This document shows, in pieces, positions 1-64,000 of a DNA stretch of 64,000 nucleotides (the stretch's first letter is position 1; each line of letters begins with the position of its first letter). The DNA is taken from positions 76,366 to 140,365 of the forward strand of contig CAZKPX010000003.1 of NCBI GenBank assembly GCA_964554805.1. The letters are read 5' to 3'. The notes beneath the pieces were generated by a model. That model worked only from the letters and a program-made list of their open reading frames with translations. It searched no databases and was not told where the DNA came from. Source of the stretch: an uncultured Candidatus Saccharibacteria bacterium. GTDB taxonomy: Bacteria; Patescibacteriota; CAZHWT01. The position numbers and the translations under genes were made by a program.

Positions 1-385
1 TCAGGGTACTCCAGTGTGTACTTTTGGTTTGGCTACTAATCGTAGCTGGATGCCAACAGACGGCAAAGAGCGCCAAGAAGAAGTAGAATTCCACAATATT
101 GTGGCTTGGAGCAAGTTGGCTGAGCTGTGTGGTGAATTGCTGGCCAAAGGTCGCAAGGTTTACATCGAAGGTCGCCTGCAAACTCGTTCTTGGGAAAGCC
201 CTGAGGGTGAGAAGAAGTACAAAACTGAAGTTGTGGCCGAAGATATGATTATTTTGGACAACAAGGGCTTGCGTGATGATGACGGTGGACATGCGGAAGA
301 ATCAGCTTCTAGTGCCTCTAGCGCTACTAAGCCATCGGCCGAGCCAGCTAGTCAGGATATCAATCCTGACGAGATTCCTTTCTGA
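1..385 (+). CDS. ssb: Single-stranded DNA-binding protein, 5'-truncated by the window edge
   Basis: OB-fold core (FGLATNRSW...KGRKVYIEGRLQTRSWE), acidic Ser-rich tail ending DEIPF (SSB C-terminal tip). The frame is open to position 1. rpsR lies immediately downstream, the classic ssb-rpsR linkage. Confidence 0.85.
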   Translation, partial: QGTPVCTFGLATNRSWMPTDGKERQEEVEFHNIVAWSKLAELCGELLAKGRKVYIEGRLQTRSWESPEGEKKYKTEVVAEDMIILDNKGLRDDDGGHAEESASSASSATKPSAEPASQDINPDEIPF

Positions 386-478
386 TTCGGAAGTGAGCAG
401 GAACAGTGAGCAGGAACAGGGAACAGGAACAGTGAATAGGAACAGTGAACAGGAACAGTGAGAAGTGAGTAGAAATAA
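386..478. repeat. Purine-rich tandem repeat (GAACAGTGA / GTGAGCAGGAACAG units) immediately after the ssb stop
   Basis: Direct reading: gaagtgagcaggaacagtgagcaggaacagggaacaggaacagtgaataggaacagtgaacaggaacagtgagaagtgagtag. Related tracts occur at 8349-8396, 16793-16855, 41758-41855 and 63440-63503. Confidence 0.8.
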
Positions 479-504
479 GTAAGTAGTTATAAGGAAAATT
501 AATT

Positions 505-759
505 ATGCCAGTTGGATCATCATCTACAACAGCCAGAAAAACTCCATTGCGTCGCCCTAAGAGCGCCGCATCCAATCGTAAGCGCGCCAAGATCACTCCT
601 GATTTTGAGCCAGATTACAAAGACACCGCTAAGTTGCGTCGATATTTGAATGAGCGCAATCGGATTGTGCCTCAGTCTAAGACTCGTACTTCGGCTAAGT
701 TTCAGCGCCAAGTGGCGCTTGCTATCAAGCGAGCCCGAACTATGGCTCTGATTCCTTAA
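505..759 (+). CDS. rpsR: 30S ribosomal protein S18
   Basis: 84 aa with [42 protein letters not shown], the S18 signature. It lies downstream of ssb. Confidence 0.9.
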
Positions 760-763
760 TAAA

Positions 764-792
764 AAGGCCTCCCTTCGGGGAGGCTTTTTTAT
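764..792 (+). terminator. Rho-independent terminator after rpsR
   Basis: GC stem ggcctccc-ttcg-gggaggc followed by a T6 run. Confidence 0.65.
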
Positions 793-892
793 TGGTCGAG
801 GTTATTCTAACTGGGTGACGAGGACGAATGGGGTAGGGAAATACAAGTTGGTGGTGTTTGTTTGCTGACATGGCTATGATACTATACTGTTA

Positions 893-1885
893 ATGAACAA
901 TCCTTTGGACAGTCGTAATTTTGAGGCTGGTGGATACGAGGCTTTGCCGCCCGTCGAGGAATATATCCCCGGGCCTGAATTTTATGTGCCAGCTCGAGAT
1001 GACGAACCCACTTTGTTGATGAGTCTTGGTTTGTCGGAGACACTGAAGACGGTCCAAAGTGAGGTTGATTTGATAGTCGAACAAGGTTGTGGTGTAGCAG
1101 TGGCGCATCATCCGAGATGGGGAGAGCGACCTCAGTTGCCGGTAGGAATTGAGGATTATTTGGCTAACATAGATGTTAATCTAGGTGGAGCAGCTGCTCA
1201 AAGACCGCTCAATATTCTGATGAATTTGATGGCCATTGACCGTCATAATCAGGAAAGTAGTGGTATTGCCTATACCGATCCAGCTGATCGAATTACAGTC
1301 AGTGGAGTCGGCCACTCTTTGGGCTGTATGGATCTTGTGGTGGCAGCTTTGCTGGATCCGGCCAGATTCCAAAGTTTAACCTTAGAGAACCCAGGTATTA
1401 TTGGGCAAGATAGTGAGGTCGCTTTGTACGCACGCTTTCTGTCTCAGTTGCATAAAAACTCGCCTTCACAGAATATGTGGGGCAGTCTCGATATAATGAA
1501 GAATCTTCCGAAATCCGTTGATGAAACATTTAGTGTGGCGAATTCTGATTTATTAGGGTTAATTTATAAGGTGCGTGAGGCGGGTGTGCCGATTTCGATA
1601 ATTATGGGGCAAAATGATCCGCTGTTTCCAGCGGATAGGATGTGGCAGAGAATAGCAGATCAGCATTACTGGATGAATGTGCTGGCCTATGATCAGGAAA
1701 GAAAATCTGTCGAGTTGCCGATAGATCGAGTAAGTGTTTATAGAGGAGCACATCACAATACTGGCCATCAGCGGCCGGAAGAGGCGGTGGAGTTGAGGCT
1801 GGATCATGTTAAGAGCTTGGCGGGCATACAGGGGCAGCGTGAGCCGGGAACATTCTTGCCTCAGAGGACCTATGTGAAGTCGTAG
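893..1885 (+). CDS. Hypothetical alpha/beta-hydrolase-like protein
   Basis: 330 aa. Contains GVGHSLGCMD, resembling the GxSxG nucleophile elbow of serine hydrolases and lipases. No other family signature recognised. Confidence 0.4.
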   Translation: MNNPLDSRNFEAGGYEALPPVEEYIPGPEFYVPARDDEPTLLMSLGLSETLKTVQSEVDLIVEQGCGVAVAHHPRWGERPQLPVGIEDYLANIDVNLGGAAAQRPLNILMNLMAIDRHNQESSGIAYTDPADRITVSGVGHSLGCMDLVVAALLDPARFQSLTLENPGIIGQDSEVALYARFLSQLHKNSPSQNMWGSLDIMKNLPKSVDETFSVANSDLLGLIYKVREAGVPISIIMGQNDPLFPADRMWQRIADQHYWMNVLAYDQERKSVELPIDRVSVYRGAHHNTGHQRPEEAVELRLDHVKSLAGIQGQREPGTFLPQRTYVKS

Positions 1886-1906
1886 AGCAAGCAGGGGTGT
1901 CGGAGG

Positions 1907-3256
1907 TTGTGCTACTATAGATGTATGGCTGATTCGATGTATCTGATTGCTGTTGACGTTGGGACGTCTTTGATGAAGGCGGCAGTTTTGGAAAAAGATG
2001 CTATTGGGCGACAATGGGTGGCGACTGAACGGGTGGTGCAGACGGCTGTGGCTGAGCAATCTCTGGCTAGTTTGATCGAAGAATTGATGGAAGTAGTACG
2101 GCAGTTGGCTATCGCTAATAAGACTGGTAGCACTGACTTTGATCTGGTCTTGGTGGGGCATCCGCCTGATTTGGATATTTATACTGAAGCTGCTCGGGTG
2201 ATGAGGTTTAGTCATGAAGAAGCTCTGACGGCGGTGGCTAGGCGACAATCGGCTAATGGCTCGGTCTTGATGGTTGATATTGGTTGTCATCGAACCATGG
2301 TGGCGCTGGCTAAGTACGGTAAGGTGAGTGCGGAGAGCTTTGATTATGGGGTGGGAGAACAGAGCTGGTCGTTTTTGCGCCACGGTGATACAGCCGAACA
2401 GCTGCGAGCCTGGCTGCCCTTTGAAGTGGCTGACGGGATTGTCAGTAATTATATTGCCACCAAGAGTTTGTATCCGAGTAGTATTCCAACTTCAACGGTT
2501 GAACTGGCCATTGAGCAGTCGCTAGCCAAGTTGATATTGCGACAAATCGAATCAAAATTGCCTATTCCTTGGCTGGATATCGATCAGGTGATGGTTAGTG
2601 GGGGAGTTTTGAGCCAGCCAGCTCATGATCCGCAGACTGTGGCATGTGTTCTGGACGGATTTCAGCCTCTGGGGTCTTTCCAATTATTATCAGACTCGTC
2701 GTTACTGCTGTTTGCCTTGGGTGGAGCTTTTGAAGCTTGGTCAAGCAAAGATTATAGTGTAGGGCGGACCTTGCTGCGGGCTACTATGCAGCCGGTGGCT
2801 AGAGTGGTTTGTTTGGCTGAGCGAACTGAAGCGGGCAAGGCTCCGGCTAAGGGCAAGGCTACTCGGATAACCCTTGATGTGGGACTGTCCAGCCAACAAG
2901 CTTTGGAAGTTAAGGCTGATGAGGTGGCCGTGGTGCCGTGGAGCGCCGAGGAAGTGGGAGAAATGATAGTTAAAGGTGGTGCAGAGCATTTGACCAAGGA
3001 GGTGCAGACGGTGGTGGGCGGTAGCGTGGGGTTGGTAATTGATGGTCGCGCGAGGCCTATTTTGTTGTCACGTCAGGATCGTGAGCGTCGCACTCAGTTG
3101 CTAAACTGGGATAAACAGCTCAATGTTCATCAGCAAGTGGGAATGTTGGAAGAGATAATTGCGACGGCTGATGAACAGAAGGCGGGTGGGGGGAGGCAAG
3201 GGGTGGGCATGAATCCTGGTCGTCAAGTAGAGAACAGTGAGGTGAAGCGTGGCTAA
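1907..3256 (+). CDS. Actin-like (ASKHA superfamily, FtsA/PilM/MreB-like) ATPase, hypothetical
   Basis: N-terminal MYLIAVDVGTSLMKAAVL (phosphate-1 motif of the sugar-kinase/actin fold) and a later LMVDIGCHRTMVAL (phosphate-2-like). Start uncertain: TTG at 1907, or ATG at 1925 or 1937. The Ala/Gly/Lys-rich C-terminal tail is low complexity. Confidence 0.35.
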   Translation: MCYYRCMADSMYLIAVDVGTSLMKAAVLEKDAIGRQWVATERVVQTAVAEQSLASLIEELMEVVRQLAIANKTGSTDFDLVLVGHPPDLDIYTEAARVMRFSHEEALTAVARRQSANGSVLMVDIGCHRTMVALAKYGKVSAESFDYGVGEQSWSFLRHGDTAEQLRAWLPFEVADGIVSNYIATKSLYPSSIPTSTVELAIEQSLAKLILRQIESKLPIPWLDIDQVMVSGGVLSQPAHDPQTVACVLDGFQPLGSFQLLSDSSLLLFALGGAFEAWSSKDYSVGRTLLRATMQPVARVVCLAERTEAGKAPAKGKATRITLDVGLSSQQALEVKADEVAVVPWSAEEVGEMIVKGGAEHLTKEVQTVVGGSVGLVIDGRARPILLSRQDRERRTQLLNWDKQLNVHQQVGMLEEIIATADEQKAGGGRQGVGMNPGRQVENSEVKRG

Positions 3257-4346
3257 ATCTGAATTGTTGGTTCGAAGTGGACGAAGTTTGTTGGAGGGGG
3301 TGGAGTATTCGCTAGAGCGGTCGCTGCCGGTGAAGGGGACAATTTATGCCAAGCTTGGCGATGTGGTGAAGCCGGAGACGATTGTGGGCGAAGCTAAGGT
3401 GTCGGCTGGCTTTCGCGTGTTTAGCTTGGCCGATTATTTGAAGGTTCCGCCTAATCAGGTTAAGAAGTACCTGCACCGAACTATTGGTTCGCGAGTTTAT
3501 CAAGGGGACGTAGTGGCTGAAGCCTCTAAATTGTTTGGTAAAAAGCAATTTATTTCACCTATTGATGGTATGTTGCAGTCGTTTGATGTGGTGACCGGCC
3601 AGCTAACAATGCGATTTGCGCCGACCACCTATCGGTTGCCGGCTGGCGTTCGAGGTGAAGTCAGCCAGATTGTGCCTGAGCAGGCAGTCTACGTGAAGAC
3701 ACATGCCAGCTTATTGTTTGGGGCGTTTGGTAGTGGTCATATGCGAGAGGGAGCTTTGAAGCTGGTGGCACCGCCGGATCAACCAATTTCTGCTCAGTCT
3801 ATTGATGCCAAGCAGGCCGGTTATATTATTGGTGGTGGGTCGGGTATTACTCGAGACGCCCTCAATAGAGCATTGGCGGTGGGGGTAAAAGGGATTATTA
3901 CCGGGGGAATTGGTGCAGATGATTTGCTGGCAGTTAGTGGTGATTTGCATGGTAGTGAGGATGTTGGGTTGAGTTTGTTGATCACTTCGGGATTAGGTAA
4001 TCGGCCAATGGACGGGCAGGTGTATGCCTTTTTGGAAAAGTATAAAGAGCAGCAAGTCTATTTATTGCCGAAGCAGATGATAGTGCTGGCTCCATTGCCG
4101 TTGTCGAGCGATATGACGGTTAATAAGATGGGTAGTTTGCCGGATGCTTATGGTCAGCTGGAGGTGGGTCAGCGGGTGCGGATTTTGACTGGGGCTTTGT
4201 TGGGTGAATCAGCTTTGGTTAAAGGCGTGGTTGAAGAAATGACCATTGTGGGCAGCAAACTCAAGATGGCTCATTGTTTGTTGGAGCGTCAGAATGGTGA
4301 TACAATACATATTCCGATAACTAATATTGAGCTATTGTCCGAGTAA
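3249..4346 (+). CDS. Hypothetical protein with a KOW-like C-terminal segment
   Basis: 365 aa. Overlaps the upstream gene by 8 nt, so probably an operon. The C-terminus (GQRVRILTGALLGESALVKGVVEEMTIVGSKLKMAHCLLERQNGDTIHIPITNIELL) resembles a NusG-type KOW motif. Confidence 0.3.
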   Translation: MAKSELLVRSGRSLLEGVEYSLERSLPVKGTIYAKLGDVVKPETIVGEAKVSAGFRVFSLADYLKVPPNQVKKYLHRTIGSRVYQGDVVAEASKLFGKKQFISPIDGMLQSFDVVTGQLTMRFAPTTYRLPAGVRGEVSQIVPEQAVYVKTHASLLFGAFGSGHMREGALKLVAPPDQPISAQSIDAKQAGYIIGGGSGITRDALNRALAVGVKGIITGGIGADDLLAVSGDLHGSEDVGLSLLITSGLGNRPMDGQVYAFLEKYKEQQVYLLPKQMIVLAPLPLSSDMTVNKMGSLPDAYGQLEVGQRVRILTGALLGESALVKGVVEEMTIVGSKLKMAHCLLERQNGDTIHIPITNIELLSE

Positions 4347-4352
4347 CTTTTT

Positions 4353-5657
4353 ATGAATTCAAATCTGCCTGCAGCGTCTGAGAATGAGTATGTGTCCGAA
4401 GAAGAGCAAGTAATAGAAGCACCGACCTACCAGAATAATCAAATAGAATCCGGTACATCTGGTTGGTGGAAATTTTTGGGAACAGTGGTGGTAGTGGGTG
4501 GCTTGGTGGCGGGTGGTTTTTATCTGGGTAATAACTATCAAATTATCTGGAATTCGAGCTGGCCATTTATCCCAACAGTGGTGGCTAATACTGCGGTAGG
4601 TAATGCTGCAGGGGATCCGCTGTATGCTCAAGTCGAGCAGTTGATGCGCACTAAATACTTGCGAGCTGATGAGCTGAACAATGATTCGATGTTGTTTGGG
4701 GCTATTGGCGGGATGGTGGCATCTGCCGGTGACCCATATACGGCTTTTTTTGATCCAGAACAGAACCAAGCTTCCGAAGAACAATTGTCCGGTAAGTATA
4801 GTGGGATTGGTGCTGAGCTTGGCTACAATGAAGATAAGCAGATAGTGGTGGTTGCACCTATTAAAGGCACTCCAGCTGAAGCGGCTGGCTTGATGGCTGG
4901 CGATTTGATTGTTGCAATTGATAATGAATCGATTAAAGGGCTGACCTTGAATGAAGTGGTGCTGAAGATTCGTGGTGAGGCAGGTACTGATGTGGTATTA
5001 ACGGTTTTGCCTAAAGGTGCTACTGAAACCAAAGATATTACGATTACTCGTAAGCAAATCACTATCAAGACGGTTGAGCTTGAGTTTAAAGATGGTATTG
5101 CCTATGTTTCGTTGAGTCGGTTTGGTGAAACGACAGATGCGGAGTGGGCCACGGCTGTGTCAGAGATAGTAGCCAAGGGCTCGACGTCGATGATCTTGGA
5201 TATGCGCAATAATCCGGGCGGATATTTGGATACCGCTATTACCATTGGATCGGAATTCTTCAAGGACGGTATCATTGTTGGTCAGGAAGATGCTAGCGGC
5301 AGTGTTGATAATTTTGAGGCTACTGGACGTGGTCGACTGACTGATATCAAGGTGACTGTGTTGGTGAATGGTGGATCGGCTTCGGCTTCGGAGATTGTGG
5401 CTGGGGCGCTTAAGTCTCGCGATCGGGCTGATATTGTGGGCATGAAGTCGTTTGGTAAGGGAACTGTTCAGCAGGTGATTGATTTAGCTCGAGATACTAG
5501 CCTGCATGTAACCATCGCCAAGTGGATTTTGCCAAATGGCGACAACATTGATAAGCAAGGTATCAGTCCTGATATTGAAGTTGACATGACCAGTGAGGAT
5601 GTGCAGGCTGACCGAGACCCGCAGTTGGATCGAGCTATGCAAGAAGCAAAGAAATAG
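4353..5657 (+). CDS. ctpA: Carboxy-terminal processing protease (S41 family) with PDZ domain
   Basis: PDZ segment (GIGAELGYNED...GDLIVAIDNESIKG) and S41 catalytic region (LVNGGSASASEIVAGALKSRDRADIVGMKSFGKGTVQ). N-terminal TM anchor. Confidence 0.85.
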   Translation: MNSNLPAASENEYVSEEEQVIEAPTYQNNQIESGTSGWWKFLGTVVVVGGLVAGGFYLGNNYQIIWNSSWPFIPTVVANTAVGNAAGDPLYAQVEQLMRTKYLRADELNNDSMLFGAIGGMVASAGDPYTAFFDPEQNQASEEQLSGKYSGIGAELGYNEDKQIVVVAPIKGTPAEAAGLMAGDLIVAIDNESIKGLTLNEVVLKIRGEAGTDVVLTVLPKGATETKDITITRKQITIKTVELEFKDGIAYVSLSRFGETTDAEWATAVSEIVAKGSTSMILDMRNNPGGYLDTAITIGSEFFKDGIIVGQEDASGSVDNFEATGRGRLTDIKVTVLVNGGSASASEIVAGALKSRDRADIVGMKSFGKGTVQQVIDLARDTSLHVTIAKWILPNGDNIDKQGISPDIEVDMTSEDVQADRDPQLDRAMQEAKK

Positions 5658-5695
5658 CTCCTGCTGTCGAAGCAAGTACGAGGTGATATTCCTTG

Positions 5696-5737
5696 ATAAC
5701 CTCCGAGGTTCGCTAGCTAGCGAACCTCGGAGGTTAT
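5696..5737. terminator. Perfect 42-nt palindrome (ataacctccgaggttcgctagc|tagcgaacctcggaggttat), likely a bidirectional terminator
   Basis: Perfect inverted repeat followed by a T-rich stretch. The core AACCTCCGAGGTT recurs at 41564-41577. Confidence 0.5.
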
Positions 5738-5815
5738 TTGGTTCTTAGTCTTTTCTTACGGTTCGCTCCTATACTAAGGCTACATTGAACAATATAGTTT
5801 TTAAAGGAGTGCTGT

Positions 5816-7114
5816 ATGTCTGAAGAGTTGGATAGAGGGGCGATGGAGCCTAAGCGGGAGTTATCTATGATGGGAGCTGATGAAGCAGGTGGAGAGCACG
5901 CTCAGGGTGCTGCGACAAGTGAAGCGCCTGCGAGTCGCGGAGGATCATCTGTCGAATCAGGCAAGTATGTAGCAGCTGGGGATGGTGGGTCTGGGCGGCG
6001 GTTGGTGGGGGTGGTGGCCATTATCGTGGTGGCAATATTGGTGGTTAGTTCGGGTTTCTTGACCAACATTTCGTTGGCTGGTTGGAGTGATATGTGGAAT
6101 AACTTGGGGCTAAATAAAGTTATTACCACCACCAATGTTGACCAGAGAATCCTCAAAGAAGAGTCATTGGTGATTGACGTATCTAAGAATACTAAGCCGT
6201 CGGTGGTGTCTATTGGGGCAAGTCGCAGTTTGTCGCAGTGGTTTGGGGGCGGTGAAGAATCTCAGGAGCAGGGGATTGGGACAGGATTTATTATTAGTGA
6301 AGATGGCCTGATTTTGACTAATAAGCATGTGGTGGCTGATACTTCTATCACTTATACGGTAGTGACAAATGATGAGAAGCGCTATGAAGTAAAGAATATT
6401 TACCGCGATCCGGTCAATGATCTGGCTATTATAAAGATTGAAGCGAGCGGACTGGAGCCGATTGAGTTGGGGGATTCGGGTAGTCTGGAGGTGGGGCAGT
6501 TCGTCATTGCTATCGGTAATGCTCTGGGCGAGTTTAGTAATACTGTGACCACCGGCGTAGTGTCTGGGTTGGGTCGAAGTATAACTGCTGGTAGCTCGAG
6601 TGGGCAATTCCAAGAGCAGCTGGACAATGTGATTCAGACTGACGCAGCTATTAACTCGGGTAACTCTGGTGGGCCATTATTGAACTCAGCCGGTCAGGTT
6701 ATTGGTATTAATACGGCCGTGTCGACAAGTGGTCAGAACCTTGGATTTGCTATTCCAATTAATGATGCTAAGCCGATTCTGGATGAGTTTAAGCGAACTG
6801 GCAAGATAGCTGGTCCTGCCTACCTGGGAGTCAGCTATCAGGTCGTAACTCAGCGAACAGCCTTGCTCAACGAGGTTCCTCAGGGTATGTATATCCAGCA
6901 GGTAGTGGCTGGTAGCCCGGCTGCTGAGGCTGGCATACAGACTGGCGATATTGTTACCAAGATTGATGATAAGGATATGCGCGAAAGTAATGATCTGAGT
7001 ACCCATATTCGATCTAAGAAGATTGGGGATACAGTGAAGTTGACTTACTGGCGTGAAGGACAGGATGGAACTAAGACCGTTGAGGCAAAGTTGATTGAAT
7101 CGCCGGCTCAGTAG
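5816..7114 (+). CDS. htrA: HtrA/DegP-family periplasmic serine endoprotease (trypsin-like domain plus PDZ)
   Basis: GTGFIISEDGLILTNKHVV (catalytic His region), DLAIIKIE (Asp), GNSGGPLLN (Ser), C-terminal PDZ (GDIVTKIDDKDM). AAGGAG SD precedes the ATG. Confidence 0.9.
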   Translation: MSEELDRGAMEPKRELSMMGADEAGGEHAQGAATSEAPASRGGSSVESGKYVAAGDGGSGRRLVGVVAIIVVAILVVSSGFLTNISLAGWSDMWNNLGLNKVITTTNVDQRILKEESLVIDVSKNTKPSVVSIGASRSLSQWFGGGEESQEQGIGTGFIISEDGLILTNKHVVADTSITYTVVTNDEKRYEVKNIYRDPVNDLAIIKIEASGLEPIELGDSGSLEVGQFVIAIGNALGEFSNTVTTGVVSGLGRSITAGSSSGQFQEQLDNVIQTDAAINSGNSGGPLLNSAGQVIGINTAVSTSGQNLGFAIPINDAKPILDEFKRTGKIAGPAYLGVSYQVVTQRTALLNEVPQGMYIQQVVAGSPAAEAGIQTGDIVTKIDDKDMRESNDLSTHIRSKKIGDTVKLTYWREGQDGTKTVEAKLIESPAQ

Positions 7115-7142
7115 GCTGAATACACTCGACTCTCGGTCGAGT

Positions 7143-7178
7143 GACGGGCGACGGGCGACGGGCGACAAGCGACGAGCG
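7143..7178 (+). repeat. (GCGACR)n hexanucleotide microsatellite, intergenic copy
   Basis: acgggcgacgggcgacgggcgacaagcgacgagcg. Preceded by the hairpin cactcgac-tctcg-gtcgagtg. Confidence 0.85.
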
Positions 7179-7194
7179 CTAGTAATATGAAGGA

Positions 7195-7228
7195 AGACCC
7201 GAGTCTGTGGATGGCTCGGGTCTTTTGG
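7195..7228 (+). terminator. Rho-independent terminator after htrA
   Basis: agacccgag...ctcgggtct stem followed by TTTTGG. Confidence 0.6.
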
Positions 7229-7549
7229 TGTAATTAGTGCTACTATAAATTTATGAAAAAGGGTAAAGGCGGTGACGAATAAGTTTGTTACTCAATTTAG
7301 TCGGTTTGACTCAAAGCACTGGGTATAGATGTTACTCTTTAAACTTGAAGAATGAGTAATTTATTGCACTATGGTCAGATGTGGACCAATGGATTGATTT
7401 ATGCTGGATGATGAGAGCTGCAGTTTAGCCTCAAAATGTAATATTTTTGAACTATTACTAAGCTTATGTCTGATTATTTTGTCTATATTAAAGTTGTACG
7501 ATAATCTATTATCGACTTCTGTTACAGCGAAACCTATTCTAACCTAAGA

Positions 7550-8329
7550 CTATTCTACAACCACTATTTGACCATTGGTTGTTTCATAGGCTAGCAAACT
7601 TTTCGGTTTGCGATGGTCTTTGGCTTGGATGACTAATTGCTGATTGAAGGTGTCGGGGTGAGCGCCACTGACAAGGGCCTGTTTTGGCTCATACTTTCTA
7701 ACATTGAGCGGCAAGTCTTGATACTCTTGATTGGAGATATAGGGCAAATTGGCGACAATAACGTCGCATGAATGGGGCTGGAGCATGTAGGACAGTGGGC
7801 CCAGGAGAGAGCCTTGGACAAAGGTGACATTGGTAGTTTTGAGTGCCTGAGCATTTCTTCTGGCTACGGTCAAGGCGGCTTTGGAGGTGTCTATGGCAAT
7901 AACTGAGGCTTGGGGTAGCTCTAGAGCGATGGTGATGGCTAGGCAGCCGCTACCTGTGCCGACATCGATTATTGTAGGAGGTAGGATGTTGGAGGTAGGG
8001 TGTAGTTGGTTTAGGTGGTTGAGGGTCAGGTGGATGAGTTGTTCTGATTCGGGGCGGGGGATGAGGGTGTCGGGAGTAACGATAAACTTGCGGCCGAAGA
8101 ATTCTTTATAGCCTAAAAGGTAAGCAAGCGGAGCGTGCTCGGCTGCTCGGCTGACTAGTTGTTCAAATTGGCGTAATTGCTGTGGAGTAATCTCTTTATT
8201 CAGATTTGTCCATAATTGCTCTTGTGACAACTTGCAGGTATTCGCAAGTAGCTGACGAACAATGGTGGTGTGGTCTTGTAGATGAGCAAGATTGGTGTCG
8301 GCTTGAGTGAGGGCTTGGGTGATGGTCAT
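7550..8329 (-). CDS. prmC: Release-factor glutamine N5-methyltransferase (PrmC/HemK)
   Basis: SAM motif IIDVGTGSGCLAITIA and the NLPY variant of the NPPY substrate motif (VIVANLPYIS). Immediately downstream of prfA. Confidence 0.85.
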   Translation of the reverse strand: MTITQALTQADTNLAHLQDHTTIVRQLLANTCKLSQEQLWTNLNKEITPQQLRQFEQLVSRAAEHAPLAYLLGYKEFFGRKFIVTPDTLIPRPESEQLIHLTLNHLNQLHPTSNILPPTIIDVGTGSGCLAITIALELPQASVIAIDTSKAALTVARRNAQALKTTNVTFVQGSLLGPLSYMLQPHSCDVIVANLPYISNQEYQDLPLNVRKYEPKQALVSGAHPDTFNQQLVIQAKDHRKPKSLLAYETTNGQIVVVE

Positions 8330-8348
8330 GGATTAGGTAGGTAGATAG

Positions 8349-8396
8349 TGAGGAGGAACAGGGAGGAGGAACAGGGGGGAGGAGCAGGGGGAAGAG
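8349..8396. repeat. Purine-rich (GAGGAGGAACAGG)n tract between prfA and prmC
   Basis: gaggaggaacagggaggaggaacaggggggaggagcagggggaagag. Same family as 386-478. Confidence 0.7.
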
Positions 8397-8397
8397 T

Positions 8398-9498
<1,101 letters not shown>

Positions 9499-9507
9499 GG
9501 TTTACAT

Positions 9508-9861
9508 TTAGCCCTTGTTGGCGGCGTCTTGAAGCATTTCGCGCAGTGATTTTGGACGATCGCTGGTCTTTTTGTCAGCTACGATTGGCTCAACAGCTTT
9601 GGCGTTGGTGGTCGTGAACACTGGCTGAGGCTTGGCTTTCTTAGGCTCAACTTTGATAGTACCCTGAGAAGCACGACGCTCGAATCGCTCAACGCGACCT
9701 TCGGTGTCAATCAGCTTTTTCTGACCAGTAAAGAATGGGTGACAGTTGGAGCAGATATCAATGCGAATAGACTGAACAGTAGATCCTGCTTCAAAACTGG
9801 CGTTACAACCAGAGCAGTTGATGGTAGCTTGGTAAAATTTTGGGTGAATGTTTGCTTTCAT
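9508..9861 (-). CDS. rpmE: 50S ribosomal protein L31 with a roughly 45 aa Lys/Pro-rich C-terminal extension
   Basis: MKANIHPKFYQATINCSGCN...CSNCHPFFTG is the L31 core with its C-x-x-C zinc ribbon. The tail is unusually long, giving 117 aa. Confidence 0.85.
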   Translation of the reverse strand: MKANIHPKFYQATINCSGCNASFEAGSTVQSIRIDICSNCHPFFTGQKKLIDTEGRVERFERRASQGTIKVEPKKAKPQPVFTTTNAKAVEPIVADKKTSDRPKSLREMLQDAANKG

Positions 9862-9936
9862 AGTTTTAAAAAATCCCAGATTTGAATTGTTCGGAGAGGA
9901 TTATATCACAGCTTTACTGTTGCTGGCAATATCTTG

Positions 9937-10027
9937 GAGCGACGAGAACGAGCGACGAGCGACGGCTGGGATTCAATTCTCCCAGTTTCCTGCCAGCCAG
10001 GCCCGTCGCCCGTCGCCCGTCGCTCGA
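9937..10027. repeat. Inverted pair of (GCGACR)n arrays forming a long imperfect hairpin
   Basis: Forward gagcgacgagaacgagcgacgagcgacggctggg at 9937-9970 and reverse cccgtcgcccgtcgcccgtcgctcg at 10002-10027, with a central ctggga...tcccag hairpin. Confidence 0.75.
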
Positions 10028-10051
10028 ATCTGCACGAGAGGGCAGATTCGT

Positions 10052-10744
10052 CTATTTGCCGAAGCGGCGGTGGCGGGTGGCGTAGTCTTGGAGGGCTATG
10101 TCTAGTTGGGTAGCGTCAAAATCGGGTAGATGGAGGTCAGTGAAATAGAATTCGGCGTAGATAGCTTGCCACGGTAAAAATCCGCTGGTCCGTTTTTCGC
10201 CTGAAGTTCTGATAATAAGGTCAATATCGGGTTGGCCTGCCGTATCAAGGTGGCTGGACAATGTTTGTTCGTCTAGCTGGCTACTATCTAAGCCCTGGGC
10301 AGATAATTTTTGGATGGCACGAATAATTTCGTCGCGTCCACCGTAGTCCAAGGCGATATTAAGGTGCTTGTCGGTGAAATGAGCGGTGGTTTGTTCGAGT
10401 TGGTGGAGTTTTTTGAGTAAGGGAGCCGGTAGCCTATCTTGTCTGCCTAGGTGGTGGAAGGCTGTTTGATTGGCAATAATTTGATCATTTAGCTGATCGA
10501 GGGCAGTGGAAAATAATTTGAACAGATAGCCCTTTTCTTCCTCTTGCCGTTGCCAATTTTCAGTGGAGAATCCCCACAGAGTAAGGACCGGAATGCCAAG
10601 CTGGTTGGTGTGATTGACGAGCTGCTTGATTCGCTCAAAGCCGCGACGATGGCCTTCTAGGCTGGGTAGATTGTGCTGCTTGGCCCAACGACGATTGCCG
10701 TCAGGGATAATAGCGATATGTTGTGGGAGATGTTCTGTTGACAT
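10052..10744 (-). CDS. uppS: Undecaprenyl-diphosphate synthase (cis-isoprenyl transferase)
   Basis: IIPDGNRRWA, GHRRG and FSTENWQR motifs. Confidence 0.9.
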   Translation of the reverse strand: MSTEHLPQHIAIIPDGNRRWAKQHNLPSLEGHRRGFERIKQLVNHTNQLGIPVLTLWGFSTENWQRQEEEKGYLFKLFSTALDQLNDQIIANQTAFHHLGRQDRLPAPLLKKLHQLEQTTAHFTDKHLNIALDYGGRDEIIRAIQKLSAQGLDSSQLDEQTLSSHLDTAGQPDIDLIIRTSGEKRTSGFLPWQAIYAEFYFTDLHLPDFDATQLDIALQDYATRHRRFGK

Positions 10745-10984
10745 ATAAAAAGTAGGAGTTAGGACTGCTATTATACCATAATTTATCGAGAAACGATAAA
10801 CGCCAATTTTATTGTCCTGGGAATAGCATCAAAATTGTAAATGATTTGTGATTCGAAGTATAGCGTATGTTGGCAAGATAAGGGGAAGGTAAACGTTGAG
10901 GAGGTTGGAGGTAGGAGGTTGAAGGTGGTCAAAACCTTAAACCCTAAACCCTAAATCCCTCTACCTCCAACCTTCTAGCTCGGT

Positions 10985-11974
10985 TTACTTGTGTGGGTGG
11001 CGGGCGTGGAGGGCTTGTTTGGCGGGCATGCTTTGGGCGGCTGATCTGCCTCCGGGCTGCTTGAGGGCTAGCCAGATGCCGATGACGGCTAGTCCGGCAC
11101 CAAGACTGTAGGCCCAATGAATTGATTCGTTGAGGAAGATGACAGCTAGAATTATGCCGGCTAGTGGTTGAACGAATGTTAGGACCCCGACTTTGTGGGC
11201 GGTGGCGAACTCGAGCGCCCATTCGTAGAGCCAGTAGGCGATAACTGATGAAGCTAGACTAAGATAGATAATCCCCCAGGCTACTTGGGCGTTGAAGTGG
11301 CTGAACAAGTTGGGATCTTGGAGGTATTCCCAAGCTGCCAAGGGCAGAAAACTGATCATGCCGACGATGAAGGAGACGGTGGTGATGGCGATGGGCGAGA
11401 AATTGTGGTTGAGCTTTTTGGAACCGATGGCATAGACGGCTACCGCAATGGTGGAAATGAGAATACCAATGTTGCCCCAGAATGAGTGATGCGTAGCGGT
11501 GCCGTGGGTGGTGAGCGCAATCATGACGCCGAAGGTGGCCAAGCTTAAGCCGAGAATGTTGGTGGTAGTTTTGAACTCTTTGAGGAATATCCAACCGGCG
11601 GCACAAATCATCAGGGGAGCTAAGGCAATAATGATGCTGGCATCAAGCACTGAGGCGCTGGCAATGCCGACGAAGAAGAAGCCTATTTGAATGGTGATGC
11701 CGACGAAGCCGAGGGCAATCAACTGCCATATTTTGACCTCAGAAATCTTTTTGAGAGATCGACGCTGACTATCTTTGATAAAAAAGGGAATCAGGAATAA
11801 ACTGGCCAGGCAGAATCGAAGCAGGAGGGTGGTAAAAACTGGAAATTGTTCTATGGTGACCTTTGAAACGACACTGGTGCCTCCCCAGATAGATAGGCAG
11901 AGGATAAGGCAGGCGTAGACGATGAAGGAGGGTGGGCGGCGTTTGGGCATAGCATTGGATATTGTATCAGACAA
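10985..11974 (-). CDS. EamA/DMT-family transporter (10 TM)
   Basis: Two EamA-like five-TM halves, highly hydrophobic. Start may be the internal MPKRRPP at 11950. Confidence 0.65.
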   Translation of the reverse strand: MSDTISNAMPKRRPPSFIVYACLILCLSIWGGTSVVSKVTIEQFPVFTTLLLRFCLASLFLIPFFIKDSQRRSLKKISEVKIWQLIALGFVGITIQIGFFFVGIASASVLDASIIIALAPLMICAAGWIFLKEFKTTTNILGLSLATFGVMIALTTHGTATHHSFWGNIGILISTIAVAVYAIGSKKLNHNFSPIAITTVSFIVGMISFLPLAAWEYLQDPNLFSHFNAQVAWGIIYLSLASSVIAYWLYEWALEFATAHKVGVLTFVQPLAGIILAVIFLNESIHWAYSLGAGLAVIGIWLALKQPGGRSAAQSMPAKQALHARHPHK

Positions 11975-12362
11975 GCATTGGATAGCTCAAAGGGGGGGAT
12001 AGAGGTGGGAAAATCCTAAATCCTACATTCCTCGACCCATCTTTTTGTGTGTCATTTTTTCAAATCAAATAAACATGACTTGGTGGCTTTGATTGGGTAT
12101 GGGTGAGATGTGTTGTGATTGCATACCTCTTTTTGGTCAGGCTGGGAGACCAGTATTTGATATGAAAGAAATGAATACAGGGGTTTATTCTTCAAACACA
12201 GAAGGCAGAAGGCGGGAGACTGTCTACATCCTTCCTCCAGCTGGCGGATCCTATATCCTCATGATCGTCCCTACATGCTTGTTGCTTGACGGTGGGGGCG
12301 GGATGAGGCATGCTAAGTTGGTTAGACTAGTGCAAATCATTTGAGAAAGGTATACTGGTGCT

Positions 12363-13010
12363 ATGGAAATTACATGGTTTGGCCAATCGGCTTTTAAAAT
12401 AAAAACAAAAACTGCCACGATCATCATTGATCCCTTTAAGTCAGATAAAATCGGCTTGCCGTGGAAGAGCCAGTCGGCAGATATTGTGCTGATTAGCCAT
12501 GATCACGATGACCATAATAATGTGGCTGGAGTAGATGGCGGTTTTGTGGCAACCGGCCCTGGTGAATATGAAGTTAAAGAGATATTGATGAGTGGCGTAC
12601 CTTTGTTCCATGACGCTGTTAAAGGGGCTGAGCGAGGCAAGAATACTGCCTACACCATGGAAGCCGAAGGTATTACTATTTGCCATTTAGGTGATGTAGG
12701 GCACAAGCTGACCGGAGAACAAGCAGAGGAGCTATCTTCTGCAGATGTGGTGATGGTGCCGGTTGGTGGAACCTATACGGTTGATGGTGCGACGGCGGCT
12801 GAAATCGTCAGTCAGCTGGAGCCAAAAATTGTTATTCCCATGCATTATGCAATTCCGGGAGTTATTGATAATCCTAACTTGAGCGGTCTAGAAGATTTCT
12901 TTAAAGCTTTGGGCAAGGAAGTTTCAGAGTCAGTGCCAAGCCTGAAGGTGGGCGAGAAGATAGGATTGCCTGAAGAAATGCAAATTGTGGTACTACAGCC
13001 TCAAAAATAG
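12363..13010 (+). CDS. Metallo-beta-lactamase-fold metal-dependent hydrolase (UPF0173-like)
   Basis: SHDHDDHNN His-x-His-x-Asp-His zinc motif and the conserved small-MBL N-terminus MEITWFGQSAFKIKT. Confidence 0.75.
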   Translation: MEITWFGQSAFKIKTKTATIIIDPFKSDKIGLPWKSQSADIVLISHDHDDHNNVAGVDGGFVATGPGEYEVKEILMSGVPLFHDAVKGAERGKNTAYTMEAEGITICHLGDVGHKLTGEQAEELSSADVVMVPVGGTYTVDGATAAEIVSQLEPKIVIPMHYAIPGVIDNPNLSGLEDFFKALGKEVSESVPSLKVGEKIGLPEEMQIVVLQPQK

Positions 13011-13169
13011 CCGTGGACTATTCCACGAGAATATGGAATATTGGGTATAGAATATAGAAGGAGCTAGTTAGCTAATAGCTGGCGAGACGCGAGACATGGA
13101 TATTGGCAGAATAATGGCTATGGCCTATATTCGATATCCGATATTCGCGACTGTAAGGAGCTAGTATTT

Positions 13170-14594
13170 ATGGCCACCAGGGCAAATGAAGCCAAAACTA
13201 GACGAAGCGAGTCCAGCTACAACCTGCAGGAATTGCTGGAGGGGACAAATCGGATTCCGCCCCATAACCTAGATGCTGAAAAGGCGTTGCTGGGTTCGTT
13301 ATTATTGGATCGCGATGCTTTGATCAAAATCGGGGATGTGCTGACACCCGAACATTTTTATGCGGCCAAGCACGGCATTATTTACAAAGCTATCATGCAA
13401 TTGTTTGATAACAATACGCCGGCTGATTTGATAACGGTATCGACTCAATTGACTGAGTTTGGTGAATTGGAGTCTATTGGCGGATCTGGTTATGTGGCTG
13501 ATTTGGTTAATGGGGTGCCCAATGCGGCCAACGTTGAGCATTATGCTGAAATAATTCGGCAGGGTTCGGTGCGTCGACGTTTGATTGAAATGTCGGCCAC
13601 CATGAGCGATAAATCGTTTGATATAAAGACTGAGCTGCCCGAAGTGCTTAACTTCTCTGAGCAATCGTTATTTGAAATCACTCAGGGCACGATGAAGCGT
13701 AAGTTTGAGTCGATTCAGTTGACGTTGACGGAGAGTTTTGATCGTCTGGAAGAGCTGCATCAGAATAAGGGTAAGTTGCGAGGCTTGGCGACTGGTTTTC
13801 GGGATATTGATAAGAAGTTGGCGGGACTGCAGGATAGCAACTTGATTATTTTGGCGGCTCGTCCGTCAGTGGGTAAGACATCGTTGGCTTTGAACATTTG
13901 TCAGTATGTGGCGGTGGAGGAGAAACTGCCGGTAGGATTTTTGTCTCTAGAATCGTCAAAAGAGGAGTTGGTTGATAGGTTGCTGTCTAGTCAGAGCAAT
14001 ATCGATGCCTGGAAGATTACGACCGGCAATTTGACTGATCGTGATTGGGAAGCGTTGACTGACGCCATGGGCAAATTGGCAGAGGCGCCGCTGTATATTG
14101 ATGATACGCCGGCCATGAGTTTGACTGAAATGAAGACCAAGGCTCGACGGTTGCAGATGGAGCATGGCTGTCGATTGTTGGTGGTGGACTATTTGCAGTT
14201 GGCTAAGGGGTCAGGCAAATATGGCGATAATCGTGTTCAAGAAGTGTCTGAAATATCTCAGGGCTTGAAAGCTATTGCCCGTGAATTGCGTTGTCCGGTG
14301 ATCGCCTTGTCTCAGTTATCTCGTAACGTTGAGCAGCGCGGTACGGCTGATAAACCGAGCCCTCCCCAGCTATCTGACTTGCGTGATTCAGGATCTATTG
14401 AGCAGGATGCTGACGTGGTAATGTTCTTGTGGCGCGAAGATAACACCATGGCGACACGGGGATCGAGTGATACATTGCCAGTCAAGTTGTCTATTGCTAA
14501 GCATCGAAATGGGGCAATTGGAGAAATCGACCTGATCTTCAAGGGTGCGCGGACCAGGTATTATGGGGTGGAGAAGAAGCGTGGGGATGAATAA
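13170..14594 (+). CDS. dnaB: Replicative DNA helicase DnaB
   Basis: N-terminal DnaB domain (PHNLDAEKALLGSLL), Walker A ARPSVGKTSLALN, LVVDYLQL, RecA-like C-terminus. No intein. AAGGAG SD. Confidence 0.9.
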   Translation: MATRANEAKTRRSESSYNLQELLEGTNRIPPHNLDAEKALLGSLLLDRDALIKIGDVLTPEHFYAAKHGIIYKAIMQLFDNNTPADLITVSTQLTEFGELESIGGSGYVADLVNGVPNAANVEHYAEIIRQGSVRRRLIEMSATMSDKSFDIKTELPEVLNFSEQSLFEITQGTMKRKFESIQLTLTESFDRLEELHQNKGKLRGLATGFRDIDKKLAGLQDSNLIILAARPSVGKTSLALNICQYVAVEEKLPVGFLSLESSKEELVDRLLSSQSNIDAWKITTGNLTDRDWEALTDAMGKLAEAPLYIDDTPAMSLTEMKTKARRLQMEHGCRLLVVDYLQLAKGSGKYGDNRVQEVSEISQGLKAIARELRCPVIALSQLSRNVEQRGTADKPSPPQLSDLRDSGSIEQDADVVMFLWREDNTMATRGSSDTLPVKLSIAKHRNGAIGEIDLIFKGARTRYYGVEKKRGDE

Positions 14595-14622
14595 AAACAG
14601 CCGAGCAATCGGCTGTTTTTAG
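14595..14622 (+). terminator. Rho-independent terminator after dnaB
   Basis: aaaaacagccgagcaatcggctgtttttag. Confidence 0.7.
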
Positions 14623-14775
14623 TGAGACGCGGGGTGCAGCATCGCTTTGATTCCAGGTCTATATCCGAGTTTCCTGTCTGGTGTCTCGCCACCGTAGGTG
14701 GCTTGGCCTGTGGCTTATAAGTTTGAAAATTGACTAGATTTGTAGTATAAGCAGGGTGTCTAGGCAAAGGCTTAG

Positions 14776-15645
14776 ATGCGGTTTTATAGGAAAGGTGTGA
14801 CGGTGGGCACGCAGCTGAATCAGATCCCTGTTTTGAACCGGGCGATGCTGGAGAAAACTCGCGAGGAGGTGGTCAAGCTTGTCGTGCTGGGCCAGGTGGT
14901 TGCTGCTGAACGCGGTTCTATTGACTTTGGCCCGTCAGTCGGCATAGCTTCACGCCAGTATCAGGCTATTGGGCGGCTGATTTTGACTATTCCTTGGTAT
15001 GTGCCTCAAGTTGAGGTGCTGCCGAGCGAACATCCTCTGTTCGATGCCGGGCTAGGCATTGAGTGTATTGGTGAGTGTCTTGTTCGTCCCGGATCATTCT
15101 CTCGCCAACTAATTGATGGCTTGTCATTACAGAGACCTGATTTGGTCGGACCAGGAGTTGTTCCGATCAAGGCTATATACACGCAGGTGTACAAGATGGC
15201 ACGACGTGCTATGGCCTTGATGGCTGCTGAATCCAGACTCTCGCCATTCATTGATGAGGGAAGGGGTGAGTGGTCCGACGTATCTGGTATGTTTCATAAG
15301 GCGTTGGTCAACCTTATGGAACTGTACGACGAAGACTATAACAGCGCCCAAAAGCGCATCAAGGAGATTCTTCGACAACAACTGTGGTCTCTCCATGAAC
15401 CACAGAACAATGTTTTGAATTACGGCGGGGGATTTGAGCACGCATTGCGTTGGGTGCAAGCAGTTTATGCTCAGAGTTTGGAGCTGCTGTATAACCCAAT
15501 GCTTGACCAAGCTGCATTGGACAGCCATCACGAAAGACTGGTTCAAGCAGGAGTTGCTTTTTGTTTGGGCTACATCCCGCTGAGGTGGACTCTCACTGAT
15601 CGACCAACGATGCAGGTAGCCAAGCCGGTTGTATGGAGGGAGTAG
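14776..15645 (+). CDS. Hypothetical protein
   Basis: 289 aa ORF. No recognisable motif. Followed by a terminator. Confidence 0.4.
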   Translation: MRFYRKGVTVGTQLNQIPVLNRAMLEKTREEVVKLVVLGQVVAAERGSIDFGPSVGIASRQYQAIGRLILTIPWYVPQVEVLPSEHPLFDAGLGIECIGECLVRPGSFSRQLIDGLSLQRPDLVGPGVVPIKAIYTQVYKMARRAMALMAAESRLSPFIDEGRGEWSDVSGMFHKALVNLMELYDEDYNSAQKRIKEILRQQLWSLHEPQNNVLNYGGGFEHALRWVQAVYAQSLELLYNPMLDQAALDSHHERLVQAGVAFCLGYIPLRWTLTDRPTMQVAKPVVWRE

Positions 15646-15672
15646 AGCGAAAATAACTACAGTATTGTCTGT

Positions 15673-15700
15673 AAGGGGTGCCTATTCGGCACCCCTTTTG
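15673..15700 (+). terminator. Rho-independent terminator
   Basis: aaggggtgcc-tattc-ggcacccctt followed by ttg. Confidence 0.65.
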
Positions 15701-16015
15701 ATAGGTTGTTCTCCGGTGCGTTATGACGCTCGAAATTGAATTAATAATATTTGTGTGGTACATACAAGGAGGGTGCTTGGACAGTACCGGTGGATTTGAT
15801 ACTGCTCATCGCTAGCTCATTGCTGTCTATGGCCTGGGCATGGAATTTATCAGGGCGTCTGCTTGTCAGGCCGAGCGGATGAAGCGGTGTCAGGATGATT
15901 TGGTTATGGCTGGGATCGGATTCCACCTTGGCCACATCCCCCTGTATTGCAATGGCGGACCATATACTGGTCAGGTATTGGAGGCGGCCAGGCTGTTTGT
16001 GAAAGTTTGAGAGAT

Positions 16016-16044
16016 TTGACAGAGGCCTATAGTTGTGGTATAAT
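16016..16044 (+). promoter_or_regulatory. Near-perfect sigma70-type promoter: TTGACA, 17 nt spacer, TG-extended TATAAT
   Basis: ttgaca at 16016-16021, spacer gaggcctatagttgtgg, tataat at 16039-16044 with tg immediately upstream. About 180 nt upstream of the 16225 ORF. Confidence 0.6.
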
Positions 16045-16224
16045 GACTATTGGTATTGAACTGGCCATGTTTGGAATTTAACTAGGGAGTTTTGGCTTTC
16101 TGTGAGTTTTTGCAGCCACGTTGGAAGTGATAGGAGAGAGCTCGGTTGGTGGACTGGGCTCTTTGTTCTTTTTTGAAAAGGCCAGACTTTTTAGTAGCTG
16201 GCTTCGTGAGTTTTAGCGAGAGGG

Positions 16225-16791
16225 ATGAAGATGATCAGCCTGGAGCAGCAGCAGAACGAACGATTTGCTGAATGGGAAGCAAGCCATGGTTTTTTCTTTG
16301 CTTCGTCGTTGCTTCGGTTGTTGAGTTGGGAAGGTCTGCAAGCGTTCTTCGGCCAAACCTTCAGCAGGCTTGACGATCCAACCGTGATGGATGCTATGGA
16401 TGACAGCTATGAGGCGATAATGGCTAGCCTGGCTGTTAATCAAATCGGTCAGCACAACCAAAGCCTCATTCTTAGAAGTCAGATAGCTGCTGAAATGAAG
16501 CAGATTTTGGCCGATGATGATGAGGCAGACGCTCGCGCTGGTACTGCCACGAAATGGGCAGCTACCATGGTGTTGGAGCACTTGAATGCGTACCACCCGA
16601 CAGTGATGGCTGAGTGGGTCATCCGCAGTGCCCTGGATGACATGACACTAATCGCGGCGATAGGCTGTACGTATCCGGAAGCAGGTCTGGCAAAGCCACA
16701 ATGGGCCGCCTTTGTCGTGCAGCGCTGCCATCTATGGAGTATGGGGGTGCCGGTTGAAGTGCAGAACAAGGACGTTGTGACATTTGTCTAG
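16225..16791 (+). CDS. Hypothetical protein
   Basis: 188 aa ORF downstream of the consensus promoter. No family recognised. Confidence 0.4.
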   Translation: MKMISLEQQQNERFAEWEASHGFFFASSLLRLLSWEGLQAFFGQTFSRLDDPTVMDAMDDSYEAIMASLAVNQIGQHNQSLILRSQIAAEMKQILADDDEADARAGTATKWAATMVLEHLNAYHPTVMAEWVIRSALDDMTLIAAIGCTYPEAGLAKPQWAAFVVQRCHLWSMGVPVEVQNKDVVTFV

Positions 16792-16792
16792 G

Positions 16793-16855
16793 AAAAGGAG
16801 GAGTGAGGAGGACAAGTGAGGAGGAGAAGTGAGAAGGAGAAGTGGGGAGGGGGAG
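16793..16855. repeat. Purine-rich (AAGTGAGGAGGAG)n tract after the stop codon
   Basis: gaaaaggaggagtgaggaggacaagtgaggaggagaagtgagaaggagaagtggggagggggag. Confidence 0.7.
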
Positions 16856-16905
16856 TATACTTGCAAGTTAGAGATTGGACGTTGGTTATAGGAAGGTGGA
16901 GATAG

Positions 16906-17262
16906 GTGACTGACAATATGGAGCCTATGGGCGAGGAGTGGCGTGAGGAGATCAAGGCACTGATTCGTCAGTTGGAAAATCTCGACAACCTGGACATCCA
17001 GGATGTTCAAGATGGCACTGACGCGGGATTGATTGAGATTCACGAAAGACCTGTCGTAATGGAAACTCCAGAAGGGTTTGTTTATGACGCTCTTTTTCGT
17101 CGAGTAGAACCTGTGCCGGTTGCTGAGAGCGAAGAGGATCTTTTGGCAGCAGCAAGTGATCTGGAGCTTCTGGAAAACGTAATGCTGTCTTTGGGGGCAG
17201 CTGGGGTAGATGATCCGATAGGCTTTCTTCAAGAGAACGGCCTGTGGATTGGAGAAGATTGA
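16906..17262 (+). CDS. Hypothetical small acidic protein
   Basis: 118 aa, highly acidic (many D/E). No motif recognised. Confidence 0.35.
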   Translation: MTDNMEPMGEEWREEIKALIRQLENLDNLDIQDVQDGTDAGLIEIHERPVVMETPEGFVYDALFRRVEPVPVAESEEDLLAAASDLELLENVMLSLGAAGVDDPIGFLQENGLWIGED

Positions 17263-17370
17263 GGTAAGGCCTCGGTTGCGCATCTGCAATCGGGGCCTTT
17301 TATTTTGCTGCTTTGGGTTATCTTGAAAAAAACTGAAGTGGAGGATATAATGCGACAGCGTATCGCTCCG

Positions 17371-17457
17371 GGCCGGAGTGGTGGAATGGTAGACACGGCG
17401 GACTCAAAATCCGCTGCCGTAAAACAGCGTGGAGGTTCGAGTCCTCTCTCCGGCACC
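17371..17457 (+). tRNA. tRNA-Leu (anticodon CAA), class II with long variable arm, CCA encoded
   Basis: gccggagtggtggaatggtagacacggcggaCTCAAAAtccgctgccgtaaaacagcgtggaggttcgagtcctctctccggcacca. The 7-bp acceptor stem pairs, anticodon loop is ctCAAaa, T-loop is ggttcgagtcc, 3' end is CCA. Confidence 0.85.
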
Positions 17458-17675
17458 AGATATATATTCCCATCTTTGGATGGGAATATATATCTGGTCT
17501 CCTGCGAGAGGCGAAACCTCCAGGGTTCGTTTATAGTCAGGAGCTATGTAGCCGCCAGAGCTGCATGGTGGAAGGCTATAATCCATGAGCGTAAGCGAGT
17601 GTTACTCTCTCCGGCAAATATACAGATCCCTCGACTTGGCTCGAGATGACGAATGGGTTAAAGAAAGGTTTTTAT

Positions 17676-18239
17676 ATGGCACAAGTAACTGACTTGCGAA
17701 ATGGCAGTGTTTTTTATTATCAGAATGAGCTGTATTCGGCACTGTCTTATGAGCATATTAAGATGGGCCGCGGTGGGGCGGTTATTAAAATTAAGGCACG
17801 CAATTTGAAAACGGGTGCTTCGCGTGAAATCTCATTTAATAATGGGGCAACTGTTGATGATGTGGCTTTGTATCGTGAGAATGCAGAGTTTATTTATGTT
17901 GATGCCAAGCAAGCCTTTTTTAAGATGGGATCTAATCCTCGTTTGAGTGTGCCGCTTGAAGTGGTGGGCGATAATAAGCCTTTTTTGAAGGCTGGTCAGG
18001 TGGTACCGATGGTGTTGACTGAAGAGGATGATGAGCCGATTGATATCGAGATTCCGGCGACGGTGGAATTGGAAGTTAAAGAAGCCCCGCCTAATGAAAA
18101 GGGTAATAGTGCTGGATCGGTAACGAAGCCGGTGACCTTGGAAACCGGTTTGGTGGTGCAGGCTCCGATGTTTATTGCTGTCGGTGATAGAATAAAAGTT
18201 AATACCTCTAGTCGAAGTTATGTTGAGAGGGTAAAATAG
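17676..18239 (+). CDS. efp: Elongation factor P
   Basis: KMGRGGAVIKIKARNLKTG (the loop carrying the modified Lys/Arg) and a C-terminus (VTKPVTLETGLVVQAPMFIAVGDRIKVNTSSRSYVERVK) that matches EF-P domain III. Start taken at ATG 17676 (MAQVTDL). Confidence 0.85.
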   Translation: MAQVTDLRNGSVFYYQNELYSALSYEHIKMGRGGAVIKIKARNLKTGASREISFNNGATVDDVALYRENAEFIYVDAKQAFFKMGSNPRLSVPLEVVGDNKPFLKAGQVVPMVLTEEDDEPIDIEIPATVELEVKEAPPNEKGNSAGSVTKPVTLETGLVVQAPMFIAVGDRIKVNTSSRSYVERVK

Positions 18240-18364
18240 GGGAGTGGTGGGAGCAGGGGTATCTACGCTCGTGTACTCCTCGTCACTGTTCGTGACTGCG
18301 GGGTAGCCTGCGCGCAGACACCCCTGCGACCAGGGTGGGGCGGTAGCTAATAATTTTAGATTGG

Positions 18365-19183
18365 ATGTTTATGGAACCTGAATTGGTTTTGACTTTACTT
18401 AAAATTGCTGGAGTGTTTGTTGGATTGAGTTTTATAGTGTTTTGGGTGGGGTTGGTGTGGTGGGTTAGTCAGGATGTGACGAGTCGGACAAATGACAAGA
18501 TTATATTGGCGGCGGCCGTGGCTTTTGCGACTATCTTTGGACCGGTGGGGGTGCTGCTGTATTTGATTGTTCGGCCTAGACAGACTATCAAAGAGAGCTA
18601 TCGGGAGATGCTTGAAACAGAGATAAATCGTAAGCTGGCCTCGATGGATATGGCTTATTGCCCATTTTGTGGGGCTAATTTGGAGCGTGACGCACATGTG
18701 GCGCATCCGGATCAACTAGTGATGACTGAAATAGAAGAGCAGGTTGTGTATGATCCTCAGATTGCTGAACAGGCTATGGTTGGACGCAGCAAAACGAAGT
18801 TGCCTCAGACGCGCAAAGTCGTTGATGGGGGCAAGCTGTTGAGTGTTCGTGTTAGTCGGAGTGTGGTGTCGATGACGAAAGCTACGGCTAAGGGATTGAC
18901 CTTTTTGCTAACTCCGTTGCCGGCTCAGGAGAGGACTGATGCTAGCGACGAGCGGCTAAGTACTGGCGACGGGCGACGGGCGACGGGCGACGAGGTGAAA
19001 ACAAAAACTACTGGCGACGAGGTGAAAACGAAAAATACTGGTGACGGGGTGGATGTTGTTGTTGAGGAGAATGGGGGTGGGGGGAAGCAGGTTGAGTTTG
19101 CGCAAAAGTCTCGTCCGGTGACTAAGAAGAAGGCTGCTAGTAAGTCAGCTAGTCGAAGTGGAGCGCGTCGTGGTAAGAAATAG
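18365..19183 (+). CDS. Hypothetical membrane protein with zinc-ribbon-like motif and a repeat-encoded C-terminal tail
   Basis: Two N-terminal TM helices and a CPFCGAN Cys pair. The C-terminal 80 aa are low complexity, encoded by (GCGACG)n (ATGDGRRATGDE) plus a 27-nt tandem repeat (TGDEVKTKT x2.5). Confidence 0.45.
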   Translation: MFMEPELVLTLLKIAGVFVGLSFIVFWVGLVWWVSQDVTSRTNDKIILAAAVAFATIFGPVGVLLYLIVRPRQTIKESYREMLETEINRKLASMDMAYCPFCGANLERDAHVAHPDQLVMTEIEEQVVYDPQIAEQAMVGRSKTKLPQTRKVVDGGKLLSVRVSRSVVSMTKATAKGLTFLLTPLPAQERTDASDERLSTGDGRRATGDEVKTKTTGDEVKTKNTGDGVDVVVEENGGGGKQVEFAQKSRPVTKKKAASKSASRSGARRGKK

Positions 19184-20507
19184 CGCTGGGCGAGCGACGG
19201 GCGACGGGCGACAGGCGACGAGTGTTGATGAGCTTGATTCTCGGGTGGTGGCTGAAAAGCTTGATAATGGTTTGCCGGTGCTGTTGCAGCCAATGGAGGC
19301 TGTGCCGTCGACGGCGGTATTGGTGTTGGCGAAGGTTGGGTCTCGGAATGAGCAGCAAGCTGAGGCCGGGGTGGCTCATTTTGAAGAGCACATGGTATTT
19401 AAAGGCACCAAAACTAGGCCGACTACTTTGGATATTTCGGCAATTGTTGATGGGTTGGGTGGGGAATTTAATGCTTTTACTAGCAAGGATTACACCGGAT
19501 TCTATATTAAGACTGCCGCCAAAGACTCGTCAGTGGCGGTTGAGTTGTTGGCTGATATTTTGTTTGACTCCAAATTTGACCAGGCCGAAGTGGATAATGA
19601 GCGTCAGGTGATCATCGAAGAGATGAATATGTACCAGGACACACCACGCGATCGAGTGGGTGAGTTGTATGACAATTTATTGTATGGCGACCAGCCCTTG
19701 GGCCGAGATATTATCGGCACCAAAGATAGCCTGATGTCGATCCAGTCGGAACAGTTAAAAGCTTTTAATAAGAAATGGTATGGTAGCGATAATCTGTTGG
19801 TCAGCGTGGCCGGATCGATGGATTCGTCGGCTATGCTGTCATTGGTTGATACGCATTTTGGTGGACGGACAGCGGGTTGCGTTGATGCGTTAACTCCGAC
19901 GACCTTTAGTCAGGATGCGCCGGCTATGCAGGTTGTGCAAAAGGAAACCGATCAGACTCATGTGGTGGTGGGGGTGCGGAGTTTTGCGGCTATGGATGAT
20001 CGACGACAGGCTTTGTCATTGCTCAACATTATTTTGGGTGGCAATATGTCGTCTCGGTTATTTATTGAGGTCAGAGAAAAGCGCGGTCTGGCGTACGCGG
20101 TGCATTCGTCTATTGATTCATATACAGATGTGGGGGCTTGGTCATGCCAGCTGGGTTTGGATCATAGTCGACTAGGCGAAGCTTTGTCGGTGGTTTTGGA
20201 GCAAATGGCTTCGATTCGCGATAAGGGCATTGATCAAAAAGAGTTGGACCGAGCCAAGAGTTTTGTGCGTGGTCGGATGGCATTGTCGCTTGAAGATCCG
20301 TTGAGCTTGAATATTTTTGCGGCTAAGCAGCAGTTGCTGTATGACAAGCTGGAAACTGTTGATGAGTTGTTGGCTAAAATGGAAGCTGTGACAGCGGAGC
20401 AAATTCAGGCGGTGGCTGATGATATATTTGTTGGTCAGGGGTTGAATATGACTGTGATTGGACCAAAAGCGGATGAAGAAGATTTGCGTCGTCGGTTAGT
20501 GCTCTGA
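19158..20507 (+). CDS. M16-family zinc peptidase (pitrilysin/insulinase-like, inverted HxxEH)
   Basis: GVAHFEEHMVFKGT is the HxxEH zinc motif, with a second E further on and the typical two-domain length. The extreme N-terminus overlaps the previous gene and is encoded by a (GCGACR)n copy, so the true start is probably later. Confidence 0.8.
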   Translation: MERVVVRNSAGRATGDGRQATSVDELDSRVVAEKLDNGLPVLLQPMEAVPSTAVLVLAKVGSRNEQQAEAGVAHFEEHMVFKGTKTRPTTLDISAIVDGLGGEFNAFTSKDYTGFYIKTAAKDSSVAVELLADILFDSKFDQAEVDNERQVIIEEMNMYQDTPRDRVGELYDNLLYGDQPLGRDIIGTKDSLMSIQSEQLKAFNKKWYGSDNLLVSVAGSMDSSAMLSLVDTHFGGRTAGCVDALTPTTFSQDAPAMQVVQKETDQTHVVVGVRSFAAMDDRRQALSLLNIILGGNMSSRLFIEVREKRGLAYAVHSSIDSYTDVGAWSCQLGLDHSRLGEALSVVLEQMASIRDKGIDQKELDRAKSFVRGRMALSLEDPLSLNIFAAKQQLLYDKLETVDELLAKMEAVTAEQIQAVADDIFVGQGLNMTVIGPKADEEDLRRRLVL

Positions 20508-20596
20508 GACTTTTGATAGTTAGTTTTGAGTGTTAAGATTGATAGTGGTTAGTTGGTAGAAATGAGGAGTGTCGAGAAGGGGTGGGATGAAGTTTT

Positions 20597-21601
20597 ATGA
20601 ATCAAGGTATTGGATCGTTTTTTATAACTATTGTGACTAGCCCGTTATTGTATTGCGGTTTGGTGGGTGGGGTGGTGGCGATGTATGTGGTGTGGAGATT
20701 GTGCCGTCAGAGCTATTTGTTGCCGGAGAAGCAGTTTACTTTGCTGTGGTTGGGTTGGTTGGCTGGCTATGCAGCGGCCGTGGTGGTGGGGTGGATTTGG
20801 CAAATGATTGGTCAAGGTGGTTGGCTGACACTGGAGCAATGGTTGTGGGGATTGTTGCCGCTGAACGGACGGGAGTTATGGCAAAGTAGTGGTTTGATAC
20901 TGGCGGCTTATGTTGCTGCTGGAGCGGCTGTGGTGGCCTATATTCGGTCGATACGCTACCCATTGTGGAAGATGTTGGATATGTGGGCTGTAGGGCTGAT
21001 GGTGTGGCAGCTATTTATTGTTATTGGCTGGGTGGCGCAATGGTCGAGCTGGCCATCGATTGAGGATTGGTTGATGTTGGGGTGGACAATAGTCTGGTTG
21101 GTGGTTGTGAGTTGGCTGTACGGATATGGGGCTCGCCGCGATAAGGATGGGTTGGTGTTGGGAGTGCAGATTATGGGCGTGTTTGGATTTTTGATAGCGG
21201 CTCAGCTCGGCCAGCTATCTTGGCAGGGCCAAGTCAATATTGTAGAATTGAGTATAGCAATTGTCGGCTGTTTGGCTGGTGCCGGATTGCTGGCTTATCG
21301 AATATGGCAGCCAAGCACTGCTATTCGTTTACAAGACACGCCAAAGGGTGTTTCGCAAAGCTTTAAAGAAACTTTTGCTCGCCTCAGCTTGGCTAAAACA
21401 GAGTCTGTCAATCAATCCTCAAATCAATCTTCGTCTTTGACTAGCGAGATAGCATCCCCAGTAGAATCGACAACTTTGAAGCCGGCAGGCACAGGTGGCG
21501 TGGCAGTTCTGAATCAGGAAGCCTTTGCCCCACCGGTCAAAAAGCCAGTTAAGAAATTGCTCAAGAAAAAGGGTCGACCTAAAAAGGAAAAATCAGCTTA
21601 A
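20597..21601 (+). CDS. Hypothetical Trp-rich polytopic membrane protein with a Lys-rich C-terminal tail
   Basis: About 7 predicted TM helices, many Trp, C-terminal KKPVKKLLKKKGRPKKEKSA. Confidence 0.45.
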   Translation: MNQGIGSFFITIVTSPLLYCGLVGGVVAMYVVWRLCRQSYLLPEKQFTLLWLGWLAGYAAAVVVGWIWQMIGQGGWLTLEQWLWGLLPLNGRELWQSSGLILAAYVAAGAAVVAYIRSIRYPLWKMLDMWAVGLMVWQLFIVIGWVAQWSSWPSIEDWLMLGWTIVWLVVVSWLYGYGARRDKDGLVLGVQIMGVFGFLIAAQLGQLSWQGQVNIVELSIAIVGCLAGAGLLAYRIWQPSTAIRLQDTPKGVSQSFKETFARLSLAKTESVNQSSNQSSSLTSEIASPVESTTLKPAGTGGVAVLNQEAFAPPVKKPVKKLLKKKGRPKKEKSA

Positions 21602-21677
21602 TTGGTGTATAGTAAGTATCAATTGACAGAGTTAGGATAAAAGTTCTCATAAAAGTTATCGTACAAGGAACAAAATT

Positions 21678-22022
21678 ATGAACGACCAAGATGTATTAGT
21701 TGCATTGGAAAAAGAAAAGCAACGACTAATGGATGAAATCCAGGATTTGGAAAGCAGCGATCCAACCAAGGACGGTTTTCGCGATCGTAGCAATACTGAG
21801 GATGATGATGCCGGAGAATCGGAGGATTTTTCTCGATTCTTGGCTTTGACCAATGCTGCAACCGATCAATTGAAACTGGTCGAACGGGCCATTGCTAAAG
21901 TTCATGAAGGAACATATGGTAAGGATGACCTAAACGGACAGCCTATTCCAGCTGAACGCCTAGAAGCAATTCCATGGGCTATTTATACAGTTGAGAGTGA
22001 AGAGAAGATGGAGCGAGCTTAG
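21678..22022 (+). CDS. DksA/TraR-family regulator lacking the C4 zinc-finger cysteines
   Basis: Coiled-coil N-terminus, acidic tip region (DDDAGESEDF), C-terminal AIAKVHEGTYGKDDLNGQPIPAERLEAIPWAIYTVE. This aligns to the DksA C4 finger region but has no Cys. Confidence 0.6.
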   Translation: MNDQDVLVALEKEKQRLMDEIQDLESSDPTKDGFRDRSNTEDDDAGESEDFSRFLALTNAATDQLKLVERAIAKVHEGTYGKDDLNGQPIPAERLEAIPWAIYTVESEEKMERA

Positions 22023-22052
22023 GGATATTTGATATTGTCCTTCATTGTCCTT

Positions 22053-22093
22053 CAAAAATGCACCGGTCTACTCGATGGGTGCATTTTTGTTTG
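22053..22093 (+). terminator. Rho-independent terminator
   Basis: aaaaatgcacc-ggtctactcgat-gggtgcatttttgtttg. Confidence 0.65.
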
Positions 22094-22118
22094 CATCAGC
22101 CTCAACCAGTGTTATACT
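22091..22118 (+). promoter_or_regulatory. Candidate sigma70 promoter (TTGCAT, 16 nt, TATACT) for the 22150-29292 gene string
   Basis: ttgcat at 22091-22096 and tatact at 22113-22118, about 30 nt upstream of the ATG at 22150. Confidence 0.45.
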
Positions 22119-22149
22119 AGCTTAGTCTAGCTGTAGGCTGGTTGATTTT

Positions 22150-23625
22150 ATGAAAAAACTTGAAGATCGCTTAAAAGAATATCGCCAAGCTAGACCTACT
22201 GTTTTTGAGGAAGAAGGCTTTGTCCGAACTCTGGTTTTATTTCAAGAGATGGCTGAACGCGTGCCGGCATATAAAGACTTTTTGGCCAAGCATTCGATTG
22301 AGCCTGCAAAAATAAAAACTAAGTCGGATTTTGAGCAAGTGCCGATTATGGGCAAGGAGTCTTACTTGACAGCCTATCCGCTTCAAGATATGTGTTGGGA
22401 CGGCAAGATGGATGGCTTGTCGGTTATTTCATCCAGCTCCGGTTCAACAGGTAAATCGTTCATGTGGCCTCGTGGTCAGGAGCAAGAAGTAGAGGGTGAG
22501 CAGTATATAGAGCAGTTGTTTGCAGATTTTTTTGATATCGGTCAGCGTCGAACCTTGTATATTAATTGTTTCTCTATGGGAACATGGGTGGCGGGAACAT
22601 ATTTGTTGTCTAGTGTGGAGAGGTTGAGTTGGAAGGGATATCCGATCATTACGGTATGTCCGGGTATAGAGAAAAAGCTATCCCTGCAGTTATTTCAAGA
22701 TTTAGCTGGACAATTTGATCAAGTAATTTTTGGTGGATATCCGCCTTTAGTTAAAGATATTTTGGACGAAGGTCGGCAACAGGGGATTGATTGGGAAAAG
22801 CATACTATTCGATTTTTATTTGCGGCTGAAGGTTTTAGCGAGCAGTGGCGATCACATATTCATTCATTGGTGGGTTCGACTGATGCGTATGCGACCTCAA
22901 TTAATATCTTTGGTTCAGCGGATGCTACTATTCTCGGTCATGAAACACCTCTCACCAACGCTATTCGACAGAAACTTGGTAGGTTGCCGGAAAATCTAGA
23001 CAAGCTGGTTGGATCTGAGAGGATGCCAACTTTGGTTCAATATGATCCACGGCTACGATATTTTGAAGGACATGACGGTCAATTGCTGTTTAGTGCCCGT
23101 GCTGGTTTGCCTTTGGTGCGATATGCTATCGGTGATAATGGAGGTTGTCGGAGTTTTGATGATATGCGACAGTTGAATATGGAGCTAGGATTTGATTGGT
23201 CTAAGGATCTAGCCTTGAAGAACAAAACCTGGAATTTGCCATTTGTATGGGTTTTTGGTCGCAAGAACTTGGCTACTAATTTGTATGGTGCGTTGATCTT
23301 CCCTGAGTACATTAAGGCAGGTCTTGAAGAGAAGGCTGTGGTTAATCGAGTTACGGGCAAGTTTGTCATGTCTACTGAGACTGACGAAGGCAACGACCAA
23401 TTCCTGGGCGTTATGGTTGAGATGGCTGCTGGACAGGACCATAATCTAGAATTGCAAGAGCTGGTGACAACGAAGATAGTAGAGGCATTGGCCCGTCAGA
23501 GTAGTGAATATTCGGCTTTGAGCAAGTCCATTCAAGACAGAGCTGTGCCTAGGATTGAGCTGGTGCCTTATGGTTCGAATTTGTTTCAGGTAGGTTCAAA
23601 GCACCGGTGGGTTGTCAAAAAATAG
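22150..23625 (+). CDS. PaaK/coenzyme-F390-synthetase-like adenylate-forming enzyme (ANL superfamily)
   Basis: N-terminal helical region typical of phenylacetate-CoA ligase (VPAYKDFLAKHSIEPAKIKTKSDFEQVPIMGKESYL). The P-loop-like SSSGSTGKSFMWP corresponds to the SSGTTGKP adenylation motif. Confidence 0.6.
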   Translation: MKKLEDRLKEYRQARPTVFEEEGFVRTLVLFQEMAERVPAYKDFLAKHSIEPAKIKTKSDFEQVPIMGKESYLTAYPLQDMCWDGKMDGLSVISSSSGSTGKSFMWPRGQEQEVEGEQYIEQLFADFFDIGQRRTLYINCFSMGTWVAGTYLLSSVERLSWKGYPIITVCPGIEKKLSLQLFQDLAGQFDQVIFGGYPPLVKDILDEGRQQGIDWEKHTIRFLFAAEGFSEQWRSHIHSLVGSTDAYATSINIFGSADATILGHETPLTNAIRQKLGRLPENLDKLVGSERMPTLVQYDPRLRYFEGHDGQLLFSARAGLPLVRYAIGDNGGCRSFDDMRQLNMELGFDWSKDLALKNKTWNLPFVWVFGRKNLATNLYGALIFPEYIKAGLEEKAVVNRVTGKFVMSTETDEGNDQFLGVMVEMAAGQDHNLELQELVTTKIVEALARQSSEYSALSKSIQDRAVPRIELVPYGSNLFQVGSKHRWVVKK

Positions 23626-23644
23626 AAAATTAAAGGATTACAGC

Positions 23645-24787
23645 ATGGATAAGCCGGTAATTTTTCATCAAGGTTCGTACACAATAGCCGATCTGGAGCG
23701 TTTTCAAGCGGAACACAGGATATGGCGAGTGGTTGATATTTATGCTGAACAGTTGGCTGAGTTATTTGAGATTGAGCATCCGCACCAGGTTGGTCAGACT
23801 GATTTTGAGGGGCAAAGGGATGAATTTGTGGCTGCGACTACTGCCTCCGGTATTAAAGATAAGGGGGACTGGATTTACTATCCATGGAGCGGGATCTTAT
23901 TGCATACCATGATGCAAATGGAAGTTTGGCAATTGCGGACTAACAGAAATCAGTTGTTAATCGATGAGGAGGGACAGAATCATTTAACTAGCCAAGCGGT
24001 GGGGTTTGCAGGATTGTCTATTGGGGCTTCGTATGCTGCAAGCTTGGCCTACAGCGGTATTGCTAATCGGATGAAGTTGGCTGATATGGATAGGTTGTCG
24101 ACGAGTAATCTGAACCGGGTTCAGGCAGGTTTGGCTGCGGTTGGTCAGAAAAAAGTTGAGATAGTCGCTGAAAGAATTTATGAGATTAATCCTTATCAGA
24201 CATTCGAGTTGTTCGAAGATGGCTTGGATCGGAACAATCTGAATCAATTCTTTGGCGGAGATGGTGATCGAACCCGGCTCAATTTGGTTTTTGAAGCGGT
24301 TGATGATTTTGAGCTAAAAGTACGATTGCGCTTGAAGGCTAAGGAGCATAAAGTCCCCCTGATTATGCTGACTAATCTTGGCGATCGTATTTTAATTGAT
24401 GTTGAGCGCTATGATTATGATATTGATTTGATGCCATTTAATGGCTTATTGTCTCAAGAGGTGATCGATCAAATCTTAAGTGGGCAATCTGGGGCTATTA
24501 CGAAGCACATTATTTCATTGCTAGGTATAGACAATCTATCGCTGCCGATTGTCGAGTCTCTCAATCAAATAGGGTCTAGTTTGGTGGGGAGACCACAGCT
24601 GTTTGGCTCGGTAACTATAGGCGGCGGCTTGGCTAGTTATTTGTCTCGGCAGGTATTTTTGGGGCATACGCTGTTGTCTGGCCGGTATGCGCTTTCTTTG
24701 GATGCCTTGGTTGGTATTGATAGCCAAGAAGACCCTGAGCAGCGGCAGCAGGCTGTGGATGTATTAATGAAACGAGCTGGCCTATGA
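23645..24787 (+). CDS. ThiF/MoeB/E1-like adenylyltransferase-fold protein, cysteine-free, with a roughly 120 aa N-terminal extension
   Basis: Rossmann dinucleotide/ATP motif VGFAGLSIGASYAASLAYSGI, then ADMDRLSTSNLNRVQ (E1 Arg-finger/Asp region). No Cys anywhere, so no zinc tetrad and no catalytic Cys. Start set at ATG 23645, which has an AAAGGA SD. Confidence 0.55.
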   Translation: MDKPVIFHQGSYTIADLERFQAEHRIWRVVDIYAEQLAELFEIEHPHQVGQTDFEGQRDEFVAATTASGIKDKGDWIYYPWSGILLHTMMQMEVWQLRTNRNQLLIDEEGQNHLTSQAVGFAGLSIGASYAASLAYSGIANRMKLADMDRLSTSNLNRVQAGLAAVGQKKVEIVAERIYEINPYQTFELFEDGLDRNNLNQFFGGDGDRTRLNLVFEAVDDFELKVRLRLKAKEHKVPLIMLTNLGDRILIDVERYDYDIDLMPFNGLLSQEVIDQILSGQSGAITKHIISLLGIDNLSLPIVESLNQIGSSLVGRPQLFGSVTIGGGLASYLSRQVFLGHTLLSGRYALSLDALVGIDSQEDPEQRQQAVDVLMKRAGL

Positions 24788-25827
24788 AGTGGTTTGAATC
24801 GCCAGCCTATAAAGTTTGGCATATTAAGGCCAGTGACTATCCTTGGCAGGGAAGTCGGGACGATCAGATACGGCATTTGTTGGCCTATGCAGTTTTGGCG
24901 CCATCTACCTTTAATAGCCAGCCATGGTTATTTGATATAAAAGATGATCGGATTGTCGTGCGACTTGATATAGCCAGGATGCCTAAAGTGTCTGATAAGG
25001 ATATGAGATTTGGGGTGGCTTCAGTAGGGTGTTTTATAGAGAATTTGATGGTAGCTGCTGAGTATTTTGGCTGGAAGGTGCGGGTAGAACTGAATCATGA
25101 ACTGATTCTAGCCAATGATACTGTGGCTATACTTTGGCTTGAGTCTGCCGGTGAGGCTGGTAATCAGCAGTTAGATGGTCGGCTGATGGAGGCAATGGTG
25201 AATCGAGCTACAAACCGCAGTTTGAGTAGTCAGTTTCAGTTGGACGACGAAACATTGTCTGAGTTGAAATCATTAGCGATGGCAGGTCAAGAAATAATTA
25301 TTATAGATAACTCTAAAACTGATAATTTGATTGCTATATCACAGCAAGCTGATATGAGAATTTGGTCTCATATTGATTTTCGCAAAGAGCATGTGGCTTG
25401 GGTGCGCAATAATCTATCCCGGCAGCCTGATGGCATGCCAGCCTTTGGCGTAGGTGTTAGCTTACTACCATCATTGTTGGCTAAGCCGGTGATTCTTAGC
25501 TCAAAGTTTGCCTCAATTCAGGCAGCCAAGAACGTACAATCGCTAAAAAGTACTTGCTACTTTGTAGTTATATGTTCGGCTGAGGGCAAGGCTGCATGGA
25601 CAGAAGTAGGAAGAACTTTTGAGAGACTAGGTCTGGAGCTGACAGTCAGAGGCTTGGGGTTGGCGCCGATGGGACAGTTTGTGGCCGATGAGCATGCCAG
25701 ACAAGAGCTTCAGGATTTGCTTAAGTCAGCTAATCCACCGCAAATTTTTGCTCGGATCAATAAGCCTTCAATTCCGGTTAAGCATAGCCCCCGCTTGGCT
25801 GTTAATGATATTATGTCTACAGTATAA
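24784..25827 (+). CDS. Nitroreductase-superfamily (SagB/McbC-type) FMN dehydrogenase, double-domain
   Basis: PSTFNSQPWLF is the canonical nitroreductase FMN-binding motif. The 347 aa length fits the two-lobed SagB-type dehydrogenases. Overlaps the upstream gene by 4 nt (ATGA). Confidence 0.6.
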   Translation: MKWFESPAYKVWHIKASDYPWQGSRDDQIRHLLAYAVLAPSTFNSQPWLFDIKDDRIVVRLDIARMPKVSDKDMRFGVASVGCFIENLMVAAEYFGWKVRVELNHELILANDTVAILWLESAGEAGNQQLDGRLMEAMVNRATNRSLSSQFQLDDETLSELKSLAMAGQEIIIIDNSKTDNLIAISQQADMRIWSHIDFRKEHVAWVRNNLSRQPDGMPAFGVGVSLLPSLLAKPVILSSKFASIQAAKNVQSLKSTCYFVVICSAEGKAAWTEVGRTFERLGLELTVRGLGLAPMGQFVADEHARQELQDLLKSANPPQIFARINKPSIPVKHSPRLAVNDIMSTV

Positions 25828-25872
25828 AATAATGGATATAGATCAGCAGATAGCGCTGTATTTATGACGTAA

Positions 25873-28101
25873 TTGCGATTTGATTTTTTTATGATTCTGC
25901 CCATTGTAACCTTAGTTGCGGTTTTTATTAACCTAATTTTGGGTTTGTTTGTTTTACAGAAAAATAGTAAAAGCGCCACCAATCGGTTATTCTTTTTGTT
26001 GTGTGCGGCGATTTTGCTATGGACAGTCTTTAACTATTTCTCTCTTCGTCCGATAGGGGACAGTGAGATTATTTACTGGTTGCGAGCTCATATGGTGTCT
26101 GCCGTTTTGGTTGCCGCAAGCTTTGTGTTATTTATCTATAATTTCCCTCATGCAGGGTTTACATTCCGTAAACGTGTTTTTAGTTTATACATGATATTGG
26201 TGGTATTGGCAGCGGTGGTGACAGCTACTTCGTGGGTATTCCAATCCGCAACAGAGCTATCTGATGGACAGGTAAAAACTGAAGTTGGGCCCCTGATCCC
26301 ATTGTTTGGCATTGTAGCTTTTGGATCGGTGCTAGCTGGCATTATTATTGTGGTTCAGCGATTTAGACATAGTCGAGGCAAATTGCGCGATCAGCTGCGC
26401 TATATGCTGCTCGGCACATCGTTGATGTTTGGATTGGTGTTTTTGCTGATTTTTATTCCTATTGTGGTGTTCAATAATACAACTTTCGCCCCATATCTAC
26501 CTATCATCACCTTTCCGTTTGTGGCATGCGTGACATATGCTATTGTTCGCCATAGTCTGCTAGATATTCGTCTGGTGGTGGCTAGGTCAGTTGCGTATAC
26601 GTTAACGGTTTCGATTTTATTGGTTTCTTACGTGGCGGCTGCTCTGTATGTCGGCAGGCTGTTTTATCAGGGAGAAATGCTGTCTGGGCAGATTGCGGTA
26701 TATGGAATCTTGGCCGTGTTTGTGGCTGCGACTTTCCAGCCATTGAGAAGTCGATTGGACCAAGTTACCGAGAATATGTTCTTTAAGGGCGGGTACAATA
26801 CCAGTGAGCTGGTCCGTCAAGTGACAGAGATTATGGCAAAGACTCTGCACCTGGGGGATTTGTCGCGGCAGTCGTTGGAAATAATTATATCGACCATCCA
26901 GGTCAGCAAGGGTAGTTTTTGGGTATTAGAAGACGGAGAGTTCTATTGTTTTGCCTCTCAGGGGATGATCAATAAAGATATTCAGTACTACACTCATAAT
27001 CAAGCATACCTACAGTCATTGTGTGATGATAAAAGTTGCCCAGTTTTATTAAAAGCGGATGGATCAAAAGAACTGAAGAAGATGAAGATGGAGGTGGCGG
27101 TGCCGCTATTTGCTGGAGACGAGTTGCAAGGATTCTTGCTACTAGGGGAAAAACAATCGGGAGAGGTTTATTCGCAACAAGATATTCACGCTCTGTCAAT
27201 TCTGGGGCCTAGTTTGGCGATTAGTTTGGAAAATGCCAGGAGTTATAAGCAGATTAGTGAGTTTAATCAGACCTTGGAGCAAGAGGTTGATAAGGCAACG
27301 CGTGATTTGACGGTGGCTAATGACAAATTATCTCGCAGTAACGCTAAGTTGCGACAACTGGATAGTTTGAAGGATGAATTTATTTCGATTACGTCGCATG
27401 AATTACGAACGCCGTTGACGGCTATCCGTGGCTATTTGTGGATGGCGATGCATGGTAAGGCTCAGGATCAAAAGACCCAGGATGAGTATATGGATCGAGC
27501 ATATACCTCGACTGAACGGTTGATTGCTTTGGTTAATGATAGTCTGGATATTTCTCGAATTGATTCTGGGCGGGTTCAGCTTAGCCCACTGCCAACTGAT
27601 ATTTATGCTTTGGCTAAAGAGGTGGCTACCGACCTGATGCCTCGAGCAACCCAGCAGGGCCAGGTGTTAGAAGTCCGGAGACCAGTCAAGGCCTTGCCGG
27701 CGGTAATGGTAGATCCAGAGAAGCTATATCAGGTTTTGACTAATCTGGTGGGAAATGCCTTAAAATTTACACCATCGAATGGTGAAATCAGTGTTAGTTT
27801 TGCGGTGGAAGGGGAGAAGGTGGTGGCAAGTGTCAAGGATAGTGGGCCGGGTATTGATGATGATGATAAGAAGCGGTTATTTCAGAAGTTTTCACGATTG
27901 GATGCTTCGGCAACCGTGCCTGGAACCGGTTTGGGGCTTTTCTTGTGCAAGGAGATCATTCATTTATCTAAGGGGCGGATTTGGGTAGAAAGTAAGCCGG
28001 GTGGTGGGTCTAATTTTCGGTTTACCTTGCCAATGACAAAGTCCCAGGCAGTGAAGGCTGAGGATAGAACACAGCATCCGCAGCGCTTAATGGTAGCGTA
28101 A
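25873..28101 (+). CDS. Membrane sensor histidine kinase
   Basis: 6-7 N-terminal TM helices, HisKA H-box (ITSHELRTPLTAIRGY), N/G1/G2 boxes (LVGNALKFT, DSGPGIDDD, GTGLGLFLCKEI). Confidence 0.85.
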   Translation: MRFDFFMILPIVTLVAVFINLILGLFVLQKNSKSATNRLFFLLCAAILLWTVFNYFSLRPIGDSEIIYWLRAHMVSAVLVAASFVLFIYNFPHAGFTFRKRVFSLYMILVVLAAVVTATSWVFQSATELSDGQVKTEVGPLIPLFGIVAFGSVLAGIIIVVQRFRHSRGKLRDQLRYMLLGTSLMFGLVFLLIFIPIVVFNNTTFAPYLPIITFPFVACVTYAIVRHSLLDIRLVVARSVAYTLTVSILLVSYVAAALYVGRLFYQGEMLSGQIAVYGILAVFVAATFQPLRSRLDQVTENMFFKGGYNTSELVRQVTEIMAKTLHLGDLSRQSLEIIISTIQVSKGSFWVLEDGEFYCFASQGMINKDIQYYTHNQAYLQSLCDDKSCPVLLKADGSKELKKMKMEVAVPLFAGDELQGFLLLGEKQSGEVYSQQDIHALSILGPSLAISLENARSYKQISEFNQTLEQEVDKATRDLTVANDKLSRSNAKLRQLDSLKDEFISITSHELRTPLTAIRGYLWMAMHGKAQDQKTQDEYMDRAYTSTERLIALVNDSLDISRIDSGRVQLSPLPTDIYALAKEVATDLMPRATQQGQVLEVRRPVKALPAVMVDPEKLYQVLTNLVGNALKFTPSNGEISVSFAVEGEKVVASVKDSGPGIDDDDKKRLFQKFSRLDASATVPGTGLGLFLCKEIIHLSKGRIWVESKPGGGSNFRFTLPMTKSQAVKAEDRTQHPQRLMVA

Positions 28102-28172
28102 CGGGGGGCTGGAGGCGGCGAGGTGTGGCTTATGAGGATTATGTTACAATACAGCAATGAGGAGAAATTTTT

Positions 28173-28550
28173 ATGGCAAAACTATTAGTAGTTGAAGACG
28201 ATCAGTTTTTATTGGATTTATATTGTGACCTATTGAGTGGTGAGGGGTATGAGGTTGACCGAGCTGTTAATGGCACAGAAGCTTTTGAAAAGATGTCGAA
28301 AGAGCAGTACGATTTGGTGTTGCTGGATATCATGTTGCCCGAGAAAGATGGTATTACTGTTCTGAAAGAATTAACTGAAAATCAGCGCAAGAAGGTGGGT
28401 CAGGTAGTGTTGTTGACCAATTTGAATCAAGAAGCATTGATCAACGAAGGTTTTTCGTTGGGCGTGGTTGGGTATCTGATTAAATCGGCTCTGGCTCCAG
28501 ATCAGGTGTTGTCTGAGGTGAGGAGCTTTTTAGATGCCGGCAAGAAATAA
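28173..28550 (+). CDS. Single-domain response regulator (CheY-like receiver only)
   Basis: LLVVEDDQ...LVLLDIMLPEKDG (phospho-acceptor Asp region) and a K in the LIKSAL region. No output domain. Confidence 0.8.
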   Translation: MAKLLVVEDDQFLLDLYCDLLSGEGYEVDRAVNGTEAFEKMSKEQYDLVLLDIMLPEKDGITVLKELTENQRKKVGQVVLLTNLNQEALINEGFSLGVVGYLIKSALAPDQVLSEVRSFLDAGKK

Positions 28551-29292
28551 GAAGGCTAAGGGTGCGACGAGCGACGAGCGACGAGCGACGGGAATAGATG
28601 GTGAGGTTATAGCTCTGGTTTTGCCGCCGGTGCTGTATGAGGATGATGCGATAATGGTGCTCAATAAGCCGGCTGGGTTGGTGGTTGAGAAGAGCCATAC
28701 TCATTCGCAGGTAACCTTGCAGGATTTATTGCCGTTTGCTGATGAGGTGGATAGGGCTGGTTTGGTGCACCGGCTTGATCGAGATACGTCCGGAGTAATG
28801 GTAGTGGCAAAGACTAATGACAGTCAGGCTGCGCTGCAAAAGCAATTTTTGGAACGAACTACTGATAAAGAGTATATGGCTTTGGTGTGGGGTAAATTGG
28901 CAGATGATCATGCTGTCATTAATGCGCCGATTGCCCGTCATCCCAAGATTGGCTATAAATATGTGGTAATGGACGGTGGGCGGGATGCTAAGACTGAATT
29001 TTGGCGGCTTGGCGAGTATAAACTAGCCGATGATGTAGCAAGCTTGATTAAAGTAGATCTTCATACTGGTCGGACACATCAGATTCGGGTTCATATGATG
29101 GCCATGGGCCATGCTTTGGTTGGTGATACAGTCTATGGTCGTCGAAAGGATAAATCTGCAATTCGACAATTTCTGCATGCCTCGAAGCTCAGCCTGCAAC
29201 ATCCAGCCACCGGGAAGACCATGACCTTTGAGGCACCGCTGGCTGATGATTTGCAACGATTTTTGGATGGCTTGAAGCAGACGAATGAGTAG
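28534..29292 (+). CDS. RluA-family pseudouridine synthase
   Basis: HRLDRDTSGVMVVAKT catalytic Asp motif, LYEDDAIMVLNKPAG. The N-terminal 25 aa are encoded by a (GCGACG)n copy (ATSDERRATG). Confidence 0.8.
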   Translation: MPARNKKAKGATSDERRATGIDGEVIALVLPPVLYEDDAIMVLNKPAGLVVEKSHTHSQVTLQDLLPFADEVDRAGLVHRLDRDTSGVMVVAKTNDSQAALQKQFLERTTDKEYMALVWGKLADDHAVINAPIARHPKIGYKYVVMDGGRDAKTEFWRLGEYKLADDVASLIKVDLHTGRTHQIRVHMMAMGHALVGDTVYGRRKDKSAIRQFLHASKLSLQHPATGKTMTFEAPLADDLQRFLDGLKQTNE

Positions 29293-29307
29293 AGTAGCTT
29301 AACGAGA

Positions 29308-30165
29308 GGTTGTGGTGGCAACTTCGGGTTGTGGCAACTCCGGGAGTTGCCATCTGGAGAAACACCGGTATAAGGCGGTGTTTTATTCGAGCAAAAGGTG
29401 CTTTATTGTTTCTAAGCTCTGTTGATATTTCGATCTGTTTTTAAGATAGCTGCGATAGCTTGTTGGATGATTGGGGTTGGAGTTGAATTGATTGAGAATA
29501 ATTTGTGGTTCGACGCTTACTGTGGGAGATGAGGTAGTCGACAGGTATCTGCCAACTGACGACCAGGGATAGTAATTGTTATCCTCTATATTTTTGACGA
29601 TATGAGATGATAGTGGGTTGAGGTGGATATATCGAGATAGATGAAATAGCTGTAATTCAGTTTCAACTAAAACCCCTTTAAACCTTCCTTGAAAGAGGCT
29701 GCCTGATCTGGAGTGTTTTTTATTTATATACTTAGCATAGCTATCTTGCCACATTGCTTGGAATCTCTCGATGCCGTTTGGACTCTCCTGCCGCAGCAAT
29801 AAATGATAATGATTAGGCATTAGAGCAAAAGCAATAATACTTATTTGGGGATGATTGTTGCTTTGTATTTGAGTATCAGCAGGTAGGCGAATATACTTAG
29901 AGTAGGGTAGCGGCTGATTCTGTAGTCGATAGTAGTCTAAGAGTCTAAGGCATCGCTGATAATCGGTGGAGTGAAAAAATATTGGTTGATGATCAACGCC
30001 TCTGTTGAAAATGTGATATATCTGGCTTTGGATGAGTGGTAGACGTCTTTTTGGCATTATGTTGTTTCTATACAGGGGGATAATTTGAAAGTCAACAGGC
30101 AGGCGTGTAAAAATGTGTGTTATGTGGTACCGGGGTTGTCTGAGTTGGCAACTCCCGGAGTTGCC
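29308..30165. mobile_element. REP-associated tyrosine transposase unit: IS200/IS605-like TnpA flanked by inverted 19-nt REP-like palindromes
   Basis: Left palindrome ggcaactccgggagttgcc at 29333-29351, preceded by the partial copy ggcaacttcgggttgtg. Right palindrome ggcaactcccggagttgcc at 30147-30165 is the exact reverse complement of the left one. Confidence 0.7.
29383..30057 (-). CDS. IS200/IS605-family Y1 (HUH) transposase, REP-associated tyrosine transposase-like
   Basis: HUH motif PNHYHLLL and a catalytic Tyr in RYIHLNPL. About 225 aa from the internal ATG at 30057. The 373 aa six-frame ORF is an upstream read-through. Confidence 0.75.
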   Translation of the reverse strand: MPKRRLPLIQSQIYHIFNRGVDHQPIFFHSTDYQRCLRLLDYYRLQNQPLPYSKYIRLPADTQIQSNNHPQISIIAFALMPNHYHLLLRQESPNGIERFQAMWQDSYAKYINKKHSRSGSLFQGRFKGVLVETELQLFHLSRYIHLNPLSSHIVKNIEDNNYYPWSSVGRYLSTTSSPTVSVEPQIILNQFNSNPNHPTSYRSYLKNRSKYQQSLETIKHLLLE

Positions 30166-30246
30166 TGGATGTTGGATTGGTTGCCTGTTGGGGTGGTATA
30201 CGGTACTATGAATAGTACAACCAGATGAGTAATCTGGGACTGTCCT

Positions 30247-31977
30247 ATGTTTTTGAATATTGATATAAGCTCTCCATTTTTTCAGTTTGGTGGGATGCTG
30301 GTGTTGGCATCGATAATTGGTTTGGTTTGTTATCGTCTGAAGAAGCCGTTGTTTTTTGCGTACCTGGCGACGGGGGTGTTGGTTGGTGTGGCCATGGGTG
30401 GCGACTTTGCTCATTCTGAAACAATTCACTTGTTCTCTGAATTGGGGATTGCTTTCCTGCTGTTCTTGATTGGGATGGAATTTAACCTGAAAGATATTCG
30501 GCATATCGGCAAAATCGGTTTGGTGGCTGGGTTAGGGCAGATCGCTATTGTCGGGACAATTAGCTTTAGCGTGGCGGTGTGGTTTGGTTTGGCTGTTTTG
30601 CCGTCTATTTATGTGGCTCTGGCCATGACTTTTGCCTCGATGGTTATTTCAGTTAAATATCTCAATGACCATCAAGCTACTGAAACGCTCTATGGCAAGG
30701 TGGATTTGATGATGCACTTGGTGCAGTCAGTGGTGGCTGTGTTGGCTTTGATGGTGTTGTCGACGGTGGCTGCTATTAATTGGCAGAGTCGGGGTGATAT
30801 AGCAGTCTGGGTGATAGATTTTGCGTTGTTGTTGACCAAGGGGGCGTTGCTGCTGGTGTTGTATATTTACCTTAGTCAGGCGGTTTTGCCAAAGATATTT
30901 AAGATGATGGCCGGATCGACAGAGCTATTGGTGTTGGGAAGTGTTGCCTGGTGTGTTTTTGGGGCCGGCTTGGCCTATGTGTTTGGGTTCTCGGTAGAAG
31001 TCGGCGCATTTTTGGCGGGATTAGCTTTGTCGAGTTCGGGGTATCAGTTTCAGGTGACAGCTCGAATTAAGCCAATTCGAGATTTTTTTGTGGTGGTGTT
31101 CTTTATTGGTCTGGGTATTCAAGTGACCAACTTTTCATTGTGGGAGGTGTTGTTGTCGGCCTTGGTGTTGAGCGCGGTGGTATTGGTATTGAATCCGTTG
31201 GTGTCGACGATTTTATTGAGCAGATTGGGCTACAAGCGACATACGGCTTTTTTTGCTTCGATTTTGATGAATCAGATTGGGGAATTTTCAGTTATTCTGG
31301 CGGCTTTGGGAGTTAGTTTGCATCATTTATCAGCCCAAGAGGGGTCTTTGATCACGACGACGGTGCTGTTGACGATGTTGGCTTCCAGTTATGTGATTGA
31401 TCATCAACAATGGGTTTATAAAAAGCTGCGTCCGTTGTTGGCTTGGTTGGAGCGGTCGGACGGTAAAGAGCTGAGGCTGCGCAAAAAGATCTGGAGTGAT
31501 CATGTGGTAGTGCTGGGCGCACATCGGCTGGGTAGTGATGTGTTGGATACATTGCGCAAGGGACGAGCTAAGATGTTGGTGGTGGATTATGATCCGGATC
31601 GGGTGGCCTTGCTTGAAGAAGATGGCTATGCGGTGATTTATGGCGATGCAGTGGATGAGAGTGTTTTGGAGGAGGCAGGTGTTTCCGCTGCTCGGCTGAT
31701 TATTTCAACTATTGATGATGATCCCTCTACGAGACAACTATTGAGAGAGCTGCGTCAGCAAAAAGTTGATGCGCCGGTGGTGGTGACGGCTACAACTATT
31801 AATGAAGCCTTGGATTACTACCGCTTGGGAGCAGCCTATGTTATCATTCCGATGCTTTTGGGTGGCAAGGCTATCACTCAAGTGGTTAAGGATCATTTGA
31901 GTGAAATTCATCCGTTGGAGCCGGCTAAGTTGCTTCATTTGCAGCATTTGGCGGCGGAGGGGTATTTGATGCGCTAG
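30247..31977 (+). CDS. Kef-type CPA2 monovalent cation/proton antiporter with C-terminal RCK/TrkA-N domain
   Basis: 12-13 TM helices, then the Rossmann RCK motif HVVVLGAHRLGSDV...DAVDESVLEEAGV. Confidence 0.8.
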   Translation: MFLNIDISSPFFQFGGMLVLASIIGLVCYRLKKPLFFAYLATGVLVGVAMGGDFAHSETIHLFSELGIAFLLFLIGMEFNLKDIRHIGKIGLVAGLGQIAIVGTISFSVAVWFGLAVLPSIYVALAMTFASMVISVKYLNDHQATETLYGKVDLMMHLVQSVVAVLALMVLSTVAAINWQSRGDIAVWVIDFALLLTKGALLLVLYIYLSQAVLPKIFKMMAGSTELLVLGSVAWCVFGAGLAYVFGFSVEVGAFLAGLALSSSGYQFQVTARIKPIRDFFVVVFFIGLGIQVTNFSLWEVLLSALVLSAVVLVLNPLVSTILLSRLGYKRHTAFFASILMNQIGEFSVILAALGVSLHHLSAQEGSLITTTVLLTMLASSYVIDHQQWVYKKLRPLLAWLERSDGKELRLRKKIWSDHVVVLGAHRLGSDVLDTLRKGRAKMLVVDYDPDRVALLEEDGYAVIYGDAVDESVLEEAGVSAARLIISTIDDDPSTRQLLRELRQQKVDAPVVVTATTINEALDYYRLGAAYVIIPMLLGGKAITQVVKDHLSEIHPLEPAKLLHLQHLAAEGYLMR

Positions 31978-32018
31978 GGCTGTCAAAGCGACAGGCGACA
32001 AGCGACAAGAACAAGCTA

Positions 32019-33245
32019 ATGGCATTTTTTACTATTTTGAAAACTGACACTAAAACCAAGGCTCGACGGGGAGTTATTTCGACGGAGCATGGCGATATTC
32101 AGACGCCGGCATTTTTTCCGGTGGGTACGCAGGGGACTGTTAAGTCATTGTCTCAGCAAGAGTTGTGGGATATGGGGGCGCGGTTGATTTTGGGTAATAC
32201 CTATCATTTATATTTGCGTCCGGGAGCTGATATTGTGGCAGAAGCGGGCGGTTTGCATGAGTTTCAGCAGTGGAAGGGGGCTTTGTTTACTGATAGTGGA
32301 GGGTTTCAGGTGTTTAGTTTGGGGTTGGGACTGGAGAATAAGCGACAGGCGACGAGCGACAGGCGACGAGAGGGGAGTCAGAAGGTGGATGCGATACGTC
32401 ATTTGCCTCAGGGGATGTTGGCTAAGGTGGATGAGGAGGGAGTAACTTTTAGGTCTCATTTAGATGGGTCGATTCATCGGTTTACGCCGGAGATTTCGTT
32501 GGCTACTCAGCATAAGATTGGCGCAGATATTATTTTGTCTTTTGATGAGTGTGCGCCGCATCCTGCCAGCTATGACTATACTCGTCAGGCAATGGAGCGA
32601 ACTCATCGATGGGCTAAGCGAGGACTTGATTATCATCAGGAGCATAAGCAGAGCCATCAGCATCTGTTTGGCATAGTGCAGGGTGGGGTGTATGAAGATT
32701 TGCGAGTGGCATCGGCCAAGTATATTGATAGCTTGGACTTTGATGGGTATTGTGTCGGCGGAGTATCAGTAGGGGAGTCTAAGGAGGAAATGGACAGGGC
32801 AGTTCGCTGGACCACGCCTTTGCTCGACCCGAGCAAGCCTCGACACTTGTTGGGAGTGGGGGATATTGATGATATGTTCAGAGGGGTGGAGCAGGGCATT
32901 GATACCTTTGATTGTGTGACACCGACTCGGTGGGGGCGCAATGGGACATTGATTGTTCACCCTGAAACAGCCAAAGAAGAAGGTTCGGCCAATCCGTATC
33001 GACTGATTATTACTAATAATAAATATCGAAATGACTTCCGACCGCTTGATCCACGCTCCGACAACTGGGCCAGTCGCACCTATAGCCGAGCTTACCTGCA
33101 CCATTTGTTTAGGGCTAGTGAAATCTTGGGTGTGCGGATTGCTTCTTATCATAATGTGGCGACGATGTTGCAGTTGGCTGAAAAGATGAGAGCCAGCCTA
33201 GAGGATGATAGTTGGGATGCTTTGAAGAAGGAATATTTGGTATGA
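32019..33245 (+). CDS. tgt: Queuine tRNA-ribosyltransferase with a repeat-encoded insertion and a degenerate zinc site
   Basis: Conserved motifs [27 protein letters not shown] and [9 protein letters not shown]. A 28 aa insert ([18 protein letters not shown]) is encoded by (GCGACR)n at 32335-32372. The CxCxxC zinc ligands are replaced ([11 protein letters not shown]). Confidence 0.85.
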   Translation: [408 protein letters not shown]

Positions 33246-33330
33246 GTTGGGCTGAATGGTTGATCCATTTTGAATATAGTGCGGTCATGGTCTTGGCAAA
33301 TCGTGCTACCTGGTGGGATAGATTGGAAGG

Positions 33331-34359
33331 TTGGGGATTATGACCAGTCGACGACGAACCCAGCGGGCTGCCTCTCGCCGCCGCAGTCCGTTGATGAAAT
33401 GGCTACCATGGATACTCCTGGTGGTGGTTATTGTGCTGGTTGGGTGGTGGATTGTAGCCAGTTATGTGGGATTGAAGGATAGGGTGCAGCCGGTGGAGGA
33501 TAGCGCTAATAGCCATGGATTTATCAGGAGTCAGGCCGGACAACGGTCGACTATGCTCCTGATTCAGTCGAGTGACTCAGGGGAGACTATTGAGAAGTTG
33601 GCTATTGTTCAAGCTGATTTTGAAACATCAAAGGTTACGGTATTGTTGTTGCCGACCAACTTGTCAGATGGGCAGACTGCCGCCAATGCTTTTTGGCGAG
33701 CGGGGTATTACAAAGAGTTGCAGCAGATGGTGGAAGGACAGCTAGGATTGCCCATAGATGGTTACTTGATAGAAGAGAATGCCAATCAAACATCAAGTTG
33801 GAGCGATGTATTGACGATGGATGTGCCAATGAGCTGGATTGGGACTGGGGTGGGCTTGCCGGTTTGGCTTGCGTCATTTGGGGAGATTAAAACGACGTTG
33901 GTGTGGAATGATTATTTGCAGTTGTTGTGGATGATTCGGTCGGCTACTGTTAGAGAAGAGTTAGCCGTGACTTTGCCTGAGCAGGGTATGGTGGAGACGG
34001 ATGGCTTGGTGGTGCTGAAACCTGAGTTGGTCGATGCTCGTATTGAGGAATTGCTTGGTGATCCGCGGATTATAGAAAGCAAGACAACAGTGGTGGTGGA
34101 GAATGCTACTACAGCCAGTGGCTTGGCTTCGCAAATGGGTCGGTTTGTAGCAAATATGGGAGGCGAGGTGGTAGCGACGGTGCCGGCGGATGGACCTGAA
34201 ACGAGGTCGCAGCTGATTGCCGACAAGGAGAGTGTTTTGACTCAGCAATTGAGTAGATTTTTGGGGATTCCGTTGACGATTAAGGAGAGGTCTGGGCGTG
34301 AACGGTCGGAAGTTGAATTGGTGTTGGGGTCGGATGCACTAGGGCGGTTGGGGAGGTAG
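33331..34359 (+). CDS. LytR-CpsA-Psr (LCP) family cell-envelope polymer transferase
   Basis: N-terminal TM anchor, MLLIQSSDSGE (LCP core DSR-like), C-terminal LytR_C-like domain (KTTVVVENATTASGLASQMGRFV). Confidence 0.55.
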   Translation: MGIMTSRRRTQRAASRRRSPLMKWLPWILLVVVIVLVGWWIVASYVGLKDRVQPVEDSANSHGFIRSQAGQRSTMLLIQSSDSGETIEKLAIVQADFETSKVTVLLLPTNLSDGQTAANAFWRAGYYKELQQMVEGQLGLPIDGYLIEENANQTSSWSDVLTMDVPMSWIGTGVGLPVWLASFGEIKTTLVWNDYLQLLWMIRSATVREELAVTLPEQGMVETDGLVVLKPELVDARIEELLGDPRIIESKTTVVVENATTASGLASQMGRFVANMGGEVVATVPADGPETRSQLIADKESVLTQQLSRFLGIPLTIKERSGRERSEVELVLGSDALGRLGR

Positions 34360-34460
34360 GAGCTATAAAATTCTAAATTCCTAAATCCTCATCCGTCAGC
34401 TGGGGGAGGCGGTCTAAATCCCTGAATACGCGGGGAATGTGCGGGAAATATTTGGCTACA

Positions 34461-34493
34461 AAAAAACCACCGATTTTGGGTGGTTTTTTTGCC
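34461..34493 (+). terminator. Rho-independent terminator
   Basis: aaaaaaccacc-gattttg-ggtggtttttttgcc. Confidence 0.65.
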
Positions 34494-34878
34494 GCATTAT
34501 AGTTAACGAAAAAAGGTTAAAAATAATACGAAGAAAGGAGAGAGACAAAAGCAGTGTATCATAGATATGGTTATCTGTCAACACCTGTGATTGAAATTGG
34601 TGGAATTAGGCAAATCATTCACAATTATCCTTCGTGTCATGTTGATGCTTGGCTGTATTTTTTGCCTATTTAGCAGGACAATAGCCGCTTTTGTATCAAA
34701 AGACTTTCTTTGATGTGGTACAATAAGCAGGTTATGAGACTAGCTAGTTTGCCTAGACGGGCTGTCTTGTGAGTTATATGTAGGCCCGATAGTGTACTTA
34801 TAACAAAAGATTATTTGAGATTATTTGAACATTTAGGCTGCGAAAGAGATGAGTAGAGAAAATAAGTCGTAATACATT

Positions 34879-37575
34879 ATGTTGTTATTAATTTTGGCAC
34901 TGTTTATTACCGGCACCATTTGTGTGGCATGGACTGTGGCTGGTAGACGAGTAGATGAGGATAAGGAGCCGCAAGAAGTGGTGGAAGGTACCTTGCTGTC
35001 TATTTTGGTGCCAAAAGAGAATGATAAGTCGCCAATGTCAGCTGAAATGATGTTTGCCTCACTGCATGGCTTGTTAAAGAGAACTCCTGGTTTGGAAGAA
35101 CATTTAAGTTTTGAAATTGTGGCCAACAACGACGGTATTCGGTTTTTTGTTTATTTGCCGTCGTATTTCCGAACTTTTGTCGAGGGCCAAATTTATGCTC
35201 AGTATCCCAACGCCAATATAGTTGAGGTAGAGCAAGATTATGCCAAGCACTTTTCGTCTGAGAAGGCTGTGGTGACTGCGGCTGAAATCTCTTTGAGTAA
35301 GGAGTATTTTTATCCTATTAAGACCTTTGTTGATTTTCAGGTTGATCCCTTGGCGGCCGTTACCGGAGCGGTGGAGAGATTGGAAGAAGGCGAGCAGGTT
35401 TGGATTCAGCTACTGCTTCGACCGCTGGACGATGTCTGGCAAGAAGCAGGTTACGCTTATGTAGAAAAAGTTAAAGCCGGTAAAAAAGAGTCACAAGATG
35501 GTTTTTTGATGGCTATTGTGAAGGGCGTGATGGGGGAGCTGGGTATGAATTTGCCGGGAACCGCTTTTGGGATGACGCCAGCTGAAGGGGCTGCTGCAGA
35601 TAAAAAGCCCGAAGGGCCAAAGTTGACGGCTGGTCAAGAGCTGGAGTTGAAGGCTATAGAAAATAAGATGACTAAGCTGGGCTTTGAAACTGCTTTGCGA
35701 ATTGTGGCAGTGGGCGAGACCGCTCAAGCTTCTCAACAATCACTTAATTCAGTTATTGCCTCGCTACGTCAATTTTCGATGACTCATCTTAATAGTTTTA
35801 AGTTATCCGAATTGGATCGAAGTGCCGAAGAGATTTTTTATGAATATCAAGCTCGATCTTTCCCGATTGATGAAGAGAGCTTCTTTGTCTTGAATGCTGA
35901 AGAAGTAGCTTCTATTTTCCATTTGCCAAATAGCTCAGTTGAAACGCCGACTATTGCCTGGAGCAAGTCTAAGCAGCTCGAGCCACCATTAAATCTGCCT
36001 CAAGATGTAAATACTGTCTTTGCTAAAACTGCTTTCCGGAATCGATCGGTACCGTTTGGTATACAGCGCGAGGATCGTCGTCGTCACATGTATATGATCG
36101 GAAAGACCGGTACTGGTAAGTCGACCTTGATGGAAAATATGATTATGCAGGATATTTTGGCTGGTGAAGGTTTGGCCATTATGGATCCGCATGGCGATAC
36201 TATTGATCGATTGCTGGACAATATTCCAGAGCACCGAATCAAAGATGTGGTGTTGTTTGACCCATCAGACACAGCGCATCCGGTCAGCATGAACATGTTA
36301 GAGATGATTAATGAGGAGCAGAAGAGCGTTATGGCTTCGGCCTTGGTGGATGTGTTTAAGCGGCGTTTTGACTCTTGGGGGCCTCGACTTGAATATTTGC
36401 TGCGTAATTCTATTTTGACATTGCTGGAAGTGCCAAATACGACTCTATTGGGCATTAATCGATTGTTGATTGATAAAGAGTATCGCAAATATATTGTGAG
36501 CTTGATCGAAGATGAGCAGTTGCGGAATTTTTGGAATAAAGAGTATGCGACCATGGCCTCTAATGATCGATTGATCACCGAAGCTGTAGCTCCGATTCAA
36601 AACAAGGTAGGTCAGTTCTTGCAGACGCCGATTATCCGCAATATTGTCGGTCAGGCCAAGTCGACTATTCGGGTTGAGGATATTATTAATGAGAATAAGA
36701 TTTTCTTGATTAACTTGTCCAAGGGTAAAATCGGTGAAGATAACTCGTCGATGTTGGGTGGAATGATTATTTCTCGCCTGCAGAATGCGGCCATGGCTCG
36801 AGTGAATATTCCCGAAGATCAACGTAAAGACTTTTATGTGTATGCTGATGAGTTCCAGAACTTTGCTACGTCCAGCTTTGCCACGATTTTGTCTGAGGCT
36901 CGTAAGTATCGTCTTAATCTGATTATCACTCACCAATATATTAGCCAGATGCCAGATGAGGTGCGGGAGGCTGTGTTTGGTAACGTTGGGACAACCGTTT
37001 CCTTTACGGTCGGACCAAGTGATGCGACGGTGCTGGCTAGTCAGTTTGCACCAGTATTGCAACCTGAGGATATGGTGCGGCTGGAGAAGCATCATATCTA
37101 TGTTAAATTGATGATTGATGGTATGGAGTCTCGTCCATTTAGTGCCTCGACTTTGCCGCCGATTGCTCGCCACGAAGGCCATAAAGCGGCTATCATTGAA
37201 GCTTCTAGGCTTCAGTATGCACCTAAAACAGCGGCTGAAGTGGAGGAGCGAATTGCCAAGTGGAATATGAAGAAGTTCCAGATTGGGGTAGACGATGTAT
37301 CGGTTAAGCGGATGCGAGATGGTTCGCGCGCAAATGCAGAAGAGGTCAAGGCATCTTCATTGCCAGCTAGTACAGATTCTATCATGCCTCCTCGTCACGA
37401 GCGAGTTATTGGGGCAGGTGGAGCAGAAGCACCTACGGTAGTCACCCCAACTATCATTCGGGGAGTTCCAGGTGGCGTTGGTCATACAACCGTTGTTCGG
37501 CATGTGGCCACTTCCGGATCTAGCGGCGAAATCATCTTGAATAATTCAATTAATCACACAGATACACCACAGTAG
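34879..37575 (+). CDS. VirD4/TraD/TraG-like (type IV coupling protein family) P-loop ATPase with N-terminal TM anchor and a roughly 400 aa unknown N-terminal domain
   Basis: Walker A MIGKTGTGKSTLMEN followed by IMDPHGD. Walker B FYVYADEFQNF, then ARKYRLNLIITHQYISQM (T4CP-type C-motif). One N-terminal TM. Confidence 0.55.
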   Translation: MLLLILALFITGTICVAWTVAGRRVDEDKEPQEVVEGTLLSILVPKENDKSPMSAEMMFASLHGLLKRTPGLEEHLSFEIVANNDGIRFFVYLPSYFRTFVEGQIYAQYPNANIVEVEQDYAKHFSSEKAVVTAAEISLSKEYFYPIKTFVDFQVDPLAAVTGAVERLEEGEQVWIQLLLRPLDDVWQEAGYAYVEKVKAGKKESQDGFLMAIVKGVMGELGMNLPGTAFGMTPAEGAAADKKPEGPKLTAGQELELKAIENKMTKLGFETALRIVAVGETAQASQQSLNSVIASLRQFSMTHLNSFKLSELDRSAEEIFYEYQARSFPIDEESFFVLNAEEVASIFHLPNSSVETPTIAWSKSKQLEPPLNLPQDVNTVFAKTAFRNRSVPFGIQREDRRRHMYMIGKTGTGKSTLMENMIMQDILAGEGLAIMDPHGDTIDRLLDNIPEHRIKDVVLFDPSDTAHPVSMNMLEMINEEQKSVMASALVDVFKRRFDSWGPRLEYLLRNSILTLLEVPNTTLLGINRLLIDKEYRKYIVSLIEDEQLRNFWNKEYATMASNDRLITEAVAPIQNKVGQFLQTPIIRNIVGQAKSTIRVEDIINENKIFLINLSKGKIGEDNSSMLGGMIISRLQNAAMARVNIPEDQRKDFYVYADEFQNFATSSFATILSEARKYRLNLIITHQYISQMPDEVREAVFGNVGTTVSFTVGPSDATVLASQFAPVLQPEDMVRLEKHHIYVKLMIDGMESRPFSASTLPPIARHEGHKAAIIEASRLQYAPKTAAEVEERIAKWNMKKFQIGVDDVSVKRMRDGSRANAEEVKASSLPASTDSIMPPRHERVIGAGGAEAPTVVTPTIIRGVPGGVGHTTVVRHVATSGSSGEIILNNSINHTDTPQ

Positions 37576-37594
37576 TATTAACGAGGAGGTTGTT

Positions 37595-38743
37595 ATGTCC
37601 GAAATAGTATCTCAACAAATTTCTCAACAAGCCTGGGATAATCTTCAGCAACAGGTTAAAACATTGCATGATCAGGTTCAAAGCCTGCAGGCCCTCATGA
37701 CCAAAGCTGGTTTGATAGCGGCCGAAGAAGGCGTGGTTGGAGTATATGAGGGTGAAACAATGGTGGCTGCTGATGGCAGTCGTTATCCGGTGCCACCGAA
37801 TTATGCTTCAAAAACAATGTTGGTATCTGGCGATAGTCTGAGAATGATAGAGCCTGTCGATGGCGGTCAAGCAAAGTATAAGCAAATCGGCAAGGCAGAG
37901 CGGTTGAAGGCTGAGGGATTGCTGGCCAAGAAGGATGGCAAGTTTGAAGTGCTGACCGATCAGGGGTCATTTAAAGTGCTACAGGCAGCGGTTAAGCATT
38001 ATGAAGGCGAAGTTGGTGACACGGTGTTGGTTCAATATGCAAAACAGCATGTCAAGGGTAGTTGGGCAGCTATTGAGAAAATTATTCCGGCAGCCAGTCG
38101 AGCTAGCGCTGCGCCAGCTGCTAATTCGGTGTCGGCCGGGGTTATTAATCCAGCCATGCCGATGCCTACATCAAATATTGTTCAGATAAAACATGCACAT
38201 GCGGCACAAGATATAGCTAAAAGTGAATCAACCGCAACGGCTCCGCAGGCTGTATCTGACCTAGCAGCACCAGTCGCCGCTACTCCTGCTCCTGCTGAGC
38301 CTAAAGCGCCACCTGCTAAGTCAGTTAAGCAAGTGGAGAAGTCGGCTACAGCTGATCAGGCTTCTCGTGCTCCTCGCCAGCAACCTGAGCGAAAACCTCG
38401 GTCGGAGGCTAAACCTAATTCTAGTGGACGCGCTTCGGGCAATCAGCGGAGTGGAGGTGGACGTTCTGATACGGGCGGTCGTTCTGATGCAGGCGGCCGT
38501 CAGCCGTCCGGTTCTGGCCCCAAGAAACCTGGGTTGGGCTCAGCAGCTCGCCCTGCAGCCAAGAAGCCTGGAAGTAGTGGCAGTAGTGGCAGTAGTAGTA
38601 GCGGATCAGCTGCGCCGCGCAATCAAGCGCCTAGGCCAGTAGCAGCAGTGGCACCTAAGCGCGGAGAAGAAGATCGCCCTCTGCCGGTAGATCGAGGCGA
38701 GATCTTGCCAATGGCTGAGTTTGATGATGATGAGTTGATGTAA
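37595..38743 (+). CDS. Hypothetical protein: a roughly 180 aa folded N-terminal domain, then a roughly 190 aa Ser/Gly/Pro/Arg-rich disordered tail, ending in the acidic EFDDDELM
   Basis: GAGGAGG SD. The tail contains RSGGGRSDTGGRSDAGGR and SSGSSGSSSSGS. A 20 nt gap after the ATPase gene suggests an operon. Confidence 0.45.
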   Translation: MSEIVSQQISQQAWDNLQQQVKTLHDQVQSLQALMTKAGLIAAEEGVVGVYEGETMVAADGSRYPVPPNYASKTMLVSGDSLRMIEPVDGGQAKYKQIGKAERLKAEGLLAKKDGKFEVLTDQGSFKVLQAAVKHYEGEVGDTVLVQYAKQHVKGSWAAIEKIIPAASRASAAPAANSVSAGVINPAMPMPTSNIVQIKHAHAAQDIAKSESTATAPQAVSDLAAPVAATPAPAEPKAPPAKSVKQVEKSATADQASRAPRQQPERKPRSEAKPNSSGRASGNQRSGGGRSDTGGRSDAGGRQPSGSGPKKPGLGSAARPAAKKPGSSGSSGSSSSGSAAPRNQAPRPVAAVAPKRGEEDRPLPVDRGEILPMAEFDDDELM

Positions 38744-38886
38744 ATTTCCCTGCGGTTGTATGGGTGAGGTAAGGGTGGTTGGCCTCGGGGCATCTGTGCT
38801 CGGGCACTTCCCGATACGAGTACGAGTGACGAGGACGAGTTATTGAAAGAGGTTGGTCGAAGTTTATGGGTAGGAGTAATAAAATA

Positions 38887-38913
38887 GAGACCCGGGAGGG
38901 TCTCTATTTTTTA
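38887..38913. terminator. Bidirectional rho-independent terminator between convergent genes
   Basis: agagaccc-ggga-gggtctct followed by tttttt. Confidence 0.65.
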
Positions 38914-39732
38914 GTATTCGTTGGCGGAGTAGTTGCCGTCTTCGTCTTCTCTCATTTGCTCGAGAGAGACAGAGTCGAAGTCGTCATCGGGGTGGTTGCT
39001 GCTATCAGCACTTTCGCTATCCCAGTTGTCTACTTCTTCATCGACTAAATTGCCATCAGCTAATGGATCGTCGCTGGCGAGATGACGATCTCGGGCAGAT
39101 AGGTTGGCGTGACTAGTGGAGGAGTGACTCTTGGTGAAGGATATAAACTTGCTGGCTGCAGCTGATTGGTGGAGTTCTCGTAAAAAAACTTGAGGTTGAT
39201 CAGAGGTGCTCATCAGGTGGGCTGAATAGGTGTTGCCGAGACCGATAAGATTTTTGAGATGGCTGCTGAGGTCTTCTTCGAGGAAGCCGAGAACCTGGTC
39301 TTTGGGAGAGAGTAGGGCTAGCTGACCGTTTTTATCAGCAATTTCTAGTTGTTGACCAGAGGCGAATTTGGCAATCTTTTTTAATTCAGGTTTGAAAATA
39401 TTAGCGATCCGGGTGCGACCTGGCTCGTCTAAGAAAAGCTCAGTATGAGAATGGCTAAGGCTGAGAGATGTGCCATGAATCAGCTTTTCAAGGTTTTTTT
39501 GAGCGATAGAATTGTAGGGGTCGATGTCAAGGACTTGTTGATAGGTTTGTTTGGCCTGGTCCTTTTGGCCAGTTTCTTGGAGCGCTCTGGCTAAACGGTT
39601 GAGAGTCTCAATGCTTTTGGGGTTATCCTCGAGATATTCTTTGTTGAGAGCAATCGCTTCTTGCCATTGTTGACCAAGGGCGGCTTTGACAGCTCTGCTG
39701 GCTAAATCTTCTAGTTCTAAAACGGTTTTCAT
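38911..39732 (-). CDS. TPR-repeat protein with an acidic C-terminal tail
   Basis: Three to four TPR-like helical repeats (AIALNKEYLEDNPKSIETLNRLARALQETGQKDQAKQTYQQVLDIDPYN). The C-terminal 80 aa are D/E/S-rich. Confidence 0.5.
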   Translation of the reverse strand: MKTVLELEDLASRAVKAALGQQWQEAIALNKEYLEDNPKSIETLNRLARALQETGQKDQAKQTYQQVLDIDPYNSIAQKNLEKLIHGTSLSLSHSHTELFLDEPGRTRIANIFKPELKKIAKFASGQQLEIADKNGQLALLSPKDQVLGFLEEDLSSHLKNLIGLGNTYSAHLMSTSDQPQVFLRELHQSAAASKFISFTKSHSSTSHANLSARDRHLASDDPLADGNLVDEEVDNWDSESADSSNHPDDDFDSVSLEQMREDEDGNYSANEY

Positions 39733-39998
39733 GAGGTCTCCTTATCCAAGTGGCTGCATATAGACGAGCTGTATTATACCGAAAGTTTTTAAAATTACAA
39801 TATTAACGGAAATGACTTGTCTGGGATGCGATCAAAGAGGCAGCCGTCTCAGATAACTAGCTGGCTTTGGGTATTGATCTTTGCTATAATAAGGGTCGTT
39901 TTACGGCTTGTCAATAATAAGTATGTGGATTTGATCAAGCAGAATATCAATTAAAAGGGCTAGTTTGATTGTTATAGACGAGTGAAAGGATTTTTGTT

Positions 39999-40706
39999 AT
40001 GTCAGGACATAGTAAATGGTCAACTATTAAGCGAGCCAAGGGCGCGGCTGATGCCAAGCGTGGTTTGCAATTTTCAAAATTATCTCGGGCTATTACTGTA
40101 GCTGCTAAGCAAGGTGGGCCGGATCCTGCAGCTAACTTGCGCTTAAAAATGGCAGTTGAAGCGGCCCGTGCGGCAAGTATGCCTAAGGATACAATTAATA
40201 GAGCCATCGAAAAAGCCAGTGCTACGGGTGGTGATTCTATTGAGGAATTAGTGTATGAAGGGTATGGCCCTGGTGGAGCAGCCTTGTTGATTGAAGTGCT
40301 GACTGATAATCGCAACAGATCAATTGCTGAGGTGAGGACTATCTTGAATAAGAATGGCGGAAGTATGGGTGACTCCGGATCGGTGGCCTGGCTGTTTAAG
40401 AATCAAGCTATTATTGAGCTGGCGATAGCGGGGCATGATGTTGATGAGTTGTCTATGGCGGCCATTGAGGCCGGTGCTAATGATTTGAATGCTGAGGATG
40501 ATCGATTAGTGGTTTTGAGTGATGTGGAGGCAGCTGGAGCCGTTGTCGAGGCGTTGTCGGTCTATGGCGATGTGGCGACTACCAGTCAGTTGATGCCAAA
40601 TACTCCACTAGAGCTATCTAAAGAAGATGAGGAGAAATTGGTGCATTTGGTGGAGCTTCTGGATGATAATGATGATGTGTCCAATGTGGCGACAAATGCG
40701 CTTTAG
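39999..40706 (+). CDS. yebC: YebC/PmpR-family transcriptional regulatory protein
   Basis: MSGHSKWSTIKRAKGAADAKRG is the invariant YebC N-terminus. 235 aa. Confidence 0.9.
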   Translation: MSGHSKWSTIKRAKGAADAKRGLQFSKLSRAITVAAKQGGPDPAANLRLKMAVEAARAASMPKDTINRAIEKASATGGDSIEELVYEGYGPGGAALLIEVLTDNRNRSIAEVRTILNKNGGSMGDSGSVAWLFKNQAIIELAIAGHDVDELSMAAIEAGANDLNAEDDRLVVLSDVEAAGAVVEALSVYGDVATTSQLMPNTPLELSKEDEEKLVHLVELLDDNDDVSNVATNAL

Positions 40707-40761
40707 AACGAGGGTGCATATAGAGTAAGATTTAGACGAGCTGATAGAAAGTTGGCTGATT

Positions 40762-41559
40762 ATGGTAACAATTACATGGCCGAGGGTACGTATTGCTAAG
40801 CGCCAGAAGCTGGTTTTGTTGTCGATTGGCTTGACAGTATTGATGGCTGGTAGCCTGATTTTTAGTTGGCCATTATGGAGCGGCTTATTGTTGGTAGGTT
40901 TGGCTTGGGTAGGTTTGGCTTACTGTTTTGAGTGGGACTTGAAGGCGGAGGAGTGGCTATTAATTCCATTGCCGTTGTTAATGGCAGTTAGCGGAGCCTT
41001 TGGTTGGCTCCGATTGTACTCGGTGACGCCTTGGCTGGTGACTGTTGGCTGCTTGGCGTTTGGCATAGCAGTCTATGGACTGTTGCTGACGCTAAATATT
41101 ATTAATTTATCTCGAGTTAAAACGTTGCCATTGGCCAGAACTGCAACAAGCGTGTTGTCGATGGCCAGTCTGACAGTTGGCTTCTTATGGTATTATTTGT
41201 GGCTCTATTATCAGCCGGCTTATATAGTATGGGTGACTGGAGCGATTTTGATTAGTCTGGCTGTTGCTTGGCCGATTATATGGATTGCATTGACAGGGAA
41301 GATGGTAGTGTGGCGTAGTTTGGCCTGGCTGGGTTTGTTGGGACTGATTATGGGTCAATTGGCGGCTTTGGTGGGCTTGTGGCCGCGGTCATTTATGACT
41401 AGTTTATTTTTGGCTGGAAGTTTGTACCTGGTCTTGGGCGTCATCCATTATCAGGAGAAGCGGCAGGTTAATAAAATAATGAACCGTCAGTATACGGTGG
41501 TATTTGGCATCATGTTGGTAGCGTTGTATGTATTTACTAGTTGGTATGGTGGGATATAG
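40762..41559 (+). CDS. Hypothetical polytopic membrane protein
   Basis: 7-8 hydrophobic helices, Trp/Leu-rich, no motif recognised. Confidence 0.45.
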   Translation: MVTITWPRVRIAKRQKLVLLSIGLTVLMAGSLIFSWPLWSGLLLVGLAWVGLAYCFEWDLKAEEWLLIPLPLLMAVSGAFGWLRLYSVTPWLVTVGCLAFGIAVYGLLLTLNIINLSRVKTLPLARTATSVLSMASLTVGFLWYYLWLYYQPAYIVWVTGAILISLAVAWPIIWIALTGKMVVWRSLAWLGLLGLIMGQLAALVGLWPRSFMTSLFLAGSLYLVLGVIHYQEKRQVNKIMNRQYTVVFGIMLVALYVFTSWYGGI

Positions 41560-41939
41560 CAGCTAACCTCCGAGGTTCGGCGGTTAGGGCGACGAGCGAC
41601 GAGTACGCTTTGGGTATTTATCTGGGATAAGGGTGGGGAATAGAGGAGTTAATTGGCAGGGGGTGGGGAAGAGCGATAACTCATAGTTTTGTACTATAGG
41701 ACATATTTTCCATAAAAGTGAGCGTGGAAAGTTAATTTTGTGGATATCTTGGTTGAATGGAAGAAGTGAGCAGGAGGAGAAAACAGGGAAAAATGATACA
41801 GTATGATGCAGTTGGGTGAAGGATATTGAGGCGGAGTGGAGTGAGAGGGGTGATTGATAACGATTATTGATAATTGCTATAGGTCTTCTTTTAACAAGGA
41901 TTGAGCTCAAGGGCGCAATCTAGGCAAGTTATGAATATA

Positions 41940-43080
41940 CTATAGGGTATTTGTTTACTCAAAAAAAGAGTGGTGACTGGAGAGAGTGGAAGTGGTGGAT
42001 AGGGGTAAAAAAATTGGCAAAAATTTGGATGAATTTGGCTTTGACTGGGCAGATAAGGCGAAAATAAACGAAATTTTTGGGAAAATTTTACGAATTTTGA
42101 GGCTAAAACCTAAAATTTGTCAGGACGATAGGTGGACTGCTAATGATAAGCGTATGGATGAGGATATATGGAGCTGATCGACTGGCTGATTAGATAGTTT
42201 AGTTGAGGCTAAAACTCGATTTAGGGGCTCAGGTGTAGGAAGAGTTGGGCCGCATTAGGAATGAATTTTATGGTGGATTGGTATATGGTGGACCTCTCTC
42301 GCTCTGCTGGCGGCCGAGAGAGGTGGTCTTGTAGCCTACTACACGTCTCTAAAGATACATTTAAAGACGTCTTATTTAATTTCACAAATCAGCTCTCCCC
42401 TATGGATTTTGTTACATACAAGACTGCAAATATTTACTAAAATTTTCGATACTATTTGGCCTTTCTGCGGCTGGTCCACTAGCCTCAAAATGCTGTATCT
42501 GAAAAATTATCGAAATTTTGCCAATCTGTTCCCTATTTGAGGCTAAGCTTCGGTAATTTGGGTGATCGTTGTGCGAATTTGTGGCTAATTTAGGCCGTTT
42601 TGCCCGACCTCTCTCCCCTGCTCGGCAGCTTTTAGCAGGTAATACTGCCCTGGTGCTGGCAATTTTAGGCACAACTGGCAGGCTGGTCGTCTTGCCTGCC
42701 AAGGGGTTGCGCAGGGGGATGGTTACCAAAGCTTGTTAAGAGCTTTGGTGAGTGACGGGCGACGGGCGACGAGAGGGTGTGTGGATAGTAGGATTTGGGC
42801 TGTTTTTTATTCGGGATGCGTATCAACACGTCGCTTGTCGCACGTCTCTGGATTTTTTAGCCTTGTGACAGCTAAATTAGGTAGCGAGGCGCTAGAAGGG
42901 GTCTAGATGGCGTTTTGGTAATTTAGACCTTTCAATATACCTATTTGGTTTTAATTTGAGTGGCATATTCTCCTGCATGTATGAATTATGATGATTTTGA
43001 GACATGAGACATGCCTAGCTGACCTCCGGAAGTGTCTGAGATCGCTTGCATCTTGACGGCTGACGCTTTACCCTAGATAC
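41940..43080. other. 1.1 kb non-coding stretch upstream of the recombinase, carrying at least 6 copies of a TTTGAGGCTAA(AAC) motif in both orientations plus short hairpins
   Basis: ttgaggctaaaac at about 42105 and 42203, tagcctcaaaatg at about 42481, ttgaggctaagc at about 42537, related ggctaatttagg and ggcaattttagg, hairpin cctctctcg...cgagagagg at 42292-42322. Only weak small ORFs. Confidence 0.5.
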
Positions 43081-44073
43081 ATGTCTGCTGTTAAGCCATT
43101 GGTTACTGACTTTATTGAATACTGTGAATTAGAAAAGAACTTGTCGCAGGGGACGGTTCAGATATACGACTTTTATCTAGGGCACTTTGATGAGTGGTTA
43201 GATAAGACTCAGGGGGCGTCGACAACGGTTGAGGATATAACCTACGACATGGTTAAGGATTATCGATTATTCCTGACTAGGCAGGTTAGCGAAGTGACTA
43301 GGCACGGGTTGAAGCGGTCGTATCAGAACTATTTCTTGGTAGCTATCAGAGCTTTTTTAAAGTTTCTAGCTAAGCGTGGCTATACGGTGCTGTCGTCTGA
43401 CCAGGTGGAGCTGGGGAAACAGGGAGATAGAGTGGTTAAGTTTTTGGATGATAGTCAGCTACAGAGGCTCCTAGAGGCTCCAGATACCACGACCATAGAG
43501 GGGTTGAGGGATAGGGCAATTCTTGAAACTTTATTCTCGACGGGTTTGCGTATTGCGGAGTTGGTTGGGTTGAATAGAGACTCAATTAACCTTGATAAAC
43601 GTGAGTTTGGCATAATAGGCAAGGGGAGAAAGGCTAGAGTAGTGTTCCTGACGGAGACATCTTGTTATTGGCTGGAGCGTTATCTGAGGCTGCGTAAGGA
43701 TGATTACTCTCCCCTTTTTATTCGCTATAAGGGCAAGAAGCACCAATTGGATGATAAAAAGGGTGAAGATCAGCGATTAACGACTCGGTCGATGGCTCGG
43801 ATGGTTGAAAAATATGTCAAACAGCTGGGTCTGCCGGTTAAGGCCACGCCGCATACTTTGAGGCATAGTTTTGCGACTGATTTATTAATTAACGGAGCTG
43901 ATTTGCGGAGTGTTCAGGAGTTGCTAGGGCACTCTAACATTTCGACAACTCAGATATATACTCACGTTACAAATAGTCAATTGCGAAATGTTCACAGTAA
44001 GTTCCATAGTGGGAATGCCTCTCCGTCAGATGGCGGGTCGGAGCGACCGACGACCAGCGACGAGGACGAGTAG
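43081..44073 (+). CDS. Tyrosine site-specific recombinase (XerC/XerD/integrase family) with a repeat-encoded acidic C-terminal tail
   Basis: Catalytic R (GLRIAEL), HTLRHSFAT (H-x-x-R), LGHSNISTTQIYTHV (nucleophile Tyr). The tail ...SERPTTSDEDE is encoded by cgaccagcgacgaggacgag. Confidence 0.8.
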   Translation: MSAVKPLVTDFIEYCELEKNLSQGTVQIYDFYLGHFDEWLDKTQGASTTVEDITYDMVKDYRLFLTRQVSEVTRHGLKRSYQNYFLVAIRAFLKFLAKRGYTVLSSDQVELGKQGDRVVKFLDDSQLQRLLEAPDTTTIEGLRDRAILETLFSTGLRIAELVGLNRDSINLDKREFGIIGKGRKARVVFLTETSCYWLERYLRLRKDDYSPLFIRYKGKKHQLDDKKGEDQRLTTRSMARMVEKYVKQLGLPVKATPHTLRHSFATDLLINGADLRSVQELLGHSNISTTQIYTHVTNSQLRNVHSKFHSGNASPSDGGSERPTTSDEDE

Positions 44074-44152
44074 GGGTCTTCTCTACTCTCAGCGATAGAG
44101 ATCTCACTGAAGTGACTTGCTTGCTTGATGAGTATTAGGTTAGGATAGAGGC

Positions 44153-45772
44153 ATGAAGCGATCTCGAATTGGCTTAGTTGTGGTTGGTAGTTTGATTTTG
44201 AATATGGTGTTTATGCTGCAGCCAGTTGGAGTTGAAGAGGTTGCGGCTGTGTGGCCAGGTTACCCAAGCCAGCTTGTGTTTAATTCTAATAGGGATGGCG
44301 ATCAGGAGATTTATACATCAAAGATTGATGGTCAAGGGCTGCTTCAGCTGACTAATAATAGTGCGAGCGATACTAGCGCCGAGTTTTCACCAGATGGACA
44401 AAAAATCGTATTTGTCTCCAATCGCTCTGGGCCTAGTGAGATTTATATTATGGACAGTGATGGGGGTAACCAACAGGCCATAACTAGCAATGGAGTGGAA
44501 GCAGAGCACCCTTCCTGGTCTCCTGACGGATTAAAAATAATTTTTTACGCTGCCATTGGGGGTAATAATGATATTTACAGTATTGACCTTAATGGTTCAA
44601 ACCAAACTCGATTAACTACTGAATCGAGCCAAGAGCGCTATCCTGCTTATTCTCCAGACGGGACTAAAATTGTGTATAGGTCGCGTCAGGGCGTGAATAC
44701 TCATTTAGTTGTCATGGAGGCAAATGGATCAAGCAAGGTGACTCTTTATAGCGTCAGTAATGCCTATCTGGAGGCACCTCAATGGTCTCCTGATGGACAA
44801 GCTATTTACTTTCATAGTAATTCATCGGGTAGCTACGACATATACAGATTTCAATTAAGTAATAGTGAGGTAACTCAGCTGACGGATGATGGTTTTTTGA
44901 ATGAACGGCCATTCCCTTCGGCGGATGGTAAATCAATCTACTTTAGTTCTGATAAGATTGGTAGTTTGCGGCAGATTTTTGTGATGAATACTGATGGCTC
45001 CGATCAGGCTAGAGTGATTGCAAGTTCTTACAATGATGCTAGGCCCAAAGTATTCTCGCGGCCTAATGTGCCTCCGGTGCTAGGGAGTAAATTGTTGTCA
45101 GTATCCTCTAGCTCTAGCCAGCTAGTTGATGTTCTGGTAGGTGCTACCGACGAAGAACTATTGCCTGGCTCCAATCTGACTATCATTACTCTGCCTTCTC
45201 ATGGCTCGGCGATTATTGAGTCGGGCAAGATTAGATACACTGCTGGAGATACTTATGTTGGCGCAGATAGTTTGGAGTATCGAGCGTGCGACTCATTTAT
45301 GCTGGATCAAAAATGCAGCATAAAAACGCTTGGCATTACTGTAACGCCTAGACTTAGCGTGAGTAAGATTGGCGGTGCGGAGACTGACGGTAGTTCTAGG
45401 GTTGTCAGCGCGACCAATAAGCCAACCTTCTCTGGTTACACCACTCCCTTGGCCGAAGTCAAAGTTGAAATTCATTCTGACCCAATTATCCTAACTACTA
45501 CTGCAGATAGTGAAGGCTACTGGTCTGTTACTCCCACCTCTCCTATACCCCCTGGGAATCATACCGTTTATATTTCCTCTACTTTGAATGGTCAAACCAC
45601 TCAGTTGGATTCGTTTGTGCTTGGTATTTCGAGCACTATCCCAAACACTGGCGCAGATTATGATTGGTGGCGATATGGTGGAGTGGGTTTGACCATAGCT
45701 GGTTTGGGTAGTTTGTATGTGATTCGCCGACGCAGAAAGTTTGTTTCGCAGATTCCCCAATTATTCCCGTAA
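44153..45772 (+). CDS. Secreted surface protein: signal peptide, PD40/TolB-like beta-propeller repeats, Ig-like C-terminal region, (I)PNTG-type C-terminal sorting signal
   Basis: Repeated DxxPxWSPDGxxIxF blades. C-terminus TIPNTGADYDWWRYGGVGLTIAGLGSLYVIRRRRKFVSQIPQLFP, read as motif, TM, basic tail. Confidence 0.6.
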   Translation: MKRSRIGLVVVGSLILNMVFMLQPVGVEEVAAVWPGYPSQLVFNSNRDGDQEIYTSKIDGQGLLQLTNNSASDTSAEFSPDGQKIVFVSNRSGPSEIYIMDSDGGNQQAITSNGVEAEHPSWSPDGLKIIFYAAIGGNNDIYSIDLNGSNQTRLTTESSQERYPAYSPDGTKIVYRSRQGVNTHLVVMEANGSSKVTLYSVSNAYLEAPQWSPDGQAIYFHSNSSGSYDIYRFQLSNSEVTQLTDDGFLNERPFPSADGKSIYFSSDKIGSLRQIFVMNTDGSDQARVIASSYNDARPKVFSRPNVPPVLGSKLLSVSSSSSQLVDVLVGATDEELLPGSNLTIITLPSHGSAIIESGKIRYTAGDTYVGADSLEYRACDSFMLDQKCSIKTLGITVTPRLSVSKIGGAETDGSSRVVSATNKPTFSGYTTPLAEVKVEIHSDPIILTTTADSEGYWSVTPTSPIPPGNHTVYISSTLNGQTTQLDSFVLGISSTIPNTGADYDWWRYGGVGLTIAGLGSLYVIRRRRKFVSQIPQLFP

Positions 45773-45809
45773 GCTTGCCCGCTAGATAGGTATGCTTTAT
45801 CATAGATAC

Positions 45810-47429
45810 ATGAAGCGATCCCGGATTGGCTTGGTTGTGGTTGGTAGTTTGATTTTGAATACTATGCTTATGCTCCAACCTGCTGGAATACAGGAGGTTG
45901 AGGCGGCGTTTTCTGGGTATAACGGGAGAATAGCTTTTGAGACTAATCGTGACGGCAATAGTGAAATATATATGATGAATGAGGATGGCTCAGATCCTAG
46001 GAGGCTAACGAATAACTCATCGATGGATACTGCTCCAACATGGTCTCCGGATGGGAGCAAGATAGCGTTTGTCTCTAACCGAGATGGTAGTAACGAAATT
46101 TATGTAATGGATTCTGATGGGAGTAATCAGCAGAGGCTGACCAGTGATGCATATAGCAATAGTTCTCCTTCTTGGTCTCCAAGCGGGGATAGGGTAGCTT
46201 TTACTTCAAATGCCGAAGGCGGTAGTCAGATTTTTACTATTGATACTAATGGGAATGGGCGCAGTCAGATTACAAGTGGTCCTGCAAGTAAATACAATAT
46301 CTCGTGGCATCCAGGCGGGCAGTCATTAATTTATCAAGGATCTCTCGCAGGTAATAATGACGTATGGACTGTGAGTATAGGCGATAGTCTTGAAGAGAAT
46401 ATTACCAATACTCCCAGCTCAGGTGAGCAGATTCCTAGATGGAGTCCTGATGGACAAAGAATTGTATTTACTTCCAACAGGGATGGGAATAATGAAATAT
46501 ACACAATGAACGCAGATGGAGGTGATTGGGTTCGTATTACGAATGATCCAGCAAATGATAACGGTGCTTACTGGTCCCCTGATGGAAATAAGATTGTATA
46601 TCACACTGATATCCCAAACCTTAATCTTGATAAGAACATCGTAGTCAGCAATTCTAGTGGTACTACAAAGGAAATTACAACAACTAATCCCACCAACGAC
46701 TTAAATCCTCAATGGCAACCCATCCCCAATACCTCACCAGTCCTAGCTGCTGCGGCCCTATCTGTTCAATCTGGCTCTGCTCAGAGTGTTGATGTTTTAA
46801 CGGGTGCGACTGATGAGGAGGCCCTGGAGGCTGCCAATGTAAGCCTTGTCAGTCAACCTGCCTATGGCACGGCTGGTGTTGAGTTGGGCAAGGTTGTGTA
46901 CACTGCTAGCACCGCCTATGTCGGTTCGGATAGTCTGCAATACCAGGTCTGCGATTCGTTTATGCTGGATCAGAAATGTTCGACTCAAACACTTGGCATT
47001 ACAGTGACTCCTTGGTTGAGTTTGAAGGAAGTCGGTACTGTCGCGACTGATGGTTCGGGTAAAGTCATCTCCCCTTCTAGCAAGCCAACCTTTTCTGGCT
47101 ATACGACTCCCCTGGCTGAAGTGAAAGTTGAAATTCATTCAGATCCAATCATTCTGACTACTCAGGCTAATGGCGATGGCTACTGGTCTGTTACCCCTAC
47201 CTCTCCTCTACCCTCAGGCGATCATACTGTTTATATCTCCTCAACACTCAATGGTCAGACAACCCAGCTAGATTCGTTTGTCTTGAGTGTTCAGACAACG
47301 ACCCCTAATACTGGTGCCGATTACACTCTTGTGCGAGGGGTGGGGGCGGGTCTGGTTGGTCTAGGGGCTCTCATCTTAGCCGCAGCATTAAGACGCCGAG
47401 GGCCTAAGGTGTCCCCTCTATCTCTATAA
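45810..47429 (+). CDS. Paralogous secreted PD40/TolB-like beta-propeller surface protein with TPNTG C-terminal sorting signal
   Basis: Same architecture as 44153-45772. The C-terminal 150 aa are near-identical (FSGYTTPLAEVKVEIHSDPIILTT...LNGQTTQLDSFVL). Start set at MKRSRIG. Confidence 0.6.
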   Translation: MKRSRIGLVVVGSLILNTMLMLQPAGIQEVEAAFSGYNGRIAFETNRDGNSEIYMMNEDGSDPRRLTNNSSMDTAPTWSPDGSKIAFVSNRDGSNEIYVMDSDGSNQQRLTSDAYSNSSPSWSPSGDRVAFTSNAEGGSQIFTIDTNGNGRSQITSGPASKYNISWHPGGQSLIYQGSLAGNNDVWTVSIGDSLEENITNTPSSGEQIPRWSPDGQRIVFTSNRDGNNEIYTMNADGGDWVRITNDPANDNGAYWSPDGNKIVYHTDIPNLNLDKNIVVSNSSGTTKEITTTNPTNDLNPQWQPIPNTSPVLAAAALSVQSGSAQSVDVLTGATDEEALEAANVSLVSQPAYGTAGVELGKVVYTASTAYVGSDSLQYQVCDSFMLDQKCSTQTLGITVTPWLSLKEVGTVATDGSGKVISPSSKPTFSGYTTPLAEVKVEIHSDPIILTTQANGDGYWSVTPTSPLPSGDHTVYISSTLNGQTTQLDSFVLSVQTTTPNTGADYTLVRGVGAGLVGLGALILAAALRRRGPKVSPLSL

Positions 47430-47584
47430 TACTCAGCCTATAATATCGCTATTATGATAGTAATAATTCAGGGTTGAACCCTGAGGTTAGCTTTTGTGTC
47501 GTTTTAGGTAATGGCAAATTCAGCCTATGATGAGTTCAGGCTGGCTTGACTCATGCCTGCCTGTTTGGGTAGAATGAGGCATAG

Positions 47585-50053
47585 ATGCGGTTATTTTTGA
47601 ATTCATTTGATATTGGCCATTTTGGTACCAGGCAGTTTCTGGTGGCTGTTTTGCTTAGCCTTATGATGGTGAGTGGTTTGCTGGCTTTGCCGGTTGCTCA
47701 AGCGGACTACTCTACTCCGGACGCGACTTTGAAATGGAGCACTTTGGATGTCCCGGGGGGAGATGTGTCTCGAGCCTGGTCAACAGCTGCCTCTTCGGCA
47801 GATGGTTCGGTTTTGCTCGTTGGTTATAATGGCGCTTACTCCATGCATCGCTCGATTGATAGTGGTCTAACCTGGACGGAGGTTGGACCGGCTGTCACTT
47901 ATGGCACCTTTCCTTGGCGCAGCTTTGCCATGTCGGCTGATGGTCAGGTAATGCTGGCGGGTGATGCGTATCGCCTGTACCTCTCTTCTGATATGGGCGA
48001 TAATTGGACTGAGGCAAGACCGGTTGGAGATGTCAATCTTCATTGGGGGAATGTAGCCATGTCGGCTGATGGCCAGGTAATGTTGGCAAGCGTTAATGAT
48101 GTCGGTGGCCGGTTGTATTATTCGACTAACCAAGGCCAGGACTGGCAAGAAGTTCAGCCGGCTGGTGATGTTGATCGATACTGGCGAGGTTTGGCTGTGT
48201 CAGCTGATGGCCAGGTGATGCTGGCTGGCGCCTCGGGCGGTCGGTTGTATCGGTCGGTTGACGGCGGGGACAGTTGGGTTGAGATGCAGCCAGCGGGTAA
48301 CGTTAATAGATTTTGGTTGACTACCTCTATGTCGGCTGATGGTCAGGTAATGTTGGCTGGGTCTGTAGCCGCCACAGGTCGGTTGTATCGGTCGGTTAAC
48401 GGCGGGGATAGTTGGGTTGAGATGCAGCCAGCAGGTGACGTTAATGTTAGCTGGTGTCGCAGTCGGGTATCTGCCAATGGTCAATCTATGCATATAAGCT
48501 ATGGTTGTGACAGTGGTGGGGGTCGGTTGTATCGGTCGGTTGATAGTGGAGGTAGTTGGCTCGAGATGACTCCGATCGATGGTGGCGCTTATATGTGGAT
48601 GGCTATAGCCGCTAGCGATGATCAGCAGACAATAATAGCTGGTGTGTCTTTTGGTCATGTATATCTTTCGCATAATAGTGGCCAAACCTGGTTGAAGATC
48701 AGGCCATATGGCCAGCATGGTAATGACTGGAGATCCTTGGCAGTATCTGACAATGCCCGGGTGCTATTTGCCGGCTCAACTGGTGGCGGTGGCAGTGGGC
48801 GACTCTATCGTTCTATTGATAGAGGCGTTGCGTGGGCTGAGGTTCGGCCGGCTGGTGACGTTGGTGCAAATTGGAGTGATGTAGCATTGTCGGCTGATGG
48901 TCAAACTGTACTGGCTGTTGCATCGGGCAAAAGACTATATCGATCACAGGATGGCGGCAATAGCTGGGCGGAAGTGCGTCCAATAGGTAATGTTGACGCT
49001 GCTTGGTGGCGTGCAGCTATGTCAGCTGACGGGCAGATTTTGTTTGCCAGTGTTTCTGGTGGTCGACTATATCGCTCGCTGGATGGAGGTGATTCGTGGA
49101 CTGAAATTCAGCCGGCCGGTAATGCTAACTATGCGTGGCAGCAACTGGCGACTTCGACAGATGGCCAGGTTGTTTTTGCAGGTGTCTTTGCCGGACGCAT
49201 TTATAAAAGTGGTAATACGGGAGATAGCTGGACTGAAGTTCAGCCGGCCGGTGATGTTAATATTTACTGGGTAGATCAAGGAGTGAGTTTGTCGGCTGAT
49301 GGTCAGCGTGTTTTTGCTGTAGGTGGCGGTCACGTGTATCGCTCTGTGGATGGTGGCAATGTATGGGCTGAAGTGCAGCTGTCGGGTACCTGGTGGTCGA
49401 CTGTATCGCAATCCAGGGATGGGCTGCGGGTACTCTTGGGGTCGTTTCCGGGGCGATTGTATGGCTCGACAGATGGAGGTGACAATTGGTCTGAAGTAAC
49501 GCCAATAGGTGATAAATTGGGGCTCTGGCAGCTAGTCCGACTGGCCTCGGATGGTAAGAAGATAGTTGCGGCGGCCAGCATGGGGCGGGTTTATTTGGGC
49601 ACTTTGACGCCGACGGCCCCTGGCTTGACTATAGCGGCCAATACGGTATTTGATCCCACTCAGTCTGCCTCAAGTACCGCTTTGACCGGCACAGCGCCGG
49701 TTGGAGCGACCGTGGAGGTTGAAGTGCACTCGACGCCACAATCCGGGGTGGTGACGGCTGACGGGAGTGGCCATTGGTCATGGTCTCCGCCGCTGCCGCT
49801 GGAGCCGGGAAGCCATCAGTACAGAGCTCGGATTTTGGATGACGATATTGAGGGCGATTGGAGCGATTGGGTGAGTTTTCAGGTTCTAGGAGTGACGGAT
49901 TCCGGTGATGAGTCATCTATCCCCAATACCGGAGTAGACTATTGGTGGTGGAGAGTTGGCGGTTTACTTGTGTTTGCGGCTGGCTTGAGCTTGCTTGGGT
50001 ATGTTCGCAAGTATAGGCGCTTTCCTTTGGTGCCGGACCTGTTCCCACGGTAG
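47585..50053 (+). CDS. Secreted BNR/Asp-box-repeat (Ycf48/sialidase-like beta-propeller) surface protein with IPNTG C-terminal sorting signal
   Basis: About 14 repeats of (R)LY(R)SxDGGxSW(T/A)E spaced roughly 45 aa apart. Signal peptide with AQA. C-terminus SSIPNTGVDYWWWRVGGLLVFAAGLSLLGYVRKYRRFPLVPDLFPR. Confidence 0.65.
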   Translation: MRLFLNSFDIGHFGTRQFLVAVLLSLMMVSGLLALPVAQADYSTPDATLKWSTLDVPGGDVSRAWSTAASSADGSVLLVGYNGAYSMHRSIDSGLTWTEVGPAVTYGTFPWRSFAMSADGQVMLAGDAYRLYLSSDMGDNWTEARPVGDVNLHWGNVAMSADGQVMLASVNDVGGRLYYSTNQGQDWQEVQPAGDVDRYWRGLAVSADGQVMLAGASGGRLYRSVDGGDSWVEMQPAGNVNRFWLTTSMSADGQVMLAGSVAATGRLYRSVNGGDSWVEMQPAGDVNVSWCRSRVSANGQSMHISYGCDSGGGRLYRSVDSGGSWLEMTPIDGGAYMWMAIAASDDQQTIIAGVSFGHVYLSHNSGQTWLKIRPYGQHGNDWRSLAVSDNARVLFAGSTGGGGSGRLYRSIDRGVAWAEVRPAGDVGANWSDVALSADGQTVLAVASGKRLYRSQDGGNSWAEVRPIGNVDAAWWRAAMSADGQILFASVSGGRLYRSLDGGDSWTEIQPAGNANYAWQQLATSTDGQVVFAGVFAGRIYKSGNTGDSWTEVQPAGDVNIYWVDQGVSLSADGQRVFAVGGGHVYRSVDGGNVWAEVQLSGTWWSTVSQSRDGLRVLLGSFPGRLYGSTDGGDNWSEVTPIGDKLGLWQLVRLASDGKKIVAAASMGRVYLGTLTPTAPGLTIAANTVFDPTQSASSTALTGTAPVGATVEVEVHSTPQSGVVTADGSGHWSWSPPLPLEPGSHQYRARILDDDIEGDWSDWVSFQVLGVTDSGDESSIPNTGVDYWWWRVGGLLVFAAGLSLLGYVRKYRRFPLVPDLFPR

Positions 50054-50267
50054 GTTTAGGATTTAGTCTGAAGCTGAATACCCTGTGCTCTAAGCCATAA
50101 GTCCTCATCCCTCTGCCGGTTTAAAATTGCTCCAGCTTGGTTTGACCGCAGGTCTGAACATTAGGTATAAATCTTCGCGATTAATGCAAGCTCCGAGAGC
50201 ATTAGTCTTGGAGCTTGTTATGGTTGGTTGTTGTTTACCAATACTGCACTACTCTGCTACAATAACT

Positions 50268-50507
50268 TGTATGTCTGAAAATACTGAAAAAAACTCAAAC
50301 CACTGGCAGGAATTGGCTGATACCCCAGTGCTTCGCTCAACAGAAAAAGCTCAGCCGGTCGAGATGAAAGTCAAACTGACTCATGGAGTGTGGTTTGGGA
50401 CGGCTATGGGGATTGGTTTTGCCATCGGTTTTCTGGTGTCCTTCCTGATTCTGGTGGGTATTGTCGGTTTCTTTGTTTACTCACGCTTCCCTGGTTTATT
50501 TAGCTAG
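50268..50507 (+). CDS. Small tail-anchored membrane protein (hypothetical)
   Basis: 79 aa from the internal ATG. Single C-terminal TM (FGTAMGIGFAIGFLVSFLILVGIVGFFVY). No SD, so weak. Confidence 0.3.
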   Translation, partial: CMSENTEKNSNHWQELADTPVLRSTEKAQPVEMKVKLTHGVWFGTAMGIGFAIGFLVSFLILVGIVGFFVYSRFPGLFS

Positions 50508-50536
50508 AACTATACTGACCTGAAACCTGTTATGGT

Positions 50537-52513
50537 TTGGCGGTTGGTCCTGCCAATTTTTTTATGTCTCTTCGATTTATTATCTCAAGCTTGGTGGCCG
50601 TTGCAGCTGTTGGTTGTGCGGCTTTTGGTTTAGTTACTATTTCTAAAGCAGTTGAAGTGGCAGGTGAACATACCTTTGCTTCCTCTACTCTGCCTGATTT
50701 GGATAGCTCGCCGACTCAGACAACCAAGATTTATGATAAATCCGGGGATTTATTGTACGAAGTAGGAAGTGTCTATCGTCGAATTATTGAGATTGATCAG
50801 GTGCCGGACCGGGTTAGGGACGCCTTTTTGGCGGCTGAGGATAGAACTTTTTATACAAATCCAGGCTTTTCTATTCGCAGTTTGATTCGGGCAGCCAGTA
50901 CTGATTTGCGACATGATGAATTGCGCCAAGGCGGATCGACTATTACTCAGCAGTTAGCTCAGATGTTGGTAGTGTCAAAAGATAATACTGTTGAACGAAA
51001 AATCCGAGAGATTGTGGTGTCGGTTATGTTGACCAAGCAATACTCTAAAGAGGATATTCTGGAGCGCTATTTGAATGAGGTGCCGGTGGGTGGAGAGTTG
51101 GTAGGAATTGGGACGGCGGCTGAATTATATTTTGGGACATCAGTCGATGAATTGAGTATCGCTCAGGGTGCTTATTTGGCGGCCATGATCAATGCGCCTG
51201 GTATTCTTGACCCGTACCTCAATCCGGAAGGGCTGCAGTCTCGCCAGCAATTGGTTATTGATCGAATGGCCGGTTTTGGTTTTATTGATGAAGCTACTCG
51301 AGATCAGGCTAAGGCTGAAGAGGTGGTCTTTTCTCCTCGAAAGACTGTCCTCAAATACCCTTTCTATTCATTGTATGTCAGGCGGGTTTTGGAGGAGCAG
51401 TATGGTCGGGATGTGCTTGATCAAGGCTTAACGGTCCATACCAGTCTGGATGCTAATTTGCAGGCTCAGGCTGAACAGATTATCGCTGAAAAAGTGGAAG
51501 CCAATGCTAAAACTTGGCAGGCAGACAATGTCTCTCTGATTGCGGTTGAGCCGACATCAGGGCAGATTGTGGCCTATGTCGGCGGGGCGGACTTTAACAC
51601 CTCGCAGGTTGATGTCAACTCCTCTTTGCGGCAACCAGGTAGTACTATTAAGCCGCTCATTTATTATTCGGCTTTTGAGCAGGGCTATAATCAGGACACT
51701 ATGGTTTTGGATATGGTTGAAGACTTTGGCGGCGGTTGGAGACCAACTAATTATGGGGGCGGATCGAGCGGTCGATATGTCAGCTTGAGAGCGGCTTTGT
51801 CGTCATCTCTTAATATTCCGGCAGTCAGAGTGTTGCGCGGGGTGGGGATTCCGGTCGCTATTAATAATTTGATGCAGATGGGGTATCCGATTAAGTCTAA
51901 TTATAACTATACTTTGCCTTTGGCTTTGGGTTCTGAAGAAGCTCGGCCGCTCGATATGGCTCAGGCTTTTTCAGTGCTGGCTAATGGTGGTCGGCAGGTT
52001 AAGGTTTCGCCGCTGCTCAAGGTGGTTGACCGGCATGGTGAAGTATTGCTTGATCGCAGCGGGACTAGTTCGGGACGGCAAATCTTGGATGCCAATGCGG
52101 TGGCTATGACTACCAGTATTATCTCTGACTATACCTTAAAACGCCAAACCTACGCCGGTGATTATTATAAACACTACACTTTGGCTGATCGCCCGGCTGC
52201 TGCCAAAACTGGTACGTCTTCAGGGCCCAAAGATGCTTGGACAATTGGCTATACACCGCAGTTGTTGGCGGCTGTCTGGACTGGTAATACTTCCGGCAAA
52301 GATTTGGCTAGTCGAGCTGATGGTATCAATGTAGCGGCTCCTATTTGGCATGATTTTATGACCTATGCCCACCTTGCCCTGCCAGTTGAAAAGTTTGTGG
52401 AGGTCAAGCGAGTACCGCCTGATCCGCTGTATAAATATATAGATAAAAAACCTCGCGGCTATGTTGAGCCAACACCGACGGTCATTGAATCGTCGGGTAG
52501 TGCGGTGCGGTGA
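50537..52513 (+). CDS. Class A penicillin-binding protein (bifunctional glycosyltransferase GT51 plus transpeptidase)
   Basis: GT51 motifs EDRTFYTNPG and GGSTITQQLAQ. TPase motifs PGSTIKP (SxxK), SSLN (SxN) and KTGTS. N-terminal TM. Confidence 0.9.
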   Translation: MAVGPANFFMSLRFIISSLVAVAAVGCAAFGLVTISKAVEVAGEHTFASSTLPDLDSSPTQTTKIYDKSGDLLYEVGSVYRRIIEIDQVPDRVRDAFLAAEDRTFYTNPGFSIRSLIRAASTDLRHDELRQGGSTITQQLAQMLVVSKDNTVERKIREIVVSVMLTKQYSKEDILERYLNEVPVGGELVGIGTAAELYFGTSVDELSIAQGAYLAAMINAPGILDPYLNPEGLQSRQQLVIDRMAGFGFIDEATRDQAKAEEVVFSPRKTVLKYPFYSLYVRRVLEEQYGRDVLDQGLTVHTSLDANLQAQAEQIIAEKVEANAKTWQADNVSLIAVEPTSGQIVAYVGGADFNTSQVDVNSSLRQPGSTIKPLIYYSAFEQGYNQDTMVLDMVEDFGGGWRPTNYGGGSSGRYVSLRAALSSSLNIPAVRVLRGVGIPVAINNLMQMGYPIKSNYNYTLPLALGSEEARPLDMAQAFSVLANGGRQVKVSPLLKVVDRHGEVLLDRSGTSSGRQILDANAVAMTTSIISDYTLKRQTYAGDYYKHYTLADRPAAAKTGTSSGPKDAWTIGYTPQLLAAVWTGNTSGKDLASRADGINVAAPIWHDFMTYAHLALPVEKFVEVKRVPPDPLYKYIDKKPRGYVEPTPTVIESSGSAVR

Positions 52514-52586
52514 GGGAAGGTAGATTTTTTATGTTCAATATTCTATATTCAATCTCCCATATCCGCGCCTTGGCGCTGGGGTTAAT

Positions 52587-53225
52587 GTGATTTGGCCGAC
52601 TTTAGACTACGAAAAACAAATAGCTAGGCAGGGTTTTGAGGTGGTAGCTGGTATAGATGAAGTAGGGCGCGGGGCTTGGGCGGGGCCGGTGGTGGCTGGG
52701 GCTATGGTTTTGCCGGCTGGATTGGGGTTGTATCAGGCTGACCTGGTTGAATCTGAGTGTTTACCACGGTGGTTGCGGGATTCTAAATCTTTGACTCATC
52801 AGCAACGGCTGGAGACGGCTGGTCAGTTGAAGAAATTGACTGACGATTGGGCTATTGGTCAGGCGGAGGTGGAAGAAATTGACGGGCTGGGGATTGGTCG
52901 GGCCACTTTTTTGGCTATGGAGCGGGCGGTAGCCGGGTTAAAAATTGAAGTCGAATACTTGTTGGTTGACGGTTCGGCTCATCCTGCCTGGGCGGCAGAT
53001 AAACAGCTGGCTATGGCTAAGGGTGACGCTAAATCAGCCACCATTGCGGCGGCTTCGATTCTGGCCAAGGTCTATCGAGACCAGTTGATGGACGAATTGG
53101 CGATTCAGTGTCCGGAATATGGCTTTGAGACGCACAAGGGTTATGGCACAGCTCAACATCGGCAGGCTATTGCTGAACATGGTCTATTGCCTGTCCACCG
53201 GACGAGCTTTAAGATTTTAAAGTAG
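52587..53225 (+). CDS. rnhB: Ribonuclease HII
   Basis: GIDEVGRGAWAGPVV (catalytic Asp/Glu), DSKSLTHQQR, 212 aa. Confidence 0.85.
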   Translation: MIWPTLDYEKQIARQGFEVVAGIDEVGRGAWAGPVVAGAMVLPAGLGLYQADLVESECLPRWLRDSKSLTHQQRLETAGQLKKLTDDWAIGQAEVEEIDGLGIGRATFLAMERAVAGLKIEVEYLLVDGSAHPAWAADKQLAMAKGDAKSATIAAASILAKVYRDQLMDELAIQCPEYGFETHKGYGTAQHRQAIAEHGLLPVHRTSFKILK

Positions 53226-53257
53226 CCTCCGCCTCGGCTTGCTGGACTGCTATCAGA

Positions 53258-54757
53258 TTAGAGCATGGGTAATGGTTTGGTCGAAGCGTTTCTGGCCATT
53301 TGATGATAAGCTTGATTGTCTATTTGTGGTGGCGACCAGTCTACCAGCTCCTGAGGAGAAATCGGTCTGCCAAGCCAAGCAGTAGCCTGTTCTTGGTCAT
53401 GCAGCAGTTCGTAGGCTTGACCATTTTTGAATACAATCATAGGTAGGCCAAAGAACTGGGCTGTTTCGGCTATGTTTTGCATGGTTATGGACCTCAGATT
53501 ATCCCGTTCGGCTAATCCGCGTTGCCAGAGGATATCGGTCATGGCGATAGACTGGTCTTGATTTAGGTTAACCATAGGAGCTTGGTCGAGATTGACAAAA
53601 GTCGCTGCAACCCGTGTTTGGCTGACTATGACTTCGTTGTATCTCTGTTTTGATCCCTGGGCTAGAGCTGCTGATAGTCTCTGCTGATATTCTTCAACTG
53701 ACCCAACACTGGTCGTCCTTCGATTCTCTTGGGTGGCTTGACTGCCTTTGTCGAAAGCGGCTGCATCCTCGATTGTTCCGCTGTTGAGAACCAGGCCGAA
53801 ATTATCCCACAGCTGAATCCGACTGTCGCCCGAACCTGGTCGGAAGGTTGAGGCGCAGATAGAAGGGTTTTGGGTCAAGAGGTAGGCTATTCTTTCCTGG
53901 TAGCTACTTTGATTATTGATATTCTGGTTGTTGCCGAAACCAATATCGAATTCTGGTTTGACTGCATGGACTATATAGTGACCGTTGGCTAGAACAAGAG
54001 ACTCCAGGCTGCCGTGAGCCTGTTTGTACTCTTCAAGCTGATGGCGGTTGTATTGTTTTTTCTGATCGACTTTCCAACCAAGCGCAATCTGTTGATAGTA
54101 TTGGTCGAGATAGGCTTGGCTATCAGCGTAAAATGATTGCTGGTTAGCTTTAATTCTCTGTAATTCTTCATGATAGTAGGCGGTTCTATACAATTCTTGC
54201 TTGATGCCCGCTTGATGTTCTAGGGTGCTGGCTTGTTTTTGTGATTCGGCCAGGGCTTGCCGGTGTTCTTCGATAGGAAAATTACGGAACTTGTCCATTA
54301 TCCGCTTGACCAGGCTGGTTTCATGGTCTTGAATGAGATTGCTGATCTCGGCGGCTTGCTGCTCATATGCCAGCTTTTCGTTTCGGATAGTCTCCAGAGT
54401 ATCTCTATCCTGTTGTGACTGGCTCTGTATGCTCTGCTCGCGCCTGCGATCTTGAGCTCTGTCTCTGCGCATCGTTTGCAGCCTTTGGGCTACGTCATTA
54501 CGAGAAACTGGGCCAGCATAGACGCCTTGGTACAGGCTATCCTGCTCTTTAGAGAACTGGCGCAGCTGGTTTTTGGAAGGTTTAGGGATAGAATGTTGCG
54601 ATTCGCGATTCATGATGAAGTAAGTGCGTTTTAAGTTTAGCATGCCAACCGAGTCGGAGTCAGTTGTTGCTGTGCTTTTTGACAGACTGATATAAATTTG
54701 GGTAGTTATGACCTGCTTCTTTGTTGCCAAGTAGGGGCAACAGAAGTACAATGACAC
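53258..54757 (-). CDS. Hypothetical Gln-rich protein
   Basis: Long ORF with coiled-coil-like Q/E/R-rich middle section. No motif recognised. Start probably at an internal Met (MLNLKRTYF or MNRESQH). Confidence 0.35.
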   Translation of the reverse strand: MSLYFCCPYLATKKQVITTQIYISLSKSTATTDSDSVGMLNLKRTYFIMNRESQHSIPKPSKNQLRQFSKEQDSLYQGVYAGPVSRNDVAQRLQTMRRDRAQDRRREQSIQSQSQQDRDTLETIRNEKLAYEQQAAEISNLIQDHETSLVKRIMDKFRNFPIEEHRQALAESQKQASTLEHQAGIKQELYRTAYYHEELQRIKANQQSFYADSQAYLDQYYQQIALGWKVDQKKQYNRHQLEEYKQAHGSLESLVLANGHYIVHAVKPEFDIGFGNNQNINNQSSYQERIAYLLTQNPSICASTFRPGSGDSRIQLWDNFGLVLNSGTIEDAAAFDKGSQATQENRRTTSVGSVEEYQQRLSAALAQGSKQRYNEVIVSQTRVAATFVNLDQAPMVNLNQDQSIAMTDILWQRGLAERDNLRSITMQNIAETAQFFGLPMIVFKNGQAYELLHDQEQATAWLGRPISPQELVDWSPPQIDNQAYHQMARNASTKPLPML

Positions 54758-54848
54758 TGGTACGTTGTCGGTCGTCTGTTGTCAGTGGTCTGCTGATTTT
54801 TTGGCTGATCACCGATAACCGTCAACGAACAACCGTTAACTATCTCAT

Positions 54849-57491
54849 ATGTCTGCCCTTTCTTATTTAATCCATCTTCCGCAGTGGTGGTATATCGATC
54901 GTACAAAATGGTGGTCTCGATTTGCCAGCCGTAGCTTGCTGCTGCTATCAGATAGGCTGGCTGTTGCTCCGCAATTTCAAGCCCTATTTGCCCCCTATCA
55001 CAATGACACAACTATCGTCGGCCGATCCATTGGTTTTGCCATGAGATTGTTATGGTTGGTGTTGGGAGTAGTTGTTTTGTTGGCTGCAGTGTTGGTTTTA
55101 GTGGTTGGTTTTAGTGGTTGGTTGTTGATGCCAATTGGACTGATTTGGGGTGTGATTTGGGGCCAGTGGTGGTTGCTATTGGGGCTGCTTGCTACTTCGG
55201 CTAGCTTGGCTGTCTATTGGTTTGGCTATGCCTTGCAACCAAAGTACATCTTAGCGGATCTGATTAATCCTGAGACTAATCAGTTTGATTTGCCGGTGGC
55301 TCAGGATTTGCGTGAGTATGCTTCAGGGGCAGCGCGGTCTATTTTGAAAGATTTGCCGCCACAGTTCTCGACAGGAATTATAATGCGAGCCTTGGCTAAT
55401 GATGCTGATGTTTTGCGGTTGTGTAAGCGCATGGAACTGTCTGACCAGCCATTGCTTGCTCGAATTAGCCAGCAGTCATCGCGCCAAAGCCAGGTGGTGT
55501 CGGAACAAGTCTTTATTGGGCAGGCTATTCAGCGCGGCCTAGATCATCACCACCGTCATTTAACCACTTCTGATCTATTTTTGGCCTTGATCGCCAGCAG
55601 TGATTTGATGCAAAAGATCTTGTCTGAGCTGGGCGTTCAGTTGGATGAGTTGGATAAGGCGGTAGCTTGGGTGGAGGCTGAGCAGCGTCAGCGGGGACGT
55701 TGGAAGTGGTGGACAGATGAGCATTTCCGTCGCTTGGGCGGTGTTGATCGAGGTTGGGTTAGTGGCTGGACGCCCACGGCTCGCCGTTTTTCTCTTGATA
55801 TCACCAATGAAGTATCGTCGGGGCGTGTGCCGTATATTATTGGTCGAGACAAAGAGATTGGTCAGGTGATGCGGATACTGGAACGCTCAACCAAGAGTAA
55901 TGTGCTGTTATTGGGAGAGCCCGGTGTGGGCAAGAGCTCGATAGTGGATGGTATTGCGCAGGCTATTTTGCAAGCTCAGGTATCCCCTGCTCTGGCTGAG
56001 TCGAGGGTTATTGAATTGGATGTGACTGGCATGTTGTCGAGCATTGGTGCGGGTCAAGATTTTCAAACGGTTTTTAGTAAGGTTTTACAAGAATTGACTG
56101 CTGCCAGAACAATTTTGTTTATCGATGCTATCGAGCACCTAGTGGATCAAAGCGGTTTGGGAACGGTTAATGCCAGCGCGGTTTTGGAGCCATTTTTGGA
56201 ATCCGGTCAGTTAAAGGTAGTGGGCTCAACGACCTTGGCTGCCTATCATCGCATCTTGCAGCCCCAGGCTGCTTTGGCCCAACATTTTCAACCCGTGGCA
56301 ATCGAAGAGCCGTCAGTTGAGGCTGCTACGGCCATTGTTCAGGAATTTGCCGCTACTATTGAGCAGGACCAGAAGGTTCAGATTAGCCTGCCCGCTATCT
56401 CGGCCACAGTTGAATTGGCTCAGCGCTATATTCATGATCGAGTTCTGCCTGAAAAAGCTATTGATTTGTTGGATGAGGTGGCTGCGGAGGTAAGTCGAAA
56501 CAAAAAAGATCAGGTGACAGCTGAAGATGTGGCGCGGGTGGTGTCGGACAAGACAGGTATTCCAGTCGATACCGTGACCGAGTCTGAGGCAGCCAAACTG
56601 AATAATTTGGAGGAGTTGTTGCAAAAGCGGGTGGTTGGTCAGGAAGAGGCGGTGGAGGCAGTGGCCAATGCTTTGCGTCGTTCTCGGGCTGGTCTCGCTG
56701 ATGAGTCAAAGCCGATTGCGGTATTGATGTTTGTCGGTCCAACCGGGACTGGTAAAACAGAATTGGCCAAAACGGTAGCTGAGAGTTATTTTGGATCGGA
56801 ATCGGCTATGATTCGACTGGACATGAGCGAATATCAGACGGCTGACAGTTTGCATAAGCTAATCGGTCCTCCACCCGGCCAAGCGGATTTTGAGCTAGGC
56901 GGGCAATTGACTACAGCTATTCAGGATAATCCATACACTGTTCTGCTGCTGGACGAGCTAGAGAAGGCCAATCCACGTATTTTGGACGTTTTTTTGCAGG
57001 TATTTGATGATGGTCATTTGACTGACAGCGCCGGTAGGCGGACTTTGTTTAACCACACAGTTATTATTTGTACCTCTAATGCCGGATCCCGGTCGATTCA
57101 ATCGGCTCTGCAGCAAGGGTATACTTTGCAACAAATGGCGCCGGCTATTAAAGAGATGTTGGCTCAAAAATATTTCCGTCCCGAGTTCTTGAATCGGTTT
57201 GATGATGTTGTTGTCTTTAAGCCGTTGGCCGAGAGTCAGATATTGCAGATAACACGCAAGATGATCCAAGAGGTAATATCTGGGCTGGCTGCGAAAAATA
57301 TTACGGTTACCATTAGCGATGACTTGGTGGCCGCTATTGCCAAGGCTGGCTATGATCCGCTGTATGGAGCTCGGCCATTGCGACATGTTATTCAGGATAA
57401 GCTGGAAAATGCGCTGGCCAAACAGCTGCTGTCCGGTGAAGTCAAGGCGGGCTCGGTGGTGGAACTAAATACTTCGAATGTGTCTGTTTGA
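54849..57491 (+). CDS. Clp/Hsp100-family double-ring AAA+ ATPase with an N-terminal transmembrane segment and no long M-domain
   Basis: Two Clp_N-like repeats. NBD1 Walker A LLGEPGVGKSSIV. NBD2 Walker A FVGPTGTGKTELAK. Sensor-2 GARPLRHVIQ. Residues 60-130 are strongly hydrophobic (2-3 TM). No IGF/LGF tripeptide seen. Confidence 0.7.
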   Translation: MSALSYLIHLPQWWYIDRTKWWSRFASRSLLLLSDRLAVAPQFQALFAPYHNDTTIVGRSIGFAMRLLWLVLGVVVLLAAVLVLVVGFSGWLLMPIGLIWGVIWGQWWLLLGLLATSASLAVYWFGYALQPKYILADLINPETNQFDLPVAQDLREYASGAARSILKDLPPQFSTGIIMRALANDADVLRLCKRMELSDQPLLARISQQSSRQSQVVSEQVFIGQAIQRGLDHHHRHLTTSDLFLALIASSDLMQKILSELGVQLDELDKAVAWVEAEQRQRGRWKWWTDEHFRRLGGVDRGWVSGWTPTARRFSLDITNEVSSGRVPYIIGRDKEIGQVMRILERSTKSNVLLLGEPGVGKSSIVDGIAQAILQAQVSPALAESRVIELDVTGMLSSIGAGQDFQTVFSKVLQELTAARTILFIDAIEHLVDQSGLGTVNASAVLEPFLESGQLKVVGSTTLAAYHRILQPQAALAQHFQPVAIEEPSVEAATAIVQEFAATIEQDQKVQISLPAISATVELAQRYIHDRVLPEKAIDLLDEVAAEVSRNKKDQVTAEDVARVVSDKTGIPVDTVTESEAAKLNNLEELLQKRVVGQEEAVEAVANALRRSRAGLADESKPIAVLMFVGPTGTGKTELAKTVAESYFGSESAMIRLDMSEYQTADSLHKLIGPPPGQADFELGGQLTTAIQDNPYTVLLLDELEKANPRILDVFLQVFDDGHLTDSAGRRTLFNHTVIICTSNAGSRSIQSALQQGYTLQQMAPAIKEMLAQKYFRPEFLNRFDDVVVFKPLAESQILQITRKMIQEVISGLAAKNITVTISDDLVAAIAKAGYDPLYGARPLRHVIQDKLENALAKQLLSGEVKAGSVVELNTSNVSV

Positions 57492-57497
57492 GGCTGA

Positions 57498-58391
57498 TTG
57501 GATATGGTAAGGTCATCTAGTTTTGATATTCACCAAGAGCTAGGCTCATATGGCTTGGAAGACCAGGCTTGGGCCAACGAGTTGCCGGAGGCGATACGGG
57601 AGTTGTATGACCCAACCTGGGCTGGATTGCAAGCTGAGGAGGATAGTTATAACTACGATGATTTGCGAGTAATCCTGGATAATATACGGCGAGGCTTGGG
57701 TTATGGCATCTATAGCCAAGCCAAGCCAGATCAATCAGATGAGATTTACCAGAAAATAGATAGGTTGGAGCAGGCTTTGCTTGAGGCTGAGCAGGAGTCG
57801 CTAGGTGGTTTGGATGAGCTGGGGATACATATGAGCTATCAGCATAGCAATTGTCAGGAATTTGGGATTGATAGTCGTTTTCTAGGTTCACCGCAAAGAG
57901 CTGAATTGGCCTGGTTGAGGTATTTTGTTGGCCAGACAAGTGCTAATTATCAGCTGACTATGCAGCTTTTGATGGATATTTATCAGCTGGACAATCCGAC
58001 CTTTACTGATGATATAAAGCAAAAAATGATAGATCGGGGCTATGATAAACCGCAATTTAGCTTATATGGCCGACAGGCAGCCGTGGATTTTTTGGATGAG
58101 CAGGGCTTTGGTAGCGGGGATATTCAGGGTAACTTTTTGATTAATTTTAATCTGCCCAAGCCATTGGGTAGAATGTGGTATCGGGGTGGTAGTGAAGATC
58201 CTTCGTATGAGATACCGGAAGATTCTATTGCTTGGGGATATTTTTATAGAAATTGTATGTCGGCTATGTATAGTGCCCAGTATTCGGCTGAGAGGCAAGG
58301 GTATTTCTTTGATAGAATTAATGCCATGGGTCAGCATGACTGGAGGCAGTATTATTATTTGTACGTATTGATTGGCAGGGCTCAATCTTGA
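57498..58391 (+). CDS. Hypothetical protein, 7 nt downstream of the Clp-like gene
   Basis: 297 aa, Tyr/Gln/Asp-rich, no motif recognised. Confidence 0.35.
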   Translation: MDMVRSSSFDIHQELGSYGLEDQAWANELPEAIRELYDPTWAGLQAEEDSYNYDDLRVILDNIRRGLGYGIYSQAKPDQSDEIYQKIDRLEQALLEAEQESLGGLDELGIHMSYQHSNCQEFGIDSRFLGSPQRAELAWLRYFVGQTSANYQLTMQLLMDIYQLDNPTFTDDIKQKMIDRGYDKPQFSLYGRQAAVDFLDEQGFGSGDIQGNFLINFNLPKPLGRMWYRGGSEDPSYEIPEDSIAWGYFYRNCMSAMYSAQYSAERQGYFFDRINAMGQHDWRQYYYLYVLIGRAQS

Positions 58392-58559
58392 TCGCTGGTC
58401 GGGAGGGGTTGTTTTTCCCAGTAGCGGTTGCTGGCTTCTCTCTAGTGTTGTATGCTGTAGTTATCATTAGATAGTTCCTGTTCTTGGTGTATGCTGCCTT
58501 CCTTCTCCCGACTACCTTTTAGTTTAATTTCCCTGCCCGATTCAAAGCATATGCGCTAC

Positions 58560-58570
58560 GGGGGGGGGGG
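58560..58570 (+). repeat. G11 homopolymeric tract in the translation-initiation region of the giant Cys-repeat protein
   Basis: atgcgctac followed by 11 G, then tgcttctcggcc. The ATG at 58551 is in frame 0, the long ORF in frame 1. One additional G, or a loss of two G, would fuse the ATG to the ORF. Confidence 0.8.
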
Positions 58571-61500
58571 TGCTTCTCGGCCTGGTTTTTCTTGGACTGC
58601 TTGGTTTTGTCTGGTTGTCTAGTGTGTCTCCGACTATTTCTCTGACTAAAACTGTTTTTCTGGCTTCGGAGTCTGTAACGGCTGTGATGGCCCATGCCTC
58701 TGCTGATAGACTGAAGGCTGAGGTGGTGACCAGTGATGGGGATAAGACGGGCCTGGCGGTTGAGGTGACGGCCTCTGGCTCGGATGCTCTGTTGACGATT
58801 CCGGCTTTGCGGGCGTTGACCCCGGGTGGGTATGTGCTAAAGGTGACGGATGCTGCTGGCCGCCAGTATAGTCAGGATTTCTCTTGGGGTGTTTTGGCGC
58901 TCAATATGACCAAGTCGGTGTATGCTTCCGGAGAGACGGTTGAGGTGCAGATGGCGGTTTTGAATCAGCGCGGGGCGATGGTGTGTGATGCTGAGGTCAG
59001 GCTGGTTATTACCTCGCCGACCGGCAAGAGTCAAACGCTTTCGACAACCGAGGATCGCATAAAGGTTAATCCATCCTGCACAGTTAAAGATTTTACTGAG
59101 GAGCCTGATTATGAGGCTTCGTTTGAGGTGGCGGAGCCGGGGCGCTATGATTTGAAGTTGACGGCGGTGACGGCTGATGATTCATTTACCATTACTGATA
59201 CTTTGACGGTTCAGCAGCCAGTTGCCGATCCGCTGATTATTACCCGACAGTCGGCCACCCGCATTTATCCGGTTAATACCTATCCGGTTCATATGACGGT
59301 GACAACCACTGAGGATTTTAACGGAACTATTACCGAGACAGTCCCCTACTCTTTTGAGATTTCACCATTGGAGGAGACTGTCTCTTATTCGTACGAACAG
59401 TTTAACCGTAAGGGCGCAGTTAACGAACAATACAAGCAGCTGCACTGGCAGGATGTGTCACTAAAAAAAGGTCAGTCTATAACCCTAGGCTACCAGTATG
59501 ACGCGCCCAATGAGTCGCCTAATTTCTTTCTAGCCGGACCACTGAGTGCTACCACCTCCGACCTCCAATCTCCTGCCTCCTATTTCACCGAACCCCGCTC
59601 CTGGCAAATAGCCGTCGACGCTGTGCTGACGGCTATTGAGCAGCAGATTACTATTACGAATCAAGCCTACCAAACCAACTCCCAATCCCCTGCGCCGACG
59701 GATAATTCATTGGGGTTGGTGCAGTGGGATGAAGCTGCTTATTCTAATGCGGAGGTGTATTTGGAGGCTAGGCTTGGACAGCAGCAGTCCGCTCCTTATA
59801 TGGGGGATATAACCAGTCATGCGACCATGGATTGTCCAGCGGCTGATGATTGTAAGATTGCTTATTATGATGCTGTGGGAGGAGATCTGCGATTTAGGGA
59901 TTGTGACGATGCTGTCTGCTCGACTGGAACGATAGTACTGCTTGATGGTAATGTGGGGTGCGTCATGGCCAATTGTTCCACCATAGCCAATGTGGGGCAG
60001 TTTGCTTCTATAGATTGTCCAGCGGCTGATGATTGTAAGATTGCTTATTATGATACAACCAATCAGGATTTGCGCTTTATTGATTGCAATGATGGGACTT
60101 GCTCGACGGGGACTAATGCATTGCTGGACGGTCGGGCAGGGTGTGTGTTGACTGGGTGTGCCGCTTCGGGGGATAGGGGGGCTGGCGTTTCTATCGACTG
60201 CGTTGCCTCTAGTGACTGCAAGATAGCTTACCAGGATACAACCTCAACGGCGCTGCGTTTTGCTGACTGTAATACAGCTGGCTGTAGTTCGGGTGTGGTG
60301 TCGTTGTTGGATGGTGTTGCTGGGTGTGTGTTGACTGGGTGTGCCACACTTGGTTCAAGTGGCCAGTATCAGTCGATTCGTTGTCTGGCCACAGATGACT
60401 GTAAGATTGCTTACTATAGCGCAACCCTTCAGCATCTCCGCTTTGCCGATTGTGATACCGCCAACTGTAGTGCTGGTACGGTGGTAGAAATAGATGGATC
60501 TGCAGGATGTGTGTTGGAAGGATGTTTGACTAACAATATTGGAATGTATGTTTCGATGGATTGTTTGGCTACCGATGACTGTAAGATTGCTTATTATGAT
60601 ACTACTGGATCTGATCTGAGATTTGCTGATTGTGATACTGCAACCTGTTCTTCCGGCTTTTCGACATTGATTGATGGAGGGGCTGGATGTGTTCTTTCGG
60701 GATGCGTAAACACAAATACCCTGGGTCGGTATCCAGATATCAGCTGTGTTGCTAGTGACGATTGCAAGATCAGCTATGGTCATTATAGTAGCTTCTTGTT
60801 TACTTATAGCACGCTACTATTTGCTGACTGCGATACTTCCAGTTGCTCGTCTGGCTCTGTCTCAATTTTGGATAATCGAGGATCGTGCGTTTTGACCGGG
60901 TGCAATCCCAGCACCACAGGCTCGCAGGCAACTAATAGTTCGATCATCTGTATGGCTAGCGATGATTGCAAAGTGAGTTACACTAACCCCCACTTCGACA
61001 GTCTCCATTTTGCTGACTGTAGCGCGGCTAATTGCTCATCCGGACAGACGACTTTGGTGGATGGAGCATATAAGCCATTCATGCTCGGGCGACCAAGTAT
61101 GAGCTGCCCCCAGTCGGATAACTGCAAGATTATTTACCTTACGAATTCAAAAAGGGACGGCTCAGAGCGCTTGCTGAAATTTAAGGATTGTGATGATGTT
61201 CAATGTGATACTGGAACAATCGTGGTTCTGGACGGTGCAATGAGTTGCATGTTAGATAATTGTTCTGATAGCCGGAGAGTTGGTCAGAATATGTCTTTAG
61301 ACTGTCCTAGCTCTGCTAATTGCAAAATTACTTACTATGATGAGACTAACATGGAATTACGATTTGTCAATTGTAACGGTGAGGTTTGTGGGGCAGGAGC
61401 GACAATCTTGATTGACGGTGGCCCTGACTGCGCCTTGGCTAATTGTGTGTCTGGTCAAGATATTGGTGATTTCCCTGCGCTTGATTGCCCGACTGCAGAT

Positions 61501-63447
61501 AACTGCAAGGTTGCTTATTATCAGCGAACACCTAACGGCGGTCTACGTTTTGCCGATTGTGACAATGCTGACTGTTCGGCTGGCACAGTTAGTGTGTTGG
61601 ATGGGCAAGCTGCTTGTGCATTAACCGGCTGCCTTGCTGTAAGATCTCCTGGTGCTTTCAAATCTATATCTTGTCCTGCTGCAGACGATTGCAAGATTGC
61701 ATACCATAGCAATAATGATTCTGCTCTCTATTTTGCCGACTGCGACGATGAGGCTTGCTCGAGCGGTACAGTGGCTCTGCTGGATGGTGCTGCATCCTGT
61801 TCTCTCAGTGACTGCACTGAGTCTTTGGATGTAAGAGAGGCTATTTCTATGGATTGCCTGGTGAGTGACGATTGTAAGATTGCCTACCATGATTATGGCA
61901 ATAGTGATTTGCGTTTTATTGATTGCAACAACGCAACTTGCTCTATTGGATCATCTACCTTATTGGATGGTAGGTCGGGCTGTGTTTTAACAGGCTGTAA
62001 TCCTAGTGGATCAAACGGTCTTTCACACTCTATTAGTTGCTTGTCTACAGATGATTGTAAAATTAGCTACTACAGCACAACGAGCCAACATCTGCGTTTT
62101 GCTGATTGTAATAATGCTGATTGTTCTACAGGTACGGTTAGTTTGTTAGATGGGTTCGCAAACTGTACGCTTTCAGGCTGCTCATCATCAAATGATGGCC
62201 AATTTTCTTCGGCCTTAGATTGTTCGCTAGCGACTGATTGTAAGATTGCCTATACTTCAAGTACTGTGTTGCGCTTTGCTGACTGCGACAGTGCGGGTTG
62301 CACTTCCGGGTCGATGGCAACTGCAGATCGGGGCTACCCACTTTCTTGGCTCCAGCTTTATTCTACAGCTGGAGTGGCGATTCCGGATGCTATCGTCAGC
62401 AAGGAAATTACTATAAGTGGCTTGACTGCTAGCGAGCCCCCGATGCGCTTAAAGAGTCATAGCTTAAGCTTGACTGACGCGACTGCTTATACTGTTAGAG
62501 CCTGGACATCGACTCCGGGCTTAACAACCGCTATTCACTCCGCCAAACTAATCGTCAAGCAAAATAACGGTGGTGGGATTACGGCTACGCAGACTATGGT
62601 GGAGGTGGGGGCGCATCAGGTGCAGACGGGGACGAATGGGTGGGGAATGTTGGATTCGCCTAAGATGTATTATTATAATCCGGCTAATTTTTCGGGAACG
62701 GTAGCGGTTTATTTTGAGGCTACTTTGGGGGCGGCAGTCTCTAATTCTTACGCGGCTTTGTCCAGTGATCCAACCTGCGCCAGCCGAGTGGCTGGGTCGG
62801 AGGTCAGTTATTCGACTATGGACTTTGCCTGGGTGTTACGGCGGTCATCGGCTTTAACCTTGCCAGCAGGACAATATCATGTCTGCATGAGCGGAGCAGG
62901 AGTGGCCAATGGAGTGGCCAATGCTAAGCTGATTATTGCTACGACTGGATCTTTGGACAAAACGCAAACGGTTCAACAATTGGTTGTTGCAGCGACTGAA
63001 GATAATGATGCTGCTTACACCCCGCACTCTAATTTGGTCTATCTGGATAAATCTAATTATGCCGGAGATGATTCGTACTATTATCTGGAATCGGTTATGA
63101 AAACATCTTCTGGCACCGGATCGGTTCAGCTCTATAATGAATCCGATTCCGCTATTGTTGATGATTCAGAGTTGACGACTACCTCAAGTGTTTTTGAAAG
63201 AGTCTTCAGTCAGGACCTGGAGGCTGATTTAGCAACCGCCAAGAATTATCAGCTACGACTCAAGGGTGGGTCTAGCAACACAGTCTCCGTGTCCTCAGCC
63301 TGGCTGGTAGTGCAGGTCAGTCTTAATGGAGCTTACCAGGAAGGCTCTTTGCCGCCGCCAGTGACTGGGCCCTCAATGAGTCAGCTGATGAAGAATGGTT
63401 TGTGGTGGAAGGACGGGGTTAAGCAGCCGTATTGGTTGGGGGAGTGA
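58570..63447 (+). CDS. Giant secreted/anchored protein: N-terminal signal/TM, Ig-like region, 14 tandem ~60 aa six-cysteine repeats, C-terminal roughly 350 aa domain
   Basis: Repeat consensus DCxxxDDCKIAYYDxxxxDLRFADCDxAxCSxGTxxLLDGxAGCVLTGC. Start drawn at GTG 58570, which depends on the G-tract state. Confidence 0.6.
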   Translation: MLLGLVFLGLLGFVWLSSVSPTISLTKTVFLASESVTAVMAHASADRLKAEVVTSDGDKTGLAVEVTASGSDALLTIPALRALTPGGYVLKVTDAAGRQYSQDFSWGVLALNMTKSVYASGETVEVQMAVLNQRGAMVCDAEVRLVITSPTGKSQTLSTTEDRIKVNPSCTVKDFTEEPDYEASFEVAEPGRYDLKLTAVTADDSFTITDTLTVQQPVADPLIITRQSATRIYPVNTYPVHMTVTTTEDFNGTITETVPYSFEISPLEETVSYSYEQFNRKGAVNEQYKQLHWQDVSLKKGQSITLGYQYDAPNESPNFFLAGPLSATTSDLQSPASYFTEPRSWQIAVDAVLTAIEQQITITNQAYQTNSQSPAPTDNSLGLVQWDEAAYSNAEVYLEARLGQQQSAPYMGDITSHATMDCPAADDCKIAYYDAVGGDLRFRDCDDAVCSTGTIVLLDGNVGCVMANCSTIANVGQFASIDCPAADDCKIAYYDTTNQDLRFIDCNDGTCSTGTNALLDGRAGCVLTGCAASGDRGAGVSIDCVASSDCKIAYQDTTSTALRFADCNTAGCSSGVVSLLDGVAGCVLTGCATLGSSGQYQSIRCLATDDCKIAYYSATLQHLRFADCDTANCSAGTVVEIDGSAGCVLEGCLTNNIGMYVSMDCLATDDCKIAYYDTTGSDLRFADCDTATCSSGFSTLIDGGAGCVLSGCVNTNTLGRYPDISCVASDDCKISYGHYSSFLFTYSTLLFADCDTSSCSSGSVSILDNRGSCVLTGCNPSTTGSQATNSSIICMASDDCKVSYTNPHFDSLHFADCSAANCSSGQTTLVDGAYKPFMLGRPSMSCPQSDNCKIIYLTNSKRDGSERLLKFKDCDDVQCDTGTIVVLDGAMSCMLDNCSDSRRVGQNMSLDCPSSANCKITYYDETNMELRFVNCNGEVCGAGATILIDGGPDCALANCVSGQDIGDFPALDCPTADNCKVAYYQRTPNGGLRFADCDNADCSAGTVSVLDGQAACALTGCLAVRSPGAFKSISCPAADDCKIAYHSNNDSALYFADCDDEACSSGTVALLDGAASCSLSDCTESLDVREAISMDCLVSDDCKIAYHDYGNSDLRFIDCNNATCSIGSSTLLDGRSGCVLTGCNPSGSNGLSHSISCLSTDDCKISYYSTTSQHLRFADCNNADCSTGTVSLLDGFANCTLSGCSSSNDGQFSSALDCSLATDCKIAYTSSTVLRFADCDSAGCTSGSMATADRGYPLSWLQLYSTAGVAIPDAIVSKEITISGLTASEPPMRLKSHSLSLTDATAYTVRAWTSTPGLTTAIHSAKLIVKQNNGGGITATQTMVEVGAHQVQTGTNGWGMLDSPKMYYYNPANFSGTVAVYFEATLGAAVSNSYAALSSDPTCASRVAGSEVSYSTMDFAWVLRRSSALTLPAGQYHVCMSGAGVANGVANAKLIIATTGSLDKTQTVQQLVVAATEDNDAAYTPHSNLVYLDKSNYAGDDSYYYLESVMKTSSGTGSVQLYNESDSAIVDDSELTTTSSVFERVFSQDLEADLATAKNYQLRLKGGSSNTVSVSSAWLVVQVSLNGAYQEGSLPPPVTGPSMSQLMKNGLWWKDGVKQPYWLGE

Positions 63448-63503
63448 GGGGGAGTGAGGGGAGTGAGTGAACAGTGAACAGTGAACAGTGAGGAGTGAGT
63501 GGC
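63440..63503. repeat. Purine-rich (GTGAGGGGA / GTGAACAG)n tract after the stop codon
   Basis: gggggagtgagggggagtgaggggagtgagtgaacagtgaacagtgaacagtgaggagtgagtgg. Confidence 0.75.
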
Positions 63504-63581
63504 AATGTTCAGCTATAAGCTGGCGTCTTGGTCCCTAAACGCTGAACCCTGAATTTTAAAGCCAGCTGCGCTGGCTTGCAT

Positions 63582-64000
63582 TCAAGTCAGTAGATCTTCC
63601 GGTAGGTCTTGGCCGGTGTGGTGGGTGTTGGACCAAGGGTTGTGCTCGATGTCGCCCAAGGCGCTGTAGGATGACTGGAGTTGACTGGTGAGGTAGTTGG
63701 GTAAATTGAGGTGTTGCGGGTCTTTGAGGCCTTCCAGCTCCTTCCAAGTCAGCGGTAATGATATGGTCGCAAGGTCGGTAGCGCGCAGGCTATAAGGAGC
63801 GGCAAAGGCTTTGTTGCGGGAGTTTTGGTAAAAGTCGATCGATACGCGGACTTGCTGGTCAATTTGCCAGCCCATACTGAATAGCTGAGGGTAATGCTCA
63901 GTTAGTTGTTGGCCAACTCGGTGAGCGGCTTGCCGAGTTTGCTCGTACGAATAGAGTCTCTTGATGGGGGTCTGAATATGCAGGCCGTTCTTGCCACTGG
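63582..64000 (-). CDS. LigD-type primase-polymerase (NHEJ polymerase domain), 5'-truncated by the window edge
   Basis: Minus-strand reading frame open to position 64000: SGKNGLHIQTP (matches the SGxKGLHxxxP AEP motif) and VRVSIDFYQNSRNKAFAAPYSLRA...ISLPLTWKEL (PolDom motif 3). Confidence 0.7.
   Translation of the reverse strand, partial: SGKNGLHIQTPIKRLYSYEQTRQAAHRVGQQLTEHYPQLFSMGWQIDQQVRVSIDFYQNSRNKAFAAPYSLRATDLATISLPLTWKELEGLKDPQHLNLPNYLTSQLQSSYSALGDIEHNPWSNTHHTGQDLPEDLLT

What the first reader, a model, noticed from the sequence alone, without database searches (positions are those of the whole stretch)
59827..62340. Fourteen tandem ~60 aa six-cysteine repeats (DCxxxDDCKIAYYD...LRFADCDxAxCSxGT..LLDGxAGCVLTGC) in a 1625 aa secreted protein: an unrecognised Cys-rich repeat module
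Reading the translation shows a highly regular repeat: DC-P/L/V-x-x-DDCKIAY-Y/H-D-x4-DLRFADC-D/N-x-A-x-CS-x-GT-x-x-LLDG-x-AGCVLTGC-x7-13-SI. It occurs 14 times back-to-back. Each unit has 6 Cys at fixed spacing, implying three disulfides per unit.

Some units are identical at the nucleotide level over more than 40 nt (gattgtccagcggctgatgattgtaagattgcttattatgat at 59830 and 60009). This implies recent unit duplication and potential for copy-number variation by recombination.

I do not recognise this as any named repeat (not EGF, YD, BNR, PKD, TSP or Dictyostelium-type). The unit is flanked by an N-terminal Ig-like region and a 350 aa C-terminal domain. Together with the poly-G tract, this looks like a variable adhesin or host-interaction protein.
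Basis: seen in the sequence. Interest (0 to 1): 0.65.

Follow-up and report, generated by a model that had tools for sequence, protein, structure and literature searches.

The report
Disulfide-stapled double beta-propeller surface protein
The fourteen cysteine-rich repeats are real, but they are the blades of two ordinary seven-bladed beta-propeller rings in a large secreted protein of a probable Patescibacteria (candidate phyla radiation) bacterium, most likely a binding module, and they belong to a large protein family that has no name yet.

Summary
ORF 58570-63447 (+) encodes a 1625-aa protein with 14 tandem ~61-aa units (aa 411-1259, nt 59800-62346). Twelve units have six Cys; units 7 and 14 have four.

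The units are not independent Cys-knot beads. AlphaFold2 folds units 1-7 into a closed ring of 28 strands, 7 blades of 4 strands (pLDDT 91.9, pTM 0.92). The best PDB matches are seven-bladed lectins (PHL/PLL, TM 0.72-0.78, 6-10% identity). In relatives, unit counts cluster at 7, 14 and 21.

Across 1331 units in relatives, cysteines appear and disappear in pairs (C1/C2, C3/C4, C5/C6). This argues for three local loop-stapling disulfides per blade. The family forms a 2-Cys, 4-Cys, 6-Cys series.

The family is large: 4020 clusters at 50% identity. It has no Pfam or NCBIfam model, and only distant members score on BNR_4.

At DNA level the units are old (52% nt identity), so recent duplication or free copy-number variation is not supported.

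The two propellers sit inside a split jelly-roll domain. Partner domains in relatives are pilin N-termini, M23 peptidase, LamG, ricin-type lectin and GT2 synthase. These point to a surface binding or adhesion role; the ligand is unknown.

This is a new variant of a known fold, of moderate interest.

The parts
58570..63447 (+). Whole gene: 1625-aa secreted or anchored multidomain protein (GTG start, stop included)
   Evidence: ORF list. An identical protein is present in NCBI without a name.
58560..58570 (+). Poly-G tract (G11) overlapping the GTG start. An upstream ATG at 58551 is out of frame by one base.
   Evidence: It is the only G/C run of 8 or more bases, or A/T run of 10 or more, in the window. 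With G10 the ATG would read MRYGGGVLLGLVF..., which has a better signal-peptide n-region.
58570..58629 (+). N-terminal hydrophobic segment (aa 1-20): signal peptide or signal anchor
   Evidence: Kyte-Doolittle maximum of 2.26 at aa 1-19. It is the only strongly hydrophobic N-terminal segment, and homologues also start with a basic stretch followed by a hydrophobic stretch.
58642..59604 (+). N-terminal beta-rich 'stalk' module (aa ~25-345). It is shared with more than 60 giant Patescibacteria surface proteins, many of which carry an M23 peptidase.
   Evidence: phmmer mapping of hits to q25-355. Sub-threshold Pfam hits to MG2, WxLIP_HBD and GBS104-like Ig. P0003 is the same module with an M23 domain inserted.
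59605..59799 (+). N-terminal half of split jelly-roll domain 1 (aa 346-410)
   Evidence: A jackhmmer profile of the C-terminal region matches aa 346-435 with the N-half of jelly-roll 2 (28 bits). The same match occurs in more than 15 homologues, up to 69 bits.
59800..61086 (+). Beta-propeller 1: blades 1-7 (aa 411-839). Strand blocks are aa 419-459, 475-520, 536-581, 597-642, 659-702, 718-769 and 790-831.
   Evidence: AF2 model m78c8c486b408: pLDDT 91.9, pTM 0.92, 28 strands. Foldseek top hits are seven-bladed lectins.
61087..62346 (+). Beta-propeller 2: blades 8-14 (aa 840-1259). It follows propeller 1 after a 7-residue linker.
   Evidence: It aligns in register with propeller 1 (48% identity, alignment A2). 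Blade 14 is truncated at the same point as blade 7. Family unit counts are 7, 14 and 21. It was not modelled separately.
62347..62559 (+). C-terminal half of split jelly-roll domain 1 (aa 1260-1330)
   Evidence: It aligns collinearly with the C-half of jelly-roll 3, weakly (z ~3). In P0015 each propeller interrupts its own copy of this domain at the same point.
62560..63339 (+). Jelly-roll beta-sandwich domains 2 and 3 (aa 1331-1463 and 1464-1590)
   Evidence: AF2 model m0795687a6134: pLDDT 80.7, and 82-96 per 10-residue block across nearly all of both domains. Weak Foldseek similarity to CBM-like and jelly-roll domains: SGBP-B 7kwb, the Vip3A C-terminus, XepA and GH101.
63340..63444 (+). 35-aa C-terminal tail, low-confidence structure, no sorting motif recognised
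   Evidence: pLDDT below 50. It lacks the VPE + TM + basic tail seen in some homologues.

Best explanation
The 14 repeats are the 14 blades of two tandem seven-bladed beta-propellers (aa 411-839 and 840-1259).

Each ~61-aa unit is a four-stranded antiparallel blade:
- strand A, 'xxSID'
- strand B, 'KIAYYD'
- strand C, 'LRFADC'
- strand D, 'TxxLLDG'

The six cysteines form three sequence-local pairs. C1-x5-C2 brackets the A-B turn. C3-x4-C4 closes the C-D loop. C5-x4-C6 closes a small loop inside the long D-to-next-A connection. Most likely each pair is a disulfide that staples a loop of an exported protein.

The pair of propellers is inserted into a loop of a jelly-roll sandwich domain. Two more copies of that domain follow. 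The whole assembly sits on an N-terminal beta-rich stalk behind a signal or anchor helix.

Inferred function: a rigid, pseudo-symmetric, multivalent binding module on the cell surface of a probable Patescibacteria (CPR) cell. The ligand is contacted by the variable top-face loops, meaning the B-C loops and the C5-C6-stapled D-A loops. It is most plausibly a repetitive surface glycan or cell-wall polymer of a partner cell or of the cell itself.

What is shown: the repeat, the fold, the seven-blade modularity, the paired gain and loss of cysteines, and the domain architecture.

What is inferred: the disulfide chemistry, surface exposure, binding function and ligand class.

My sub-confidences: fold ~0.9; local disulfide pairs ~0.65; binding or adhesion role ~0.55; glycan ligand ~0.35.
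For: Fold:
- The AF2 model of units 1-7 has pLDDT 91.9 and pTM 0.92, with exactly 28 strands.
- It superposes globally on seven-bladed lectins PHL, PLL and CV39L (E 1e-11 to 1e-7, TM by target 0.72-0.78).

Modularity, independent of the model:
- A unit-HMM counts 7, 14 or 21 units in relatives. The modes are 7 (59 proteins) and 14 (20 proteins) among 168 proteins.
- Blades 7 and 14 are both truncated after strand D.
- In P0015 the two sets of 7 blades are separated by a sandwich domain.

Cysteine pairing, over 1331 units:
- C1/C2: both present 600, only one 17, none 714.
- C3/C4: both 1309, one 8, none 14.
- C5/C6: both 172, one 55, none 1104.
- This gives 2-Cys, 4-Cys and 6-Cys classes.

Export: an N-terminal hydrophobic helix is present here and in the homologues.

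Variable positions lie in the B-C loop and after C6 (consensus).

Binding role, from domain partners of the same propeller in relatives:
- type IV prepilin N-termini (GFTLIEL)
- M23 peptidase, LamG/ConA-like domains and membrane GT2 synthase
- ricin-B lectin and SLH
- CBM6
- jelly-roll/CBM-like neighbours in this protein

Split host domain.
Against:
- The DSSP register (A 9-14, B 17-24, C 29-35) would place C2 (C18) directly opposite C3 (C35) across strands B and C, and C1 and C2 diagonal to each other. A C2-C3 cross-strand bond therefore cannot be excluded on geometry.
- The PLL/PHL sugar sites depend on Trp (PMC5584973), and the repeat region has no Trp at all. The lectin analogy is therefore fold-level only.
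- No ligand, localisation or expression data exist.
- The gene may be out of phase at its poly-G start.
- Many Patescibacteria are anaerobes without an obvious disulfide-forming system. I did not look for one.
- Giving AF2 exactly seven units could favour ring closure. The 7/14/21 counts are the independent support.
Confidence: 0.7

Rival explanations
1. Beads-on-a-string. Each ~60-aa unit is an autonomous three-disulfide mini-domain, like EGF or LDLa. The array can expand and contract by recombination, giving a length-variable adhesin.
For: - Cys spacing is regular, with 6 Cys per unit.
- Units 1 and 2 share a 42-nt exact DNA identity.
- Some homologues show lineage-specific homogenised blades, for example P0016 propeller 2 at 70% and P0005 at 59% within-protein identity.
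Against: - The model is a closed propeller of high confidence.
- Unit numbers are 7, 14 or 21 in relatives.
- Homologous blades work with only two Cys.
- Units here are 52% identical at nt level, and conserved residues use the same codon only 44% of the time.
- Tandem Repeats Finder does not detect the array.
Confidence: 0.04
2. Catalytic propeller. The domain is a sialidase-like, GH- or PL-like glycan-cleaving enzyme rather than a binding module.
For: - Foldseek also hits pseudaminidase/neuraminidase, GH43, GH74 and PL25 propellers.
- Distant family members score on Pfam BNR_4 of the sialidase clan.
- GH74 enzymes are also tandem 7+7 propellers.
Against: - Those hits are weaker (TM 0.35-0.54) than the lectin hits.
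- The window protein has no BNR_4 hit at E <= 1.
- It cannot carry an Asp-box (SxDxGxTW), because the repeat region contains no Trp.
- All blades share one consensus and no blade-specific conserved polar residues stand out. That pattern is typical of binding propellers rather than of single-active-site enzymes.
Confidence: 0.08
3. Metal- or redox-active cysteines. The CX4-5C pairs bind metal ions (Zn or Fe, with knuckle-like A-B and C-D turns on the same face), or act as redox-active thiols, rather than forming structural disulfides.
For: - There are two CXnC motifs on neighbouring hairpin ends of each blade.
- Weak chance-level matches to ferredoxin and zinc-finger-type profiles appear (E 0.01).
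- The host lineage is probably anaerobic.
Against: - Most family members have only the C3-C4 pair, which cannot build a Cys4 site.
- Pairs are gained and lost independently of each other.
- The spacing is CX4C/CX5C, not the CX2C of classical knuckles.
- The protein has an export signal.
- There are no conserved His residues.
Confidence: 0.05
4. Structural coat. The protein is a passive envelope or S-layer-like scaffold with no specific ligand. The propellers serve only as rigid spacers.
For: - It is a large beta-rich multidomain secreted protein.
- Relatives include one with an SLH domain and some with PEP-CTERM-like anchors.
- Neighbouring genes encode other propeller and Ig surface proteins.
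Against: - The same propeller is displayed on pilin N-termini and combined with lectin-type and enzyme domains. That suggests a targeting module.
- Its most variable residues sit in loops on one face.
Confidence: 0.13

Closest known systems
PLL/PHL family of seven-bladed beta-propeller lectins from Photorhabdus (PDB 6fhx, 5mxg, 8q83) and CV39L (6gxs)
   Same: - They are the best structural matches: E down to 2.6e-11, TM 0.72-0.78 on the target, full-length superposition.
- They have seven four-stranded blades with high internal sequence symmetry.
- They are extracellular and multivalent, with sites between blades (PMC5584973).
   Different: - Sequence identity is 6-10%, with no sequence-level hit.
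- Their sugar sites use paired Trp residues, whereas this repeat region has zero Trp.
- They have no intrablade disulfides. PHL has one inter-subunit bond.
- Their blades are ~48 aa, against 61 aa here.
- They are stand-alone 40-kDa proteins, whereas this is a nested domain pair in a 1625-aa protein.
Unnamed '2-Cys' propeller family (GxYxSLALDxxGxPxISYYDxTNGDLKxxxCxxxxCxxxxxxxVD), e.g. P0228, P0176 and P0198, seen in Chloroflexi, Actinobacteria and Patescibacteria
   Same: - It is clearly homologous: the A2 profile gives E 1e-44 to 1e-56.
- It has the same strand pattern, the same C3-x4-C4 loop and the same seven-blade modules.
   Different: - It lacks C1/C2; the A-B turn is 'LDxxGxP'.
- It lacks the C5-C6 loop insertion; its D-A connection is the short 'DxxGxVG'.
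Pfam PF15892 BNR_4 / sialidase (Asp-box) clan propellers
   Same: - Distant relatives of the repeat accumulate score on one blade of the BNR_4 profile. P0228 scores 41 bits against a cutoff of 27.3, and precomputed hits appear.
- Foldseek finds sialidase, pseudaminidase and GH74 propellers.
   Different: - The window protein does not hit BNR_4 even at E <= 1.
- It has no Asp-box and no Trp.
- It has seven blades with a uniform consensus.
Plasmodium CyRPA (cysteine-rich protective antigen)
   Same: It is a beta-propeller stabilised by disulfides and used in a host-cell invasion complex (abstracts of PMC5349852 and PMC5349848, listed). That its disulfides lie within blades is from my own recollection.
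   Different: - It is eukaryotic.
- It has six blades.
- It has about one disulfide per blade (from my recollection, not checked here).
- Homology was not tested, so this is an analogy only.
Repetitive propellers amplified from single blades (Pereira & Lupas 2022, PMC9218822)
   Same: - Blades share one consensus.
- Some relatives have near-identical blades, for example P0016 propeller 2 at 70%.
- Copy number is fixed by ring closure.
   Different: The window protein's own blades are only 48% identical, below that paper's 60% criterion, so this is an old and differentiated amplification.

Membership tests
Beta-propeller fold (seven-bladed) | Closed toroid of seven four-stranded antiparallel blades | tested here: met
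   The AF2 model has 28 strands, pLDDT 91.9 and pTM 0.92. It superposes globally on seven-bladed propellers. Family unit counts are 7, 14 and 21.
Autonomous Cys-rich mini-domain repeats (EGF/LDLa-like) | Each unit folds on its own around its disulfides, and copy number is unconstrained | tested here: not met
   Units are blades of one ring. Homologous blades have only 2 Cys. Counts come in multiples of seven.
PLL/PHL propeller lectins | Sequence homology to the W-motif repeat | tested here: not met
   There are no PDB sequence hits with the single sequence or the profile. Identity in the structural alignment is 6-10%.
PLL/PHL propeller lectins | Conserved Trp pair forming the fucose site between blades | tested here: not met
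   The repeat region aa 421-1259 contains 0% Trp. The site description is from PMC5584973.
Pfam BNR_4 (PF15892) / Asp-box propellers | Score at or above the Pfam gathering threshold | tested here: not met
   There is no BNR_4 hit for the window protein at E <= 1. Distant relatives such as P0228 do pass on summed score.
Pfam BNR_4 (PF15892) / Asp-box propellers | Asp-box motif SxDxGxTW in the blades | tested here: not met
   The motif requires Trp, and there is none in the repeat region. It is absent from the unit consensus.
WD40, Kelch, YWTD, NHL, PQQ, FG-GAP/VCBS, PD40, RCC1 propellers | Match to the family's Pfam repeat model | tested here: not met
   Pfam-A at E <= 1 returns only MG2, WxLIP_HBD, GBS104 Ig and SRF-TF, none of them in the repeat. 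NCBIfam returns nothing.
Unnamed C3-x4-C4 propeller superfamily (2-, 4- and 6-Cys classes) | Significant profile match over seven blades, with a conserved C-x4-C after strand C | tested here: met
   The A2 profile finds 4020 clusters at E <= 1e-3 and 394 at E <= 1e-30. The C3/C4 pair is present in 1309 of 1331 units.
Disulfide-stapled blades (three local S-S per blade) | Cys pairs within bonding distance and oxidised | not testable with these tools
   Coordinates were not returned. The only evidence is indirect, from pairwise co-occurrence of the cysteines. The DSSP register leaves a C2-C3 alternative open.
Phase-variable contingency gene | Homopolymer length polymorphism that switches the reading frame | not testable with these tools
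   A G11 tract sits at the start with an out-of-frame ATG. No reads or close strains are available; the cluster has one member.

The most novel reading that the evidence does not exclude
The six-Cys blade defines a Patescibacteria-centred lineage of triple-disulfide-stapled propellers. Its extended, stapled top-face loops would be a diversifying host-recognition surface. The module would be deployed on pilins, M23 wall hydrolases and giant surface proteins. In this gene it would be switched on and off by the poly-G tract at the start codon. That would make it a host-range determinant of episymbiotic ultrasmall bacteria.
Probability: 0.15. Interest if true: 0.6.

Novelty: new variant of a known kind. 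Interest (0 to 1): 0.35.

Why it matters
- It resolves an apparently unknown cysteine-rich repeat into a familiar fold.
- It shows that a large propeller superfamily, about 4000 clusters at 50% identity, still lacks any family model. Thousands of surface proteins of Patescibacteria, Chloroflexi and Actinobacteria therefore remain unannotated in this region.
- The 2-Cys, 4-Cys, 6-Cys series is a clean natural example of stepwise addition of loop-stapling cysteine pairs to a repeat fold.
- The module's fusion partners (pilins, M23 peptidases, polysaccharide synthases) make it a candidate cell-cell or glycan recognition element in episymbiotic bacteria, whose host-attachment molecules are largely unknown.
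- The practical value is a family definition and a testable binding hypothesis. It does not reveal a new principle.

Tried and rejected
Searches that gave nothing for the repeat:
- Pfam-A and NCBIfam on the whole protein gave no hit in the repeat.
- PDB sequence searches gave only chance-level titin and ferredoxin matches, using the protein, a propeller profile and a 2-Cys relative.
- Tandem Repeats Finder on the DNA did not detect the array.

Tools or collections that were unavailable or empty:
- With the protein as query it found only two distant loci in the collection of one genome per species, and not this genome. Strain-level copy-number comparison was therefore impossible.
- The look-up of encoding contigs has no record for the window protein.

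Analyses with negative results:
- Blade-by-blade orthology to homologues is not recoverable. The best partners are always the most consensus-like blades.
- Synteny is not conserved. The contexts of P0003 and P0011 share only 'other giant surface or glycan genes'.
- Literature searches found no description of this repeat.

Ideas considered and rejected:
- A sortase LPXTG motif in the tail 'LPPPVTG': no following TM or basic tail.
- A 14-bladed single ring: units 1-7 close on their own, and relatives have single sets of 7.
Full report
**Observation.** The window carries a 4878-nt ORF at 58570..63447 (+), with a GTG start, encoding 1625 aa. A motif scan finds C-x5-C-K-[IV] fourteen times at a 52-68 residue period between aa 422 and 1224. 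The protein has 84 Cys, and 80 of them lie in this region. Cutting the array into units and aligning them gives the consensus GxxxSIDCxAxDDCKIAYYxxTxxxLRFADCDxAxCSxGTxxLLDGxAxCVLxGCxxxxxx. Ten columns are invariant over all 14 units. Twelve units have six Cys. Units 7 and 14 end just after strand 'LxDG' and have four.

**DNA-level age of the repeats.** The units are on average 48% identical in protein (maximum 66%) and 52% identical in DNA (maximum 65%). Where two units have the same amino acid they use the same codon only 44% of the time, which means synonymous sites are saturated. Tandem Repeats Finder does not see the array. The repeat finder reports 60-70% identity families. The 42-nt patch between units 1 and 2 is the only long exact match. 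It is best read as a local gene-conversion tract within an otherwise old array.

**What the unit is.** Pfam-A, NCBIfam and PDB sequence searches give nothing for the repeat. A search of 5.8 billion proteins returns about a hundred relatives. The named ones come mostly from Patescibacteria: Amesbacteria, Curtissbacteria, Levybacteria, Kerfeldbacteria and 'Patescibacteria group'. The identical protein is in NCBI without a name.

An HMM of the unit counts 7, 14 or 21 units in nearly all of these relatives. Over 168 family proteins the modes are 7 (59 proteins) and 14 (20 proteins). A shoulder at 6 is probably due to missed blades.

More distant relatives carry the same unit without the first and last Cys pairs. 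Their consensus is GxYxSLALDxxGxPxISYYDxTNGDLKxxxCxxxxCxxxxxxxVD, a four-strand blade pattern.

I aligned 29 seven-unit segments (A2) and predicted aa 411-839. The result has pLDDT 91.9, pTM 0.92 and exactly 28 strands in seven groups of four. Foldseek against the PDB superposes the whole model on seven-bladed propeller lectins:
- PHL, PLL2-5 and CV39L, with E 2.6e-11 to 1e-7, TM 0.72-0.78 normalised to the target, and 6-10% identity.
- Weaker matches follow to pseudaminidase and neuraminidase, GH43, GH74 and PL25 propellers.

Each 'repeat' is thus one blade, and the protein has two tandem seven-bladed propellers. Blades 7 and 14 lack the last Cys loop because the chain leaves the ring there.

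**The cysteines.** On the model's secondary structure the cysteines sit as follows:
- C1 and C2 flank the tight A-B turn.
- C3 ends strand C and C4 lies in the C-D loop.
- C5 and C6 lie in the long connection from strand D to strand A of the next blade.

Across 1331 units from family members the cysteines come and go in pairs:
- C1/C2: both present 600, only one 17, none 714.
- C3/C4: both 1309, one 8, none 14.
- C5/C6: both 172, one 55, none 1104.

This divides the proteins into 2-Cys (94 proteins), 4-Cys (48) and 6-Cys (23) classes. The window protein belongs to the most elaborate class. Paired gain and loss is what three local disulfides (C1-C2, C3-C4, C5-C6) predict.

I could not measure distances, because no coordinates are returned. 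A regular hairpin register would put C2 opposite C3 across strands B and C. An alternative pairing is therefore not excluded on geometry, although the 2-Cys relatives, which have C3 and C4 only, argue against it.

By the canonical propeller topology (my inference from established knowledge), the A-B and C-D loops lie on one face, and the B-C and D-A loops lie on the other. The positions with no consensus are concentrated in the B-C loop and after C6. The C5-C6 staple therefore holds an extended, variable loop on the presumptive binding face.

**Family size and name.** The A2 profile, scored against 1.84 billion representatives, finds 4020 clusters at E <= 1e-3, 2145 at E <= 1e-10 and 394 at E <= 1e-30. 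Neither the window protein nor typical 2-Cys members have a dedicated Pfam or NCBIfam model. The 2-Cys members only accumulate partial matches to one blade of PF15892 BNR_4. P0228, for example, scores 41 bits against a 27.3 cutoff, with no single stretch significant. The window protein does not reach BNR_4 at E <= 1. It cannot carry an Asp-box or the Trp-based PLL sugar sites, because the repeat region has no tryptophan (site description from PMC5584973). The repeat is therefore an unnamed, Cys-enriched lineage of a known fold, probably on the sialidase/Asp-box side of propeller space.

**Surrounding architecture.** Mapping the hits onto the query shows an N-terminal module (aa ~25-355) shared with more than 60 giant Patescibacteria proteins. 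Many of these carry an M23 peptidase. P0003 has the same architecture as the window protein, with M23 inserted. Pfam gives only sub-threshold Ig-like hits there.

A jackhmmer profile of the C-terminal region matches, in this protein and in more than 15 homologues, the segment just upstream of the propeller (aa 346-435) with the N-terminal half of the second C-terminal domain. The segment just after the propellers aligns collinearly, though weakly, with the C-terminal half. In P0015 each propeller interrupts its own copy of that domain. The propeller pair is therefore an insertion in a split domain.

AF2 of aa 1328-1625 gives pLDDT 80.7, and 82-96 per 10-residue block across nearly all of the two domains. 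It shows two beta-sandwiches and a disordered tail. Foldseek similarity is weak and points to jelly-roll or CBM-like domains: SGBP-B, the Vip3A C-terminus, XepA and GH101 modules.

The N-terminus is a hydrophobic helix, and homologues have a basic stretch followed by a hydrophobic stretch at their N-termini.

**Function.** No experiment exists, so the argument rests on association. In relatives the same propeller is fused to:
- type IV prepilin N-termini with the GFTLIEL cleavage motif
- M23 peptidoglycan hydrolases, LamG/ConA-like and neurotoxin-receptor-binding-like lectin domains, and membrane GT2 polysaccharide synthases
- ricin-B lectin and SLH domains
- CBM6

Neighbours of homologous genes are other giant surface proteins and glycan-active enzymes, without conserved synteny. 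In the window, the gene lies downstream of a ClpB-like ATPase and a PBP1. It also lies near three other propeller/Ig surface proteins, on an ordinary chromosomal stretch carrying DnaB, HtrA, CtpA and a histidine kinase.

The most economical reading is a rigid, multivalent binding module displayed on the cell surface, probably for a repetitive glycan or wall polymer. A catalytic role, a metal or redox role for the cysteines, and a purely structural role are less likely rivals. They are listed with the tests that would decide them.

**Evolution of the array.** Blade-wise orthology with homologues is not recoverable. In the window protein, within-protein blade identity (47%) barely exceeds between-protein identity (44-46%). 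Some relatives show clear homogenisation or re-amplification: P0005 at 59%, and P0016 propeller 2 at 70%. Blades at equivalent positions of the two propellers are slightly more alike than average (0.50 against 0.47). That fits duplication of a whole seven-blade ring. This matches the general picture of propellers amplified from single blades under a ring-closure constraint (PMC9218822). It argues against free copy-number variation.

**Verdict.** The sequence observation is correct. The interpretation as a new kind of Cys-rich module and as a copy-number-variable array is not. The feature is a double seven-bladed beta-propeller with up to three loop-stapling Cys pairs per blade. It belongs to a large, unannotated propeller family. 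Novelty: a new variant of a known kind. Interest: moderate to low (0.35).

Noticed in passing
window 58551-58572: A G11 homopolymer (58560-58570) sits directly at the gene start. The ATG at 58551 is one base out of frame. With G10 it would give MRYGGGVLLGLVF..., a more canonical signal peptide. This is either a slipped-strand phase switch or a homopolymer assembly error. It is the only G/C run of 8 or more bases, or A/T run of 10 or more, in the 64 kb.
   Followed up: partly
window 63438-63498: Short tandem repeats lie immediately at and after the stop codon of the gene: GGGGGAGTGA x3 and AGTGAAC x3.7. Their function is unknown.
   Followed up: no
homologues P0012, P0015, P0020, P0036, P0126, P0132 (C-termini): Several relatives end with 'VPE', then a hydrophobic helix, then an Arg/Lys-rich tail. 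This resembles a PEP-CTERM or exosortase-type sorting signal. The window protein and its closest relatives lack it.
   Followed up: no
homologues P0127, P0255, P0291, P0294: In these relatives the seven-bladed Cys propeller is fused directly to type IV prepilin N-termini (K/R-G-FT[LI]IEL). P0127 is from Candidatus Curtissbacteria; the source organisms of the others are not named. They are candidate pilus-displayed adhesins.
   Followed up: partly
homologues P0012-P0017, P0022, P0036: These ~2200-aa proteins combine N-terminal HTH/transposase-like domains, a membrane GT2 (cellulose or PNAG-synthase-like) domain and extracellular double propellers with jelly-rolls. This is an unusual synthase-plus-propeller fusion.
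   Followed up: partly
window 44153-50053: Three consecutive genes encode other surface propeller proteins: two PD40 propellers with Big_9/Big_13 Ig domains, and one Sortilin-Vps10/BNR protein with Big_13. This is a local cluster of propeller surface proteins upstream of the finding.
   Followed up: no
window 54849-57491: A ClpB/ClpC-like double AAA+ ATPase has an N-terminal extension of ~150 aa that appears to contain several hydrophobic, membrane-like segments. This is unusual for Clp/Hsp100 unfoldases.
   Followed up: no
window 57498-58391 and 53258-54757(-): The 297-aa ORF directly upstream of the finding and a 499-aa ORF on the minus strand have no Pfam match.
   Followed up: no
homologues P0005 and P0016: Lineage-specific blade homogenisation is visible. 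P0005 carries the same 'CGTEDCSTSSAGDGS' insertion in the C3-C4 loop of most blades. P0016 propeller 2 has blades 70% identical to one another. These are examples of recent re-amplification or concerted evolution within the family.
   Followed up: partly
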